This document shows, in pieces, positions 1 through 64,000 of a stretch of 64,000 nt of DNA. The stretch is taken from NCBI RefSeq assembly GCF_004010195.1, contig NC_057752.1, forward strand, positions 3,776,726-3,840,725. The letters run 5' to 3'. Source of the stretch: Chiloscyllium plagiosum (Eukaryota). The position numbers and the translations under genes were made by a program. How positions within the stretch are numbered: position 1 is the first letter of the stretch; each line of letters opens with the position of its first letter. A model generated the notes under the pieces. The model was not told the DNA's origin. It ran no database searches and was given only the letters and a program-made list of their open reading frames with translations.

Positions 1-412
1 CCCTCCTTCGGTACACCTTCCCCATGCTGCCTCAATCTCCCCTGCTCTCGTTGTCGCTGCAGATGTTGGGGGAATCTCAACGCTGCGCTGGGCTTGCTCC
101 TGGGATCTCAGGCCACTGAAGCCCTGATGCAGGCACCATATGTGCAATGCCTTAGCCTCATCTTCAGTGTGCGCGCCATGCATCAGGAGCTCATTGAGAG
201 TCTTGGGTCAGCTCCCCAGCCACTACTTCGCACTAGACATCCAGCCAACTGCCAAACTCAACAAGCCCGATACCAGCGCCACTGCTGCCTCCCTCCAGGC
301 GGTAAGTTCTGAGAAAAACTAAAGTTAAGAACAAAAGGAAAAAGAAACGAGAGAAGAGAAAAGGGAACGAAAAATGCACACAAAGTGGATGAGCCTACTC
401 TGCCGCCATCTT
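1..412 (-). mobile_element. Possible 5' end of an L1-clade LINE (5' UTR and start of ORF1), truncated by the window edge
   Basis: Minus strand begins CAAGATGGCGGC (YY1-like motif typical of L1 5' ends) at about 412-401, followed by a pyrimidine tract and GC-rich sequence. No protein motif confirmed. Confidence 0.3.
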
Positions 413-1129
413 GTGCAAACCTCCAGACTGCACAGACCAGGGACGTGCGACCTCGGACCATGCGGGCGTGGTCTGGTGTCATGGCCTGCACTGCCATCTC
501 AGATGGAAGAGGTTATTCCCTCTCTGCACCACCCAAACCTCCAGGTCCCTGCTGGCAAAGCAGGTTACCAATTTTCCCATCTGCCATGTCTGAGGCAAAC
601 GTGTAGGGCAGCTGTGGATTGATAGTGCTTGTCCAGTGGACAACGAACCTTTTGAGATGGCACTGGCACCAGAGATGTCAGTTCTGGGCTATTCCAGCAG
701 TGGTGATTTCTTCAGGCTATGATGAGTTGGGTGAGAGGGGGCGCAGTAATCGCCACGTGGGTAATTAATGAGGTACGTTTTGTACAATGTGCCAAGCAAC
801 TGCGCAAGGCTTCACTGAGAGAAACCCTCCCTGAAACGGGACAAGACTGACTCTTTGCTCCAAAAAAAAGGCAAGCTTCAGCCCTCTGTTACTGTTATTG
901 AAGTCAATTGGTGTGTTTGCTTTGATCCTGGGTAGCAGTCAGTTCCGCAAACCGGGTCTCATTGGGAATTTTATACGTTTACACATTTTGTGATGACTTG
1001 TGGAACAGTGGGGGCGTCATTATTGGTGCACTATTCCAAGTTAAGTTGTGAAAAAAAGTCATGAAGAAAAGGTTACCGGACAAATTGATTTAACTCGTAA
1101 CCAATATCGTGAAAGGCAAGTTATTTGGA

Positions 1130-1232
1130 CATTTGCCGTACGCAAGTTGGTTGCAGTGTTTCCTACGTTGCAGTAGGGAACGGACTTCAAAAAGCACTTC
1201 ATTGGCAGTGCTATATAAATTCAAGTCTTTTA
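1130..1232 (+). mobile_element. Deu-SINE (SacSINE1/AmnSINE1-like) 3' tail
   Basis: gcaagttggttgcagtgtttcctac...cttcaaaaagcacttcattggc...gctatataaattcaagtctttt resembles the tail of this SINE group. Related sequence lies at 33740-33860 and 62890-63100. Confidence 0.5.
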
Positions 1233-1795
1233 TTCATCACAGCCTCTGAATAAACAGAAAGCTTCATAAACAAAAAAATTATGTATTCTCGAACTATACC
1301 TTTCTGCTGCCCTCAAAGTAGCTTTACTGTGAAGTCCTGTGATTTTTAATGATTCAAAGAAATTGTCTCATTCATCAATTTATTTAGTTTCCAGGATATT
1401 ATCACAACAACCGCATTGAGCTGTGTAGAAATCAATAAAATGCAGGTGCCGCACTGTCAGTGGGCCTGTGATAATGTGTCAAGCAATTGCTCATTAAATC
1501 TCAGAGGACAGCACTCTTAATTCCCCAGAGAAACCTAAAGTAGGCTCCATTCCAAAAGAGGCAGCTTCCTGATGGACTACTCTGAAAATCCAAGTTCTTG
1601 TGTCCCCTATTGCTCTTGTAAGTATGGTGATCCCTGTCACTGAATTCCCCTCATACTCTCCCACTGTGAAAACAGTAAACCAAGAAAGATTTACAGACGT
1701 TATAAACACAAATCCTTTTGGGGAGATACTTACCATCTGCATACACAAGAGAAATATTTTCTTTCAAATTCAAGCATAATCAAGCAATATAACTA

Positions 1796-2005
1796 GAATA
1801 ACTCCACGGAGGCCAGTATCCTGTCACCATGTCACCCTTTAGTTACACGTGTACAGTACATGGACTCTGACCGGCCTACTCCGAGTCAGTCCCTAGACTA
1901 TGGAGATGCTCTGAGACTCCTGTTTATATCTGTCAGCCAGAGCTCCCTGATAGACCCCAGATTAACAGCCCCAATCAGGGAACTCATACTTAGTGGAGTT
2001 CACGC
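1796..2005 (-). mobile_element. Solo LTR of the Gypsy family seen at 8930-13318
   Basis: Reverse complement shares gagttccctgattgggg, ctggctgacagatataaacaggag and ggcctc(c/t)gtggagttatt with the LTRs at 8930 and 13095. Confidence 0.75.
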
Positions 2006-2101
2006 TCACAGGGGGAGGCAATGGCCTAGTGGTATTGTCGTGCGACTATTAATCCAGAGACCCAGGTAATGTTCTGGGGACACGGGTTCAAATCCTGCCA
2101 C

Positions 2102-3986
2102 TAATATTGGGCCCTTGAAGACAGAAACGGGTGAATTTATTGTGGGGAACAAGGAAATGGCAAAAGAGTTGAATAGGTACTTTGGATCTGTCTTCACTGG
2201 GGAAGACACAAGCAATCTCCCAGCTGTAATAGTGGCTGAAGGACTGAGGGTAATGGATGAACTGAAGGGAATTTATATTAGACAGGAAATGATGTTGGAC
2301 AGACTGTTAGGTCTGAAAGCTGACAAGTCCCTGGGAGTACTTAAGGAGGTGGCTCTAGAAATCGTGGATGCATTGGTAATCATTTTCCAATGTTCTATAC
2401 ATTCAGGATCAGTTCCTGAGGATTGGAGCGTGGCTAATGTTTTCCCACTTTTCACGAAAGGAGGGAGAGAGAAAACAGGGAATTATAGACTGGCTAGCCT
2501 GACGTCAGTGGTGGGAAAGATGCTGGAGTCAATTATAAAAGATGAAATTACGACATATTTGGATAGCAGTAACAGGATAGGTCAGAGTCAGCATGGATTT
2601 ACGAAGGGGAAATCGTGCTTGACTAATCTTCGGGAATGTTTTGAGAATGTAACTATGAAGATGGACAAGGGAGAGCCAGTGGATGTTGTGTACCAGGACT
2701 TTCAGAAAGCCTTTGATAAAGTCCCACATAGGAGATTAGTGAGCAAAATTAGGGCACATGGCATTGGCGGCAAAATACTGACTTGGATTGAAAATTGTCA
2801 CAATTAGAGTGGTACTGGAAAAGCACAGCAGGTCAGGCAGCATCCAAAGAGCAGGAAAATCAATGTTTCAGGCAAAAGCCCTTCATCAGAAATGAGGATT
2901 GAAAATTGGCTGGCTGACAGGAAGCAAAGAGTAATGATAAACAGGTCCCTTTCAGAATGGCAGGCAGTGACCAGTGGGGTACCACAAGGTTCGGTGCTGG
3001 GATCGCAGCTGTTTACAATACACATTAATGATATAGATGAAGGTATTAAAAGTAATATTAGTAAATTTGCTGATGACACACAGCTGGGCGGCAGGGTGAA
3101 ATGTGAGGAGGATGTTATGAGAATACAGCGAGACTTGGACAGGCTAGGTGAGTGGACGGATGCATGGCACATGCAGTTTAATAAATGTGTGATTATCCAC
3201 TTTGGTGGCAAGAACAGGAAGGCAGATTACTATCTAAATGGAGTTAAGTTAGGTAAAGGGAAAGTATGACAAGCTCTAGGTGGTCTTGTACATCGGTCAA
3301 TGAAAGCAAGCATGCAGGTACAGCAGGCAGTGAAGAAAGAAAGCTAATGGCATGCTGGCCTTCATAACAAGTGGAATTGAGTATAGGAGCAGAGAGATTC
3401 TTCTGCAGCTGTACATGGCCCTGGTGAGACCACACCTGGAGTATTGTGTGCAGTTTTGGTCTCCCAAATTTGAAAAAGGACATTCTGGCTATTGAGAGAA
3501 TGCAGCAAAAGTTCACGAGGTCAATTCAGAATGGTGGGACTATCATATGGTGAAAGATTGGAGCGATTGGACTTGTACACACTTGAGTTTAGAAGGATGA
3601 GAGGGGATCTGATCGAGACATATAAGACTATTAAAGGATTGGACACTCTGTAGGCAAGAAGCATGTTTCCGCTGAGGGGTGAGTCCAGAACCAGAGGTCA
3701 CAGTTTAAAAATAAGGGGTAGGCCATTTAGAACAGAGTTGAGGAGAAACCTCTTCACCCAGAGAGTGGTGAGTGTGTGGAATGCTCTGCCCCAGAAGGCA
3801 GTGGAGGCCAAGTCTCTGGATACTTTCAAGAAAGAGATGGATAGAGCTCTTAAAGATAGTGGAATCAAGGGTTATAGGGATAAGGTAGAAACAGGATACT
3901 GATTGTGGATGATCAGCCATGATCATAATGAATGGTGGTGCTGGCCTGAAGGACCGAATGGCCTACTCCTGCACCTATTATCTATT
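2102..3986 (+). mobile_element. CR1 LINE, 5'-truncated, degenerate ORF2 reverse transcriptase and 3' UTR
   Basis: ORFs 2115-2807 and 2892-3269 give NYRLASLTSVVGKMLE, QHGFTKGKSCLTNL, DFQKAFDKVPH, SGVPQGSVLG, KFADDT. C-terminus SRTRGH...FTQRVVSVWNALP. Confidence 0.95.
2798..2895 (-). mobile_element. Mini Penelope-like (pLTR) insertion with hammerhead-like core
   Basis: Flanked by the 13-bp duplication ggattgaaaattg (2785-2797 and 2896-2908). Homologous to the 3' end of the GIY-YIG element at 61430-62488. Confidence 0.8.
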
Positions 3987-4666
3987 GGCAGATGGTGGAA
4001 TTTGAATTCAATAAAAAACAAATCTGGAATTAAGAGTCTAATGATGATCATGAATCGATTGTCAGAAAAACCCATCTGGCTCACTATTGTCCTTGAGGGA
4101 AGGAAACTGCTGTCCTTACCTGGTCTGGCCTACATGTGACTCCAGACCCACAGCAATGGGGTTGACTCTTAACTGCCCTGTGGGATGGCCTAGCCAGCGA
4201 CATCCTCATCCCATGAATGAATAAAGAACCAAAATATTTTTTTCAAAAATGAGATCTACCTAGCCAAGCTCATTCCAATCATTACAATAACCCAAGATAA
4301 TCAGGTTTGCTTTGAGAATACCGAGGATAATGTTAACATTCTGACACACTGGTAGCATGGACGAGGTGAGGAGTCTTCTGGGGGGCAGGCTGGTGGCTCT
4401 CACAATAGCGTATAGAAAGCCGAGAAGGTTTCACTCCATAGTAAGTGATGCCTGTGCTCAACAGTTTCCGGAAGTTACCGTGATGGACTGCTTGGCTCCC
4501 GGTGGAGCAGGGAGTACTCTGGAGGAAGCTGGAGGACCTAAGAGATCTTCTCCCTGACCCTTGAGAACGGGGGTGGGGGGGGAGCTGGAAGGAGATTGGG
4601 TGGGGTCAGTGATCATGAATGTCTGATCCAAGTTAGAGTGAGGTGTGCTGTATGCGGAGTCTGATC

Positions 4667-5136
4667 ATAGGATCCCTACAGTGTGGAAACAGGCCATTCA
4701 GCCCAACAGGTTCGCACCGACCCTCCAAAGAGCATCCCACCCAGACCCACATCCCCCCCCCACCCCATCCATGTAACCCTATATTCCCCATGGCTAATCC
4801 ACCCTAACCTGCACATCCCTGAACTCTACAGGGCAACTTCCCATGGCTAATCCACCCTAACCTGCACATTTTTGGACTGTGGGAGGAAATCGGAGCACCC
4901 GGAGGAAACACATGCAGACACAGGGAGAATGTGCAAACTCCACACAGACAGTCGCCCGAGGCAGGGACTGAACCAGGTTCCTGGTGCTGTCAGGGTTAGA
5001 GTGGTGCTGGAAAAGCACAGCAGGTCAGGCAGCATCTGAGGAGCAGGAAAATCAACGTTTCGGGCAAAAGCCCCTCATCACTCTAATCTAGATTCCTGGT
5101 CAGGCAGCAGTGCCAACCACTGAGCCACCATGCCAC
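4667..5136 (-). mobile_element. HE1 (V-SINE) interrupted by a mini-PLE at about 4995-5090
   Basis: Minus strand ggtggcatggtggctcagtggttggcactgctgcc head and V-domain ctgtgtggagtttgcacattctccc. Tail tttccacactgtagggatc. Confidence 0.85.
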
Positions 5137-5934
5137 CCCGATGGTGAGAAGGAGCTTCGGGGTAAGTACTCCTGCTCCAGCAAGCCTCCAGAGTGTTGTG
5201 AAGGCACTTGCCTTCTTCCAGAAGCTGTTCTCACTTCACTACTGCTGCCTAAGGCCCAGAAAACATGGCTGTTTGCAGGTCAAAAGAAACCGGCTGCTTA
5301 TACCCGAGGCCTCCAATCTAAGCAGGTTATTCTGAAAGGCCCAGCTGCTTGCTGGAAGTGGGACGACTGCCCATCATTCACCCCAACTGAGCAAAATGTG
5401 GCATTATCACTGAGGTATGGAAATGGTCGTAATACAGAAGGAAGCCTTTGGACCCATTGTGTCCATCAGTGGGCTGGAGCCCATTTCCACTTTCACCTGC
5501 CACCATTTTGCCATCATTAGAAAAAAATTTGTGGAGGTGGAGGGGGGGGGTCTTTTATCCAATACCACAGCAGTGATGACAGTGCAAGAACGCCTCACTG
5601 GATGTCACGCAATGTTGGATGGCAGAGGTGAGGAACGCCACTGTGTAGATAAGGGGGGGTTTTGTTCTCTTTCCTTCCACTGGTGAATGCAGTGCTCAGG
5701 GTAGAACTACATTGTACAGATAAAGAAGTTCCCATTTGGGATTAGTAGCAGCAGTACAGAACTTTGTCTCAGAACCTCTTAGCAAGAACTTGGGGAATCT
5801 AACCTGCAAAGTTTCCTGTGCTGAGTAAAAAAGCACTTATAATGCTATGTGGTGAGACTTGTGAAGTGCATTTGAAAGAAATCATTTTTCTAATCAGCAA
5901 AGAGAGGAATTTGTTTCCTCAAATTGCTGTCAAA

Positions 5935-6592
5935 TAGTCATGCAGCACAGAAACAGACCCTTCAGTCCAACTCATCCATGGTGATCACACGTCCCAATCT
6001 AATTCAGTCCCATTTGACAGCATTTGGCCCATATTCCTCTAAACCCTACAAAGAATCCCCACAGTGTGGAAGCAGGCCATTCTGCCCATCAAGTTCATAC
6101 CAGCCCTCTAAAGAGTGTCCCACCCCATCCCTGTAACCCTGCATTTTCCATGATTAATCTACCTAGCCTGCACATCTTTGGACTGTGGGAGGAAACTGGA
6201 GCACCCAGAGGAAATCCATGCAGACATGGGGAGAACGTGCAAACTCCATACAGACAGACAAACACCAGAGGGTGGGACTGAACCCATGTCCCTGGCGCTG
6301 TAAGGCAGCAGTGCTAACTACTGAGCCTCCATGCCACCCTCCTCTTCATATACCCACCCAGATGCTTTTTAAACGTTGTAATTGTACCAGCCTCCACCAC
6401 TTCCTCTGGCTGCTCATTCCACACACACACCACTGTGGGTGAAAAAGTTACCTCTCAGATGCCTTTTAAAATCTTTCCCCTCTCACCTTAAACCTATGAC
6501 CTCTAGTTTTGGACTCCCCTACCCTGGAGAAAAGACCTTAGCTATTCACCCAATCCATGCCCCTTTTATAAACTTCTATAAGGTCACCCCTC
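5935..6592 (-). mobile_element. CR1 3' end split by an HE1 SINE (6051-6337, minus strand)
   Basis: CR1 3' UTR (gggtctgtttctgtgctgcatgact) and C-terminal coding remnants lie on both sides of a V-domain SINE. Confidence 0.8.
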
Positions 6593-9045
6593 CGCTATGT
6601 TGGTTACGATGTCCTCCCAGATTGGATTGGGCCGTCCACGATCATTCTCCAGGGTCACAAAAACATGAACAGCCACATGACACAGGAGAAAACCAACATC
6701 TACAGACTTGTATCTCAACTGGAGTGGAAGATAGACACAACTATTCTGAGGTTGGACGATCTGTTTTCAGTAATGCAACAATCACTTACACAGAGGCATT
6801 GCACAGCTGTGATATAAAACAAAACTTCCTTTCATCTGCTTTCCACTCGGAAGAGTACACTCCTATTCCACTGTGGCATTCCTGTTCCCGTCTCATCATC
6901 TTTCCGAGTAAGATTGACAATCGAGTGCCAATTAGTGCTGAATTACAGGCAACTGTGTGCTCTGGACTCTTATCTATTTGAAATTCAGTAGTCCAAACTA
7001 ATTTCACTTGGGCCTCCTGTACCTGTCACAGTTAAGACTTGCAGCCATCAGTCTGAGCTGATAAGCCTGTGTTCCAATTCGCGACATCACCCTGTTCCCC
7101 TTTTGAAACTACTGCTAAATAATAACACTTCATCCACCACAAAGCAGATTGTCCTTCTTATCAACAATTTCACCAATCATCGGCTTCTGAGCTATCTTTC
7201 CCGCAGCTGCACTCACTTTATTTATTGAAAAGTTTCAGAGGACAGTGAAGGATCTGAAAAGCTTATGAGAGTTGTGCAAAGGCCAGAGAACACACAAGAG
7301 AAAAGAAAAAGAGAGAATTAGACTTCAAAAGAGAAGACAGGGGAATGCAAAATGAGGTAAAGTCAGGTGACTGAAGCGCTGAAGTGTTTGAGGGCTAGTC
7401 AGAGAGACTGGAATCAAAATGAACTCCCATGAAGGTAAAACAGCTAAAAGGACAAGGGAGACCGCTGCAATATATCGGACCAATCAATGGCATTTCAAGC
7501 TCGAATGAGAGGCACTTTATCCAAATCCACCAAATGGGAAATCCATGCAATTGGCCAGAATGTTACTTTTACATCACAACAGAAGTCAAAGTTAAGTGGA
7601 GTATAAACTCAGTGCCTAATCCCATTGATTTCCTCTATGCATGTTAGGTTAAAATGACCACAATTTGGCTCCCTGGTTAAAAAATAGTTTTACACGTAAT
7701 TAAATAAGTATCCTTGGCAGTGTTCCTGAATAGTGGAATGCAGCAAAATACCTGATGGTTACTATCATTTTGTTCTGGGGTTGCAGCTGGATACGAGGTA
7801 TCCACTACTCAAGCCAAGTCTCTATCCAACCAGTTATCTGTCATGGCCGCTTCCTGCTTTTGGATTGGTCAGAATGAGAAGATCGCAAACCAGAGCGCCA
7901 GCATTTGGCAGAAGCAACATCTTATTACTGGGATCGTGAGGAGACCCATAAGGGGAAAAAAAACCCCACTGTCAAACTGCAGTAAACATCTGCAAGAACC
8001 ATGAATGATTTTGCAAGCGCAGACACAACAGATCAGTGAAGCAAGTAAGATAAATGGATCCACGAGACAACTAGATGTGCTGCTGAAAAAAAAAGAGATT
8101 GATGTGTTTTGTTTAGTCAGCCAGGTGTCCAAAACACACGTAAACCAATCACTAATCTTTCGAGCATTCAAAGCAAGTGAGTCAGAAATCCATGCAGGTA
8201 GGTTATGGTGCACACATTCAATCCTGATAGGGATATATTGTCACAAATGAGAAGGCCTGCTACCTTCAATGACTAATCTACTCCTTAAGACTTCACTTAG
8301 TGAGTCACAGTCTGTGGACACTGTGGACACGCCTGATTGGGCATGAGATAATTACATTTGCCCCCAACCCCCCAAAAAAGACGGCTGTGTTCAAATCTTC
8401 CTTCACCAGGTCTGCCATCTTGATTTTAAAGAGATTGCCCTCCTCTTTCCACAGTCCCATAAAGTTCACAATTCGTTGGCCAAACTGCAAATGTTTTTGT
8501 TCAGTGCCAGGAGCTTTCATTACTTGCAGGATGAACATCACAGCTTGCCAAATGTGTGCGCGCACATTACCTCGAAAAAGACGATAGAAAATTGGAATTG
8601 AGATGAATGAGAGGGTCAGTTTGTTGGCTGAAAGGAGCTCTCCCCGATACTAAAATTTCTTATGTTCCCAAGACGTATCGATGTCTAAAGCCTTGCATTA
8701 TTAAGAGTTTAGAATTCCAAAAAGTGCATTGTGACCACCAAAACATGGATTTGTCGAGCACCTTTGAATGCCCCAAGATGTTGCACAACAACACTTTTGA
8801 GTCATATAATGAGGCATGAGGGCAGGTGACCAAAAGGTTAATTAAAGAGGTTGAAGGTCAAAGCTATTATACTAATCTGTCTGTTATAGGCTGTTGCTCA
8901 CTTCTGCTAGTTAATGCTCTCATTATTAGTGTACTGATTGTAACAAGGTCAGTCAGGTGGACCTCAGAATATGAGTTCCCTGATTGGGGCTGTTAACCTG
9001 GTCCAATCAGGGCACCCTGACTGACAGAGAAAAACAGGAGTGTCA

Positions 9046-9313
9046 CACTATACATACACAAACAGATGTTGTGGGGAAAATATAAGCACCACTGCTGTTC
9101 GGTAGTAGTGTGGGGGAATAAGAAAACAAACAAACAGAGGATTCCAAAGGGCTCCTCAGTCTAGGGACAGGCTTTGAGTGGGCTAGTTACAGCCCATGTA
9201 CAGGGCACATATAAATAAAGGGTGACTTAGTGATGGGATACCGGCCTCTGTGCAGTTTATTTCAGTGGTGACGGGAGAAAAAAATGAAAAAAGAAGAAAA
9301 AGAAATAGAAAGA
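9046..9313 (+). mobile_element. Tx1-clade LINE 3' tail plus transduced LTR half, PBS and poly(A), inserted in the Gypsy 5' LTR
   Basis: 9046-9116 matches 15681-15753. It is followed by an LTR 3' half ending ttatttca (9264), PBS-like tggtgacggg and an A-rich tail. Flanked by aaacaggagtgtca / aaaaagaagtgtca (12 of 14 identical). Confidence 0.75.
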
Positions 9314-9445
9314 AAAAAGAAGTGTCAGAGATTCTCACAGTCTAAGCGTTGGCTTTGAGGGAGCTGGACTAATTTCAAGAACTTTCAATGTGTAAATAAA
9401 GGATGACTTGGTGAAGGGATATCAACTTCCATGCTGTTACTTCAG

Positions 9446-9455
9446 TGGTGACGAG
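9446..9455 (+). promoter_or_regulatory. Primer-binding site, probably tRNA-Ser(GCU)
   Basis: TGGTGACGAG immediately after the LTR end, one CpG-type change from TGGCGACGAG, the complement of the vertebrate tRNA-Ser(GCU) 3' end CUCGUCGCCA. Confidence 0.7.
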
Positions 9456-10170
9456 TAAAACACATTCCTGAAGAAACTCACTTGCAACATTGTCTTTGAG
9501 TTGGGGTAAGCATTTCTGGCACCATGCCATTATTAGTGGAGCTTGACCCATTTGATCCTGTTGAAAACAGCCCAGTATGTGAAAAGAATGTGTTATTTTC
9601 TTTCCTGGAAAATGACATTGGGGCAAATGAAAAGCAATGAGTAATTCTCCTGACAGTTTGTGGACCCGCAGCTTTTTCAGTTATTAGGAGCTGAACTTTC
9701 CCTGAGGCACCAGGTACTAAAACTTTTTAAGAGTTGATGGATTTGGTTCCCAAACCTCCTCTATTCTGAGACACTACTGGTTTTACTTGGCAATTCAAGA
9801 ACCAGTGGAATCCATACTGGCATTTTTGACAAGATCAAGATGGCTGGCAGAGGCATGTGACTTTGGTTTAACCCTTAATGAGATGTTGAGAGACTGGTTG
9901 GAATGTGGGATTAATGGTGTAACCATGCAAAAATGCTGAAGCCCAACATGACTTCAAACAGGCACTCCAACTGGCTTTGTCATTAGAAAATGTGGCAATT
10001 GGAGCATATGAGTTACAGAGGATGCCGGTGGAAGTGGGCATCATTGCCAGTTTGACTGAGCTTGGAGGACACCATTTCAGTGAAAGCAATTGCATAGCCT
10101 CACTCAGGACATATCCTGAACAGAGGGACTTTAGGTCAGCGCACAGCAAAACCCCAAAGTAAACCCAGCC

Positions 10171-10606
10171 TATAGGGAGAGGCTGAACAAGCTGGGGCTG
10201 TTTTCCCTGGAGTGTCGGAGGCTGAGGGGTGACCTTATAGAGGTTTACGAAATTATGAGGGGCATGGATAGGGTAAATAGGCAAAGTCTTTTCCCTGGGG
10301 TCGGGGAGTCCAGAACTAGAGGGTATAGGTTTAGGGTGAGAGGGGAAAAATATAAAAGAGACCTAAGGGGCAACTTTTTCACACAGAGGGTGGTATGTTT
10401 TTGGAATGAGCTGCCAGAGGAAGTGGTGGAGGCTGGTACAATTGCAACATTTAAGAGGCATTTGAATGGGTATATGAATAGGAAGGGTTTGGAGGGATAT
10501 GGGCCGGGTGCTGGCAGGTGGGACTGGATTGGGTTGGGATTTCTGGTCGAAATGGATCGGTTGGACCAAAGGGTCTGTTTCCATGCTGTACATGTCTATG
10601 ACTCTA
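10171..10606 (+). mobile_element. CR1 3' end inserted in Gypsy gag
   Basis: ORF 10255: GESRTRGYRFRVRGEKYKRDLRGNFFTQRVVCFWNELP, followed by the CR1 3' UTR ending atgactcta. Confidence 0.9.
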
Positions 10607-13600
10607 AATGGTTAAAATTTCCTTCAGAATCTGGGCCGGCAGGCCATTGTATTTGCTGCTGATATGCGGGTTCGAGTCAGCAAAAGAGGCCTATTAGGCC
10701 TGAATTGAGTAAGAGAACTCAGAGGCCGGTATCCAGGAGCGTGCACACCTTGGAAAGCCACCTACATCTGGCTTGGAACAGCTACATTGGTTCTGATTTG
10801 GATGTTGCTAAACAATCAAAATAAATGTCTGGTTAAATGGTCACCCAGTTCTAATGGAGGTTGATACCGGCACGGCTGTATCAGGGATTGTGGAACCAGT
10901 CTTTAACAAACGTTGCTCTGAACCCCAACCACTAAGTTTGTGCATGACCTCAGCCAGACTGAGAACCTATACCGGGGAATCTTTACACATTAACGGTACA
11001 GTTTCTGTTCCAGTCTCTTATGAGAAGCAGCTGGTTCAGTTCCCACTGAGTGTAGTAAAAGGCTCAGGCCCAAGCTTGGTGGGTGAAACTGATTCACCGT
11101 GATTGGCTCAACATTTTCCAAATAGAAAATGGCTGCCTGAGTGAACAACTAATTAAATACCCAGAAGATTTTCAGGAAGGTCTAGGGATTGTTAAAGGAG
11201 CCAAGGCTACCTTGCATGTTGACCAGGACACAGTTCCATGATTCTCTAAGGCCCACCCAGTGCCATATGCCTTATGGGCAAAAGTAGAGGCAGAAATCAG
11301 GGAGACTGGAAAGGGAAGGAATCATCAAACCAGTCCAGGAATGGGCAGCACCAGGCGTACTGATTGTGAAGCCCGATGGGTTGGTTTACCTTTGTAAGGA
11401 TTTTATACAAACAGTGAATAAATACCCAATCTCTCATGTAAAGGATTTGTACACAAAACAGGCTGGGGGTGGGGGATGTCCTTTATGAAGCTAACCTGCA
11501 ACTGCGATTAGATGAGGATTCCCAGAGGTATGCTACAATTAATACCCATAAGGGCTTGTGCCAATATACAAGACTGCCATTTGGGGTATCATAGCATGTG
11601 CAATTTTTCAGCGGACGATGGAGAGCATTTTACAAGGTCTACCTCAGGTTGCCATTTATCTAGATTATATGCTAATAACAGGGAAGACCAATAAGGAGCA
11701 CTTAGAGAACTTGGACATAGTCTTTAGATGTTTCTCTCAGGTGGGCGCATGCCCAATAAGGGACACTTGCATGTTCCAGGCATTCCAAAGTGACCTCCTT
11801 GGGCTACAGAGTCAGCATTATAACTGTTGAAAGATAAAGTGAGGGCGATCAAAGGGGCCCCGGATCCCAGGACTGTACCAGAGCAGATGCATTGAGCAGG
11901 CTCCCACTGGCAGATACTTCACCAGTGGTACCATCATTGGAAGTTTCTGTAATGGTTTTAAATTTTCTGGACACACTTCCAGTCACAGCTGACAATATCA
12001 GACTTTGGTCACAGAAAGATCCCATCCTGGCAGAACTGAAACAGCTGGTGGGGATGGGGGAAACCAAAGGGCCATCACAATCTGTTACACATCGACTATG
12101 CAGGTTCGTTCATGGGTTCAATGCTCTCAGTCACTATGGACCGTCATTAAAAGTGGTTGGGCATGCACAGAGTTCATTTGTCAAACACAGGGACAATGAC
12201 AGAAAAACTGTACAAATCGTTTGCAATACATGGACTCCCAGAAGTGTTGGTCACAGATAACAGGCTATCATTTACCAGCAGGGAATTTCAGTATTTCCTA
12301 CAGTTGAATGGCATTTGTCATAAGGACAGCTCCATACCATCTAATGGTCTGGCAGAAAGAGCAGTCTAAACTTTGAAGGCAAGCTTGAAGAAACAGTTGA
12401 CAGCCTCGCTAGGTACCAAACCTCCTGGTTCCTGTTTGATTATTGGACTATTCCCTCCAACCTTGTAACTACAGGGATAGCACCAGCAGAGTTTTAATGG
12501 GGAGAGGACTCCACACCAGGTTAACTTGGATCTTCCCGGACCTGGGGTAGGCGAAGGGTGAAATGGCATCAGAAATGCCAATGTTGAACATAAGACTCTG
12601 CCAAGCAGAGACAGTTTACTTCAGGGGACAAAGTTTGGTGTGGGAACCAAGGGAATGGCCCTGCATGGGCAAGAGGCATGGTTGATGCGAGGTCAGGTCC
12701 ACTGATGTATAAAGTTCGGGTAGGTGCTATGGTCCTGAACAAACATGTGGACTATATGAAAGCTGCAAACTCACAAACAATGTGGGAGCAAAACATACCC
12801 AGCTCCTCAGAGCAGTCAGAAAGGCTGGCAGAACCCATGGGTTCTCCCTCTCCATCCAGCATTGAAGCCACCTTGGTATCGGAGATGGTCACAGCGAACA
12901 CCGCTACCCTGACACCTTTACCGCCTGAAGAGGAGAATGAATTTCTCCTGAGCTGCATGAGGTGAACTTCTGTGCGTTACACACAGCCTGTATCCAAGGC
13001 CGAGCCAGAGGATCCTGACCTGGTGCTAAAATGCCCCAGGAGGAGCTACAAGATAAAGGACCAGCCTATGTCCTCGAACTGAGAGGGGAAGGGATGTTGT
13101 GATTGTATCGAGGTCAGCTAGGTAGACCTCATAGAATGAGTTCCCTGATTGGACCAGATTAATAGCCTTAATCAGGGAGCCCTGGCTGACAGATATAAAC
13201 AGGAGGGTCCGAGGCTCTGTTCACTCTGAGAGAGCTAGATCAATATTAAGGACTCTCCACGTATCAATAAAAAGGGGGGTCTTGGTGATGGGACATAGGC
13301 CTCTGTGGAGTCATTTCTGTTAGATCCCTGAATTCTGATATTTTAAATGAACAGGTCAGACTTTCTGACAATATCCAATGGAGTGATACCCATCATTAAA
13401 CCCAGGAAAAACACAGTCAACACGGGGAGTGCAGATCAATAAAGTATGAGTGATTGTCAGAAAGCCAAAGTTGGAATTCTTTCAGCTCTGCCCTGGAAGT
13501 CAGACAGTTGAGTCACTCTGGTTTTAATTTTGAAAGCTGGAAGCTATACTGGGCCAGTTTGGACAGTGCCCAGTTGAAAGATGGTCAGAAGGATTTTGTT

Positions 13601-14059
13601 TTTGTTACATGTTAACAATGTAAGAAGCACTTTCAAAGAGGTAATTTATGATTGGATGGGACCTGTTCTATTTCAAGTCTTTTTACAAAAAAAATTGCTT
13701 AAATGTCTAATTAGGGGATCTTGGTATTCTCCTTAAACTAATTACTGCAGCAGCCAGTCAATATCCCTGGCTTTTATGCTTGCTCAGGCAAGGAAATTGT
13801 CACTGTGTGGCACTCACTTTACCAAGACAGAGCACTCTTAGACTAATTTGATTTCAATCTCATTAAGAGTAGATGTATGTCAAGTGGGAACCACTTAATC
13901 CAACCACTTGCTTTGTTGTGTTCAATGATCAATTGACTCAAAAGAGGTTTTGCAACTAAATAAAAATGATTGACTCTATGTGAGAAAGAGTGAGCTAGGT
14001 GTTATTCAAAGCACTGATGACAACTGGAAGAAATATAGAATGCATGTCAGAAAGGAATT

Positions 14060-14750
14060 CTCATCCCAAACTAGAAAAATCAAAGGAAGCCCAGGTGAGG
14101 AATTCATGGAATCTTTTCAGGATTTTGTTTAGAACACCATGTACTGGAGCCAACCAGAGAGCAGACTATAATAGATCTGGTATTGTACAATGTGATAGAA
14201 TTAGCTAATGACTTCAGTGTGAAGACATCTTGCAGCAGCAGTGATTAGATTTTACATTCAGTTTGTGGGAGAAAACAGTGGATGTAAGGTTCCTAATTTT
14301 AAATGTAATTAGGAGGGCACAAAAGCAGAGCTAATTAAAGTGAGCTGTAAAGTGGGGCCTTGTTAAAGTCCAAACTGTTCCAGAGGTGTGCCAAAACACA
14401 TCTGAACAGGATGACTTAAAGATTATTGATGCATTCTAACAAAGTAAAAATTTCAGTTTAACTAAAAGATTAAAGACCGTGTCAAACTTGAAGAAAAAAC
14501 ATGTAATTATACAAAGAGGGGTGGTACATGAGAATGGACAGAATATAAACAGCAGTAGCAATGAATGACTTTAGTTTTTCTTTTTTTTTAAAAAGGGTTC
14601 AGGGAAAGCTAGCTAAAAACATTAACACAAATACAAGAATGTCTGTAGATAGTCTAAAGAAGATAAGTGTTAACAAAGCAGGTCCCACAGAAAGTGAGTC
14701 TGGGGAATTAATGTCAAATAAGCAGCTGGCAGACTTCATTTACAGTTACT
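14060..14750 (+). mobile_element. Old, heavily degenerate CR1 ORF2 fragment (endonuclease-linker region)
   Basis: Residual motifs (EPTREQTIIDLVL-like, GPTESESGELM) across frameshifts. Appears to continue at 15955-17575. Confidence 0.55.
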
Positions 14751-14819
14751 TGGCTTTTTTTTTCTTTGAAAATATATAACCAGGAAAAACAAATGTCTTC
14801 CTTTTAGATAAGGGGAAAG

Positions 14820-14935
14820 AAAAAGAAACTCTCTCCTCCAAAGCAGAGACTAACAGTAGCAGTGACACACTGACTGTGGCCCAGCCAACACAGTCAGTCC
14901 CCTAAACTGAGGAGATTCTCATCTCCTGGTTATAT
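14820..14935 (-). mobile_element. Fragment of Gypsy-family LTR
   Basis: gtcagtcccctaaactgaggagattctcatctcctggttatat matches 53737-53776 and the LTR 3' half. Confidence 0.5.
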
Positions 14936-15014
14936 TTTTTTTACAGGCATTTTGCATCTGTTTTTGGGGTCAGAATATTTGGAAGCTTGTCACTGTGACG
15001 ATCTGGAACAATTC

Positions 15015-15325
15015 TTTTATTCGTTCGTGGGATGTGGGCATCACTGGCTCATCTGTCCATCCCTAATTGCCACGTCACTGTGAGTCTGGAGTCCAAGCCA
15101 AGTAAAAGCAGCAGTCTCCCACCCTTGAGGATATTAGTGAACCGGATGGGTTTTAATCTGACGGTCAGCAAAAGTTTTATGGACATCATTAGACCCCTAA
15201 TTCTACACTTCTATTGAATTCACATTGTGCCATCTACCATAGTGGGATTCCGAACCTGGGTCCCTAGAATATTGCCAGGGTCTCTGGACTAAATCAAGTG
15301 ATTATACCACTAGGCCATTGCCTCC
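15015..15325 (-). mobile_element. tRNA-headed SINE (same family as 2012/3987)
   Basis: Minus strand ggaggcaatggcctagtggtataat head through to the cccacgaacgaataaaa tail. Confidence 0.75.
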
Positions 15326-15333
15326 TTGCATTT

Positions 15334-15892
15334 TACAGTGATTTTTGCATTGGTCTTCTGGAGTGGTTGAAACCAGGTGGACCTTTATTGATTGGCTCAG
15401 GTTAACAACTGGAGGTTCTGGTTGACAAATATTACCAGGTGATTTCCAATCTTCTGTGGTTATGTCAGAGCCTGGGTGTCCCTGGAAACCAACACCGTGG
15501 AGCTGTTTGGAGTGGAGATTTAACCCTTGCCTTCCCTTCCCTTTCACTGTTTGATCATGCAGCATTGCCCTTTGATTTGAAAGGCACTGCTTGTCACTAG
15601 CCACCTGGGTGCTTCCTTTCTTCCTGTTGGTGGAAATTTGAATAAAAACTCGTGCACCTTGTGTCTCTGACTGTGTCCCACACCTGCGCATGCACACAAT
15701 ATGGGTGCTGGGGAAAAAATAAGCAGTAGCACAGTTAGGTGGTAGTGTGGGGGTGAACAAATTAACAGGGGATTCAGACTCTCCTCAGTTCAGCGGATGG
15801 ACTTTGACTTGGCTGGTTACAGCCAGTATACTATGCATAAGTAAAGAAAGAGGGAGTTGGTGATGGGACACTGGCCTCTGTGCAGTTATTTC
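15334..15892 (+). mobile_element. Solo Gypsy-family LTR interrupted by a Tx1-clade insertion
   Basis: ccaggtggacct...ctggttgacaaatat at the 5' side and ggtgatgggacactggcctctgtgcagttatttc at the 3' end match the LTR family. Confidence 0.7.
15445..15760 (+). mobile_element. 5'-truncated Tx1-clade (L1 group) LINE: ORF2 C-terminus and 3' UTR
   Basis: Reads FCGYVRAWVSLETNTVELF, which I recognise as resembling the C-terminus of Tx1-type ORF2 proteins. AATAAA at 15641. Flanked by attaccaggtgatt / attaacaggggatt (12 of 14 identical). Confidence 0.7.
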
Positions 15893-15954
15893 CTCTTTGC
15901 TATCGATGTTCAAGGTAAATAGCAGTAAAGCAGGAAATGGAAGGATGTGGAATA

Positions 15955-17575
15955 AAGTTAGAATCACTAGGGATGTGTTACTGAGCAAACTGTCAGAGTT
16001 GCAGGTTGACAAGTTCCCTAGGTCCTGATAGACTTCACTCTGGGATTTTAAATGGGTAGTGAGACTGTTAACACATTGGAAGGTCTTTAAAAGAGATAGC
16101 TAGTGAGATAGTCAATTAATTCATCTTTCTTTTCTAAAATTCCCTAGATTGGGGAAGTTTCCACTTAATTTGGAAAATGGCAAATATAACACCTTTCCTA
16201 GTCAAAAAGGAAGACACAAAGCAGGAAAGTACAGGCCAGTTAGCTTAATTTATCATAAAGATGTTAAAATATTAATAAATGCTATAGCAGGGCACTTAGA
16301 AAAAGCTTAAAGTAATCAGGCAGTATCAACACTGTTTTGTGAAAGGCAAATTATTCAATTAGGTTTGTCACATGCTCATGAGTACAGTGAAAAGTTTACA
16401 AGTTGCCATTTATGCTGCCATCTTAGGTACAAAGGTACCTAGATACAGAATCTTGGGTACAAAGCAGAAAAATGAAGAAACGTGGTTAAAAGTTAAATAT
16501 CATAGTTCTTCCTCCTTAGAAGTAGAAAAGCAAAGAAAGAGTTAACAGTTCAAGACCACTGTGCACAAGTGCCTAGCCATTGCTGGGCTCATACTCCTCA
16601 AAGGTATGGTTGCCTGGTGACCTGCATGACAAAGATGGGTAGAAAAGTTGTAAAGAGGCAACAAAGGGATAGCTTAAATATCTTGTTTTAACTATCCATG
16701 GGATGAGGGTGTCACTGGCTAGGTGAGCATTCATTGCCCAACACCAATTGCCCAGAGGGCAGTTAAGAGTCTACTACAATACTGTGGGTCAGGAGTCCCA
16801 TGTAGGCTAGACCAGGTAAGGATAACAGGTTCCTTTCCTGAAGGACATGCGTGAACCAGTTTCCATGCCCCTCCCCCCTCCCCCACCCCTTCCCAAACAA
16901 TCAACAATGGATTCATAGTCATCATTAGATTCTTAATTCCAGATTCTCAATTGAATTCAAATTCCACTCTGCCATGATAGGATTCAAATCTAGGTCACAG
17001 AACGTTACCTGGATTTCTGGATAAATAGTCCAGTGATAATATCATGAGGAAATTGCTTCCCCTATCTGAGGAATGGGGTATAATGTGTGAAAATGTGAAA
17101 TTGTCCATTTTTGGCAGAAAGAATGGGAGGGATAAAAAAAAAATGATTGGAATGGTGAGAAATTGCAGAGCTCTGTGATGTGAAGGGATATGGGAGGCTT
17201 TGCTCATGAATCTCAAACTGATAACATGCAGGTACTGTAACTAATTAGGAAAGCTAATGGAATGTTGTTTATTGTGAAGAGAATTACTTACAACAGTGAG
17301 AGGTTATGTTTCAGTTATATAGGACATTAGTGAGACCGTATCAGAGGTTTAGCATACAGTATTGGTATACTTATTTAATGAAGGATGTAAATATATTGGA
17401 AATAGTGCACAGAAAACTTACTAGACTAATAGCTGGAATGGGTGGGTGTCTTAAAGGTTGGACAAGAGCAGGCTTGTATCTGCTGGAGTTTCAAAGTGTA
17501 AGGAGGCAACTTGATTGAAATCTAAGATTCAGAGGAGTCTTGACAGGATGGACATGAAGAGGATCTCACCTCTTG
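15955..17575 (+). mobile_element. Old degenerate CR1 ORF2 fragments interrupted by younger repeats
   Basis: VDKFPRS and AGKYRPVSL remnants, and MFQLYRTLVRPY (17306). Confidence 0.6.
16690..17060 (-). mobile_element. tRNA-headed SINE (same family as 2012/3987)
   Basis: Shares gactcttaactgccctctgggcaatt, ccttacctggtctagcctacat and tctggaattaagaatctaatgatgac. Confidence 0.75.
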
Positions 17576-17789
17576 TGGGATACTCAAACTACTTGTGCTG
17601 CTAATTCATCTATTTTGTTCCCAATGCTTGTGTATTTAAAACCCATTCACTTTGCAATTTACCATATCATGCCCCTTTTTGATCCTATTTGTTGCTGTTT
17701 GTATTTGTTTATTCAATCTGTCCCTTCCTGCCCTATTTTGGGTATTATCCAAATAGCTGCCCAGCAGTGCTGCTGCTTCTTTACTTTGA

Positions 17790-18770
17790 GAGTCTAGATC
17801 TTCTCTCTCTCATGGGCTTTGCCCCCTCAAGTTAATTTAAAGCCCTGTCTACATCACTGGCTATTCAATTCACCAGGACATGGTCCCAGAATGATTCAGG
17901 TGAAGCCATCCCACTGGAACCGCTCCTTTGTCTAATACTGACACTAGTGCCCCATGTCCTGACACCTACTCCTCCCACATCAAACTCTGAGCCACACATT
18001 TAACCCAATTTACTCAATGACAGTTTGCCCATAGCTCAAGTACTCATCCCAAGATGATTACATTGGAGGTTCAGCTTTTTAAATTAGTTCCTAACTGTTC
18101 AAATTCTTTTGGCAGAGCCTCCTTTCATGAACTAATCAATGTTGTTGGTACCAATATGGAATACAGCAACTAAATCCCTTCCTTTCCCTCCCCACTCTAA
18201 GTTCCCTTCCAGCTCTGAGGCAATATCCTTAACTCTGACAGCAGGCAAGCAACACAACCTTCAGGATTCATGCTCACCACTGCAGAGAATATATATTCCT
18301 TTTAATTATACTGTCCTGCACCACTACTGCCTTCCCACTTGAATTGCTCTCTGTACTGCCCTGCTGTGGTCAGTTAGCTCATTCTTTCTGTTGTCTTCAC
18401 TCTCATCCACACAGCCTGCAAGAAGCTCATAACTGCTTAGCAAGCGCAGGGCCTGAGGCTAATTGTGTACTAGCCCTTGGGTCCCCATAGTTGCTTTGCC
18501 TGCAGTTACACCCTCTTATCCCTGATCACAGGCCAAATTTGGATTACCTAATTCCTGGCGGGGGGGGCTACGACCTCCTTCTGGAGAAGTCTCCAGGTGA
18601 CTTTCCTCCTCCCTGACAGACTGCAATATCTGCAGCTCAGAACCCAGCTCAACTCTTCAACTCTGATCCAAAGTTCCTTGAGCTGCAAACACTTGTCTTA
18701 AATGTCCTGGATCGCCTTTGTTTCCAGTAGCTCCCACACACTGCAGCAGCAACACATCACTTGTCAACAC
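17790..18770 (-). mobile_element. CR1 ORF1 remnant (N-terminal Cys motif and SGNH-esterase region)
   Basis: Minus-strand frames give CCSVWELL...KCLQLKELWIRVEEL and HIGTNNID, typical of CR1 ORF1. Confidence 0.65.
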
Positions 18771-20494
18771 TATTATGTTTTATTTAATATATAAATTCAT
18801 TTTTCTTAATTGTGTGCTCTTATGCCCTACTGTTATGTTGTAACGTAATCGGGACTAGATATCAACATTAGTTGGGGCACTGTGTGCAGTTCTTATGTCC
18901 ACACTGTTGGAAGAATGTTGAGGAAATGGAGTGAATACTATGCAGATTAATTTGCATGTTGCCTGGCGTGTGGAAATACAAAGACTTCTCTTTTGAATTA
19001 AAGGGTATTATGCAGTGACTTGATACAAGTATTTAAAAAGAATGAAGAGATGAGCTAAAATAGATGGAAACAAATTTTTCCCCTGGTGTTGTAAGGTCTT
19101 GAAATTCAATTTAAAGGTGACTGAAGAAGAGACCATGCCCAATAGGAAAACATTTGCAGGACATAGAAGCATATGGGAGTATGGCAGGTATGTGAGATTA
19201 GACTGACAAATCATGGATGGAAAAATACTAACAAAGTTAATTAGCCTGAATTTGTGTAATTTCAATGTAATGTGGGGTTAGCATGAGACACCTGCCTGAC
19301 CCTGAAATTATAACATGCCCTACATTGAGGCTATGTTGGAAAATCCTGCAGATTCTACAACTAGGGCAGCTTGGAAGATCAGAAAGTTTCTGTAAGGAAG
19401 GAAAATTAAATCAAAGGGGAGCTACTTCTAACAAGTGTGGTAATATCTTTGGACAAAGCAACAACATTTCTGAAAATTACAATTTTGAAGTTTCTCAGTT
19501 GAATTTGTAGACTAAATGATGACTGCTTGTGATGGCACTGTTAGACCAATTATTGATAATTAGGCTTACTGAATTAGGTCTTGTATCACAGCAGCAATTG
19601 TCACCCGTTGATCCACCAGTTCAAAGCTATACATAGTGCAAAGGAAAGGACAAAATAATACATTTCTTAATTGCGAGGAGGTGGCTATCAAGCTGCTTAA
19701 TTGGTGTACTTTGTTTGGATTCTAATGGAATCCCCAGGAATGAAGCACAGCCCATAACAGAAGATTTTGACAGATTGCAGGTTCTGTTCTTCAAGTAAGG
19801 AACTTGAAGGGCAGCTTCACCTCTCAGCAGGGAATAGTGTACTTTGCTTTTAAAAAGAGATTATGGAGTACAGTAGTGGATTACACATAGTATTTGCATA
19901 CAAAATAATTTTTCCTACCTTTAACATTTTACCTACTAAGCAAGTTCTATTTTTGCAAATCCTGATCACCAGGCCAGAAATTTAAAAGTAGGTTTGTGTC
20001 AACTCTGAACATGCTGAGATTATTGCCACTTGTGTTTGAGATTCTGGTACAGGAGACACATAGGTGTTCAAAATCCCCATGTTATTCCATCATACATTCC
20101 CGTAAACCTAGCACATCACATCAGATTCCAATAAACATATTTCTAAACCTGGTATACTTTCGATGGTGAGGGTTCGATTAGACAACAGGAAAAATTGAAC
20201 CGTATTTTTCTTCAAATAGATGAGCAGCATTGTGGTTATGCTAATAGGCAGGTGATCTGGATGGCTGGACTAATGATCTTAGAGACAAGTGTTCAACTCC
20301 TGCCACAGCAACAGGACATTTTTTTAAAGCACCCATCGATTAAAACTGCAACAATCATGGGTGACTTTAATATTCAAGTAGATTGGAAAAATCAAGTTTT
20401 GAAAGGTTGCCTTAAGGATGAGCTCAAAGTGTATTTGGGGCAGTTTCTTACAATAACGATCTGGATTTTGTGATGTGCAATGGCACTACAATCC

Positions 20495-21692
20495 CTGTTG
20501 TGGTTCTGGTCGCCGAGCTGGGAATTTGTGTTGCAGATGTTTCGTCCCCTGTCTAGGTGACATCCTCAGTGCTTGGGAGCCTCCTGTGAAGCGCTTCTGT
20601 GATGTTTCCTCCGGCATTTATAGTGGTTTGTCTCTGCCGCATCCGGTTGTCAGTTCCAGCTGTCCGTTGCAGTGGTCGGTATATTGGGTCCAGGTCGATG
20701 TGCTTATTGATTGAATCTGTGGATGAGTACCATGCCTCTAGGAAGAAACTATGGTCTCATTCGATGTAACGGCACTGTTCACCTCTATCGACAAAACCCT
20801 AGCCAGAGAAACAATAGCCAACCTGCTGGACATAGAGAACAGACAACAGGACGGTGAACCTATCAACAAAGACGGCATACTCAAACTACTGGACCTGTGC
20901 CTCACAAAACACTTCACATTCAACAACCAAATATATGAACAAATCAACGGCACACCCATGGGCTCACCCATCTCTGGACTCATAGCAGAAGCGGTAATAC
21001 AAAGGTTAGAACAAACAAACCGTCTTACTGCAAATTCAACCCAAACTCTGGGTCAGATACGTGGATGACACCTTTGTAATCATTAAAAACACAGAAATAG
21101 AGAACACACACCGGATCATCAAAGCCACACTCACAGGAATCCGATTCACCAGAGAGTAAAAAATGGACAACCAACTCCCATTCCTAGACGTGAGGTTACA
21201 GAGAACACCGAACGGAGAATTCACCACAAAGGTACACAGGAAAGCCACACACACAGACCAAGTCCTGAACTACGAAAGCAACCACCCCAACNNNNNNNNN
21301 NNNNNNNCATGCCGCAACCCAAAGGACTAGCCACACTACCATACATCAAGAGCATTTCTGAACTGACAGCCAGACTACTGCGACCACTAGGACTCATAAC
21401 ATGACACAAACCGACAGCCACTCTCAGACAACAACTCACCAGAACGAAGGACCGGATACCCAGCATGAGCAAAACCAATGTGGTGTACAAAATCCCATGC
21501 AAGGACTGCACAAAACACTATATAGGACAAACAGGAAGACAGCTAACGATCCGCATCCATGAACACCAACTAGCCACGAAACGACACGACCAGCTATCCT
21601 TAGTAGCCACACACGCAGATGACGAGCAACATGAGTTCGACTGGGACAGCACTACTATTATAGGACAAGCCAAACAGAACAGCCAGGGAATT
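20495..21692 (+). mobile_element. Penelope-like element (Poseidon type): inverted pLTR, RT and GIY-YIG remnants
   Basis: MVSFDVTALFTSI...YEQINGTPMGSPISG...WVRYVDDTF, and NVVYKIPCKDCTKHYIGQTGRQL. 20495-20740 is an inverted copy of the element 3' end. Contains an N gap at 21292-21307. Confidence 0.93.
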
Positions 21693-22132
21693 CACAGGAT
21701 ACTAGCAGCCAGAGTTTGCTTTGAGCACATACACCATTAGAAAAGCTTCAACAGCACAAACTGATGGCTGCATTAGATCCATATTTGTTCATCAGTTGAA
21801 TTATAAACTTTCCCTGATTTGTCAGAAATCACTCGTTTAAAATCTTGAGGCTGCAAATGTGTAGGAAACTGAATTTTTAAAAAGAACAAGATTAATCAAA
21901 AGCAATTTTACTTTTTAATTATTCTTCATGAATTTGGGTGTTGTTAGCAAGGCCAGCAGTTTTCACTCATCCCTCACTGAGAAACTGATGCTGAACCATC
22001 GTCTTAAACCATTGTAATCCTTCTGGTGCAGGCACACTGACAGTGCCATTAGGAAGGAAATTCCACTTTGATCCAACAATACTGTGATGTAGTTCTCAGT
22101 CAGAATGGTGTGTGAATGCTTACTATGTTCAG

Positions 22133-22712
22133 AGTCATGCAGCACGGAAACAGACCCTTTTGGTCCAACCAGTCCATGCCGACCATAATCCAAAACTAAT
22201 CTAGTCCCACCTGCCTTCTCCTGGCCCATATCCCTCCCAACATTTCCTGTTTGTGTACTCATCCAAATGTCTTTTAAACGTCATAACTGTACCTGCATTC
22301 ACTATTTCCTCAGGAAGTTTATTCCACACACAAACCACCTTCTGTCTTTTTTAAAAAGATTTGCTGCGTATGTCTTTTTTAAATTTTGAATCTCTCACCT
22401 TTGACCTTTTAATGTGCCCCCGAGTCTTGAAATCCTCCATCCTAGGAAAAGGATACCTACCATTAACCATATTTATACCCCTCATCATTTTATAAACCTC
22501 TATTTATGGTCACCTCTCAATCTCCTGCGCTCCAGTGAAGAAAGTCCCAGCCTTTCTTTATAACTCAAAGCTGCCATACCTGGCCACATCCTGGTAAATC
22601 TCTTCCAAACCCTCTCCAGGTTAATAATATCCTCCCTGTAACAGGGCGACCAGTACTGGACACAGTATTCCAGAAGAGGCCTCACCAATGTCCTGTACAA
22701 CCTCAACGTGAC
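22133..22712 (-). mobile_element. CR1 3' end
   Basis: RLYRTLVRPLLEYCVQYWSP...ERRRLRGD, followed by the CR1 3' UTR. Confidence 0.9.
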
Positions 22713-23052
22713 TCATCAACCTCAAGGCAAACAATAAGCCACAGCATTATTGATTGAAAGTGATGGAAGTTGTTGGTACTTTTGTTTGATGGCACAGAAG
22801 GGAGTCTTGAAAATATACGGTCATGAAGTCAGGACGGTGTGTGGTTTGGAGGTGAACTCGCAGGTAGTGGTATTCCCAAAGGTATCTGCTACCTTTTGTC
22901 CTTCTAGGCAGTAGAGATTATGGGTTTGGAGGGTGCAGTTGAAGGAGGCTGGCTAAGTTGCTGCAATGCAGTTTGTAGGCAGTACATGCTGCTACTACTG
23001 AACATTGATGGTACAGGCCACCAATGTTGAAGGGTGGTGAAGGAGGCGCTGT

Positions 23053-23350
23053 ACAGTGAGAGCCTTTTTCCTCCGATGGTGATGGCTAGCACGAGGGGAC
23101 ATAGCTTTAAACTGAGGGATGATCGACAGAGGACAGATGTCAGAGGTAGGTCCTTTACTCAGTAGTTAGGGTGTGGAATGCCCTGCCTGCAGCAGCAGTG
23201 GACTTGCCAACATTAAGGGCATTTAAATAGTCATTATCATCCATATGTTTACCTAATGGAATAGTGTAGGTTAGATGGGCTTTAAATTAGTTTCACAGGT
23301 TGGTGCAACACCAAGGGCCAACGGGCCTGTACTGCGCTGTAATGTTCTAT
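23053..23350 (+). mobile_element. CR1 3' end (second subfamily)
   Basis: ASTRGHSFKLRD...VWNALPA remnants. Tail cctgtactgcgctgtaatgttctat. Confidence 0.8.
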
Positions 23351-23382
23351 CACCCTCCTGACTTGTGCCTCGTAGATGGTGG

Positions 23383-23578
23383 TTAGAGTGGTGCTGGAAA
23401 TGCACAGCAGGTCAGGCAGCATCTGAGGAGCAGGAGAATCGATGTTTCGGGCAAAAGCCCTTCATCAGGAATCAGGAAACGTTGATTCTCCTGCTCCACA
23501 GATGCTGCCTGACCTGCTGCGCTTTTCCAGCACCACTCTCTAATCTTGACTCTGATCTGCAGTCCTCACTTTTGTCTA
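23383..23578. mobile_element. Fold-back mini-PLE with hammerhead core
   Basis: Inverted pLTR halves. TSD gtagatggtgg / gtagacggtgg (23372-23382, 23579-23589). Confidence 0.8.
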
Positions 23579-23879
23579 GTAGACGGTGGACAGGCTTTGA
23601 GGTAATGAGGTGAATTACTTGCCACAGTATTCCTAGTCTCTGAGAACTCACCTCACCTCTGAAATTCAGCTCTTTTTGCCCATGATCGGACTAAAGCTGC
23701 AATGAAGTCAGGAGCTGAGTGGCCCTGGCAGAAGCCAGTGTCACTGTGCAGGTTATGGTAGAGCAAATGCTGCTTGATAGCACTGTTGGTAATAACCTCC
23801 TTCACAGGGCAGGAATTGGCCAGATTGGAATTGTGTACAGGACATGGCTGGGAAACACACAGAAAATGGGAAAAAGTGC

Positions 23880-25150
23880 AGGCCCAATATGTTTGCTTTA
23901 GGATGTAATGTAGAAGCAACAAGCTTAGAGTACACTGAGATGTCGAGGAATATGCAAGATTGGATAAGAAGGAAAAGAAAGACTTCCTTTAGCAGGTGCA
24001 AAATCAGCAAATCACCGGAGGCCCTGGTGGAGCACACAGTGCAGAACGGAACTTAGGAAAGCAAAGAGGGCATAAGAAAACACTGACCGTTAAAATTAGG
24101 GAGATCTTACTGGTATACAGTATAAGTAATATTACGAGGAAGTGAGGATAACCAGTGCTTGAATGTGACCCATTAGGGACCAAGAAAACAATCTGTGCAT
24201 GGAGGCAGAGGACATTGGCCTCCCATGTGAAGTCCTTGTTTAAACACACCAATGTCGCTACTGAATTCTGGGAGAGGGCCTGTGAGGTTCTTCAACGGAG
24301 TGACATTGGGAATGAGCAGGTATTGCACATCTTAGCAAGCTTAAAAACACTCAAATCCCCAGATCTGGATGAGTTGTATCCCAGGCTCTGGATTAGTGGT
24401 GCTGGAAGAGCACAGCAGTTCAGGCAGCATCCAAGGAGCAGCTTGGATGCTGCCTGAACTGCTGTGCTCTTCCAGCACCACTAATCCAGAATCTGGTTTC
24501 CAGCATCTGCAGTCATTGTTTTTACCTTGTATCCCAGGCTGCTGTGAGACATAAGGGAGGAAATTCATAGGGGTTGTGACCTAAAATTTTAAATTCCCCT
24601 CCAGTCACATGGAAGGTGCCAGAGGACTGGAGGACGGTTAATGTGGTTCCACTTTTTCAGAAGGGTGGTAGAGAGAAAGCCAGGGGATTGTCGATTAGTG
24701 ACTGTCTCCAGTCACTTCCCTACCACTGATGAGACAATCAATCTTGAAGGCAAGGTTTAATCAGACAGTCAGCATTGCTTTGTCAAAGATCATACCTAAA
24801 AATTCTCCCTTTTGTTAGGGAAAGTGATCAGATGTGTCGATGAGGGTAGTGCAGTTGATGTCGTTTACAGATTTCACATGGGAGTCTGATTAAAGAAGGT
24901 AAAAAGCATATGGGATCCAGGGTAATTTGGATGGATCCTTGATAGGGCAAAATGGATCCAAAATTGGCTTTGGGGTAGGTGTTGGTAGAAGGCTATCGAT
25001 GTGACTGGAGGCCAGTATCCAAAGGTGCACCACAGGGATCAGTGTTTACTCTTATTGTTTGTGATATATATATCAATAATATGGATGAGCATGTGGGGGT
25101 AATAATTAAGTTCATTAGATGACATGAAGAATAGCTGAATGGCTTACAAT
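23880..25150 (+). mobile_element. Old degenerate CR1 ORF2
   Basis: KSPDLDELYPRL, KVPEDWRTVNVVPLFQKGGREK and KGAPQGSV remnants. Confidence 0.7.
24388..24526. mobile_element. Fold-back mini-PLE (perfect arms of about 49 bp)
   Basis: Palindrome 24387-24435 / 24442-24490. Perfect 14-bp TSD ttgtatcccaggct (24374-24387, 24527-24540). Confidence 0.85.
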
Positions 25151-25789
25151 GAGGAGGGTAAGCTGGGCTTCACATGAGAATCCGCCCAAAAACCTTGACA
25201 CAACTGTCCTACCCAAAAAAAAATATTGTGTGGCATCACACAACTTTCATTTCCATCTTTATTAATTGAATGTAAAGTCCATCAGCTGCTGAGTTTAGAT
25301 TTCAATCCACACCCCCAGGGCACTATAATATAGGCCCTACTGTGTTGAAGCAGGCCATAGAGTCCTCACCAAACCTCCAAGGTGTTCTTAGTCACTAGCC
25401 AGTCAAAATTTATTAAAACACGTAGAATTCTTTTGAAAAGTGTATAACATTTAAGTTGATGGAAGTATTTAAGTGTTGATTAAAAATATGCCAGGTAGCT
25501 TTTTAAATGTTTAAAAAAAGTGTTTCAAAGTTGCAGATAGTGTTTAAAAATATTTAATATCATAATAAAACACTCACCTGCCTATGAGCTGAAGAATGAC
25601 CTTAAGGAAGGCATCATTAAGGATATCTGCAATGCACCGCATTACTAATCCTCACTGGCGATTTTCTATGTTGGACAATGTTGCAGCTGAAAGTGAATAA
25701 TTTCTTTATCTTAGTCTACAGACTGGGTGAGGAGATATCTCTTTACATTGTCACTTCACTGTTGACTGCAAAACTGGACCAACATGTTG

Positions 25790-26400
25790 TGGAGCCATTC
25801 TGGAACAGACTATCTTAGATCCTTTTTATTGTGAAATGAAGCTGGATGAATGAGTTATCTCCGAATAAAGAATTCCTCTAGGGAAGAGGAATGCAAATTT
25901 CACATTCTGCTTGGTGAGTTTGAAATTACTGCCTTAAAATGTAAAGAAAGCAATTATAAAATTATGACCGACTAGTGCAGACTGGGAAAGTAGATTAAAA
26001 GTTGAGACAGTACATAAACAATGGCAAACATTAAGGAGGAATTTCATAGTTCTCACCAATGATATATTATATTTAAAGAAAGTCTCTATCAGAATGCACT
26101 CAGTGGCAAACTAAGGAAGTTAAGGAACACCTCAAACTGAATGAAAAGATGTACAATACTGAAGATTGTGGTAGGCCAGATGTTTGGAAAGTTTTGGAAA
26201 TTGATATATGAAAAAGGGGCACAATATTGAGTAAATTGACAAGAAACATAAAACTGGTCGTAACAGCTTCTAGAAATATGAAAGGGAAGGGAGTAGTTAA
26301 AGTAAATGTTAGTGCCTTGAGGAGGAGTTTAGACAACTAATAATGGGGAAATGGCAGAGACTTTGACAAATGTTTTGTATCTGTCCTCATGGCAGAAGAC
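25790..26400 (+). mobile_element. Very old CR1 ORF2 fragment
   Basis: Residual similarity to 14060-14750 and to the start of the 2102 element (gcagagactttgacaaatgttttgtatctgtcctca). Confidence 0.5.
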
Positions 26401-27897
26401 GGAAAGAATCCCAGGTTTATGAGCTACTCACACTCTGCCATATAAACAATACTGAGGTATTTGTTTAGGACACTCATTTGTTGCAATAAGGTGGTAGGTC
26501 TGAGGCATCTAAGCGTTCGTTTATTAGCTGTATCTTGATTAGTGTCGATCATAGGTGGACCTCTTCACATTACTGGGATGATTCTAATGCCCACACTCAA
26601 ACTGAGCATGACCGTGCACCATCACTAAACTTCTGGTGGCATTTACTACTTGTGTTCTAAAAAGAAGCGAGAGAATAGTGATTAAACAGCTTTAGCAGAG
26701 AAGGATTTCAAACAAAAACAATGGCTGAGAAACTGGGTTTCTGAGGCTTGCCTGAAAGTAGGCCTCAGACCTTATCTTAATCATGATGGGTGAGCTGTTG
26801 ACATCTGCATTTGTCCCAATTCAGTGCTCTGTTCTGTTTTGGACCAGTTGCCCTTGGATAAATTCTGGCGAGGGGTTGTTTGGGGAGGGGTGGAATGGGA
26901 GCACTAGTTGGCAATGGCCCACAACAGTGCTGTGATGCCATACTGAGAACGCCTGCTGTCCCACGTAAGTGCAAAATATGTAAAATCATTGCCTTTTAAA
27001 AGAACCACATTAGACCACACGTAGGCCAAGCAATCCGGGTCCGATGCTGCCCAGGTTCTGGACAGGGTCCTTCAGTTAGTACTTGGCTCCTTTTATTAGC
27101 AAATGTGAACAGCCTGACACCTGAGTTAGGCAGCTACCGGGAGGCCATTTTTACTAATATGGTGCTGCCCATAAAGGGGCACATAAAGGCAATATTTCTT
27201 TCTCACTAAGTGTTTGCACATTATTACTCCATAGTGTCATTTTAGGGTCTTGGATACTTTATCTATATATTGCAAGTTTTTCTAAAACTTTAACAAAACC
27301 ATAAGCAATTCTGTACATATTACATAAGAATAGATTTTATTCCTGTCATATCATTTTAATCACATTAATTCAATCTAAACATAAGATTTGAATATCATTC
27401 ATCTCCTGTCAATAGAATTATTTTGTGTGTGAATCACATCCTTCGATGCCATTTAATGTTATAGATATTATGAAGGTCCAATAAACAGAATCTGTAAGAC
27501 TTGTACCTGACATGCTATAATGTCCCTTCTATAATACTACTGCAATAAGTAACATGGTGGAGATGCAAAGGAAAACACTGCAGTCTGGATCAATTGGAGC
27601 AATATTTTGTTCTGGTCAGAATGTAAAAGTACATGTACCCTTTAACACAGGCTTTGATGGCACAGTCCACCCAATCTGATATCTGCATTCTATTGACTAC
27701 AACTTCAAACCCTAAATCAGCAATTGAACAAAACAAGACTTGTAGAGCATGTTTAATATAATAGAATGGTGCATTACAAGAGTGTTCTCAACCAATCTGA
27801 CACAGAGCCACAGAAGGATTGGTCAAACGGGGAGGGAGAAAGAAGGAAGATAAACTTGCGTATATATATTTTGCACCTTTCGACAACCTCAAGACAC

Positions 27898-28205
27898 TAT
27901 AGAATCAAAGAATCCTTACAGTATGGGAACAGGCCATTTGGCCCAACAAGTTCTCACAGACCCTCCAAAGAGTAACCCACCCAGATCCTTTCCCATTCCC
28001 CTAACTAATGCATCTAACCTACACATCCCTGAACACTATGGGACAACTTAGCATGGCTAATTCACCCTGACCTGCACATATTTGGACTGTGGGAGGAAAC
28101 CCACGCAGACACTGTGAGAACATGCAAACTCCACACAGTCGCCTGAGGCTGGAATCGAACCCAAGTCCCTGGCACTGAGGCAGCAGTGCTAACCACTGAG
28201 CCACT
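27898..28205 (-). mobile_element. HE1 (V-SINE)
   Basis: gtggctcagtggttagcactgctgcctca head, B-box ggttcgattcc, V-domain. Confidence 0.88.
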
Positions 28206-28444
28206 ACTTTCTGAAGGATTGGGCCAGCTATTTGCAGAGTCAGGTCAACTCTGAAGACCTGAAGAATAGCAGGCAGGACACAGATGCAAAGGATTCACTT
28301 CAATTTCCAGTAGATTTCATATTTTTTCTGACACCAATCACATAAGCAGGAAAACTCAGCTCAGCAGGACTCTTTGAAATTGAGAAAAACCGATTCCATT
28401 TTTGCTATTCCAAGAGCTTTTACCTGCCGTGCAGAAGTCCGAAC

Positions 28445-30475
28445 CATACAGCACAGAAACAGACCCTTCGGTTCAACTGACCAGGTATCCCAATCTGACC
28501 TAGTCCCTTTTGCCAGCCCTTGGCCCATATCTCTCTCAACCTTTCCTATTCATGTACCCATCCAGATGCCTTTGAAATGTTGTCATTGTACCAGCCTCCA
28601 CCACTTCCTCTGGCAGCTCGTTCCATACACGCACCACCCTCTGTGTGAAAAAAGTACACCTCGGGTCCTTTTTAAAATCTTTCCCCCCTCTCCTTTTTCA
28701 CCTTCGTCCTCTAGTTTTGGACACACTCACCCTTGGAAAAAGACATTGTCTATTTATCCTATCCACGCCCCTCATGATTTTATAACCTCTAAGGTCACCC
28801 CTCAGCCTCCGACGCTCCAGGGTAAAAGCCCCAGCCTGTTCAGCCTCTCCTTATAGTAGAAACCCTCCAGTCCTGGCAACATCCTTGTAAGTCTTTTCTG
28901 CACCCTCGGGTTTAACATCCTTCCTATAGGAGGGCAACCAGAATTGTACATAGTATTCCAAAAGTAGCCTCCTCAATGTCCTGTTTAGCTGTAACATATC
29001 ATCCCAACTCCTGTACTCTATGAACTGATCAATAAAGGCAAGTATACCAAATGCTGCCTTCACCACCCTATCTACTCCACTTTTTAATGAACCATGCACC
29101 TGCACCCTTAAGGTCTCTGTTCAGCAACACTCCCTAGGGCCCTACCATTAAGTGTGTAAGCCCTGCCCTGGTTTGCCTTACCAAAATGCAACAGCTCACA
29201 TTTTATCTAAATTAAAATCCAGCTGCCACGCCTCGGTCCATGAGCCCATCCGTTCAAAGTCCCATTTTACTCTGAGATAATCTTCTTCACTGTCCACTAC
29301 ACCACCTATTTTGGTGTCCTCTGCAAACAAAGAAAATTTACAGCTCAGGGACAGGCCCTTCGGCCCTCCAAGACTGAGCTGATCCATATGCACTGTCTAA
29401 ACCTATCACCCAATTCCTAAACATCTGTATCCCTCTGCTCCCCACCTACTTATGCACCTGTCCAGATGCATTGAAAATGAATCTACCGTGCCTGCCTCTA
29501 CCACCTCAGCTGGCAACGCGTTCCAGGAACCTACTACCCTCTGCGTAAAGTACTTGCCGTGTGTATCCCCCTTAAACTTTTCGCCTCTAACCTTGAATGT
29601 GTGATCTCTCATTATTGAATCCCTCACCCTGGGGGAAAAAGCTTATCTCTATCTTCCCTGCCTATATCCTTTTTGTAAATCTCAATCAGGGTTCCCCCTA
29701 AATTTCCTTTTTTTTTTCTAACAAAAACAATCCTAACCTACTCAACCACTCTTTATAGCTAGCACCTTCCATACCAGGCAACATCCACGCAAACCTTCTC
29801 TGCACCCTCTCCACAGCGTCCATAGCCTTTTGGTAATGTGGCAACCAGAACTGTACACCAGAACCTACTAATCATGCCTGCATTCACATCCAAATCACTT
29901 ACATAAATGACAAAAAGCAGTGAACCTCACACCAATCTTTGGCACACTGCTGGTCACAAGCCTCTAGTCTGAAAAGTAACCTTCCACCATCACCCTCTGT
30001 CTCCTAGCCTGAAGCCAATTTTGTATCCAATTGGTTATCTTCCCCCTGCATCCCATGTGATCTAACCTTACTAACCAGTCTACCATGTGGGAACCTTGTC
30101 GAATGCTTTGCTGAAGTCCATATAGACAGTGTATACCACTCTGCTTCATCAATCTTCTTTGTCACCTCTTCAAAAATCTCAACCAAGTTAGTGAGACATG
30201 ATTTCCCACGTACAAAACCATGCTAACTGTTCCTGATCATTCCTTGCCTTTCCAAATACACACCCATCCTGTCCCCTAGAATCTCCCCAATATCTCACCC
30301 ACCACTGACATCAGACTCACCAGTGTGTAGTTCCCTGGCTTTTCCTTACAGCCTAAAATAATGGCACCACATTAGCCACCCTCCAGTTTTCCAACACCTC
30401 ACCTATGGATGTCAATGACGCAAATATCTCAGCAAAGGGTCCAGCAATCACTTCCCTAGCTTCCCAGAGTTCTGG
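28445..30475 (-). mobile_element. CR1 3' half with a second CR1 subfamily nested at about 29329-29860
   Basis: RT remnants (FAEDTKIGGVVDSEE, EEVTKKIDE, QRVMVEGYFSD). The host reading is broken at tctgcaaac and resumes at aacctacta. Confidence 0.88.
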
Positions 30476-32149
30476 GAAACATGCATCATGAAGTCACGGT
30501 GACGAAAGTATTGGTAAAAGGTAAATAAGATTCATTTTAAGTATCATGATTTAATCCTCAGTTTAAGTATTACAGGAACCAGACTGCAGCTGTCAATGAG
30601 AATTTTAAAGAAGTCCACTGCTCCTGTGAATTGATTTGACAGGCCGTCTGGTGGAGCTTAGAAAGAAAAAGACCATCTGTTCCTCCAATTTCAGTGTTGA
30701 CATTTCCCAAAAGTTTGTCATTCTAGCTGAGCCCATTATGAGTGATTTCCAAATTCTCAAAAGCTCCAAACCCACTTATCTTAGGGGGGAGGTAGGTTAA
30801 GTTAATATTGTTATTGGCAGCTTTATTAGGCTTAAGGATTTACAGTCTTTGTGGTTTGTGAATAGAGATTATCTTGTCCTCGAACAGATTCACCACTTTA
30901 AATGATTTTAAAATGTTGATTGGGTTTCATGAAACCCAAACCTTTTTTTCCAGTATCAAGTAGGTATTAGTGAGAATTTTCTTAGGGAGGTAGAAACATC
31001 ATTTCTTTCCATCTCCATGTGGTCCCTCAGCTCCGCCCTTCGCAGAGACTGGAGGTGGCATGGGGGTTATTAGATGGCTTGCAGAGGTGATATGAGAAGG
31101 CCTAACAGCCCCTTATAAAACTGGACTGAGGTTTCTCAGCCACCTCAGCATTTGCCTGCCTCCATGTTTCTCTCCGAGAGGTCAGATTCGATCACCCTCC
31201 TCCAATAACCCCCTCCCCAAGCAAGAAGAAACCTCATCCGTGCAGAGGTTGTTTTCAAAGAGACAGATCTCCTGAGCCAAGAGATTTTCTGACTTGAGCT
31301 TCTTGTCTGTTCAGCAAAACAATCTGGCCCTTAGCCATGATTGTCATGTCGGAAATGTGGCTGCCAATTTAATTATAAGGAATTTTATTTTTTTAAAAAA
31401 AAGAGAGCAAGAGGCTGTCAGAGGATGGAGATGTCTCTGTCACTTAAGCTAGAATGGGTAAAATGTAGCTCAGGCTCCCACTCCTGATCACATTTGCTGT
31501 GAGTAAATTTCTGCTGACCAAAAGTGGATGCGTGGATATTGGGGTGAGCACAGTTCTGTGATGGAGTCCCACTGTGATGGCCTCCAGACAAATTGCACCA
31601 TACCTTGGCCCTTCCTTGAAATGTTCCAATGGCTTCAATAGAAAAAGAATGGGATGGCGGAGGTAAGGTGTGCTGGGTGGGGGTGATGGCTGTTTTGTGG
31701 CGGGGGGAGGTTTCGGGGGGGGGGGGGAGAGACATCCAGGTAGTTTATCCTTACATAGTCACAATTAAACAACTTGTTTTTCACAGCAATTAGCACTGCC
31801 TGAACTGCTATAGAGCAGCCTGGAAGCCAATGTGGGCATCTTCATACTGTTTTGAGCTGCTGCTTTGCGTACAGTTGAAGTTTAGGCAAGTACATTGAAC
31901 CATTTTTACGAAACTGTCATTGTTTGGTCTGCACATGTGAATTGTACAGTGCAGAGAGGCTATTGTGAGTTGCCTTTTCGAACTGCTGCAGACCATGGGC
32001 GTGAAAATCATTGCAGCTTTGATTCAATGCAGTTCCTTGTGATGCCATTTCGGAAGTTAGTTAAGAACCATATTGCTATGCATCTGAAGTTTCATAGAGG
32101 AGAGGACATGACAAACAGCGTCATAGTCAAACATTTGTACATCACGGAA

Positions 32150-32567
32150 CTCCTCCATGCCAACCAGATATCCCAATCTGACCTAGTCCCATTTGCCAGC
32201 ACTTGGCCCATATCCCTCTCAACCCTTCCTATTCATATACCCATCCAGATGCCTTTTCCAATGTTGTAATTGTACCAGCCTCCACCACTCACTCTGACAG
32301 TTTGTTCTATACACCCACCACCCTTTGCATGAAAACATTGCCCCTCTGGTTCCTTTTAAATTTTATTTCCCCCTCTCACTCTAAACCTATGGCCTCTACT
32401 TCTGGACTCCCCCACCCTGAGGAAAAGACCTTGACTATTTACCCTTTCCATGCCCCTCATAATTTTATAACCCTCTATAAGGTCACCCCTCAGCCCCCGA
32501 TGCTCCAGGGAAAACAGCCTCTCCCTATCGCTCAAACCCTCCAACCCTGGCAGCGTCCTTGTAAATC
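32150..32567 (-). mobile_element. CR1 3' end
   Basis: LRGDLIEGYKIMRGMERVNSQGLFLRVGESRSRGH. Confidence 0.88.
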
Positions 32568-33871
32568 ATAGATGGGATTTAATGATGATCCAATAGTTTC
32601 ACAAAAATACTGGTAAGCGTAATCATGGATATAATTAATTCACTCATACAAAATTCATCCAGTTCACATGGTGGGATTTCAATCATATCATTAAATTATT
32701 CGTCACAACCTCTGAATTGCTAGCCCAGTAATGTAACCTCTATGCTACCACAACCCCCTACTTTTGAACCTTGGTTACATTCTTTGGACGTTAAGTCCTC
32801 ATTTCATCTTAATTGACAAAAATGCAAGAATATTTCTGAATGACTGTGTCTGTCTGTTTTGGTTGGATTTATTCAGCGAGTGGCCAGGAAGGTCCAGGGT
32901 TAATGACTGATTTCACTCAGGCCAGTGGCAAGGGTGGTTCAACTGTGCTGTAAGTCAATCTGTTTCTGATTATCCTTCCACGAGAAGGCAAAGGTATGGA
33001 CAGGATCAGGCTGAATGGTGCTTCTGCACCTGGAGAAGTTGATGAACAACCTGCGTGCACTGACAACCTAGTCTTTCAAATGATGACTGGGCATTTAGGT
33101 AAAGTTATCAGGGGATAGTTGCCACCATGCACCTAGTCTGGGGAGAAGGGGACAAACAATGCACCACTAAAGTGGTGCAATTGGCAGATTAATATCTGTA
33201 TGTTATGAAGCAGACGTACTCAGCCATTGATGGTATCTTAATTCATAGTTAATTTTATGTTCACAAATTTTGGAGTCAGCACTGGAGATTCCGCTGCCTC
33301 TCATGAGAGAGACCATTAATTAGGAGGATAGTTTTAAGGCAGGAGGCTTCGAGGGGATTTAAGGGGACATCTTTTCACCCAGAGGTTGGAAGAGAACTGG
33401 AATTCACAGTCTGGAAGAGTGGCGCAGGCAGAAACTCTGTTTAAAAAGTGCTTTGATATGAACTTCAGGTGCTGTAGCCTCCAAAGGGATGGACCAAGAG
33501 CTGAAAAGGTCAGGTTCAGCTAGCTCCTGGCTTGCAGATACAATGGGCTGCATGGACTCCTTCCATGCTGTGAAGTTTTATGATGACATAAAGAAAGATT
33601 TGAATTTCTACAACTCACTTCACCCAGAGAGCTCCAGAGATAAGGTTGGAGAATGGAACTAGCTGGGTAGCTGTCTCAAGAGCCAATACATACACATTGG
33701 GTCGAATTGTGGTGTGAATCATAGAATTTACCATCTAAGAAAATCCCAAAGTGCTTTATGGCCAATTAAGTAATTTTGAAATGTCGCCACTGTTATAATT
33801 TAGGAAGTGCAGGCAACCAATTTGCACAGAGCAAACTCACCTGAACAGTAATGACCAGTAATCTGTTTTAG

Positions 33872-34113
33872 GAGAAAGTGAGGTCTGCAGATGCTGGAGA
33901 TCAGAGCTGAAAATGTGTTGCTGGAAAAGCGCAGCAGGTCAGGCAGCATCCAGGGAACAGGAGAATCGACATTTCTGGCATAAGCCCTTCTTCAGGAATG
34001 AGCCCTTCTTCAGGAATCTCATTCCTGAAGAAGGGCTTATTCCCGAAACGTCGATTCTCCTGTTCCCTGGATGCTGCCTGACCTGCTGTGCTGTTCCAGC
34101 AACACATTTTCAG
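33872..34113. mobile_element. Fold-back mini-PLE with intact hammerhead core
   Basis: Inverted arms 33907-34000 / 34020-34114. 16-bp TSD cagtaatctgttttag / cagtattctgttttag. Confidence 0.85.
34025..34052 (+). ncRNA. Minimal type I hammerhead ribozyme core
   Basis: CTGAAGA-a-GGGcttattCCC-GAAA-CGTC: CUGANGA box, stem II, GAAA box, palindromic ACGT stem III, GUC cleavage triplet. Confidence 0.65.
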
Positions 34114-34192
34114 CAGTATTCTGTTTTAGTCATGTTGATACTTGAGAGAGATACACTGAAAAAGACCCTCAGTCCAACTCGTCAATGTTGAC

Positions 34193-36015
34193 CATAGAAC
34201 ATTACAGGGCAGTACAGGTCCTTCAGCCCTCTGGTTCCACAGGTCAGTGCAACATAATCTGAAGCCCATCTAACCGACACTATTTCATTCTCGCCCATGT
34301 GCCTATCCAATGCCCATTTAAATGCCCTTAAAGTTGGCAAGTCTACTACTGTTGCAGGCACTGCGTTCCACACCCCTACTACTCTGAGTAAAGAAACTAC
34401 CTCTGATATCTACCCTAAATCTATCACCCCACCATTTCAAGCTATGTCCCCTCGTGCTTGCCATTACCATCCAAGGAAAAAGGCTCTTACTGTCAGCCCT
34501 ATCTAACCCTCTGATTATCTTTGTATGCCTCTATTAAGTCACCTCTCAGCCACCTTCTCTCTAACAAAAACAGCCTCGAGTCCCTCAGCCTTTCCTCATA
34601 AGACCTTCCCTCCATACCAGGCAACATCCTGGTAAATCTCCTCTGCACCCTTTCCAATGCTTCCTATAATAGTGACCAGAACTGTACACATTACTCCAAG
34701 TGTGGCCGCAGCAGAGTTTTGTACAGCTGCAGCGTGACCTCATGGTTCCAAAACTCAATTCCTCTACCAATAAAAACTAATACACCGCATGCCTTCTTAA
34801 CAACCCTGTCAACCTGGGTGGCAACTTTCAGGGGTCTATGTACATGGACACCAAGATCTCTCTGCTCATCTACACTACCAAGAATCTTACCATCAACCCA
34901 GTACTCTGTGCATTCCTGTTACTCCTTCCAAAGTGAATCATCTCTCTCTTTTCCACATTAAATTCCATTTGCTACCTCTCAGCCCAGCCCTGCAGCTTAT
35001 CTGTGTCTCTCTGTAAACTACAACATCCTTCAGCACTATCCACAACTCTACCAACCTTAGTGTCATTCACAAATTTACTAACCCATCCTTCTATGCCCTC
35101 ATCCAGGTCATTTACAAAAATGACAAACAGCAGTGGCCCCAAAACAGATCCTTGCAGTACCCCACTAGTAACTAAATGCCAGGATGAACATTTCCCAACA
35201 ACCACCACCATCTCTTCTTTCAGCTGGCCAATTTCTGATCCAAACTGCTAAATTGCCCTCAACCCCATGCCTCTATATTTTGTGCAATAGCCTCCCATGG
35301 GGAACCTTATCAAACGCCATATTGAAATCCATATACACCACAACAACCACTTTATTCTCATCCATCTGTTTGGTCACTATCTCAAAGAATTCAGTAAGGT
35401 TTAAAGTATGATCTACCCTTCACAAAAGCATTGACTATCACTGATCAACTTATTCCTTTTGTAGATGATAAATCCTATCTCTTATCCTTTCTAACACTTT
35501 ACCAATAACAGAAGTGAATCTCACTGGTCTATAATTACCAGGGTTGTCTCTACTCCCCTCCTTGAAGAAGGGGAACAGTATTTGCTATCCTCCACTCTTC
35601 TGGCACTATTCCTGTAGACAATGACGACATAAAGATTAAAGGCTCGACAAGCTTCCCAGAGAATCCTAGGATAAATCCCATCCAGCCCAGTGGACTCATC
35701 TACTTTCAAACTTTCCAGAATTGCTAACACCTCCCTTGTGAACCTCACTCCCATCTAGCCTAGTAGTAGCCTGTATCTCCATATTCTCCTTGATAACATT
35801 GTCTTTTTCAAGTGTGAATCCAGATGAAGAATATTCATTTAGCACTTCCCCATCTCCTCTGACTCCACACACAACTTCCCACTACCATCTTGATTGGCCC
35901 TAATCTTACTCTAGTAATTTGTTTTCCTGATATACCTATAAAAAGCCATAGACTTAGGGTTTTCCTTGATCCAATCCATCAATGACTTCTCATGTCCCCT
36001 CCTGGCTCTTCTTAG
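34193..36015 (-). mobile_element. CR1 ORF2 3' half
   Basis: SGVLQGSVLGPLLFVIFVNDLDEG...KFVNDTKVG, STGLDGIYPRILWEA, WNAVP. Confidence 0.9.
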
Positions 36016-36019
36016 ATAT

Positions 36020-36452
36020 CCTAAATTAATCTAGTCCCATTTGCCAGCATTTGGCCTGTATCCCTCCAAACCCTTCCCATTCATATAGCCATCCAGATGC
36101 CTTTTAAATGTTGTAAATGTACGAGCCTTCACAATTTCCTCTGGCAGTTCATCCCATACACGCACTACTCTCTGTGTGAAAACATTGCCCCTTAGGTCCC
36201 TTTTGTATCTTTCCCTCTTTCTTTTAAACCCACGCCCTCTAGTTCTGGACTCCCCTACCCTGAGGAAAAGATCTTGGTTATTTATCCTCTCAGTGTCCCT
36301 CACGATTTTATAAACCTCTATAAGGTCCCCTCAGCCTCCAACACTCCAGGGAAAACAGCCCCAGCCTGTTCAGCCTCTCTCTCAATAGCTCAAACCCTCC
36401 AACCCTGGCAACATCCCTGAATCTTTTCTGAACCCTTTCAAGTCTCACCATC
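36020..36452 (-). mobile_element. CR1 3' end
   Basis: GESRTRGRGFK...DLRGNVFTQRVVRVWDELP. Confidence 0.88.
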
Positions 36453-38041
36453 TTGTTAACATTATCCAACTGCTCTCTTTCAAACAGTATCGTGGGAATT
36501 TCTTTTATCCTCACAAGTGAGAAGGTGGACCATCGTTTAATGTCTCATTTGAAAAACAGCAACTCTGACAGTGCAACATTCCCTCTGTCCTGCACTGGAG
36601 TATTGGCTCATACCTTTGTGCTGAATCTCCAGAGTGGGGTTTGAGTCCACTGACTTCTTTCAGCGATTGGTAGATAATAGAAAGGCTCCAAAGTTGGGTC
36701 TTAAACATATGGTATATTGAAACGTTTTTCAGCAGGACCGAAGATAAATAAGTGTGGAAATCGGAGGTTTTAGTTTTGCTAGCATTATTAGAAAAACTTT
36801 TTCTGCATTCTACCTCTGATTACTAACGTGAGAGTAGCAGGATTGAATCAGCTGACTGCATGCTCATATTTCATTTACAGGGGCTTATTTGTATACAAAT
36901 TGCCCTTCCAGTGTTGCTGAATTATAATTAGATTTGAGAAAACTGAGCCACAGCTGTCCAGTCATGAGATCCATCAATCAAACCTACAATAAGATAATTA
37001 TGAAGAGATGCAGTGATGAATTCTATAATTAAATTGTGTATCATCAGTGAATAGCTTTCATGAAGAGGCCACTAAATGCTTCATTGGGAAGCTGCAATTT
37101 TGATCGATCAACAGGAATGCCAAAATCAATACTGCAGTATTTGTATGGATCACTTTCCCATTGTAGGTCTGGCGTCTAATTGCATCTGTGTGAGCTTTTT
37201 ACTCTCCCTGGCTCTAAACTAGGTCATTGATTGTTTTACTGTAAAGCATGGCTTAATTGCGGTAACAACTGTAATAATATGAGTGGATCATTCTACTTAT
37301 TTGACTTTAGTCCTGTCATGGATAGTAACTATGTCGGGATTGGGTATCACAGTGGATTATTCCACTGGCCTTCCATCTTTTGGTCGAACTAAACCCAAAG
37401 TGATGGGATGCTAGAAGTTCTTCACTGAAGACAATAAAGATGTCAAAAATCATGACAGGATAAAGAGGTATCATAAAAGTCATGAATATGCAAGGTACCA
37501 ATTTTGTAAAGTGACCAACTATTGGTTGTACAACAGAGACCTGTGTGGCAGCCAGATTTTGATGAGTCATACTGCACTGGCATTCTCAGAATGAGCTAAC
37601 AAGGAGACAGAAACACCATGCTGGAAACCGGATGTAATAAGAAATCCTGAGTATTAAAGGTAACATAGACAGTGCTTTGGCCTACCACTAATGTGCTATT
37701 TCCCAAATCAGAGGACATGTCCTTTATTCTTCCATTTCCACAGTAATAATTTGGATTCAGCAATAGAAAGGTCCAAGGCCAACTTAATTTTTCTGGAGAA
37801 AGTGTTCCTGTGCAAACGCAGTTTCTTCTCACATAGTGAGACATAACTTAACTCTTGCATATTGAAGGCTCTTTCTGCCCTGTCATATGTTGTAAAAGCG
37901 TTTTCTTCAGTACAGTTCAACTGGTCATCCTTCATGTTCAAAACGAGGCAGCCAGTGCTGCCTTTGTGGCATACAGTCCAGACTAAACTTTAAACTACCT
38001 TTAAGACAGTTAGATGACCTCACAATATAATTTATATCTGT

Positions 38042-38849
38042 GAGAAGACTTGTAGCTCGGGTGCTCGTTGTTGTGGTTCTGTTCACCGAGCTGGGAATTT
38101 GTGTTGCAGACGTTTCGTCCCCTGTCCAGGTGACATCCTCAGTGCTTGGGAACCTCCTGTGAAGCGCTTCTGTGATGTTTCCTCCGGCATTTATAGTGAT
38201 TTGTATCTGCCGCTTCCGGTTGTCAGTTCCAACTGTCCGCTGCAGTGGCCGGTATATTGGGTCCAGGTCGACGTTTGTTGACAGAATCTGAACTGACAGC
38301 CAGACTACTACGATCACTAGGACTCATAACAGCACACAAACCAACAGCCACTCTCCAAAAACATCTCACCAGGACAAAGGACCCGATGCCCAGCATGAGC
38401 AAAACCAATGTAGTGTACAAAATCCCATGCAAGGACTGCACAAAACACTACATAGGACAAACAGGAAGACAGCTAACTATCCATGAACACCAACTAGCCA
38501 CGTAACGACACGACCAGCTATCCTTAGTAGCCACACATACAGATGACAAGCAACATGAGTTCGACAGGGACAACACTACTATTATAGGACAAGCCAAACA
38601 GAGAACAGCCAGGGAATTCCTAGAGGCATGGCACTCATCCACAGATTCTATCAACAAACACATTGACCTGGACCCAATATACCGGCCACTGCAGCGGACA
38701 GCTGGAACTGACAACCGGAAGCGGCAGAGACAAACCACTATAAATGCTGGAGGAAACATCACAAAAGCGCTCCCAAGCACTGAGGATGTCACCTAGACAG
38801 GGGGCGAAACGTATGCAACAAAAATTCCCAGCTCGGCGAACAGAACCAC
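38042..38849 (+). mobile_element. 5'-truncated Poseidon-type PLE: inverted pLTR, GIY-YIG remnant and pLTR
   Basis: NVVYKIPCKDCTKHYIGQTGRQL. 38072-38272 is the reverse complement of 38662-38850. Perfect 13-bp TSD aatttatatctgt (38029-38041, 38850-38862). Confidence 0.93.
38106..38145 (-). ncRNA. Type I hammerhead ribozyme core in PLE pLTR
   Basis: Minus strand GCA-CTGAGGA-TGTCACCTGGACAGGGGAC-GAAA-CGTC-TGC: stem I GCA/TGC, stem II GTC...GAC, intact core. Sister copies at 38777-38816 (+) and 20533-20572 (-). Confidence 0.7.
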
Positions 38850-39885
38850 AATTTATATCTGTCCCATCTTCAGCCACGACCTCTGTCTAAATAGTCAGTG
38901 TAGTCACTGAGTTACATGTATAAAATACAATAATTTCAGTAAGCACAGAACCCAGACTGTGTTGTGTGTAACTGTGGTATTGTCGCCAGGTAAATACTGT
39001 TGTTAATAAATTTCAAGACATCTGCGTCAACAAGGACCCATCTCACTTCTGTAAATGTTATGTGGACTAATGTACACAAAGCCACCATGTTGTGGTAGCA
39101 ACAAGTAACCTGTTTTAAGAACTAGTTATGACAAATACTTAGTACAGTAACTGGACACGAAACGCTGTGAATTTGACAGCAACAGAGCATTTGTGAAAAA
39201 TCTTTCTTCCCAATCCATCAATTCATCCAATTTCAAAGCTGAAGTGACGAGTTAAAACTAAAGGCTACAAACCTGTAGTGAGGCACAGTGAGCTGTCTGA
39301 AAACAACTGAAAATGCTTGTAGAACAAAATACAGATTTTAAAAACACTAAACTTTTAAAAAAAAAACTTTTCTATACTAGGAAGTGGCAAAACCACCATC
39401 AAGACACACACCTTTCATTACCTAACACCGTATAAAATAGCGCACAAGATGTTATCACTGCTTCTTTTGTGGTGCAAGTGCCATCTATGGCACAAATCGA
39501 ACTTTAAAAGGGGCAATGATATGTAATAGGGAAAATAAAGAAGCTGACATTTAATAAAAATACAGAACTCTAGACTAGCCTAGCCAGCAACATCCACATC
39601 CTATGTGTGGGCAAAAAAAAATTCTTGCATGAACATTTCAAAGAGCATAAATCCACACAAAAGAAAGATGGAAAACAACCATCCAACCATGGATGGTCAA
39701 TCCATTGACGTTCTGTCAGAACTTCAGTTATTTAAAGAAAGAATCAATCTTTACTTCATGGATCAGCAAGTAATGACAGGTTGTCAGCCTTCCTCTGGCT
39801 TTGAGCACTGAAAGGTTAAGAATAAAATCCTCCAGTACTTTTGATGACAAATGCAAAGATTCTGTCAAAAATCTGAAAAGTTTTG

Positions 39886-40455
39886 TCGAGAGGTCATGTG
39901 GCTGTACAGGACATTGGTGAAGCCACTGTTGGAATATTGCGTGCAATTCTGGTCTCCTTCCTATCGGAAGGATGTTGTGAAACGTGACAGGGTTCAGAAA
40001 AAATTTACAAGGATGTTGCCAGGGTTGGAGGGTTTAAGCTACAGCCCTGGAGCGTCAGAGGCTGAGGGGTGACCTTTAGAGGTTTATAAAATCGTGAGGG
40101 ATATGGATAGGATAAATAGACAAGGTCTTTGCCCTGGGGTGGGGGAGACCAAAACTAGAGGGCATAGGTTTGGGGTGAGGGGAGAAAAGTTTATAAAAGG
40201 GACCTAAGAGGCAACCTTTTCACGCAGAGGGTGGTACGTGTGTGGAATGAGCTGCCAGAGGAAGTGGTGGAGGCTGGTACAATTACAAAATTGAAAAGGC
40301 ATCTGGATGGGTATATGAATAGGAAGGGTTTGGAGGGATATGGGCCAAGTGCTGGCAAATGGGACTAGATTAGGTTGGGATATCTGGTCAGCATGGACGG
40401 GTTGGACCGAAGGGTCTATTTCTGGGCTATACATCTCTATGACTCTGTGACTCTA
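39886..40455 (+). mobile_element. CR1 3' end
   Basis: LYRTLVKPLLEYCVQFWSP...WNELPEEVVEAG. 3' UTR ending atgactctgtgactcta. Confidence 0.9.
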
Positions 40456-40469
40456 ATCAATTCAAAGTT

Positions 40470-40640
40470 CAATCTGGAAATGACAACATCCCCCACCAGA
40501 CCATATCAATATTGAGTAGAGTAAAACACCAAGGCTTCATGGAAGTCACTCTGATGTTACCTAGCATGGTGACGAAACATCTGCATGACAACCCACCAGC
40601 TCGGCAAGCAAACCAACAACCCCAGTTCAATTCAACCTCA
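40470..40640 (+). mobile_element. PLE pLTR fragment with decayed hammerhead
   Basis: gatgttacctagcatggtgacgaaacatctgca...ccagctcggcaagcaaac parallels 38785-38850. Confidence 0.6.
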
Positions 40641-40699
40641 AGATACACAGACTGGAGTTCACGTCATACTACCATGTGCAAAGGTATGGTTTGTGATTT

Positions 40700-41150
40700 T
40701 TACCATGACAGTAAGTCCGACTAAATTGGTCATCACCTTTATACGCATCAAACCTAGCCAAAACGAAAGTATGTACTGTTGACGCTCTACTCGGAGGAGG
40801 ACAGAAGTGCTCGATTCTGGAGCAATGATTGCAGCCAACAGGTCCAGTGGAACGTCCAAATTTGGTATGAGGTGTGGCTTGTCTCACACAGAAAAGATAG
40901 TGTCCATCATTTTGTGGCTACATTCCACAAGGCTACATTTGCCAAAAATGCGCAAGCAATCTAATTGCCAAGAGAAATCTAAAGTGCAACACAATACTCG
41001 ACAGCAGCAAGTGATGAAAGAGCCAATGAAGGAACCATGCCAAAGAAACTTTCAATATTCTAAGCATGGCATGCAAGCATATCGCCAAAGGCCATACTGC
41101 AATGTTGCAGCTTACAGATTCTAGACACACAATACATGTGGTAAACTTGA
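40700..41150 (+). mobile_element. Possible decayed Gypsy gag fragment
   Basis: Frameshifted RCGLSH...CPSF...ICQKC resembles a gag Cys/His knuckle. No LTR found. Confidence 0.3.
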
Positions 41151-41329
41151 CACACCGCAACCAGAAAAGCTGAAGCCTTTACCTCCATTCAAATGATGTA
41201 CTTCAAAAGGAATAGACACCATGTACTCTCTGCCAAAATTAGCACTAATGCCAGTGCAGATATCATCCTTTTATACATCTCACATGAGACGCACTCAGTA
41301 ACTGGCATAGTCTGGTGATATTTTTTTAA

Positions 41330-41550
41330 AAAGCTTACTCACAGGATGAGGGTGTTCCTGATGAGGTCAGCATTTAATACCCACTGAGCAACTAAGAGTC
41401 AACCACTTTCCTGTGGGGCTGGAGTCACATATAGGCTAGACCAGGTGAAGACAACAGTTTCCTTCCTGAAAGTGAACGAGATGAGTTTTCTAAGAATTAA
41501 CTGTGAATTCATGGTAATCGATAGGACTCTCTATTTCAGATTTTTATTGG
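41330..41550 (-). mobile_element. tRNA-headed SINE family, 3' part
   Basis: taagagtcaacca...ctggagtcacatataggctagaccagg shared with the other copies. Confidence 0.65.
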
Positions 41551-41552
41551 CT

Positions 41553-43945
41553 TCCAAAAGTGGCCTAACCAATGTCCTGTACAGCCACAACATGACCTCC
41601 CAACTCTTATACTCAATACTCTGACCAATAAAGGAAAGTATACCAAATGCCTTCTTCATTATCCTATCTACCTACGACTCCACTTTCAAGGAGCTATGAA
41701 CCTGCATTCCAAGGTCTCTTTGTTCAGCAACACTCCCTAGGACCTTACCATTAAGCACACAAGTCCTGCTAAGATTTGCTTTCCCAAAATGTAGCACCTC
41801 ACATTTATCTAAATTAAACTCCATCTGCCATTCCTCAGCCCATTGGCCCATCTAATCAAGATCCTGTTGTAATCCGAGGTAACCTTCTTCACTGTCCACT
41901 ACACCTCCAATTTTGGTGTCATCTGCAAACTTACTAATTATACCTCTTTTGAATGTAAGCATATCATTTCTATAAATGATGAAAAGTAGTGGACCCAGCA
42001 CCGATCCTTGTGACACGCCACTGGTCACAGGCCTCCAGTCTGAAAAACAACCCTCCACCACCACCTTCTGTCTTCTACCTTTTGAGCCAGTTCTGTATCC
42101 AAATGGCTAGTTCTCCCTGTACTCCATGAGATCTAACCTTGGTATTCAGTCTCCCATTGGGAACCTTGTCGAACGCCTTACTGAAGTCCATATAGATCAC
42201 ATCTACTGCTCTGCCCTCATCAATCTTCTTTGTTACTTCTTCAAAAAACTCAATCAAGTTTGTGAGACATGATTTCCCATGCACAAAGCCATGTTGACTA
42301 TTCCTAATCAGTCCTTGCCTTTCCAAATACATGTACATCCTGTCCCTCAGAATTCCCTCCAACAACTTGCCCACCACCGAGGTCAGGCTCACCGGTCTAT
42401 AGTTCCCTGGCTTGTCCTTACCACCTTTCTTAAATAGTAGCACCACGTTAGCCAACCTCCAGTCTTCCGGCACCTCACCTGTGACTACAGATGATGCAAA
42501 TATCTCAGCAAGAGGTCCAGCAATCACTTCTCTAGCTTCCCACAGAGTTCTCGGGTACACCTGATCAGGTCTTGGGGATTTATCCACTTTTATGCGTTTC
42601 ACGACATCCAGCACTTCCTCCTTTGTAATATGGACATTTTTCAAGATGTCACCATCTATTTCCCTATACTCTATATCTTCCATGTCCTTTTAAATCATAA
42701 ACACTGATGCAAAATATTTGTTTAGTATCTTCCCCCATCTTCTGTGGCTCCACACAAAGGCCACCTTGCTGATCTTTGAGGGGCCCTATTCTCTCCCTAG
42801 TTATCCTAGTTGTCCATTAATTTATTTGTAAAAACCCTTTGGATTCTCCTTAACCCTATTTGCCAAAGTTATCTCATGTCCCCGTTTTGCCCTCCTGATT
42901 TCCCTCTTAAGTATACTCCAACTTCCTTTATACTCTTCTAAGGATTCACCCGATCTATCCTTGTCTGTAGCTGACATATGCTTCCTTCTTTTTCAAAACC
43001 AAACCCTCAATTTCTTTAGTCATCCAGCATTCCCTACATCTACCAGCCTTTCCTTTTACCCTAACAGGAATATACTGTCTCTGGGCTCTCGTTATCTCAT
43101 TTCTGATGGCTTCCCACTTTCCAGCTGTCCCTTTACCTGCGAATATCTGCCCCCAATCAGCTTTTGAAAGTTCTTGCTTAATACCATCAAAATTAACCTT
43201 CCTCTAAGTACACTGTAAGTAATCTAAGTAATCTAATCTAAAATCTAATCTAATCTAATTTCGAACTTAAACTTCAACTTTTAGATCTGGTCTATCCTTT
43301 TCCATCACTATTTTAAAACAAATAGAATTATGGTCGCTGGCCCCAAAGTGCTCCCCCACTGACACCTCAGTCACCTGCCTTGCCTTATTTCCCAAGAGTA
43401 GGTCAAGTTTTGCACCTTCTCTCGTAGGTACATCCACAAACTGAATCAGAAAATATTCTTGAACATGCTTAACAAATCCTTCTCCATCTAATCCCGTAAC
43501 ACTATGGCAGTCCCTGTCTATGTTTGGAAAGTTAAAATCCCCGACCATAACCATTGTATTATTCTTATAGATAACTGAGATCGCCTTACAAATTTGTTTC
43601 TCAATTTCCCACTGACTATCCTCCCTCTGCACAGCTGTAATACTATCCCTTATCGAAAACGCCACTCCCCCTCCTCTCTTGCCTCCCTTTCTATCCTTCC
43701 AGTAGCATTTGTATCCTTGAACATTAAGCTGCCAGTCCTGACCATCCCTGAGCCATGTTTCTGTAATTGCTATGATATCCCAGTCCCATGTTCCTAACCA
43801 TACCCTGAGTTCATCTGCCTTCCCTGTTAGGCCCCTTGCATTGAAATAAATGCAGTTTAATTTATCAGTCCCACCTTGTTCACTGCTTTGTCCCTGCCTG
43901 TCCTAACTGTTTGACTCTCTTCTGTTCTCAACTGTACCAGTCTGC
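41553..43945 (-). mobile_element. CR1 ORF2 (APE endonuclease and RT), 3'-truncated
   Basis: MVGDFNFPNID, PTREGAKLDLLLGN, SDHNSI. ORF 42075-42683 with NYRPVSLTSVVGKLLE, QHGF, DFSKAFDKVP. KFADDTKIGG. Confidence 0.95.
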
Positions 43946-43999
43946 ACACATTGCAAATGAGCGAAGAAATGATGGAAATTAAATCTAGCTGGAATTTGT

Positions 44000-44246
44000 A
44001 AATGTCTGGGGCCAACGCCCAGGTTGGACAGAGTCAGTGTCTGTGTGATGGGTAAAAGTGTAAGACTCTTGTCCGCTCTGGATGAGAGGGCCTTAAGGAT
44101 GCAAATACATTAAGCTGGAATTTATAAATTTATTAATGTATTTGCATCCTCAAGGCCCTCTCATCCAGAGCGGACAAGAGTCTTACACTTTTACCCATCA
44201 CACAGACACTGACTCTGTCCAACCTGGGCGTTGGCCCCAGACATTT
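44000..44246. repeat. Long inverted repeat: 114-bp arms, 19-bp spacer, 1 mismatch
   Basis: 44000-44113 is the reverse complement of 44133-44246. Confidence 0.95.
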
Positions 44247-44781
44247 TCCAGTTGCATTTTGCTGCTCAGGAATAGCATGTGAAATGACAACGAACACAGC
44301 TCACAGTAGATACTGTCAGCACTGGCCTCCATCAGGTCACAAGTCTCTCCCCTGCAACCCCCAGATTCTCCACTACCCATCTCCTGATGCAGAGACCCGC
44401 CACAGTGAATGTTGCTTCCTGAAGCCCTGACATTACACCTTAATGATCAGAGATCTGGGGCGAATGGGGTTCTGGGGGTCTGTGCTTTGATTGTTGAGGA
44501 GGGTACAAGGAGTGCTGTAGGGGCAAAGGGAAGATCACTGACAAAGCTGGGTCAGGCAGTGGTGAGGTAAAGCAGACGCACCCTTTTCCTCTACACTTCC
44601 CCTGTGGAGGCCACAGTGATGGTGTCTGCCAATAAGCCCCCTTCTTTGTGGTAGATATTATGCACATTAACATTTTTTTTTTAAATCACAAAATGCCTCA
44701 GCCAGCATTGGCACGGTATGGCTGTGAAGACATCAAGGCCAAGTCAAATTGCATCCTTACCTTACCTAACTTGTTTCATCA

Positions 44782-45010
44782 GGCTGTAGCTCAGTCCGTA
44801 GCAAGCCATTCTCCAAGTAAGAAGGTTCTGGGTTCAAGGTACACTCCACTGCTTGAGCATAAATATCCAAATGCAGTACTGTGGGAGTGCTGCAGTGCCA
44901 TCTATCAAATGAAATATTAGACAGTAGTGTTGTCTTTTCTCTCAAGTGGATATAAAGGATCCCATGGGACCATCTCTGCTGGGTATGGTATCTGAACAAT
45001 ATTATCTTCA
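44782..45010 (+). mobile_element. Deu-SINE 5' part (tRNA-like head and Deu domain)
   Basis: gtagctcagt...gaaggttctgggttcaag head, then gcagtactgtgggagtgctgca...caaatgaaatattaga...gtggatataaaggatcccatgg. Confidence 0.55.
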
Positions 45011-45571
45011 CTGCAATGTCTGAACAGCAAGAATAATTGAAAAAGAATTGGAAACAAATTAACGATATACATGGAAACTGAACCAATTTTTTAAATGACT
45101 GATAGACATAAGACAACAATTGAATCTTACAACTGATAACGCCAACTTGCTTTTTTTATAGCTCTTTTAAGAACTGGTAAGATATCCCAGTTTACCTCTC
45201 GAGTGATTATCAAACAAACCTTGACATCAAGCTAAGGAAGTATACGTTAGGCCAGATTACCAAAGGTTTGGCCAAAGAATAGGTTTTTAAGAAGGGCCTT
45301 AAAGAATGATAGGGAGAGTGTTTTATCACTTTGAACAAGAAGGAAATGTGGACTGTTTTTGACAATATTATCAAGTAAACAGGGAGTGTTGTGTGGCATT
45401 TTCTGCAAGCGAGCGGCAGTTTAGTTGGCTGGACTGCTGTTTGCAATGTTTGACGTCCATGAGATGGGTTCAATTTGTATACCATCTGTGGTCATCGTGA
45501 AGACCTGCCTTCACAACCTTGTGAAAGTGAGGACTGCAGATGCTGGAGATCAGAGTTGAGAGTGTGGTAGA

Positions 45572-46808
45572 GTTCGTAAGTTTGCAGATGACACCAAAAT
45601 TGGGGGTGTAGTGGACAGAGAAGAGGGTTACCTCAGATTACAACAGGATCTTGATCAGATGGGCCAATGGGCTGAAAAGTGGCAGGTGGAGTTAATTTAG
45701 ATAAATGCAAAGTGCTGCATTTTGGGAAAGCATGGTGGCTCAGTGGTTAGCACTGCTGCCTCACAGCACCGGGGTCCCAGGTTCGATTTCAGCCTCGGGC
45801 GACCGTCTGTGTGGAGTTTGCACATTCTCCCTGTGTCTGTGTGAGTTTTCTCTGGGTGCTCCGGTTTCCTCCCACAATCCAAAGATGTGTAGATTAGGTG
45901 AATTGGCCATGCTAAATTGCCCTTAGGGCGAGGTGTATTAGTCAGAGAGATATGGGTCTGGGAGGGTTGCTCTTCAGAGGGTCGGTGTGGACTGGTTGGG
46001 CCGCAAGGCCTGTTTCCACACTGTAGGGAATCTAATCAAATCTTAGCAGGACCTGTACACTTAATGGTAAGGTCCTTGGGAGCGTTGCTGAACAAAGAGA
46101 CCTTGGAGTGCAGGTTCATAGCTTCTTGAAAGTGGAGTCGCAGGTAGATAGGATAGTGAAGAAGGTGTTTGGTATGCTTTCCTTTATTGGTCAGAGTATT
46201 GAGTACAGGAGTTGGGAGGTCATGTTGCGGCTGTACAGGACATTGGTTAGGCCACTGTTGGAATATTGTGTGCAATTCTGGTCTCTTTCCTATCAGAAAG
46301 ATGTTGTAAAACTTGAAAGGGTTCAGAAAAGATTCACAAGGATGTTGCGAGGGTCGTAGGGTTTGAGCTTTAGGGAGAGGCTGATCAGGCTGTTGCTGTT
46401 TTACCTGGAGTGTCGGAGGCTGAGGGGTGACCTTATAGAGGTTTACAAAATTATGAGGGGCATGGATAGGATAAATAGGCAAAGTCTTTTCACAAAGTTG
46501 GTGGAATCCAGAACTAGAGGGCATAGGTTTAGGATGAGAGGGGAAAGATATAAAAGGGACCTAAGGGGCAACTTTTTCACGCAGAGGGTGGTACGTGCAT
46601 CGAATGAGCTGCCAAGGGAAGAGGTGGAGTCTGGTACAATTGCAACATTTAAAAGGCATTTGGATGGGTATATGAATAGGAAGGGTTTGGAGGGATATGG
46701 GCTGGGTGCTGGCAGGTGGGACTCTATTGGCTTGGGATAACTGGTCAGCATGGATGAGTTGGACTGAAAGGTCTGTTTCCGTGCTGTACATCTCTATGAC
46801 TCTATGAC
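45572..46808 (+). mobile_element. CR1 3' portion, interrupted by HE1
   Basis: KFADDTKIGGVVD, RLYRTLVRPLLEYCVQFW, SRTRGHRF...FFTQRVV. 3' tail tctatgactctatgact. Confidence 0.92.
45730..46037 (+). mobile_element. HE1 (V-SINE)
   Basis: gcatggtggctcagtggttagcactgctgcctcacagc head, V-domain, tail tttccacactgtagggaatctaatc. Confidence 0.9.
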
Positions 46809-47529
46809 TTTATGGTGCAGAAAAGCACAGAAGGTCAGGCAGCATCTGAGGAGCAGCAGAATCGACATTTCGGGCAAAAGCCCTTCATCAGGAATCTTGG
46901 CCCTTGCCTGAGGCATGGTGACTGTCTGGTTAAATTCCAGTTTAACCAGTTTTCTCCTTCTATTAAGAAAGCTGTCTATGGTCCTCTGGAATTTTCACTT
47001 TCAGTAAGCTCTTGAACAGCACCAGTTAGCATCAGGGCAACTGTTGTTCAGCATTAATGTGTTTGATAATCTCTTGTGTAAGCAAATTAAAATACATGTT
47101 TCAGGAAGTAAAGAGCCCAAGTAGATCATGCAGCATTTTCATCATGATTGATGTCAAACCTAAGTTGTAAAATGGGCTTTTCACAACACAAAGATTTTGG
47201 CCAAACAGTGTCATGTTGTACACCTATGTAGAGCTCATTTTATGATTGTTATTCACAAGAAGGTAATTAGCTGATGATAAATGAGGCACATCTCTCAAAA
47301 ATGAGAAAAACACCTTCGCCCTCCCTGTTCTACGCTGTAACTCTCTCAAATGCCTCTGCTATGTGAGCCAGATCATTCTAAACGTTGAGCAAGTGAAGAA
47401 GCTCTTTCTTAGGCTTCCAAATATTTTTTCAATTCACTTTGAAGGTGTTAGCCTTAACTCCTATCACTTTTACCTCAGAGTTAGAAACTCATGGGTTTAA
47501 CATTTAGACAAATGATATACCAAACAGTT

Positions 47530-47990
47530 TTACCAGGATGTTGCCTGGTATGGGGGGGATTTTAATGAAGAATGGTTGGATAGACTGGGTTTGTTTTCAC
47601 TGGAACGCAGGAGGTTGAGGGACGACCTGATTGAAGTTTATAAGATTGTGAAAGGCGTGGATAGAGTGGGATGTATGAGGCTTTTTCCCCAGGGTGGAGG
47701 GGTCCATTACTAGGGGACATAGGTTCAAGGTGCGGGTGGGGGGGAGTTTAAAAGAGATGTGCCAGGCAGGTTTTTCACACAAAGGGTGGTGTGTGCCTGG
47801 AACGCGCTGTCAGAGGAGGGGGTGGAAGCAGACACAATAGCAGCATTCGCCCGAATGAATACATAAATAGGAAGGGAGCAGAGGGATACGGATCCTGTAA
47901 GTGAAGACAGTTTTAGTATGGAAGGGCAAAATGTGTCAGGACTGGCTTGGAGGGCCGAAGGGCCTGTTCCTGGGCTGGATTGTTTTTTTG
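47530..47990 (+). mobile_element. CR1 3' end
   Basis: FTRMLPG...LERRRLRDDLIEVYKIVKG...FFTQRVVCAWNAL. Confidence 0.85.
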
Positions 47991-49756
47991 TTCAGTGTAA
48001 CATATCTCTTTTTATGGCGGGTTCTTCTTGAGATTGTGTCAAGGGACACTTTATTTTTGGGGGCTATCTTTTAGTTTTCAAGAACCCCATTTTCATTCCC
48101 ACCAACTCATTTATAAAGTGATGCAGTCATGTCACAAAAATATATTCTGTATTTGTGCTAGCATTTGGGCTCACATAAGTGGAGGCATTCATCAATATCC
48201 TCAATAACTACTAACTGTCTATTAAACTTAACGCCACAAGAAGAACATTAATTCTCTGGACACCATGTATATTAATTGGTACAAGGCAACAGACATAGGT
48301 TAACAGCAAAAGTCTTTTATCCCCAAAATAACTGACAGATGCTTCTACGCACAAAAAAGCCATCATCCTAAATATATCCTCTACAGACCGGTGAGGTCAC
48401 AGCATTTCTATCCCATATTCCCAAAGCTGAATCATTTAACCAAGCAGTTACTACACACTTTCATTGCAACTCACATCTCAATTCCATATTTTAATTAAAC
48501 AGTTGACACTGTGTTCGTTAGAACTGCATCCGTTACATTCCCCCTGTATTACAACTCATGAACTTATGCAGCCTTAAGCTAAAGTTTCCATGTTCATTTA
48601 CAAATAATTCTTTAGTTCAGTGATTTCAGGTTTTTCTGGCTCCAAGTTAGCATTGTATAACCTTGGTACCACATTTAAAACTTGGAGACTCTCTCCCCAC
48701 CCAGCCTCCCCGCATCCCCAGATACTGTCCAAAAGGCAGGCTGGCAGCAGGGAAACAAACCAGGCTGAAATGCAGCTTGCTTGCAATCCTTACTTTCCCC
48801 TGCATTTTGCCCAGTTTAGCCCCAAGTGTGCAGTCCTAGAAATGATAGCAAGGTCAGCAGCCTGATTATCATGTGTAAATGAAGACTTGAGGGTGAATTG
48901 GGCATGTTAAAAGCTCAGTTGTCTCCAATATTAGCTTCCCCGTGCCATGATACAGTTGACACAGGCAGGTGGGCAGGCGTGACAAGTCCATTTTGTTTCC
49001 CAGTTTTAAGTGCACAGGAAAAAAGGGGAGTACCATCTTCAGGGGGTGCCCTTGTATGTTGAGATACCCCTCCTTACTAAGAGATAGTATCCCTGCCCCT
49101 GCACCTTGTTTCCTCCCTCAAAACCCATCTCTCCAAACCCTTGCTCCCAATGCCCCTTACTTAGCTGAGTGCGGGACCTTCGACTTGGGATTGGTTGCAG
49201 TCCTGGCAGTGCCCATCATTGAGCACTGGCAGCACAGGGACTGCTAGAACTGCTGGTCAATCAGATTGGGTGGCAGCTCAAGTTGGTGGGACTTCCACTC
49301 AGGGGCAGAGGTCCCACAGTCCACGAATTTAGACCACTGCAACATGTTATGGCTGCTCATCTGGCATGTTACAAGTCTGTTCGCTGGCTGCCAGCTTGCA
49401 TTCTGGAGTAGATGAGCGATCTGTCCTCCTGTAAATTTCTGACCCTTGCCTTTTCTGAAATGTGCTCAGTGTCTTTTGAGTCCAAGAAAACTTGAAAGGA
49501 GACCCTCCCTATGAAACGGTTGGAGACTACGATATAAATGCATGAATGTATTACTGAGGCACATGGAGGCTCCGAATTTGAGAAGGGCGTGCAGGAAATT
49601 GAGGTCCTTAAAACCAAGTGGCTGCTCAGAATTCGAAAAGTTCCCAAAGCAATAATTGTCTTTATCATCTGTCACAATCATGTGTTAACATAGAATTCCT
49701 TGTGTGTGATCTGTTTTTATTGATTATATGAACTTCAGATGCCAGAGACCTTCTGC

Positions 49757-50965
49757 TTTTATTCACTCGTGGGATGTGGGCATCTTTGACTGGGCTAGCA
49801 TGTATCATCCATCTCGAAATGCCCTGGCAAAGGTGGTGGTGAGCTGCCTTCTTGAACTGCTGTGGTCCATTTGGTGCAGGTACACTCATAGCATTGTTAG
49901 GGAAGGAGTTCCAGGATTTTGACCCAACAACAGTGGAAGAATGGCGATTATATTTCCAAGTCAGGATGGTGAGTGGCTTGGAGGGGAACTTGCAGGGGGT
50001 GTGTTCCCAAGTATCTGCTGTCCTTGTCCTTCTAGATGGAAGTCGTCATGGGTTTGGAAGGTGCTGTCCAAGGTACATTGATGAATTTCTGCAGTGTATC
50101 TTGTAGATAGTACACACTGCTGCTATTGAGTGTTGGTGGTGGAGGGAGTGGATGTTTGTGGATGTGGTGCCAATCAAGCGGGAGCTGCTTTGTCCTGGAT
50201 GGTGTCAAACTTCTCGAGTCTTGTTGGAGCTGCCCCCATCCAGACAAGTGGGGAGTACTCCATCACGCTCCTGACTTGTGCCTTGCAGATGGTGGACAGG
50301 CTTTGGGGAGTCAGGAGGGGAGTTACTTGCTGCAGGATCCCTAGCCTCTGGCCCTGCTCTTGTAGCCACTGTGTTTATATGGTATTGTCCAGTTCAGCTT
50401 CTGGCCAATGGTATGCCTCAAGATGTTAACCAGTGGGGGATTCAAGATGGCAATGCTATTGAATGTCAAGGGGCGATGGTTAGATTTTCTTTTGTTCAAG
50501 ATCGTCATTTCATGACACTGGTGTGGTGCAAATGTTACTTGCTACTTGTCAACCCAAGTATGGATGTTGTCCCAATTTTGCATGTGAACACGGACTGCTT
50601 CAGTATCTGAACATTAGTGAACAGCACCACTTCTGACGTTAGGATAGAGGGAAGGTCACTGATGAAGCAGCTGAAGATGGTTGGGCCGAGGACACTACCC
50701 TGAGGGACTCCTGCAGAGATGTCCTGGAGCTAAAATGACTGACCTCCAACAACCACAACCATCTTTTTTTATGCCCGTTATGACTCCAAAAGGCAGAGTT
50801 TTCCTCCTGATTTCTGTTCACTCCGGTTTTGCTAGGGCTCCGTGAGGCCATTCTCCATCAAATGCAACCTTGATGTCCAGGGCAGTTGCTCTCACCTCAC
50901 CTCTGGAATTCAACTGACGTTTGAACCAAGACTGTAATAAGGTCAGAAGCTGAGTGACCCTGGTG
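49757..50965 (-). mobile_element. LINE (CR1/L2 superclade) RT C-terminal half and 3' UTR
   Basis: Minus frames give ALDIKVAFD and AGVPQGSVLGPTIFSCFISDLPS. The 3' end ...cccacatcccacgagtgaataaaa matches the tail of the tRNA-headed SINE. Confidence 0.85.
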
Positions 50966-52619
50966 GAACCCAATCACATAACAGGTATGTACCTGGCAAT
51001 CTTCATTTATTTCTGGACTTTGGGGTACTTGCTGCTTTGTCCTTGTAGCAATAGGGCTTTAAATGATAAGTGCATTGACTTGTGTATGTTTTCCAAGTAT
51101 GGTGCAACAGTTGAAGACATAGCCATGGGTGGCTATGTCTGTGGGCAGGCTGGAGTGAAAGCAGCTAAGGCCAGAGTTGGGCACTGTCTGGTAAAGTGCA
51201 GGAAACTGACTGTCCAGTGGTAGAAAGGTGAACATTGCAGCAATTTCTGTCCTGCACTGGACTACTTGTTGTCAAAGGAGACTCACAGGGAGGTGGCTAT
51301 CCAGGATGTGGTCCTTGCTACAGTAAGCTTGTGTCTGGTGGTACTGGGGGTAGAGATGGTCTGTTCACAATCACTGGGGTTGTTAGATCTAGTAGGGTGG
51401 AAGTAGCAAGGACATGATCGGGGAGTACGCAGGGCTTCATTTGAGACAATGTTGCATGTGGCCTTGATGATGTGAGGGTAAAGGGTCAGGAGGGGTATTG
51501 GAATATTGTGCATTAAGACTCAAGGAACAAAGTGGGGAACTTCTTAAAAGGGTGGATAGGATCGGTGGAAACTGGGGAGGTCCCAGGCAGACTAGGGTTG
51601 CAAAGAATTCGAGCAGGTAAAGATTGGTCAAAACTTAGTTGATCACAAGAGGAGGGTTGAACATATTTGTTCTAACATTGTAAGTAAATCTCACCATTTT
51701 GACATTCTTATCCAAACTCGCTTTCACTTTCAAAATGGCAAAGTGGGAGGAGGTTTATTTTTAGGTGGGCAGAGTTTAAGTGGAAAACCTTTGGCCAACT
51801 GAAGAGGCATCCTAATAGTCCTAATTACCCAGCTCCAACATTCATGGTGTTATGTTCCGTTGAGATCCTGTGAAATCACAGAGCAACTGTACAATGTGGG
51901 CTGACTGGCATCTCACAATGCCTGAGGTATGGAGGAAAGTTGATAGATGTAATCTGTAAAGTGCCCTGTTTGCACAGAGTTAAACACTCCTGCCTGACAT
52001 AGGGAAGGGTGGGGCAGTGTGGAAGACTATTTGCTTGTTGGTATGTCAACAATGGCAAGGCAAGTTCATACAATTTTATGAGCGTGAATAGCCAAGCCAG
52101 GTCCTGAGCCCTTCACAGTAAATGATGAGGAAACAAACTAGTAAGTTAATTTAGTCTGGAAACTGGTCGAACATTAGGCAGCATGAGGTGGCAGTCAGTT
52201 GTTCAGTGACATTGACCATGCTGAGACTTGCAGACAATCACCCTCTCTGAGCTGCCTGGGCAGAGACACAGTTAGACTGACTTGACAGTGCCACTCATTC
52301 TGGCAGAGTGTCGGCAAGTGCTCAACCTCTTCCTACAGTGGATCCAGGTTCTGTTGTCTGAACCAGTGACACTGACTTGCACTCTCACCTCAGTCCAGGC
52401 TACCTGAGTCTGATGAGAGGGTTTCCTAGTGACTGAAGCTTTGACCCATTGGATCTCTGTGGGGGCGAGAACCTCCTACCCACCAGACCCATTTGATTTG
52501 TCATTGAACTCAGAAAACCACTCTATGTAGTGGTAAGCTGAAAAGTGCATGATTGTGCAGTAAAACACATCCAGTGCTCGGGGAACCTCTGTATACATTA
52601 AATGGAAGATTCCACCCTT

Positions 52620-52686
52620 TGTTTCTCTTTTTCCACAGATGCTGCTAGACCTGCTGAGCATTTCCAGCATTTGTTTTTATTTCAGA
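52620..52686 (+). mobile_element. Old PLE pLTR fragment
   Basis: cacagatgctgctagacctgctgagcatttccagca parallels the mini-PLE sequence. Confidence 0.5.
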
Positions 52687-53645
52687 CTTTTTTAAACTTT
52701 AGCTCAAACTGGGACTGTATCACAGCAGTTGAACTCCACAGTCTAGAAGGCAACTTTAGTTTAAAGCAAAGCTGGATAGCATTGGAGTTACACAATTACA
52801 TGTTCAGCCTCAACCACTGACAAAAAAAAAAATTGCAAAGCTATTTATTTCCTCCCATGAGGATATTCACTGCCGATTCCCAATGAGTAAATCATCTGTT
52901 TGTCTCAAAGGGCTTCTAAATTTGTCAGACATGCACCTCTTTGTATGAATTCTCATGGTCTGAGCCACATGCAGCAGAGTATCTGGGATTGCTGTAATTC
53001 CTGTTGTAAATAATTCACGAACTGCTTGTCAAGTCTTGCTCAGAGAAGAGTTGAATTACAGAATGATGCACACACACAACGTCCTCTTCAAGGACTCACT
53101 TTGTAACAATAATGACCTCCACCTTCTGCTCAGACATCTGAAGACTCAAATTTAATATAGTTTTCTTCATTGTTTAAAAAAGCTGTTGCAGTTTGGGCTT
53201 TTCCCTCAGCATTTCTTTTCATTTAAATGTTTTCAAGTTCCTTAAGTAAACAGTTTTCTTAAGCAGAGGCTTAAGTCCATGTCTGCAGAGGCAATATGTA
53301 ACAATCAAATCGAATCTCGGAAGCTTGCTCCCTCACTGGAGAATATGTGGGATGGCACCTTGGCTGAAGCAAGATATTACCACATCACATCACCTCACAT
53401 GGACTAAACCCTTATTCTAAAGTTAATATCACCAATAAAATAATAGAGAAGCAGAATCAAAGGCACGATACTTGTCAGCAGTTGTGCTGGAGTATTGAGC
53501 AGACTTCACTTCTGCTCTGTGGAGTCACCAGATTACAGGAAAAAACGAAAATTGTGGGAAGATCCTTGGATTATAGTTACATTTTCCATCTGACATCCAT
53601 TCAAGTCATTTGATGTCAACTCAAAATGGCCAATTTATAATGGGT

Positions 53646-53860
53646 CTGAAAAAACTGCACAGAAGCTAGGTCCTGTCACTAAGTCGCTCTTTATTTACTC
53701 GTGTACGGTACACTGCCTGTGGCCAACCAGCTCAGAGTCAGTCCTCAACGGAGGAGATTCTAATCTCCTGGTTACATTGGTCAGCCAAGGCTTTCTTGGT
53801 TGAGATTATTAACATGGGCCAATCATATTTAATGAGGTCCACCTCTTTCCAATCCGTACA
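53646..53860 (-). mobile_element. Solo Gypsy-family LTR
   Basis: Bounded TGTA...TTCA on the minus strand. Shares ggtggacctca, ggctgacc and taaataaag with the other LTRs. Confidence 0.7.
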
Positions 53861-54083
53861 GGTTCAGAATGAGACAGGGCTGTTTGCATCCAACAATTAG
53901 GTCAGACACTTGAGCAATTGCCAATTTTAACATCATTGACATGCTGGTAATAACTATTCTTGTCTGAGAGGCCCCTTTCAAGCATAGCCCTAAACCTCTT
54001 CATTAAAGCTGACTCTGCCTCAAACAGTCATACTGTTTCTAAAGAACCCATGACAGTTTGCCAGTGAAGTACCCCAGGAGTTC

Positions 54084-54386
54084 CATAGAATCCCTACAGT
54101 ATGCAAGCCATTTGGCCCATCAAGTCCACACCAAACCTCCAAACAACATCCCACCCAGACCCATCCCCTCAACCCTGCATTTCCCGTGACTAACCCACAC
54201 ATCCATCGGCAATTTAGCATGTCCAATCCACCTCACCTACATGTCTTTGGACTGTGGGAGGAACCAGATGAAACCCATGCAGACACTGGGAGAATGTGCA
54301 AACTCCACACAGACAGTTGCCCGGGGGTGGAGTCGAACCCGGGTCCCTGGCGCTGTGAGGCACCAGTACTAACCACTGAGCCACCA
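54084..54386 (-). mobile_element. HE1 (V-SINE)
   Basis: ggtggctcagtggttagtact head, ggttcgactcc B-box, V-domain. Confidence 0.88.
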
Positions 54387-56124
54387 TATTTGGAACTGAT
54401 TGTGAGGTTAGCTGCAACTTTTAACATGACATGTATTAAAGAATAATGCACAGCACGATGGATGAAATCTTCATTTTTGTCACAGTAACCTCCTAGATTT
54501 TAATTTGTTGACTGTTAGGGGAAAGAAAGCTCAGTTGTAGAATTGGACTATTTTAAATCTGAGCTACACAGCAGATGAGCTGTCATCTCGAACCCCTCTC
54601 CAAACCGATTTTGATTCAAAATAACTTGATGTGGTTATTCTTTTGCTTTCTTCTCCAACAGTGAATGAGATGCACCAATAACAGCTTGCATTTGTATAGC
54701 ACCTTTAAATTAGCAACAAATCCCAAGATGCTTCATAGAAGACATTATCAAACAAAATTTGGTCTGGAGTCACATCAGGAGATATTAGGTCTGGAGTCCA
54801 AAAGTTTGGTCAAAGTAGATTTTAAAAGAGAACCTTTAAAGAGGAAACTGAGACTGAGAAGTTTAGGGAGAGACTTTGGGGCCTTGACAGATGTCTGTTG
54901 ATCCCAATGAAGCATGAACAGAAATTCTGATTTAAAGACAGAAACCTTCACCACCAAACTGCAACTCTCATAACCATCACTGATTCCCACTGCTGAAGAA
55001 AATGAAACTATTCAGTTAGAGTGCCACAGGCAGCCAGTTAAAAGTGGAATATAGTCCCTACATTAAGCCTGGCCTGAGAATCCTCCTGCAGCCAGTTGCA
55101 AACATACGCTCTATCTCCATCCCATGCCTGAGTAGCTTCAATTCCAGTTTGTTTATTTTTTAAAAACTTTTTGAGCCTGCCACAGTTAATAATCTATTCA
55201 TCACTCCAACATCTCTGTTCTTCTTTTACTGATTTGACCATGTTTCACACACCTTTTAATTTGCTCTCTCAGAGAGACTCACATCATCCGGTAGATCGCT
55301 GTATAATTTTTCATTCATGCTGTACATTTTGGTGTCAATCTTTTTACCCCTGGCCTTCTGACAACCCTTTTCAGGCTGCCAAAACCCCGTCCTCATTTAT
55401 TCCATAGTTCAGCTTTTCTTGTGTCGACTGTCATTGTTGACACATGATTGAAATGTGCAATAGTGCTCCTCCTGATGTCTTCCTAACTCTGTTAAAGTAC
55501 TCTCTCTTTGTTGATTTGTAAGAGTTTGCAACAGATTGATATTTGCTCAGATTAAAAGCATTGACAGTAACTCCTTCATGTAAATCCATGGTCCCCTATG
55601 ATCAGGAGTTTGTCATTGCTGGCCAATGTCTAATTGGATCAATCTGAGGGTCATAATTAAGAAATCCCACATTACGAGAACTGGATTCTGAAATTTTTCA
55701 TTTTTTTTTTCATAATATTCCACATTATAGAATTCCATACTGATAAGAAGCCAATTATAAATCTACAAGTTTATTCAATTCACATATGAAGGGTCAAAGC
55801 ATTTTGAGTCAATTTTAACTTGTTTGATAATGCTCCTCATAACAAAGAAAACGATAAACTGCTCATATTTCTCATTTTAGAAAGACAGCGCTCTTAATCC
55901 CTTGGTCTTTTCTTTATCAGCTCTTGGAGAATATGGGCTTGAAAGTGTGTGTGCATGTGCGCTTGGTTTCTCACTATAACTTTAACTATTCCTCTCTGTG
56001 CTCTGCTGGTCTAACACTGAAGTTAATGTGGCAATTAGCAGAACCCCAAGGAAGCTTTGAGACTGTGTTTTCATTCGTAGTTGTACATGAAGTAAAATCT
56101 CTAACCCTCTCGATGCTTCCTAGA

Positions 56125-57050
56125 CATCAACATTTAAAAGACATTTGGACAGGTACATGAATAGGAAAGGTTTAGAAGGATATGGGCTAAATGCAGGCAA
56201 ATGGGATTAGTTCAGTTTGGGAATCCTGGTCGGCATGGATGAGTTAGGCCAAAGGGCCTGTTTCCATGCTGTATGACTCCACCAGCTGTTTGAATCATCA
56301 ATCAAAATGGCTGCTGTTCTAGAAGCTTCCCTGGCTGGGCTCCTTCTTTTAAAATTTGATCATGTGACGAGGGTGTCACTGGCAAGAGCAATATTTATCA
56401 GCCATATTCTCCTCCATGCTGATAAATTCCTACACTAATGGCTGGTAAACAAAATTATAATGCATAGGATTAAGGGACATGTACTAGCATGGATAAAATC
56501 TGGTTAATGGACAGTAAACAGGGAGTATTGAGGTAAATGGGTCATGTTCAGGTCAGTAGGCTGCAATTTTACAGATTACATGAGTTGAGGTTGGAGTTTG
56601 CGTTGTGTGGAGGATGCAAAGGGAATATGGAGAGGTTAAATGAGTGGGAAAAATTTGGTAGATGAAAGACAATATGGAGAAATGTGAAGTTATCCACTTT
56701 TGGGGGGAAAAACCGAAACGCGGGGGATTTCGAAAATAGTGAGAGGCTGGGAAGTGTTGTATTGAAGTGTTGTAGAACCAGATAACTGCCTCAGAATAGG
56801 GGTCAGACTGTTAGCACTGAAAAGAGGAGGAATTTCTTCACTGAAAGGTAGGTGAATCACTGGAATTGGCTGCTTGAGGGCTGTGGAGGCTCAGTCATTG
56901 AGTATACTCAAGCCTCAGATCGATAGGTTTCTAAGCATTAAAAACATCAAGGGATAATAATAGTTGCAGGAAAATGGTGTTGAAATAAAAGATCAACTCT
57001 TCCCTCATTGAATGACTGAGCAGGCTCAAAGAGCTGAAGGGCCTACTCCA
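56125..57050 (+). mobile_element. Two CR1 3' remnants (56125-56280 and 56430-57050)
   Basis: FKRHLDRYMNRKGLEGYG and 3' UTR. An older copy has KCEVIHF and RRNFFT. Confidence 0.65.
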
Positions 57051-59029
57051 ACAGTTACGCCTTTAGCTCACCCCCTTAGCTGGGCTCACTTTGATGAAGC
57101 TCACTTTTTCCTTGGGAGGCATTATTAAATCTCATTGTTTCAAACTTATGTGGAATACAAGAAGGACTGTCCTTAATTAGTAGGCCTGGGTCACAGTATC
57201 CATGTGTATGGCAGTAGAGGACAAAATATCAGTCAGAGGGTCCTGACATTAGCCGAAAATATGAGCGTGCATTGCACATGAAATATGTCAGCATCTAAAG
57301 ATAGTTTAACAATATAAATGCCAGATTTGTATGACATATGTGTCTACAAATGTTTCTGGTCATAATGCCAAATGACTAAAAAATGCAAAGATTCACAGTA
57401 GGATGAGTCCTTTGAAATTGTAGGAAAACCTGAATGCAATCTGTAGCCTACTTAAACATGTAGCTAGATTCAAAGAGACTTCAAGTAAACGTCAAAATTA
57501 CCGAAGTAGTTAATAGCTCTGTACGAACCCATTTGTGGAATAATGAATTCTCACTTAAAAGCTGTCCACTTTCAGAATGTTGAAGAGCTATTGACACAGA
57601 CAAAGAAGGTTTCTTGCTGTGATCAAATTTCTCACAAGCTGGATGGATTTGCTGTTTATTTTGGGAGCCTGCAGCCAGGGAGACTGGTGCTCAGCACATG
57701 CTGGGTAACTTCTGCCACTGATATTTTGTTGTTTTGATTTAGGCATCATACAGAGTTACACGCTGTACCAATCAGTATGAGAAAAAGCATGTGCGTTCAG
57801 TTATCTTTCCAATTACTTGTTGTTCTTGCAGTGTTAATTTATGCAGAGAATATTTCACAACTTAATAACTACCTCATGTTCGACAGCTTACATTTGTCTT
57901 GAGCTTTCACGCATCAAAATGTCTTTCCGAATGGATTGGTGAGCACCAAGGAGAACAGAGGTGAGGGCCAAAGTTGCCAATCCTCCAGAAATTCCTCTCT
58001 GGGATTTAATGAGCAATTTCCTGAGCACTACGACGTTCAATCTAAGAGGGAAATTGTCCAGTTGTGAAACAGTTTATTTTCTGTTTTGTTACCAGCTGTA
58101 GGAATAATAGGAAAAATAGGTTGCTTGACTGGCTGAAACAGTTGGAGATGGGAAGTTACGTGATGAGAACTCCTGGAATACTTGAAACCAGAATTGGCAA
58201 GTGTAAATCAGAGGAAGGTGTGGCAAATGAAGGCACTTGCAACATTCAAAGCGGTGGGTATTTTGAGGTGGGTCTAGAAGTAGCGAGGGTCGAAGGGATT
58301 CAGGAAGAGAAATACAAGACTTGGTGTGTGTGGTTTGCTTTTCCCTTTCCTTCCTTTTCAGCAACCAGTGTTATGGCAGCAACCGTCTGAACAGAAACAC
58401 TTGCACAACTCCCATGTCAAAATATAAGTGGGAAATGGAGAGTCACAGATCATTCTTTGATGCTGGAATTAAGGTACATGCACAGGGAGCTTACAATTCT
58501 TAGTGTTGCAATATGTTACTCAGGGGTACTGGTCTTCGGGTTCAATGAAGATCCACACCTCCATGCACCACTTGCTCCAGCTTATCTTACTTTGCTGTTC
58601 TCTTCATAGCCTGTGAAAGCCAGTGACCTATACTAAAAAGAGTTAGAAACAACCGACAAGAGGACGTCACTAAAACCTGGACCTCGATCATCTAGTTTCT
58701 GGACGTCTACCTTTCACATCGAAGTGGACAAATATTACTGATCAGTTGTCTCCATGGCACCTCTTCAATTGAAGAGCTTAAGCCTTCCCCAGGGATTTTC
58801 TTTGTTGTTCTCTTTATTGGTCTTCTTTAAAAATGCTACATAACAACTTGTTCTTTCCATGTGTGTCACTTTCACTGGCTTTCCCACCTTCACTTGCATT
58901 AATCACTGTTACTTTTCCACTTTCTCTTGTTAAATTTGATGAATCTAGGTACTAGCTGATGTGTGTGTTTTTTTTTTCTCTCTCCAACTGAACGTGCAAG
59001 TATAAACATGCGGGGAACAAATCATCTGA

Positions 59030-59690
59030 TTGATTGTTGTCATATATACCCAGATACAGTGAAAAGTGTTGTTTTGCATGCTATGCAGGTAGATTGGACC
59101 ATCCAAAGTGCATCAGGGTAGCAGAACAGAGTTCAGGATACAGTGTTACAGCCGCAGAGAAGGTGCAGAGAGACAGATCAGAATTAACATTTGAGACGTC
59201 TGTTCAAAAGGCTGATAACAGCGGGGAAGAAGTTGTTCTCGAATCTATTCAAACTTCAGGTGGCATGGTCCCTCAGTGGTTCCTCACAGCACCAGGGACC
59301 TGGGTTTGATCCCAGCCTCAGGTGACTGTCTGTGTGGAGTTTGCATGTTCTCCCTGTGTCTACGTGGATTTCCTCCGCATGCTCTGGTTTCCTCCCACAG
59401 TCCAAAGGTGTACAGGTTAGGTGGATTGGCCTTGCTAAATTGACCAGGGATGTGCAGGCTAGGTGGATTAGCCATGGTTAAAGCATGGTTGATAGGGATG
59501 GATCTGGGTGGGATGCTCTTTGAAAGGTCCGTGTGGACTCGATGCTCTGAATGGCCTGCTTCCACACTGTAGGGATTCTATGATTCTATCACTTGTACAT
59601 CTTCTGCCCGATAGAAGAGAGTATAACCGGGGTAGGAGGGGTCTTTGATTTTGCTTTTCCGAGGCAATGGGAAGTATAGATGGAGTCAAC
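59030..59690 (-). mobile_element. Rex1/Babar-like LINE 3' end split by an HE1 SINE (59258-59585, plus strand)
   Basis: Minus strand RFENNFFPAVISLLN at about 59246-59202 resembles the Rex1 ORF C-terminus. HE1 head and V-domain lie inside. Confidence 0.7.
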
Positions 59691-59847
59691 GGGTGTAGCA
59701 TCATTAGCAATGAAAATCTGGGCCTGCTCATTTGACTTCAGATCAAGCACCTCTCATCATACAAGCTGTAGGTGATGGGCTTGGCCTTGCAGGTCAGCAT
59801 TATGTCTCACTTATTTTCCCACGGCTGCCCTCAATTCAGCTTTCCAG

Positions 59848-60305
59848 AAGAACTCAAGAAATGGGAGCAGGAGCAGACCATTCAGCCCATGTGCCTGCTC
59901 CCCCATTCAAAACAATCCTGGGCTTCAGCTTCACTTTCCTGCCCACTCCAAATATCCCCTGCACGTGATTCCCTGAGAAACCACAAATCTATCCCCAGCC
60001 AGAAATATATTTGACAATGGAGCATCCACTAGCCTCTGAGCCAAAGAATTCCAAAGGTTTTCAACCCTTTGAGTGAAGAACTCTCTCTTCCTCTCAGTCC
60101 AAAATGATAGACCCCTTCTCCTGAAGCTACATTGCCATGTTCTCAATATCCCAGCTGAAGAAAACAACCTCTAGGTATCTATCCAGGCAAATCTCTTCAG
60201 AATCCTACTTGTTTTGGTGAGATCACCCCTCGTCCTGTTAAACAGAATATAGACCCCATTTAGTCAGCCTCTTGTCCTAGGACAACCCTCTCATTCCAGA
60301 GGTCA
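59848..60305 (-). mobile_element. Old CR1 3' end
   Basis: KREFFTQRVENLWNSL. Confidence 0.75.
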
Positions 60306-61429
60306 ATCTGTGGACTTTGTAAGATTATTGCTGAACTAAGGGTTCTTTTGTTGCACTTGGAACTGCAGAGACTGCCCACACTGATCTTACATAGCACTCA
60401 TTTCCTCTTGATTGTTTTGAAATATCTTAAACCCAGCAGTCCAAAATGGATTTGAACCAAGGTCCAAGATGTGAAAAGACTGTGTATAAATGTTCCTGTT
60501 CTTTGCCCAACATTGATGGGACTGTGATTGGTACAACTGTTTCCAAACAGAAGCAGGCCTCACATTTTGGCATACAGGCTGTGAGTTACTTGGACACTAC
60601 CTGCAGTAAGTGTAGTATGCAGGGGACTAACATGTGGCTTTGCATCTATCATTCCCAAAGCGCTCCACCTCTCAGGTTTTTCTTATCAAATTTCAGTCTA
60701 TGTAGAATTGATGAGAGATTGATATCTGTGTTCCTCTCATTCCGACTGTTTGAGTATTAGTGACGTTGCCTTGCCTCTATGATCTGGAATACCCTCCCTA
60801 CACCTCACCACTTCATTACCTTACTTTCCTCCTTTTGCACTTTCTTTTAAACTTACCAATTTGACCAAGATTTTGGTCACCTTTTCCAGTATCTTCTTGT
60901 GTTGTACGATTTGCTAACATTCCTGTGAGGAGCCTTGGGATGTTTAAGTGTGCTAAAGGTACTATACAAATATAAGCTACTGTTGGTTATTCAATAACTC
61001 CGTTCCTATTGTATCAGGATTGAAGAATGCAAACCAGATGGACTTTGGTCTGTCTTCATCTACTGGCTTCTCTGTTTCCACCGAAGGATCTGGACTGAAA
61101 ATCAGCACTCAAACCTCCATTGGAAAGAAAGGCAAGTGTCATTTTAAAAAATATTTTAAAAACAATCTCCTTGTAAAAGGGGTCATGGGGGAAGAGGAGT
61201 AGTTAGACTCTTTCTCAGCGAATCCTGGACGTGCTCTCCCACCCGTCCAAGAAACAAGAGCTTTCAATGTGTACCAAAAGTCAGCAGTTTGCGTGTGGAG
61301 CCATCTCCTTGGTACTAGATTGATAAACTCCCTCTGATTTCAGGAACTAAGCTGTGGTTAGTGGTGCAAGTTCCAGGCAAGTACATGCTGGTGGTTATGC
61401 CAGGAGAGTCCTGACCTTTGACAGACTCT

Positions 61430-62488
61430 GTGTCTATTCCACCCAGCCTGTGAATTCAATTAAAGATGGCCTCCTATTTCAAGGAGGCCATCTCCCCTCC
61501 CACATGGTCGACAATGCCCTCCACTTCCCACACCTCTGCCCTTGAACCCCACCCCTCTGACTGCAACAAGAATAGAACCCCACCTCCCCCACTAGTGCAT
61601 TATCCTTTGCCATTTCCATTACCTACAATCAGACCCCCACCACCAGAGATTATGTTTCCCTCCCCACCCCATCGGCAGTCCACAGAGACCATTCCCTCCG
61701 CGACTCCCTCATCAGATCCACACCCCCAACTAACCCACCCTCCATTCCCGGAACCTTCCCTTGCTGCCGTGGGAGATGTGAAACCTGCACCCACACCTCC
61801 CCCCCTCACCTCTGTCCAAGGCCCCAAAGGATCCTTCCACATTTGGCAGTGATTTTCCTGCACATCCAAACACTTCATCTACTGTGTCCGTTGCTCTTGC
61901 TGTGGTCTCCTCTACATTGGGGAGACAGGACACCAACTCGCGGAACGTTTCAGGGAACGTCTCTGGGGGACACAGACCTAATAACCCCACCGCCCTGTGG
62001 CTGACCACTTCAACTCCCCCTTCCACTCCACCAAGGACCTGCAGGTCCTGGGCCTCTTCCACCGCTAAATCCTAGCCACCCCACACCTGGAGGAAGAACG
62101 CCTCATCTTCCGCCTTGGGACCCTGCAACCATATGGGATCAATGTGGATTTCACCAGTTTCCTCATCTCCCCTCCCCCCCCCCCTCCCCACCTCATCCCA
62201 GATCCAACCCTCTAACTTGGCACCGCCCTCTTGAACTGTCTTACCCGTCCATCTTACTTCCCACCTATCTGCTCCACCCTCCCCTCCAACCTATCAACAT
62301 CACCCCCCACCTGCATCTACCAACGCCTATCCAGCTCCCTCGCCCTCCCTCCTACTTATCTCTCAGCCCCCTCCACCGCCCCACCCTCCAACATTCCTGA
62401 TGAAGGGATTATGGCCGAAACGTCGATTGTCCTGCTCCTCGGATGCTGCCTGATCTCCTGTGCTTTTCTGGCACCACACTTTCGGACT
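61430..62488 (+). mobile_element. Penelope-like element (Neptune type) 3' part: GIY-YIG endonuclease remnant and pLTR
   Basis: HFIYCVRCSCCGLLYIGETGHQLAERFRE...LEEERLIFRLGTLQPYGINVDF. C-rich 3' region. Hammerhead core CTGATGA...GAAACGTC at 62397-62424. Confidence 0.9.
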
Positions 62489-62889
62489 CAATAAAAGCTC
62501 AGCTCAGCACACTGGCATGGGACTGACTGCTGTAAATTTCAAGAATGTGAGGCCATTCACAAATCACCAGATTTACATAAGGCGTCTGTTAAGTGGTTTC
62601 TTCATACTGAGTTCCTGAACAAGAGATTTAAATGGGCTGTCATAGGAAGATTTACAAATTGATTCTGCTCATCTGCAGTTTACAGAAACCTTTAGATTTC
62701 AGCATTAGACATCTTGACAAAATTATGTATTCTATCAGGACTACATTACACAAACTGTTTGAAACTATTGTTGTTGAATCAGACTCCGAGTTACACCTGG
62801 ACCCAGGATTTTCCAGGACTCTGGGTATGATTTATGCACCAGTTAGTCACCCAGTGTAAAGGTTATTAATTTAAAAAAACTTCAAAGGA

Positions 62890-63100
62890 CGACATCTCTA
62901 TAGCACATATCACTACCTCAGGATATTCCAAATCACTTTGCAGCCAATGACTGGTATCGGAAATGAGGCCACTGTTATTAAATAGGAAATGTGGCCCTGA
63001 AAATACACAGCAAATTCCCATAACATGATGATAATCAGAGCATTTTTTAATGGTTCGTTGAGGACTAAATATTTGTGACAGGGGATAACTCCCCTGCTCA
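62890..63100 (-). mobile_element. Deu-SINE 3' part
   Basis: cactttgcagccaatga...cactgttattaaataggaaatgtggc...cacagcaaattcccata parallels 33750-33850. Confidence 0.55.
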
Positions 63101-63114
63101 TCCACAAAACACAG

Positions 63115-64000
63115 GTGTCGTGGTAGTGTCATTGGACTGGTCAACTAAAGCCCCAGACTGATATTCTGAGGTGTGATTCCAAATGCCATTGATGAAGATG
63201 GCGACGTTTAAAAAGAATAAAGTCTGGAATTAAAAGGTGACATAATGGTACTATGTATCGCTGTTAATGGTGATAAAACCCCATCTGATTCACTTTTTTT
63301 TAATTGATTCATGAGATCTGGGCAGCGCTGGCTGGCCAGCATTTATTGCCCATCCCTTTGAGAAGGTGGTAGTGAGTTGCCTAATTGAACTGCTGCAGCC
63401 AATGTGCTATAGATAGACCCACCATGCCCTTCAGGAGAGAGTTAAATCCTTTAGGAAAGGAAATCTGGCGTCCCTACCTGGTCAGGCCTAAATGCAACTC
63501 CAGAAATATGGTTGACTCTTAACTGCCCTCTAAAGTTACCTAAAAAGTCACTCAGTTGTACCAAACTATTCCAAAGGCTTAAAAAAAGGAACAAATCTGG
63601 ATTGACCACCCTACCTCAACCTAACCACAATGACCAGTCCTGCAAAGTCCTCCTTACCAACATCTGGGGGCTTGTGTCACAATTGGAAGAGTTGTCTTAC
63701 AGATGAGTCAAGCAACAGCCTGATGTTGTCATATTCACAAAATAACACCTCACAGAACATGCCCCAGGCACCATCATCGCCATCCCTGGATATGTCCTGT
63801 CGCACTAGCAAGACAGGAAGTTGTGGCACAATGGTACACAGTCGGGAGGGAGTTGCCCACTAAGTCCTCAACATTGATTCTGGACCCCATGAAGTCTCAT
63901 GGCAAGGAAACCTCTTGCTGATTATCACATCCCACAACTCCCTCAGCTGACGAATCAGTTCTCCTCTGTGTTGCACAGCACTTGGAGGAAGCGCTGAGAG
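63115..64000 (+). mobile_element. LINE 5' end: tRNA-SINE-like leader followed by an APE endonuclease remnant; an inverted 3'-end fragment of the same family is inserted at about 63295-63445
   Basis: The leader matches SINE 2012/3987 up to gactcttaactgccct. It is followed by KVLLTNIWGLVSQLEELSYR*VKQQPDVVIFT...IPGYVLSH*QDR...GTMVHSREGVA. Confidence 0.8.

Follow-up and report, generated by a model that had tools for sequence, protein, structure and literature searches.

The shark Chiloscyllium plagiosum carries, within the 64-kb window analysed here (64,000 nucleotides in all), two LTR copies that contain the same non-LTR tail at what appears to be the same position, which raises the question of whether a LINE is directed to one fixed site of another transposon, and how such a site might serve it. 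Our preferred answer, to which we give a probability of roughly 60%, is that a Tx1-clade LINE has inserted repeatedly, in sense orientation, at a short word directly following the TATA-like box in the LTRs of an abundant Gypsy-type family, and that these LTRs likely provide it with a promoter and with a reserve poly(A) signal.

Two insertions in Gypsy-type LTRs

The first insertion lies in the 5' LTR of a Gypsy-type element (8930-13318), and the second in a solo LTR further downstream. The features of this region are as follows.

8930..9045, + strand: U3-like half of the 5' LTR, whose last 14 bp (9032-9045) are copy 1 of the target duplication; 78.6% identity to 13100-13209
9046..9133, + strand: 5'-truncated Tx1 3' tail (to 9116), then an A-rich tract; 70% identity to the tail of the natural copy L131 and 80% to 15709-15753
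9134..9278, + strand: 3' half of an LTR of type B, including a PBS-like word, flanked by A-tracts; likely a 3' transduction brought by the LINE
9279..9444, + strand: second A-tract, second duplication copy (9314-9327) and the 3' half of the host LTR, ending in TTCA
9445..13094, + strand: decayed Gypsy-type internal region with a PBS-like word, remnants of protease, RT and integrase in that order, and a purine tract
13095..13318, + strand: 3' LTR with an empty target; TATA-like word at 13194-13199, followed at 13200 by the C of CAGG and 23 nt beyond that C by an initiator-like A; AATAAA downstream
14829..14942, - strand: A-tract, type B target and 5' head of the family F2 (direct reading and by-eye comparison with F2 5' ends)
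15334..15444, + strand: degenerate upstream half of the solo LTR with an approximate start; its last part is the duplication copy 15431-15444
15445..15760, + strand: 5'-truncated Tx1 with the end of ORF2 (15450-15486), 3' UTR and tail (15517-15753) and a short A-rich tract
15761..15892, + strand: second duplication copy (15761-15774) and 3' half of the type B solo LTR; 74% identity to 53648-53786 (- strand)

The host element has the structural features of Ty3/Gypsy retrotransposons: two LTRs with TG...CA ends (the terminus of the 3' LTR, TTTCT, is one change away from TTTCA), a PBS-like word, GTGGTGACG, directly 3' of the 5' LTR, a purine tract preceding the 3' LTR, and a short flanking duplication of 5 bp (ATTAG/GTTAG). 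Its internal region is broken up by an unrelated LINE piece (10170-10606) and gave Pfam matches that all fall below the curated cut-offs (gag-asp_proteas, E 0.028; RVT_1, E 1.4e-5; rve, E 2.1e-4). The weak best matches in the PDB include Ty3-G Gag-Pol (E 0.046), and nine unnamed relatives were found. The order PR-RT-IN also occurs in BEL/Pao elements; the host may be a member of the Mag clade. The upstream half of the LTR contains an inverted repeat.

The preliminary description of this locus had claimed that both tails sit at equivalent positions and are flanked by duplications of about 14 bp, and direct reading confirms this. In insertion 1, AAACAGGAGTGTCA (9032-9045) is paired with AAAAAGAAGTGTCA (9314-9327), and in insertion 2, ATTACCAGGTGATT (15431-15444) is paired with ATTAACAGGGGATT (15761-15774), 12 of the 14 positions being identical in each case. 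Both insertions occupy the position of the empty site GATATAAACAGG (13192-13203) of the 3' LTR. The two tails are 80% identical over 45 bp (9072-9116 and 15709-15753), and no third tail match above chance level was present in the 64-kb window. The upstream half of the solo LTR was assigned by its position and motif, because BLAST did not match it to the upstream half of any other LTR. The parts of the inserted sequence at 15445..15760 share 84% and 80-84% identity with L131, and 85-90% with 40 other genomic matches. Insertion 1 contains more than a tail: after the tail come an A-tract, the 3' half of an LTR of another subtype (9135-9278), which has a PBS-like word of its own, then a further A-tract and the duplication. 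In comparisons within the window, this additional half is 76% identical to an LTR at 1800-1905 (- strand) and 72% identical to 53646-53756 (- strand).

A Tx1-clade LINE and its preferred target

Judged by its sequence, the inserted element is a LINE of the Tx1 clade, as had been proposed; comparisons were made with natural copies throughout. Its RT is 62% identical to that of Xenopus Tx1L over 97% of the query, and the two form a clade with support of 100/100 in a midpoint-rooted tree of 24 rows, built from chosen hits with no L1 outgroup, in which the nearest named relative is a stingray protein. The ORF2 of L131 is 42-54% identical to Tx1L over EN, RT and C-terminus; human L1 ORF2 scored far lower than Tx1L (116 versus 507 bits, obtained in different searches). 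The N-terminal APE endonuclease of ORF2 shares 54% identity with residues 1-79 of Tx1L, and its motifs LNING, LQETH, GDFN, SRID and DH were found in natural copies. ORF1 is a separate ORF of 288 aa with a CCHC knuckle (CHLCREVRHVRKNC), an arrangement that is a feature of the Tx1 clade; it matched no Pfam family and had a single database hit, which covers 20% of its length. Copies of the LINE have a poly(A) tail, 5' truncation and a target duplication. Exact copies of the tail number 1,657 in the genome, and contigs from two differently labelled organisms span the junction between tail and LTR.

How strict the targeting is was assessed at 81 tail loci sampled in coordinate order. Some sign of the target or of joining to an LTR was found at 65 of them, versus 6 of 216 in a control walk, and the target word itself was seen at 56. 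Likewise, the target word was present beyond the A-tract in 71/102 tails, versus 18/266 control A-tracts. When only joining via LINE, A-tract or target pieces was counted, an LTR half was joined at 50/81 loci and both halves at 29/81. The upstream half considered alone was joined at 34/81 loci, and the downstream half at 45/81, a figure that is inflated because short LTR 3' matches can be the head of the next element. Both the 50 loci with an LTR half and the 34 with the upstream half alone exceed the >20% of copies with a single flank type by which Kojima (2015, PMC4494074) defines a target-specific family. Most sampled copies carry the target, and unrelated flanks are in the minority. By the criteria used, neither target nor LTR was present at 16/81 loci; this fifth lies at other A-rich sites. 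Thus, the earlier statement that the tail is not seen outside an LTR holds within the window but not genome-wide, and a LINE specialised on one Gypsy LTR site is upheld as regards the one preferred site: since about a fifth of the loci lie elsewhere, the LTR site is a strong preference (about 80%) and not a fixed rule. Among 27 distinct LTR 3' halves, 18 were empty and 6 occupied. As to orientation, 40 of 102 insertions were in sense, one was antisense (a 15-bp match to a non-LTR flank) and 61 gave no hit; further apparent antisense insertions were artefacts of the inverted repeat in the LTR upstream half and of a library copy containing LINE flank.

The tail might instead belong permanently to a single LTR subfamily and have been multiplied along with the Gypsy element or through segmental duplications. 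A few loci do duplicate each other (L140=L159, L143=L165, L142=L166; L048/L049). However, the 5' junctions vary from copy to copy, as is characteristic of independent insertions, the duplications match the subtype of the host LTR, and in the window element the 5' LTR is filled while the 3' LTR is empty. The variable 5' junctions together with the empty sites refute this reading, to which we assign next to no probability.

The insertion site is positioned between the TATA-like box and the initiator-like motif of the LTR. In 17/23 empty LTRs, the initiator-like A follows the C of CAGG at a distance of 23 nt, which puts 29 nt between it and the first T of the TATA-like word; an exact TATAAA is present in just 8/23. 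The APE endonuclease would nick the bottom strand at about 5'-CCTGTTT/AT, where reverse transcription would be primed on the poly(A) tail. The top strand is broken mostly 7-11 nt past the C, giving a duplication of 12-15 bp, and in 67/91 junctions the target remnant ahead of the next LINE copy is 7-11 nt long. As the duplication recreates the target, later insertions stack up as arrays. Target pieces of 14-65 nt between two A-tracts may have originated as long duplications. Pairing of the LINE 3' UTR with a complementary stretch of the target was dropped as an explanation: at a word size of 5, no match to the LTR sequence proper was found.

A loose, L1-like endonuclease for which the LTR is a hot spot, owing to an open promoter or to pairing of head or read-through RNA with the target, seems improbable to us. 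The bottom-strand word does resemble the L1 consensus TTTT/AA (PMC1950540), the loci at other A-rich sites would fit such an enzyme, and the head and the transduced pieces are homologous to the target. Yet 5'-truncated copies that possess no head use the same base, even in arrays with just 13 bp of target, and the endonuclease of Tx1L, the closest characterised relative, is described as sequence-specific.

LTR-derived heads and the source of the promoter

Full-length copies of the LINE begin with a head that reproduces the LTR stretch directly 3' of the insertion site, up to 71 nt past the C. Moreover, a separate, non-coding family of about 1.7 kb, F2, has an LTR-derived head of its own. In 25/30 Tx1 and 27/30 F2 copies, the alignment of the head to the LTR scored higher than any of 150 shuffles, the Tx1 sample being partly selected, as the search word included 12-13 nt of the head; with a query of head plus 5' UTR, none of the 16 matches started past the head. 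Since the start region of the LTR has been copied onto the front end of the LINE, it is likely that the LINE borrows the promoter of its host LTR. The head would restore the start region severed from the TATA box and would provide homology for 5' joining. Against this reading, some heads (those of L177 and L193) extend upstream of the predicted start, indicating that their RNAs began further upstream, in an array. Likewise, an LTR upstream half was reached within the 1.5 kb examined from only 10/30 Tx1 heads and 12/30 F2 heads, 5 and 8 arrays, respectively, extending beyond.

A less probable alternative accepts that the endonuclease sets the target but holds that transcription starts from a promoter belonging to the LINE itself. 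The LTR would then be only a safe place to land that exists in many copies, and the head would be left over from a single ancestral insertion 71 nt further along the LTR. On the one hand, the Tx1 head ends at the same LTR position (70-71) in 30/30 copies, which fits a single founding event, 18/30 heads are shortened and fused to a piece of the LINE 3' UTR, many heads are distant from any LTR upstream half, and the long, GC-rich 5' UTR of the LINE could contain a promoter. On the other hand, F2 has kept a separate head that derives from the other LTR subtype and mostly ends near position 59, the TATA-like and initiator-like words flank the site, and the insertions are in sense.

Two other origins of the heads were considered. 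A long duplication as the source of distal heads was rejected; these heads are regarded as element-borne because they have a GT expansion that is absent from the LTR copies, and because 18/30 follow non-LTR sequence. A lineage with terminal repeats was suggested by L136, which has a head at both ends of its unit and which recombination in an array explains; the other copies followed finish in the ordinary tail, whole or shortened.

With regard to F2, its longest open frame has 100 codons, and the possibility that it is a second coding LINE was discarded, there being no ORF2 match and no long frame. Neither is it a SINE with a tRNA, 7SL, 5S or snRNA head, as no Rfam match was obtained in L203 or L220 and its head aligns to the LTR. 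BLAST of an F2 body copy against the window gave no match. F2 would be moved in trans by the same LINE protein.

Some inserts contain LTR sequence between two A-tracts, as would result from read-through followed by 3' transduction. Long read-through candidates numbered 12 among 173 LTR 3' halves, of which 7 were accepted by eye (L072, L099, L247, L018 at 1152, L275, L058 and the window) and 5 set aside. The LTR subtype mismatch in insertion 1 of the window and the non-LTR flank carried in L058 support this interpretation. As a point against the promoter reading, RNA reads revealed no position where many molecules start or end, and their strand bias and poly(A) ends are explicable by oligo-dT priming on genomic A-tracts; no RNA data set was listed for the 5' region.

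Taken further, promoter borrowing could form a closed cycle, which we put forward tentatively and hold to be less probable than its failing in some part: the LINE would cut between the TATA box and start site of the LTR, rebuild the promoter with its own copy of the start region, use the LTR poly(A) signal on read-through and support an LTR-headed passenger. If so, roughly one in five Gypsy LTRs would be put out of action by the LINE, which would act as a brake on that family.

Comparison with known target-specific elements

No published description of this LINE/LTR pair was found in the literature searched, Repbase and Dfam being outside the search. Targeting of other transposons is already known in frogs and crocodilians, and the principle is not new. 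The crocodilian Tx1-8_Crp and Tx1-4_AMi are, like the shark LINE, Tx1 families that prefer LTR retrotransposons (Kojima 2015, PMC4494074). The main text of that paper names neither the LTR group nor the site, and gives the head of Tx1-4_AMi as U1-derived, whereas that of the shark LINE is LTR-derived. What our analysis adds to the preliminary description is the site between the TATA-like and initiator-like words, the LTR-derived heads on both LINE and F2, and the likely 3' transduction in insertion 1.

The pairing of an autonomous Tx1 element with a non-coding passenger at a common transposon target has a parallel in Tx1-Mar and SINEU, where tandem insertions likewise sandwich the duplication, and SINEU-2B_Crp has a target-derived 5' extension for which transcription from the flank has been proposed (PMC4494074). 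There, the target is Mariner, the heads are snRNA-derived, and the target-derived extension is antisense and confined to one subfamily (PMC4494074); in contrast, the heads of the shark LINE and of F2 are both in sense orientation and derive from the start region of the LTR. The R2 element in 28S rDNA and Keno in U2 snRNA genes are also site-specific within multicopy transcribed units, R2 relying on transcription of its target, but these targets are host genes and the R2 endonuclease is of a different class (PMC4494074, PMC4640811). Kojima (2015) leaves open how target-specific LINEs and SINE-like passengers lacking internal promoters are transcribed (PMC4494074). In the shark system this question can be put to the test: copies number in the thousands, the Pol II promoter is short, the site has been mapped, and the heads of two families derive from the target.

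Tx1L of Xenopus laevis, the closest characterised relative, also inserts at one site of another transposon, in its case the DNA transposon Tx1D instead of a Gypsy-type LTR (PMC1950540). The hairpin loop of the endonuclease is three residues shorter in the shark LINE than in Tx1L (FVRP---GVGASRID versus YVRVRDGHVSQSRID). Being closely related to Tx1L but different from it in target and hairpin loop, the shark LINE should be useful for studies of how APE endonucleases choose their DNA.

The LINE and its host LTR

The 5' LTR of a decayed Gypsy-type element and a solo LTR are both interrupted at the position where the intact 3' LTR reads GATATAAACAGG. The relevant features are:

8930-13318: decayed Gypsy-type element with a 5-bp duplication (ATTAG/GTTAG)
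about 15334-15892: solo LTR
13095-13318: empty LTR
about 1797-2000, minus strand: empty LTR
about 53646-53870, minus strand: empty LTR

Both target duplications named in the preliminary description are present, each with 12 of 14 positions identical. It had also stated that the tail (the 3' end of the LINE) is unseen outside LTRs in the window, and indeed no further match there exceeded chance level. Genome-wide, a query with 15600-15753 gave 1,664 candidates, 40 of which were scored and, the window itself excepted, showed 85-90% identity. Exact genomic matches to a 22-nt word from the tail number 1,657 (control, 0), and since this word is present in only 15 of 30 tails from the above search, the family exceeds that number.

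Near-complete natural copies were reached by walking upstream from tail matches. In the genomic copy L131, ORF1 encodes 288 aa with a CCHC knuckle, and ORF2 matches Xenopus Tx1L at 42-54% over nearly its whole length, in three frames. The RT of another copy, L120, is 62% identical to that of Tx1L; in a midpoint-rooted tree of 24 chosen rows, built without L1, it forms a pair with a protein from stingray (99/97), nested in a clade that also contains Tx1L and sturgeon and turtle proteins (100/100). The ORF2 match, the RT identity and the latter clade bear out the assignment to the Tx1 clade that had been proposed from the window. The observation is real: the insert is a Tx1-clade LINE with a strong site preference.

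Two CCAAT-like words form part of an inverted repeat in the LTR upstream half (halves lie on either side of the insertion site), at window 8977-9015, 13140-13178 and 1940-1981. The window also holds paired direct and inverted repeats of 88-92% identity (20496-21693 and 38069-38851) and many 3' pieces of an abundant LINE unrelated to the Tx1 insert (10170-10606, 39890-40455, 46216-46812, 28447-29166, 32148-32566 and 36014-36454, among others), which we take to be CR1-like and one piece of which sits within the Gypsy internal region.

Targeting of a single LTR site

From the LINE side, we analyzed the 100 tail matches that come first by coordinate, and two others lying in one of the retrieved stretches (102 tails, grouped into 81 loci). 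The A-tract is followed by the target word (natural LTR target 10-mer, at least 8 positions matched) in 71 of 102 tails versus 18 of 266 control A-tracts, and 56 of the 81 loci show this word. A junction with the LTR 3' half was found at 45 loci, with the upstream half at 34 and with both at 29; altogether, 65 loci show the target word or an LTR half and 16 show neither, compared with 6 of 216 control walks with any such sign. The best LTR match within 160 nt of the tail was sense in 40 tails, antisense in one (15 bp, to non-LTR flank) and absent in 61, and far flanks gave LTR matches in 15 of 288 cases. More than one exact tail occurs at 17 of the 81 loci, and at LINE-after-LINE junctions the target remnant extends 7-11 nt beyond the C of CAGG, from which site positions are counted, in 67 of 91. 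The tail-to-LTR junction is also bridged in contigs of two differently labelled organisms. Site, orientation, duplication length and arrays are direct observations, as are the heads and carried LTR pieces described below, and targeting of the LTR by the LINE is near certain.

From the LTR side, a 25-nt LTR word has 995 genomic matches. The first 30, minus three duplicates, gave 27 distinct LTRs, which were judged by eye: 18 are empty, six have a LINE tail directly upstream, one has an A-tract and Gypsy-derived sequence, and two are cut short. Among 125 other LTR halves, just 7 contain the exact word, from which the LTR family is estimated at roughly 18,000 copies; one site of 20 bp per copy would amount to about 1 part in 20,000 of the two strands taken together. 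By analogy with Tx1L (PMC1950540), the endonuclease would recognize the LTR target. Homology may aid 5' joining.

A site-preferring Tx1 has precedent. Tx1 is among the target-specific clades according to PMC4640811, and Kojima 2015 (PMC4494074) describes Tx1-8_Crp and Tx1-4_AMi, which prefer LTR retrotransposons, Tx1-Mar and SINEU, which sit in a Mariner as tandem insertions on either side of a duplication, and one SINEU subfamily with a 5' extension derived from its target.

Several structures accompany the insertions. The 5' truncation points often coincide with a short identity (GTGT) between the duplication end and the LINE 3' UTR (L039, L056, L069 and window 9040-9050). Internal 3' UTR pieces without the true LINE tail make up many of the inserts in arrays such as L065, L070, L108 and L128; they still end in an A-tract and target, and could result from template jumping or from tailing of cut RNAs. 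At L136 (G000:C18:23918828-23928787), a 7.2-kb LINE unit is joined head-to-tail to the next one without tail or target. L140 and L159 (G000:C1:1913253 and C1:91719846), two distant places beside an N gap, are identical in the 370 bases viewed, possibly an assembly duplication.

LTR-derived heads on the LINE and on F2

The full-length LINE begins with LTR-like sequence (the head) running to CAAGGACTCTCC at 71 nt beyond the C of CAGG and followed by its own 5' UTR. None of 16 matches to a head-plus-UTR query starts beyond the head. Because 12-13 nt of the head form part of the head-junction word, which has 186 genomic matches, the sample of 30 head loci is partly selected. Twelve of these heads are continuous with the target and 18 are shorter and fused to part of the 3' UTR of the LINE itself; the LTR alignment beats the best shuffle in 25, and the LTR upstream half is reached for 10. 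Downstream, 14 continue into ORF1, 15 end at an A-tract within 125 nt and one reaches a gap. Long copies finish in an ordinary tail and target, and L135 is a single full-length insertion within a solo LTR. A GT expansion found in heads is absent from LTR copies, indicating that at least the distal head moves with the element.

F2 is a passenger family about 1.7 kb long that lacks any long frame and matches nothing in Rfam; its 3' and 5' words have 64 and 302 exact matches, respectively. By score, its 3' end adjoins the target in 14 of 30 copies. An LTR-like head, mostly of the LTR subtype (A or B) other than that of the Tx1 head, scores above the best shuffle in 27 of 30 copies, found with a 5' word lying outside the head, and the LTR upstream half is reached for 12 of 30. 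F2 was probably moved in trans. Tandem F2 copies at L253-L256 (G000:C1:19838093-19843862) carry a chimeric head, in which type-A LTR sequence, finishing at the end word of the Tx1 head, is followed by type-B-like F2 sequence; this could tie together the origins of the Tx1 and F2 heads. In our search of literature listings and the papers cited here, Repbase and Dfam excepted, this LINE/LTR pair was not described, nor was any Tx1 whose head derives from an LTR. The novelty lies in such heads on two families, rather than in a further example of targeting.

Putative promoter, RNA and carried LTR pieces

In 23 empty LTRs, TATAAA stands just ahead of the C of CAGG in eight and a variant in others, an initiator-like word has its A 23 nt past this C in 17, and an intact AATAAA lies mostly at 75-84 nt, with the LTR end near 124-130. 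Read by standard Pol II spacing, these words would act as promoter and poly(A) signal; LINE insertion parts the TATA-like from the initiator-like word. We propose that the LINE would use both signals of the LTR, and we give borrowing of the promoter a probability of about 0.6. Alternatively, the LINE has its own promoter and the head is a relic, which we consider less likely. The heads of L177 and L193 extend upstream of the predicted start, so their RNAs would have begun further up the array, which argues against the simplest form of promoter borrowing. In one single-cell poly(A) run (related or same species), the LINE 3' UTR is covered on one strand, at a depth of up to about 990 versus 10-32, and 92 reads pass into poly(A) at the tail. 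No RNA start or end site stood out over the LINE reads of this run, and a second run gave 0 reads. Since priming on genomic A-tracts can yield the same pattern, these reads do not demonstrate a promoter.

LTR pieces are also carried by insertions, probably through 3' transduction. Within the type-A 5' LTR at 8930, the insertion includes a type-B LTR 3' half and a PBS-like word, flanked by two A-tracts; duplication as the source of this piece is ruled out by its subtype, which differs from that of the host. L058 likewise carries non-LTR flank from beyond the LTR end. Among 173 LTR halves there were 12 candidates for long read-through, seven of which were accepted; their second A-tract starts 103-159 nt past the C, beyond the position of the LTR's AATAAA. 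Shorter LTR pieces, 14-65 nt in length, occur frequently, and either read-through or a long duplication could account for them. At L142/L143 (G000:C1:6840751-6841034; duplicate, L165/L166), a complete LTR is followed by a PBS-like word and about 110 nt of the Gypsy leader, after which come an A-rich tract and another LTR 3' half beginning at the target; this arrangement resembles a short Gypsy RNA that was inserted in trans at the target site of the LINE.

Follow-up and report, generated by a model that had tools for sequence, protein, structure and literature searches.

The host element and its LTR family

The window, which is the whole 64,000-nucleotide stretch of DNA analyzed here, is eukaryotic and rich in repeats, and it contains a dead Ty3/Gypsy element on the plus strand. 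Its 5' LTR is interrupted by a composite insert at 9046-9313. The upstream half of this LTR (8930-9045) comprises U3 up to a TATA-proximal target site, and the downstream half (9328-9444) carries an AATAAA at 9395-9400. They are followed by a primer binding site (PBS, 9446-9455) and by a decayed interior of many short reading frames (9456-13093). The 3' LTR (13094-13318) is uninterrupted. The LTRs at 8930-9444 and 13094-13318, the PBS, a purine run before 13094, and a short target site duplication (TSD) of 5 bp (ATTAG/GTTAG, 4/5 identical) are the marks of a Ty3/Gypsy element. Pfam matched three of nine pieces of the interior, namely gag-asp_proteas (E 0.028, at 10812), RVT_1 (E 1.4e-05, at 11552), and rve (E 2.1e-04, at 12151). 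All three matches are below the curated cut-offs, and the order of these protease, reverse transcriptase (RT), and integrase remnants fits Ty3/Gypsy. The best PDB matches for the interior, Ty3 Gag-Pol among them, are weak (E 0.013-0.051). Going by the gag start and the PBS, the host lineage may be Mag-like. The RT piece has a 46% relative in a metagenome contig of 1.3 kb (L001:526-729), the sole match of a scan with the RT fragment.

The two host LTRs diverge strongly. The upstream half is identical to 13094-13210 at 91/112 positions and the downstream half to the 3' LTR at 82/119, and the 3' LTR lacks 12 bp. The pair is either very old or partly converted. The interior also contains the 3' piece of an abundant LINE at about 10170-10606 (89% identical to 46368-46804), which is presumably CR1. 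The host is broken at many points and its 3' LTR is without the insert; there is no sign that the Gypsy machinery ever copied the arrangement.

Further members of the LTR family are found in the window. Two solo LTRs on the minus strand (1793-2030 and 53647-53870) have an empty target site. A short piece of the same family lies at 14867-14945 (minus strand), 82% identical over 72 bp to 53710-53778; its start is close to the target site and preceded by a run of A, with no LINE tail seen before it. Elsewhere in the window, inverted and closely spaced pairs of a repeat of about 90 bp occur at 33874-34111 and 23383-23572.

Anatomy of the composite insert

The insert at 9046-9313 is bracketed by two 14-bp TSD copies (9032-9045 and 9314-9327, 12/14 identical). 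At no more than two mismatches, the 14-mer occurs at just four sites in the window (9032, 9314, 13197, and 1925 on the minus strand), all within this LTR family. On re-reading the sequence, every part that the original prediction had described was found where it had been placed. All parts lie on the plus strand. The insert opens with the 5'-truncated, 71-bp 3' end (9046-9116) of a poly(A) retroposon present in many copies, a putative Tx1-like LINE. An A-rich linker (9117-9131, 73% A) follows, which we read as what is left of the donor LINE's A tail after decay. Next comes the 3' half of an LTR (9132-9264), beginning at that LTR's own target sequence and carrying an AATAAA at 9214-9219. A PBS-like TGGTGACGGG at 9266-9275 (9/10 identical to the host PBS), which would be the donor's PBS, leads into a second, longer A tract (9276-9313), whose first bases match an A run in the leader of paralogous Gypsy copies. 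From 9276 to 9318, 34 of 43 bases are A, and no other cluster of 43-mers in the window has as many A or T. The order is thus tail, A run (9117-9131), flank, A run (9276-9318), with one TSD around all. Rfam gave no match at E 1 over 8800-9700, and ARAGORN found no tRNA over the whole window. We take the donor PBS to resemble the 3' end of tRNA-Ser(GCT).

The insert in sequencing runs

Four sequencing runs (X1, X11, X16, and the RNA run X21) were aligned to 8790-9690 at 80% likeness. A contig of X1 (organism A) spans 9257-9414 with one differing letter, although X1 may be the source sample of the window itself. A contig of X16 (organism C) spans the same positions with four differing letters and two gaps, so that the right TSD copy is covered in both runs. 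A contig of X11 (organism B) spans 9015-9232 with eight differing letters. The whole insert is spanned by no single listed piece of X1, X11, or X16. An assembly artefact was considered and is ruled out, as the junctions of the insert are spanned by independent contigs under three species labels. Since contigs in organisms A, B, and C carry the composite junctions, the composite is older than the split between them.

The insertion site is fixed by empty paralogous LTRs, which leave the window sequence at 9045 and resume with the host letters from 9328. Behind 9045, loose ends in 233, 227, and 205 records (X1, X11, and X16) begin with GAGATTCT, as the host does at 9328. Loose ends before 8930 are seen in 244 records of X1. 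Over 9286-9316, the depth corresponds to a single contig (19.2 in X1, 7.98 in X16, and 0 in X11), which is a weak measure because records are cut at 9280-9322. Depth over the A tract, within this zone of cut records, gives no sign of further copies of the composite.

The LINE tail and its target preference

The tail at 9046-9116 is identical to 15689-15753 at 48/64 positions, with a score of 59 against a best score of 37 in five shuffles. It belongs to a multi-copy element, as the summed contig depth is 3568 over 9069-9099 and 19 in the unique flank. RNA reads of relatives switch to an A run directly past 9116, and upstream they follow 15676-15705. In these reads A is found at 9119 in 42/44, at 9122 in 41/44, at 9127 in 42/43, and at 9131 in 39/39, and both RNA and DNA records of relatives have A at 9119-9131. 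Run X21 has 35 loose ends behind 9134. None of its 407 reads is at least 99% alike to the locus, so the reads come from relatives, and oligo-dT can prime genomic A runs. Among the loose ends listed for X21, no pile-up of molecule ends is seen. A look-up of the stretch listed no RNA data set that contains it.

A second copy of the same LINE end lies at 15446-15762 on the plus strand (317 bp), where it splits a solo LTR (about 15360-15893) at the corresponding site, with TSD copies at 15433-15445 and 15763-15775 (10/13). An AATAAA is present at 15641, about 110 nt before its end. In the window, the element is inserted twice just past the TATA-like box of this LTR family, with a TSD of 13-14 bp. 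Two of the five LTRs in the window that have this site carry the element there, in the same orientation. The element is a target-preferring poly(A) retroposon. Its membership in the Tx1 group is likely; 9046-9116 itself contains no Tx1 signal, and the label derives from the longer copy (15446-15760). That copy starts with the end of an ORF of 26 amino acids, which we take to resemble the C-terminus of Tx1 ORF2. This peptide, a very short query, had no Pfam match at E 1 and no PDB match at E 10.

The last 80 nt of the longer copy (15680-15760) are predicted to fold better than all of 200 shuffles (z -3.62). For the tail in the insert (9046-9120), the predicted hairpin reaches just z -1.34, and other folds win once more upstream sequence is included. 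The first bases of the insert lie at the foot of the predicted terminal hairpin of the LINE end (9046-9113), a fold that depends on its context.

Origin of the LTR half

The LTR half at 9132-9264 had been described as nearer to the LTR type at 15762-15892 than to the host. The comparison with the host stands: 100/132 positions are identical to 15761-15893 and 86/129 to the adjacent host half, with 85/119 for the host 3' LTR. However, that type is not unique, because the solo LTR near 1.9 kb (1925-1793) is equally close at 99/130; the solo LTR at 53773-53647 gives 92/127. Since the two host LTRs agree with each other at just 82/119 positions of this half, identity alone cannot decide the origin of the LTR half. 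A tree was built from six LTR halves over 132 columns, leaving out the partial copy at 14867-14936 as too short. The host 5' half and the host 3' LTR group at 98/97. A grouping of the insert with the adjacent host half is rejected (p-AU 0.0127), whereas a clade of the insert with both host halves is compatible with the data (p-AU 0.312). Among 16 diagnostic columns, ten side with the solo LTRs, five with the host, and one with neither (p=0.30).

The target bases at the start of the cargo add to this comparison. Its first 13 bases are identical to 15763-15775 at 11 positions, including six of the last seven, and to the host target at 9/13, with 3/7 and 4/7 in the last seven bases for the two host copies. 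The two real TSD copies agree with each other at 6/7 there. In addition, an X11 contig matches 9132-9257 with 22 differing letters and two gaps, far closer than the host half does. Taken together, the identities, the tree, and the target bases favor the assignment of the cargo LTR half to another subfamily than the host LTR.

If a plain LINE insertion had been followed by local tandem duplication of the host's LTR half and PBS, the insert would be closest to its neighbor at 9321-9444, which the original prediction had named as the refuting observation. This is not what is found, as the host halves form their clade at 98/97 without the insert and the grouping of insert and host half fails at p-AU 0.0127. 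The insert resembles the host half (86/129) about as poorly as the two host LTRs resemble each other (82/119), and 5/16 diagnostic columns side with the host, which a duplication could accommodate. The closeness of the X11 contig to 9132-9257 speaks against it, and a duplication leaves the 38-bp A tract unexplained. Local tandem duplication is largely refuted, and we regard it as very unlikely.

The same target bases bear on an origin from two RNAs, by a template jump or by two stacked insertions. In either case a polyadenylated LTR-PBS RNA would have been copied first and the LINE 3' end next. The target opens with an A run that offers possible microhomology for such a jump. A stack would leave a host-type target between the two parts, whereas the middle copy agrees with the host at 3/7 and 4/7 and with the other subfamily at 6/7. 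LTR-driven RNA would be expected to start 25-30 nt past the TATA box, whereas the cargo starts at the 3' edge of the box. Template jumps by LINE RT have been described (PMC2104539 and PMC4494074, in the portions available), and yet a two-RNA origin appears improbable here.

The poly(A) signal and the end of the cargo

The original prediction held that the donor RNA used the poly(A) signal of the LTR. This part is not supported. The A tract begins 56 nt after the end of the AATAAA, or about 63 nt after it if the A run of the leader is taken to be template-derived. In human transduction donors, the poly(A) signal lies 10-40 nt before the new tail in six of seven cases, a distance that is typical and not obligatory according to the part of PMC9311842 available. 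The AATAAA at 9214-9219 is the only one in the cargo, and none of 13 hexamer variants tested occurs between 9220 and 9276. No hairpin that brings the AATAAA near the A tract was found (z=+0.80; host equivalent z -0.42). Thus, the RNA probably did not end at the normal site of the LTR.

The cargo extends beyond the LTR and the PBS. In paralogs, a GA is inserted behind 9452 (in 8, 2, and 2 contigs), which gives a match of 15/17 to 9266-9282 by hand count. Past the PBS, the insert follows the Gypsy leader of these paralogs into the leader's short A run. This continuation bears on the capture of a Gypsy reverse-transcription intermediate from a LINE-bearing LTR. Such a tRNA-primed strong-stop DNA spans R-U5-PBS, which the cargo indeed covers. 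The cargo, however, has ten PBS bases and then the Gypsy leader, and the bases past the PBS core are, as far as we judge, not further complementary to the tRNA. An A tract at the end and a LINE-type TSD at the LINE's own site are also against a strong-stop DNA, and we consider this origin extremely unlikely. Pure internal priming on the leader's A run was set aside as well, because the insert has a 38-bp A tail and insertions of that kind have none (PMC5402677, in the part available).

Two possibilities are left for the end of the cargo. Either cleavage and tailing of the RNA took place at an unusual position, or the A tract stems from an earlier, plain insertion that was patched as DNA. Since the gap of 56-63 nt is beyond the usual range, a DNA-repair patch stays alive as a rival. 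It would start from a plain LINE insertion consisting of tail, A tract, and TSD, whose A tract later broke. The broken end would have invaded a LINE-bearing 5' LTR elsewhere by homology in the tail, and synthesis would have copied the tail, A run, LTR half, and PBS. At the leader's A run, the new strand would have returned to the A tract of the host. The final structure would be identical, and it would be clear why the cargo stops at a templated A run so distant from the AATAAA. DNA-repair patches of this kind are rare. This one would require two events and just 71 bp of homology, and the orthologs in organisms B and C contain portions of the complete composite. In L1-type elements, by comparison, transduction is common, at 2.7-4.0% per element (PMC9311842, in the part available). 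A patch is therefore unlikely; transduction is preferred because it is common for such elements and a single event suffices.

Probable 3' transduction between two copies of one target

The composite insert is a single real fossil, most likely of a known copying error, 3' transduction, and involves no new mechanism. Its specific source was probably a read-through RNA from a different Gypsy 5' LTR with a LINE copy at the corresponding site, inserted by target-primed reverse transcription (TPRT). The hallmarks of TPRT are present around the composite, with the 12/14 TSD, two A runs, and empty paralogs that define the site. Other elements of this proposal are likewise supported: a donor LTR of a different subfamily (p-AU 0.0127 against grouping with the host half), and, from the PBS that trails the LTR half, a donor that was a 5' LTR. 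The host indeed contains two U5-PBS modules, with the donor PBS at 9266-9275 and the host PBS at 9446-9455; this doubling is a by-product. The "third insertion" at the same target that was proposed is something we infer, and it is unsurprising given the frequency of hits at this site.

The following course of events can be envisaged. A Gypsy element of a different subfamily would have carried a LINE copy at the target site of its 5' LTR. Transcription, from either the LINE promoter or the TATA box of the donor LTR, would have run through the LINE A tail, the rest of the donor LTR, and the PBS, with no cleavage at the usual distance past the LTR's AATAAA. The RNA would have acquired its poly(A) end at the short A run that opens the Gypsy leader. 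The LINE enzyme then presumably nicked the host LTR at that target site and began reverse transcription at the 3' end of the RNA, as suggested by the TSD, the A tract, and the site. Copying may have halted some 270 nt on, where a microhomology of 3-5 bases with the target end is present. The motif GTGTC is present both in the host at 9040-9044 and in the LINE at 15673-15677. Because the host 3' LTR is intact, the insertion postdates the integration of the host.

The layout of tail, A run, and LTR half also occurs at 15680-15893, so donors of this shape exist. The LINE copy at 15446-15762 has this donor-like layout, yet it is no donor, since its LTR is not followed by a PBS and its identity to the insert is about 75%. 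Pattern scans for the tail in metagenome and viral contig collections gave no hit in either. The resulting composite is dead and unlikely to have any function.

A bolder reading is that the insert represents a recurrent product. The LINE end past the LTR TATA box would be transcribed from that box, the cap-proximal poly(A) signal would be occluded, and the short RNA would be mobilized in trans into LTRs of other subfamilies. We think this improbable, and equally so that such a short RNA would consist of the LINE hairpin, the LTR half, and the PBS. The position of the insert's first base at the foot of the predicted 3' hairpin fits a discrete RNA, and equally a simple truncation.

As a single fossil, the insert is of minor importance. 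On the preferred reading, transcription of an LTR-targeting LINE continues into its host LTR, and such a LINE can carry LTR and PBS sequence from one Gypsy subfamily to another. The LINE would also accept targets differing at 4/13 bases. The insert is, in addition, a marker common to three related species. If such composites recur, they would be a LINE-driven route to chimeric LTRs and of greater importance. If the insert were a recurrent product, a target-specific LINE would shuffle R-U5-PBS modules from one Gypsy subfamily to another, which could seed chimeric LTRs or a SINE-like family.

Comparison with known systems

A close parallel to transduction from a LINE-bearing 5' LTR is the 3' transduction of human L1 and SVA, as described in the available part of PMC9311842. 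These insertions share with the composite a 5'-truncated end, the old A tail, the 3' flank of the source, a new A tail, and one TSD around the whole. The cargo of about 145-150 bp is within the range of L1 transductions (8-997 bp). Here, the cargo derives from the very repeat that the element targets and landed in another copy of that repeat, and its end lies 56-63 nt past the hexamer instead of 10-40 nt.

Site preference of the kind seen here is known from Tx1 families. The crocodilian Tx1-8_Crp and Tx1-4_AMi prefer groups of LTR retrotransposons, Tx1-Mar/SINEU-3 inserts in Mariner-N4_AMi, and Xenopus Tx1 inserts in Tx1D (PMC4494074, in the part available). Like the element described here, they are poly(A) retroposons at a fixed site in another transposon, with a similar TSD (16 bp for SINEU-3). 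Unlike the insert, the "transduction" in the available text of that source refers to 5' extensions, and no 3' cargo of target sequence is described in it.

Transcripts of the site-specific R2Ol also run into the downstream target (PMC6795142, in the part available), as is proposed for the insert. In R2Ol, however, the read-through RNA anneals to the target, copying proceeds from the end of the element, and no cargo is left. In the insert, copying would have begun at the far end. It may be speculated that the four differences in 13 bases between the donor and host targets prevented annealing. LINE template-jump chimeras in Magnaporthe likewise have a LINE end and another RNA within one TSD (PMC2104539, in the part available). 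Their parts come from different RNAs, whereas here the parts are joined as at the natural locus 15680-15893.

In the titles and abstract openings searched, a scope outside which subscription papers and Repbase reports lie, no description of 3' transduction of a target LTR by a Tx1 element was found. LTR-targeting Tx1 elements and 3' transduction are both known already, and their combination follows directly from these two behaviors.
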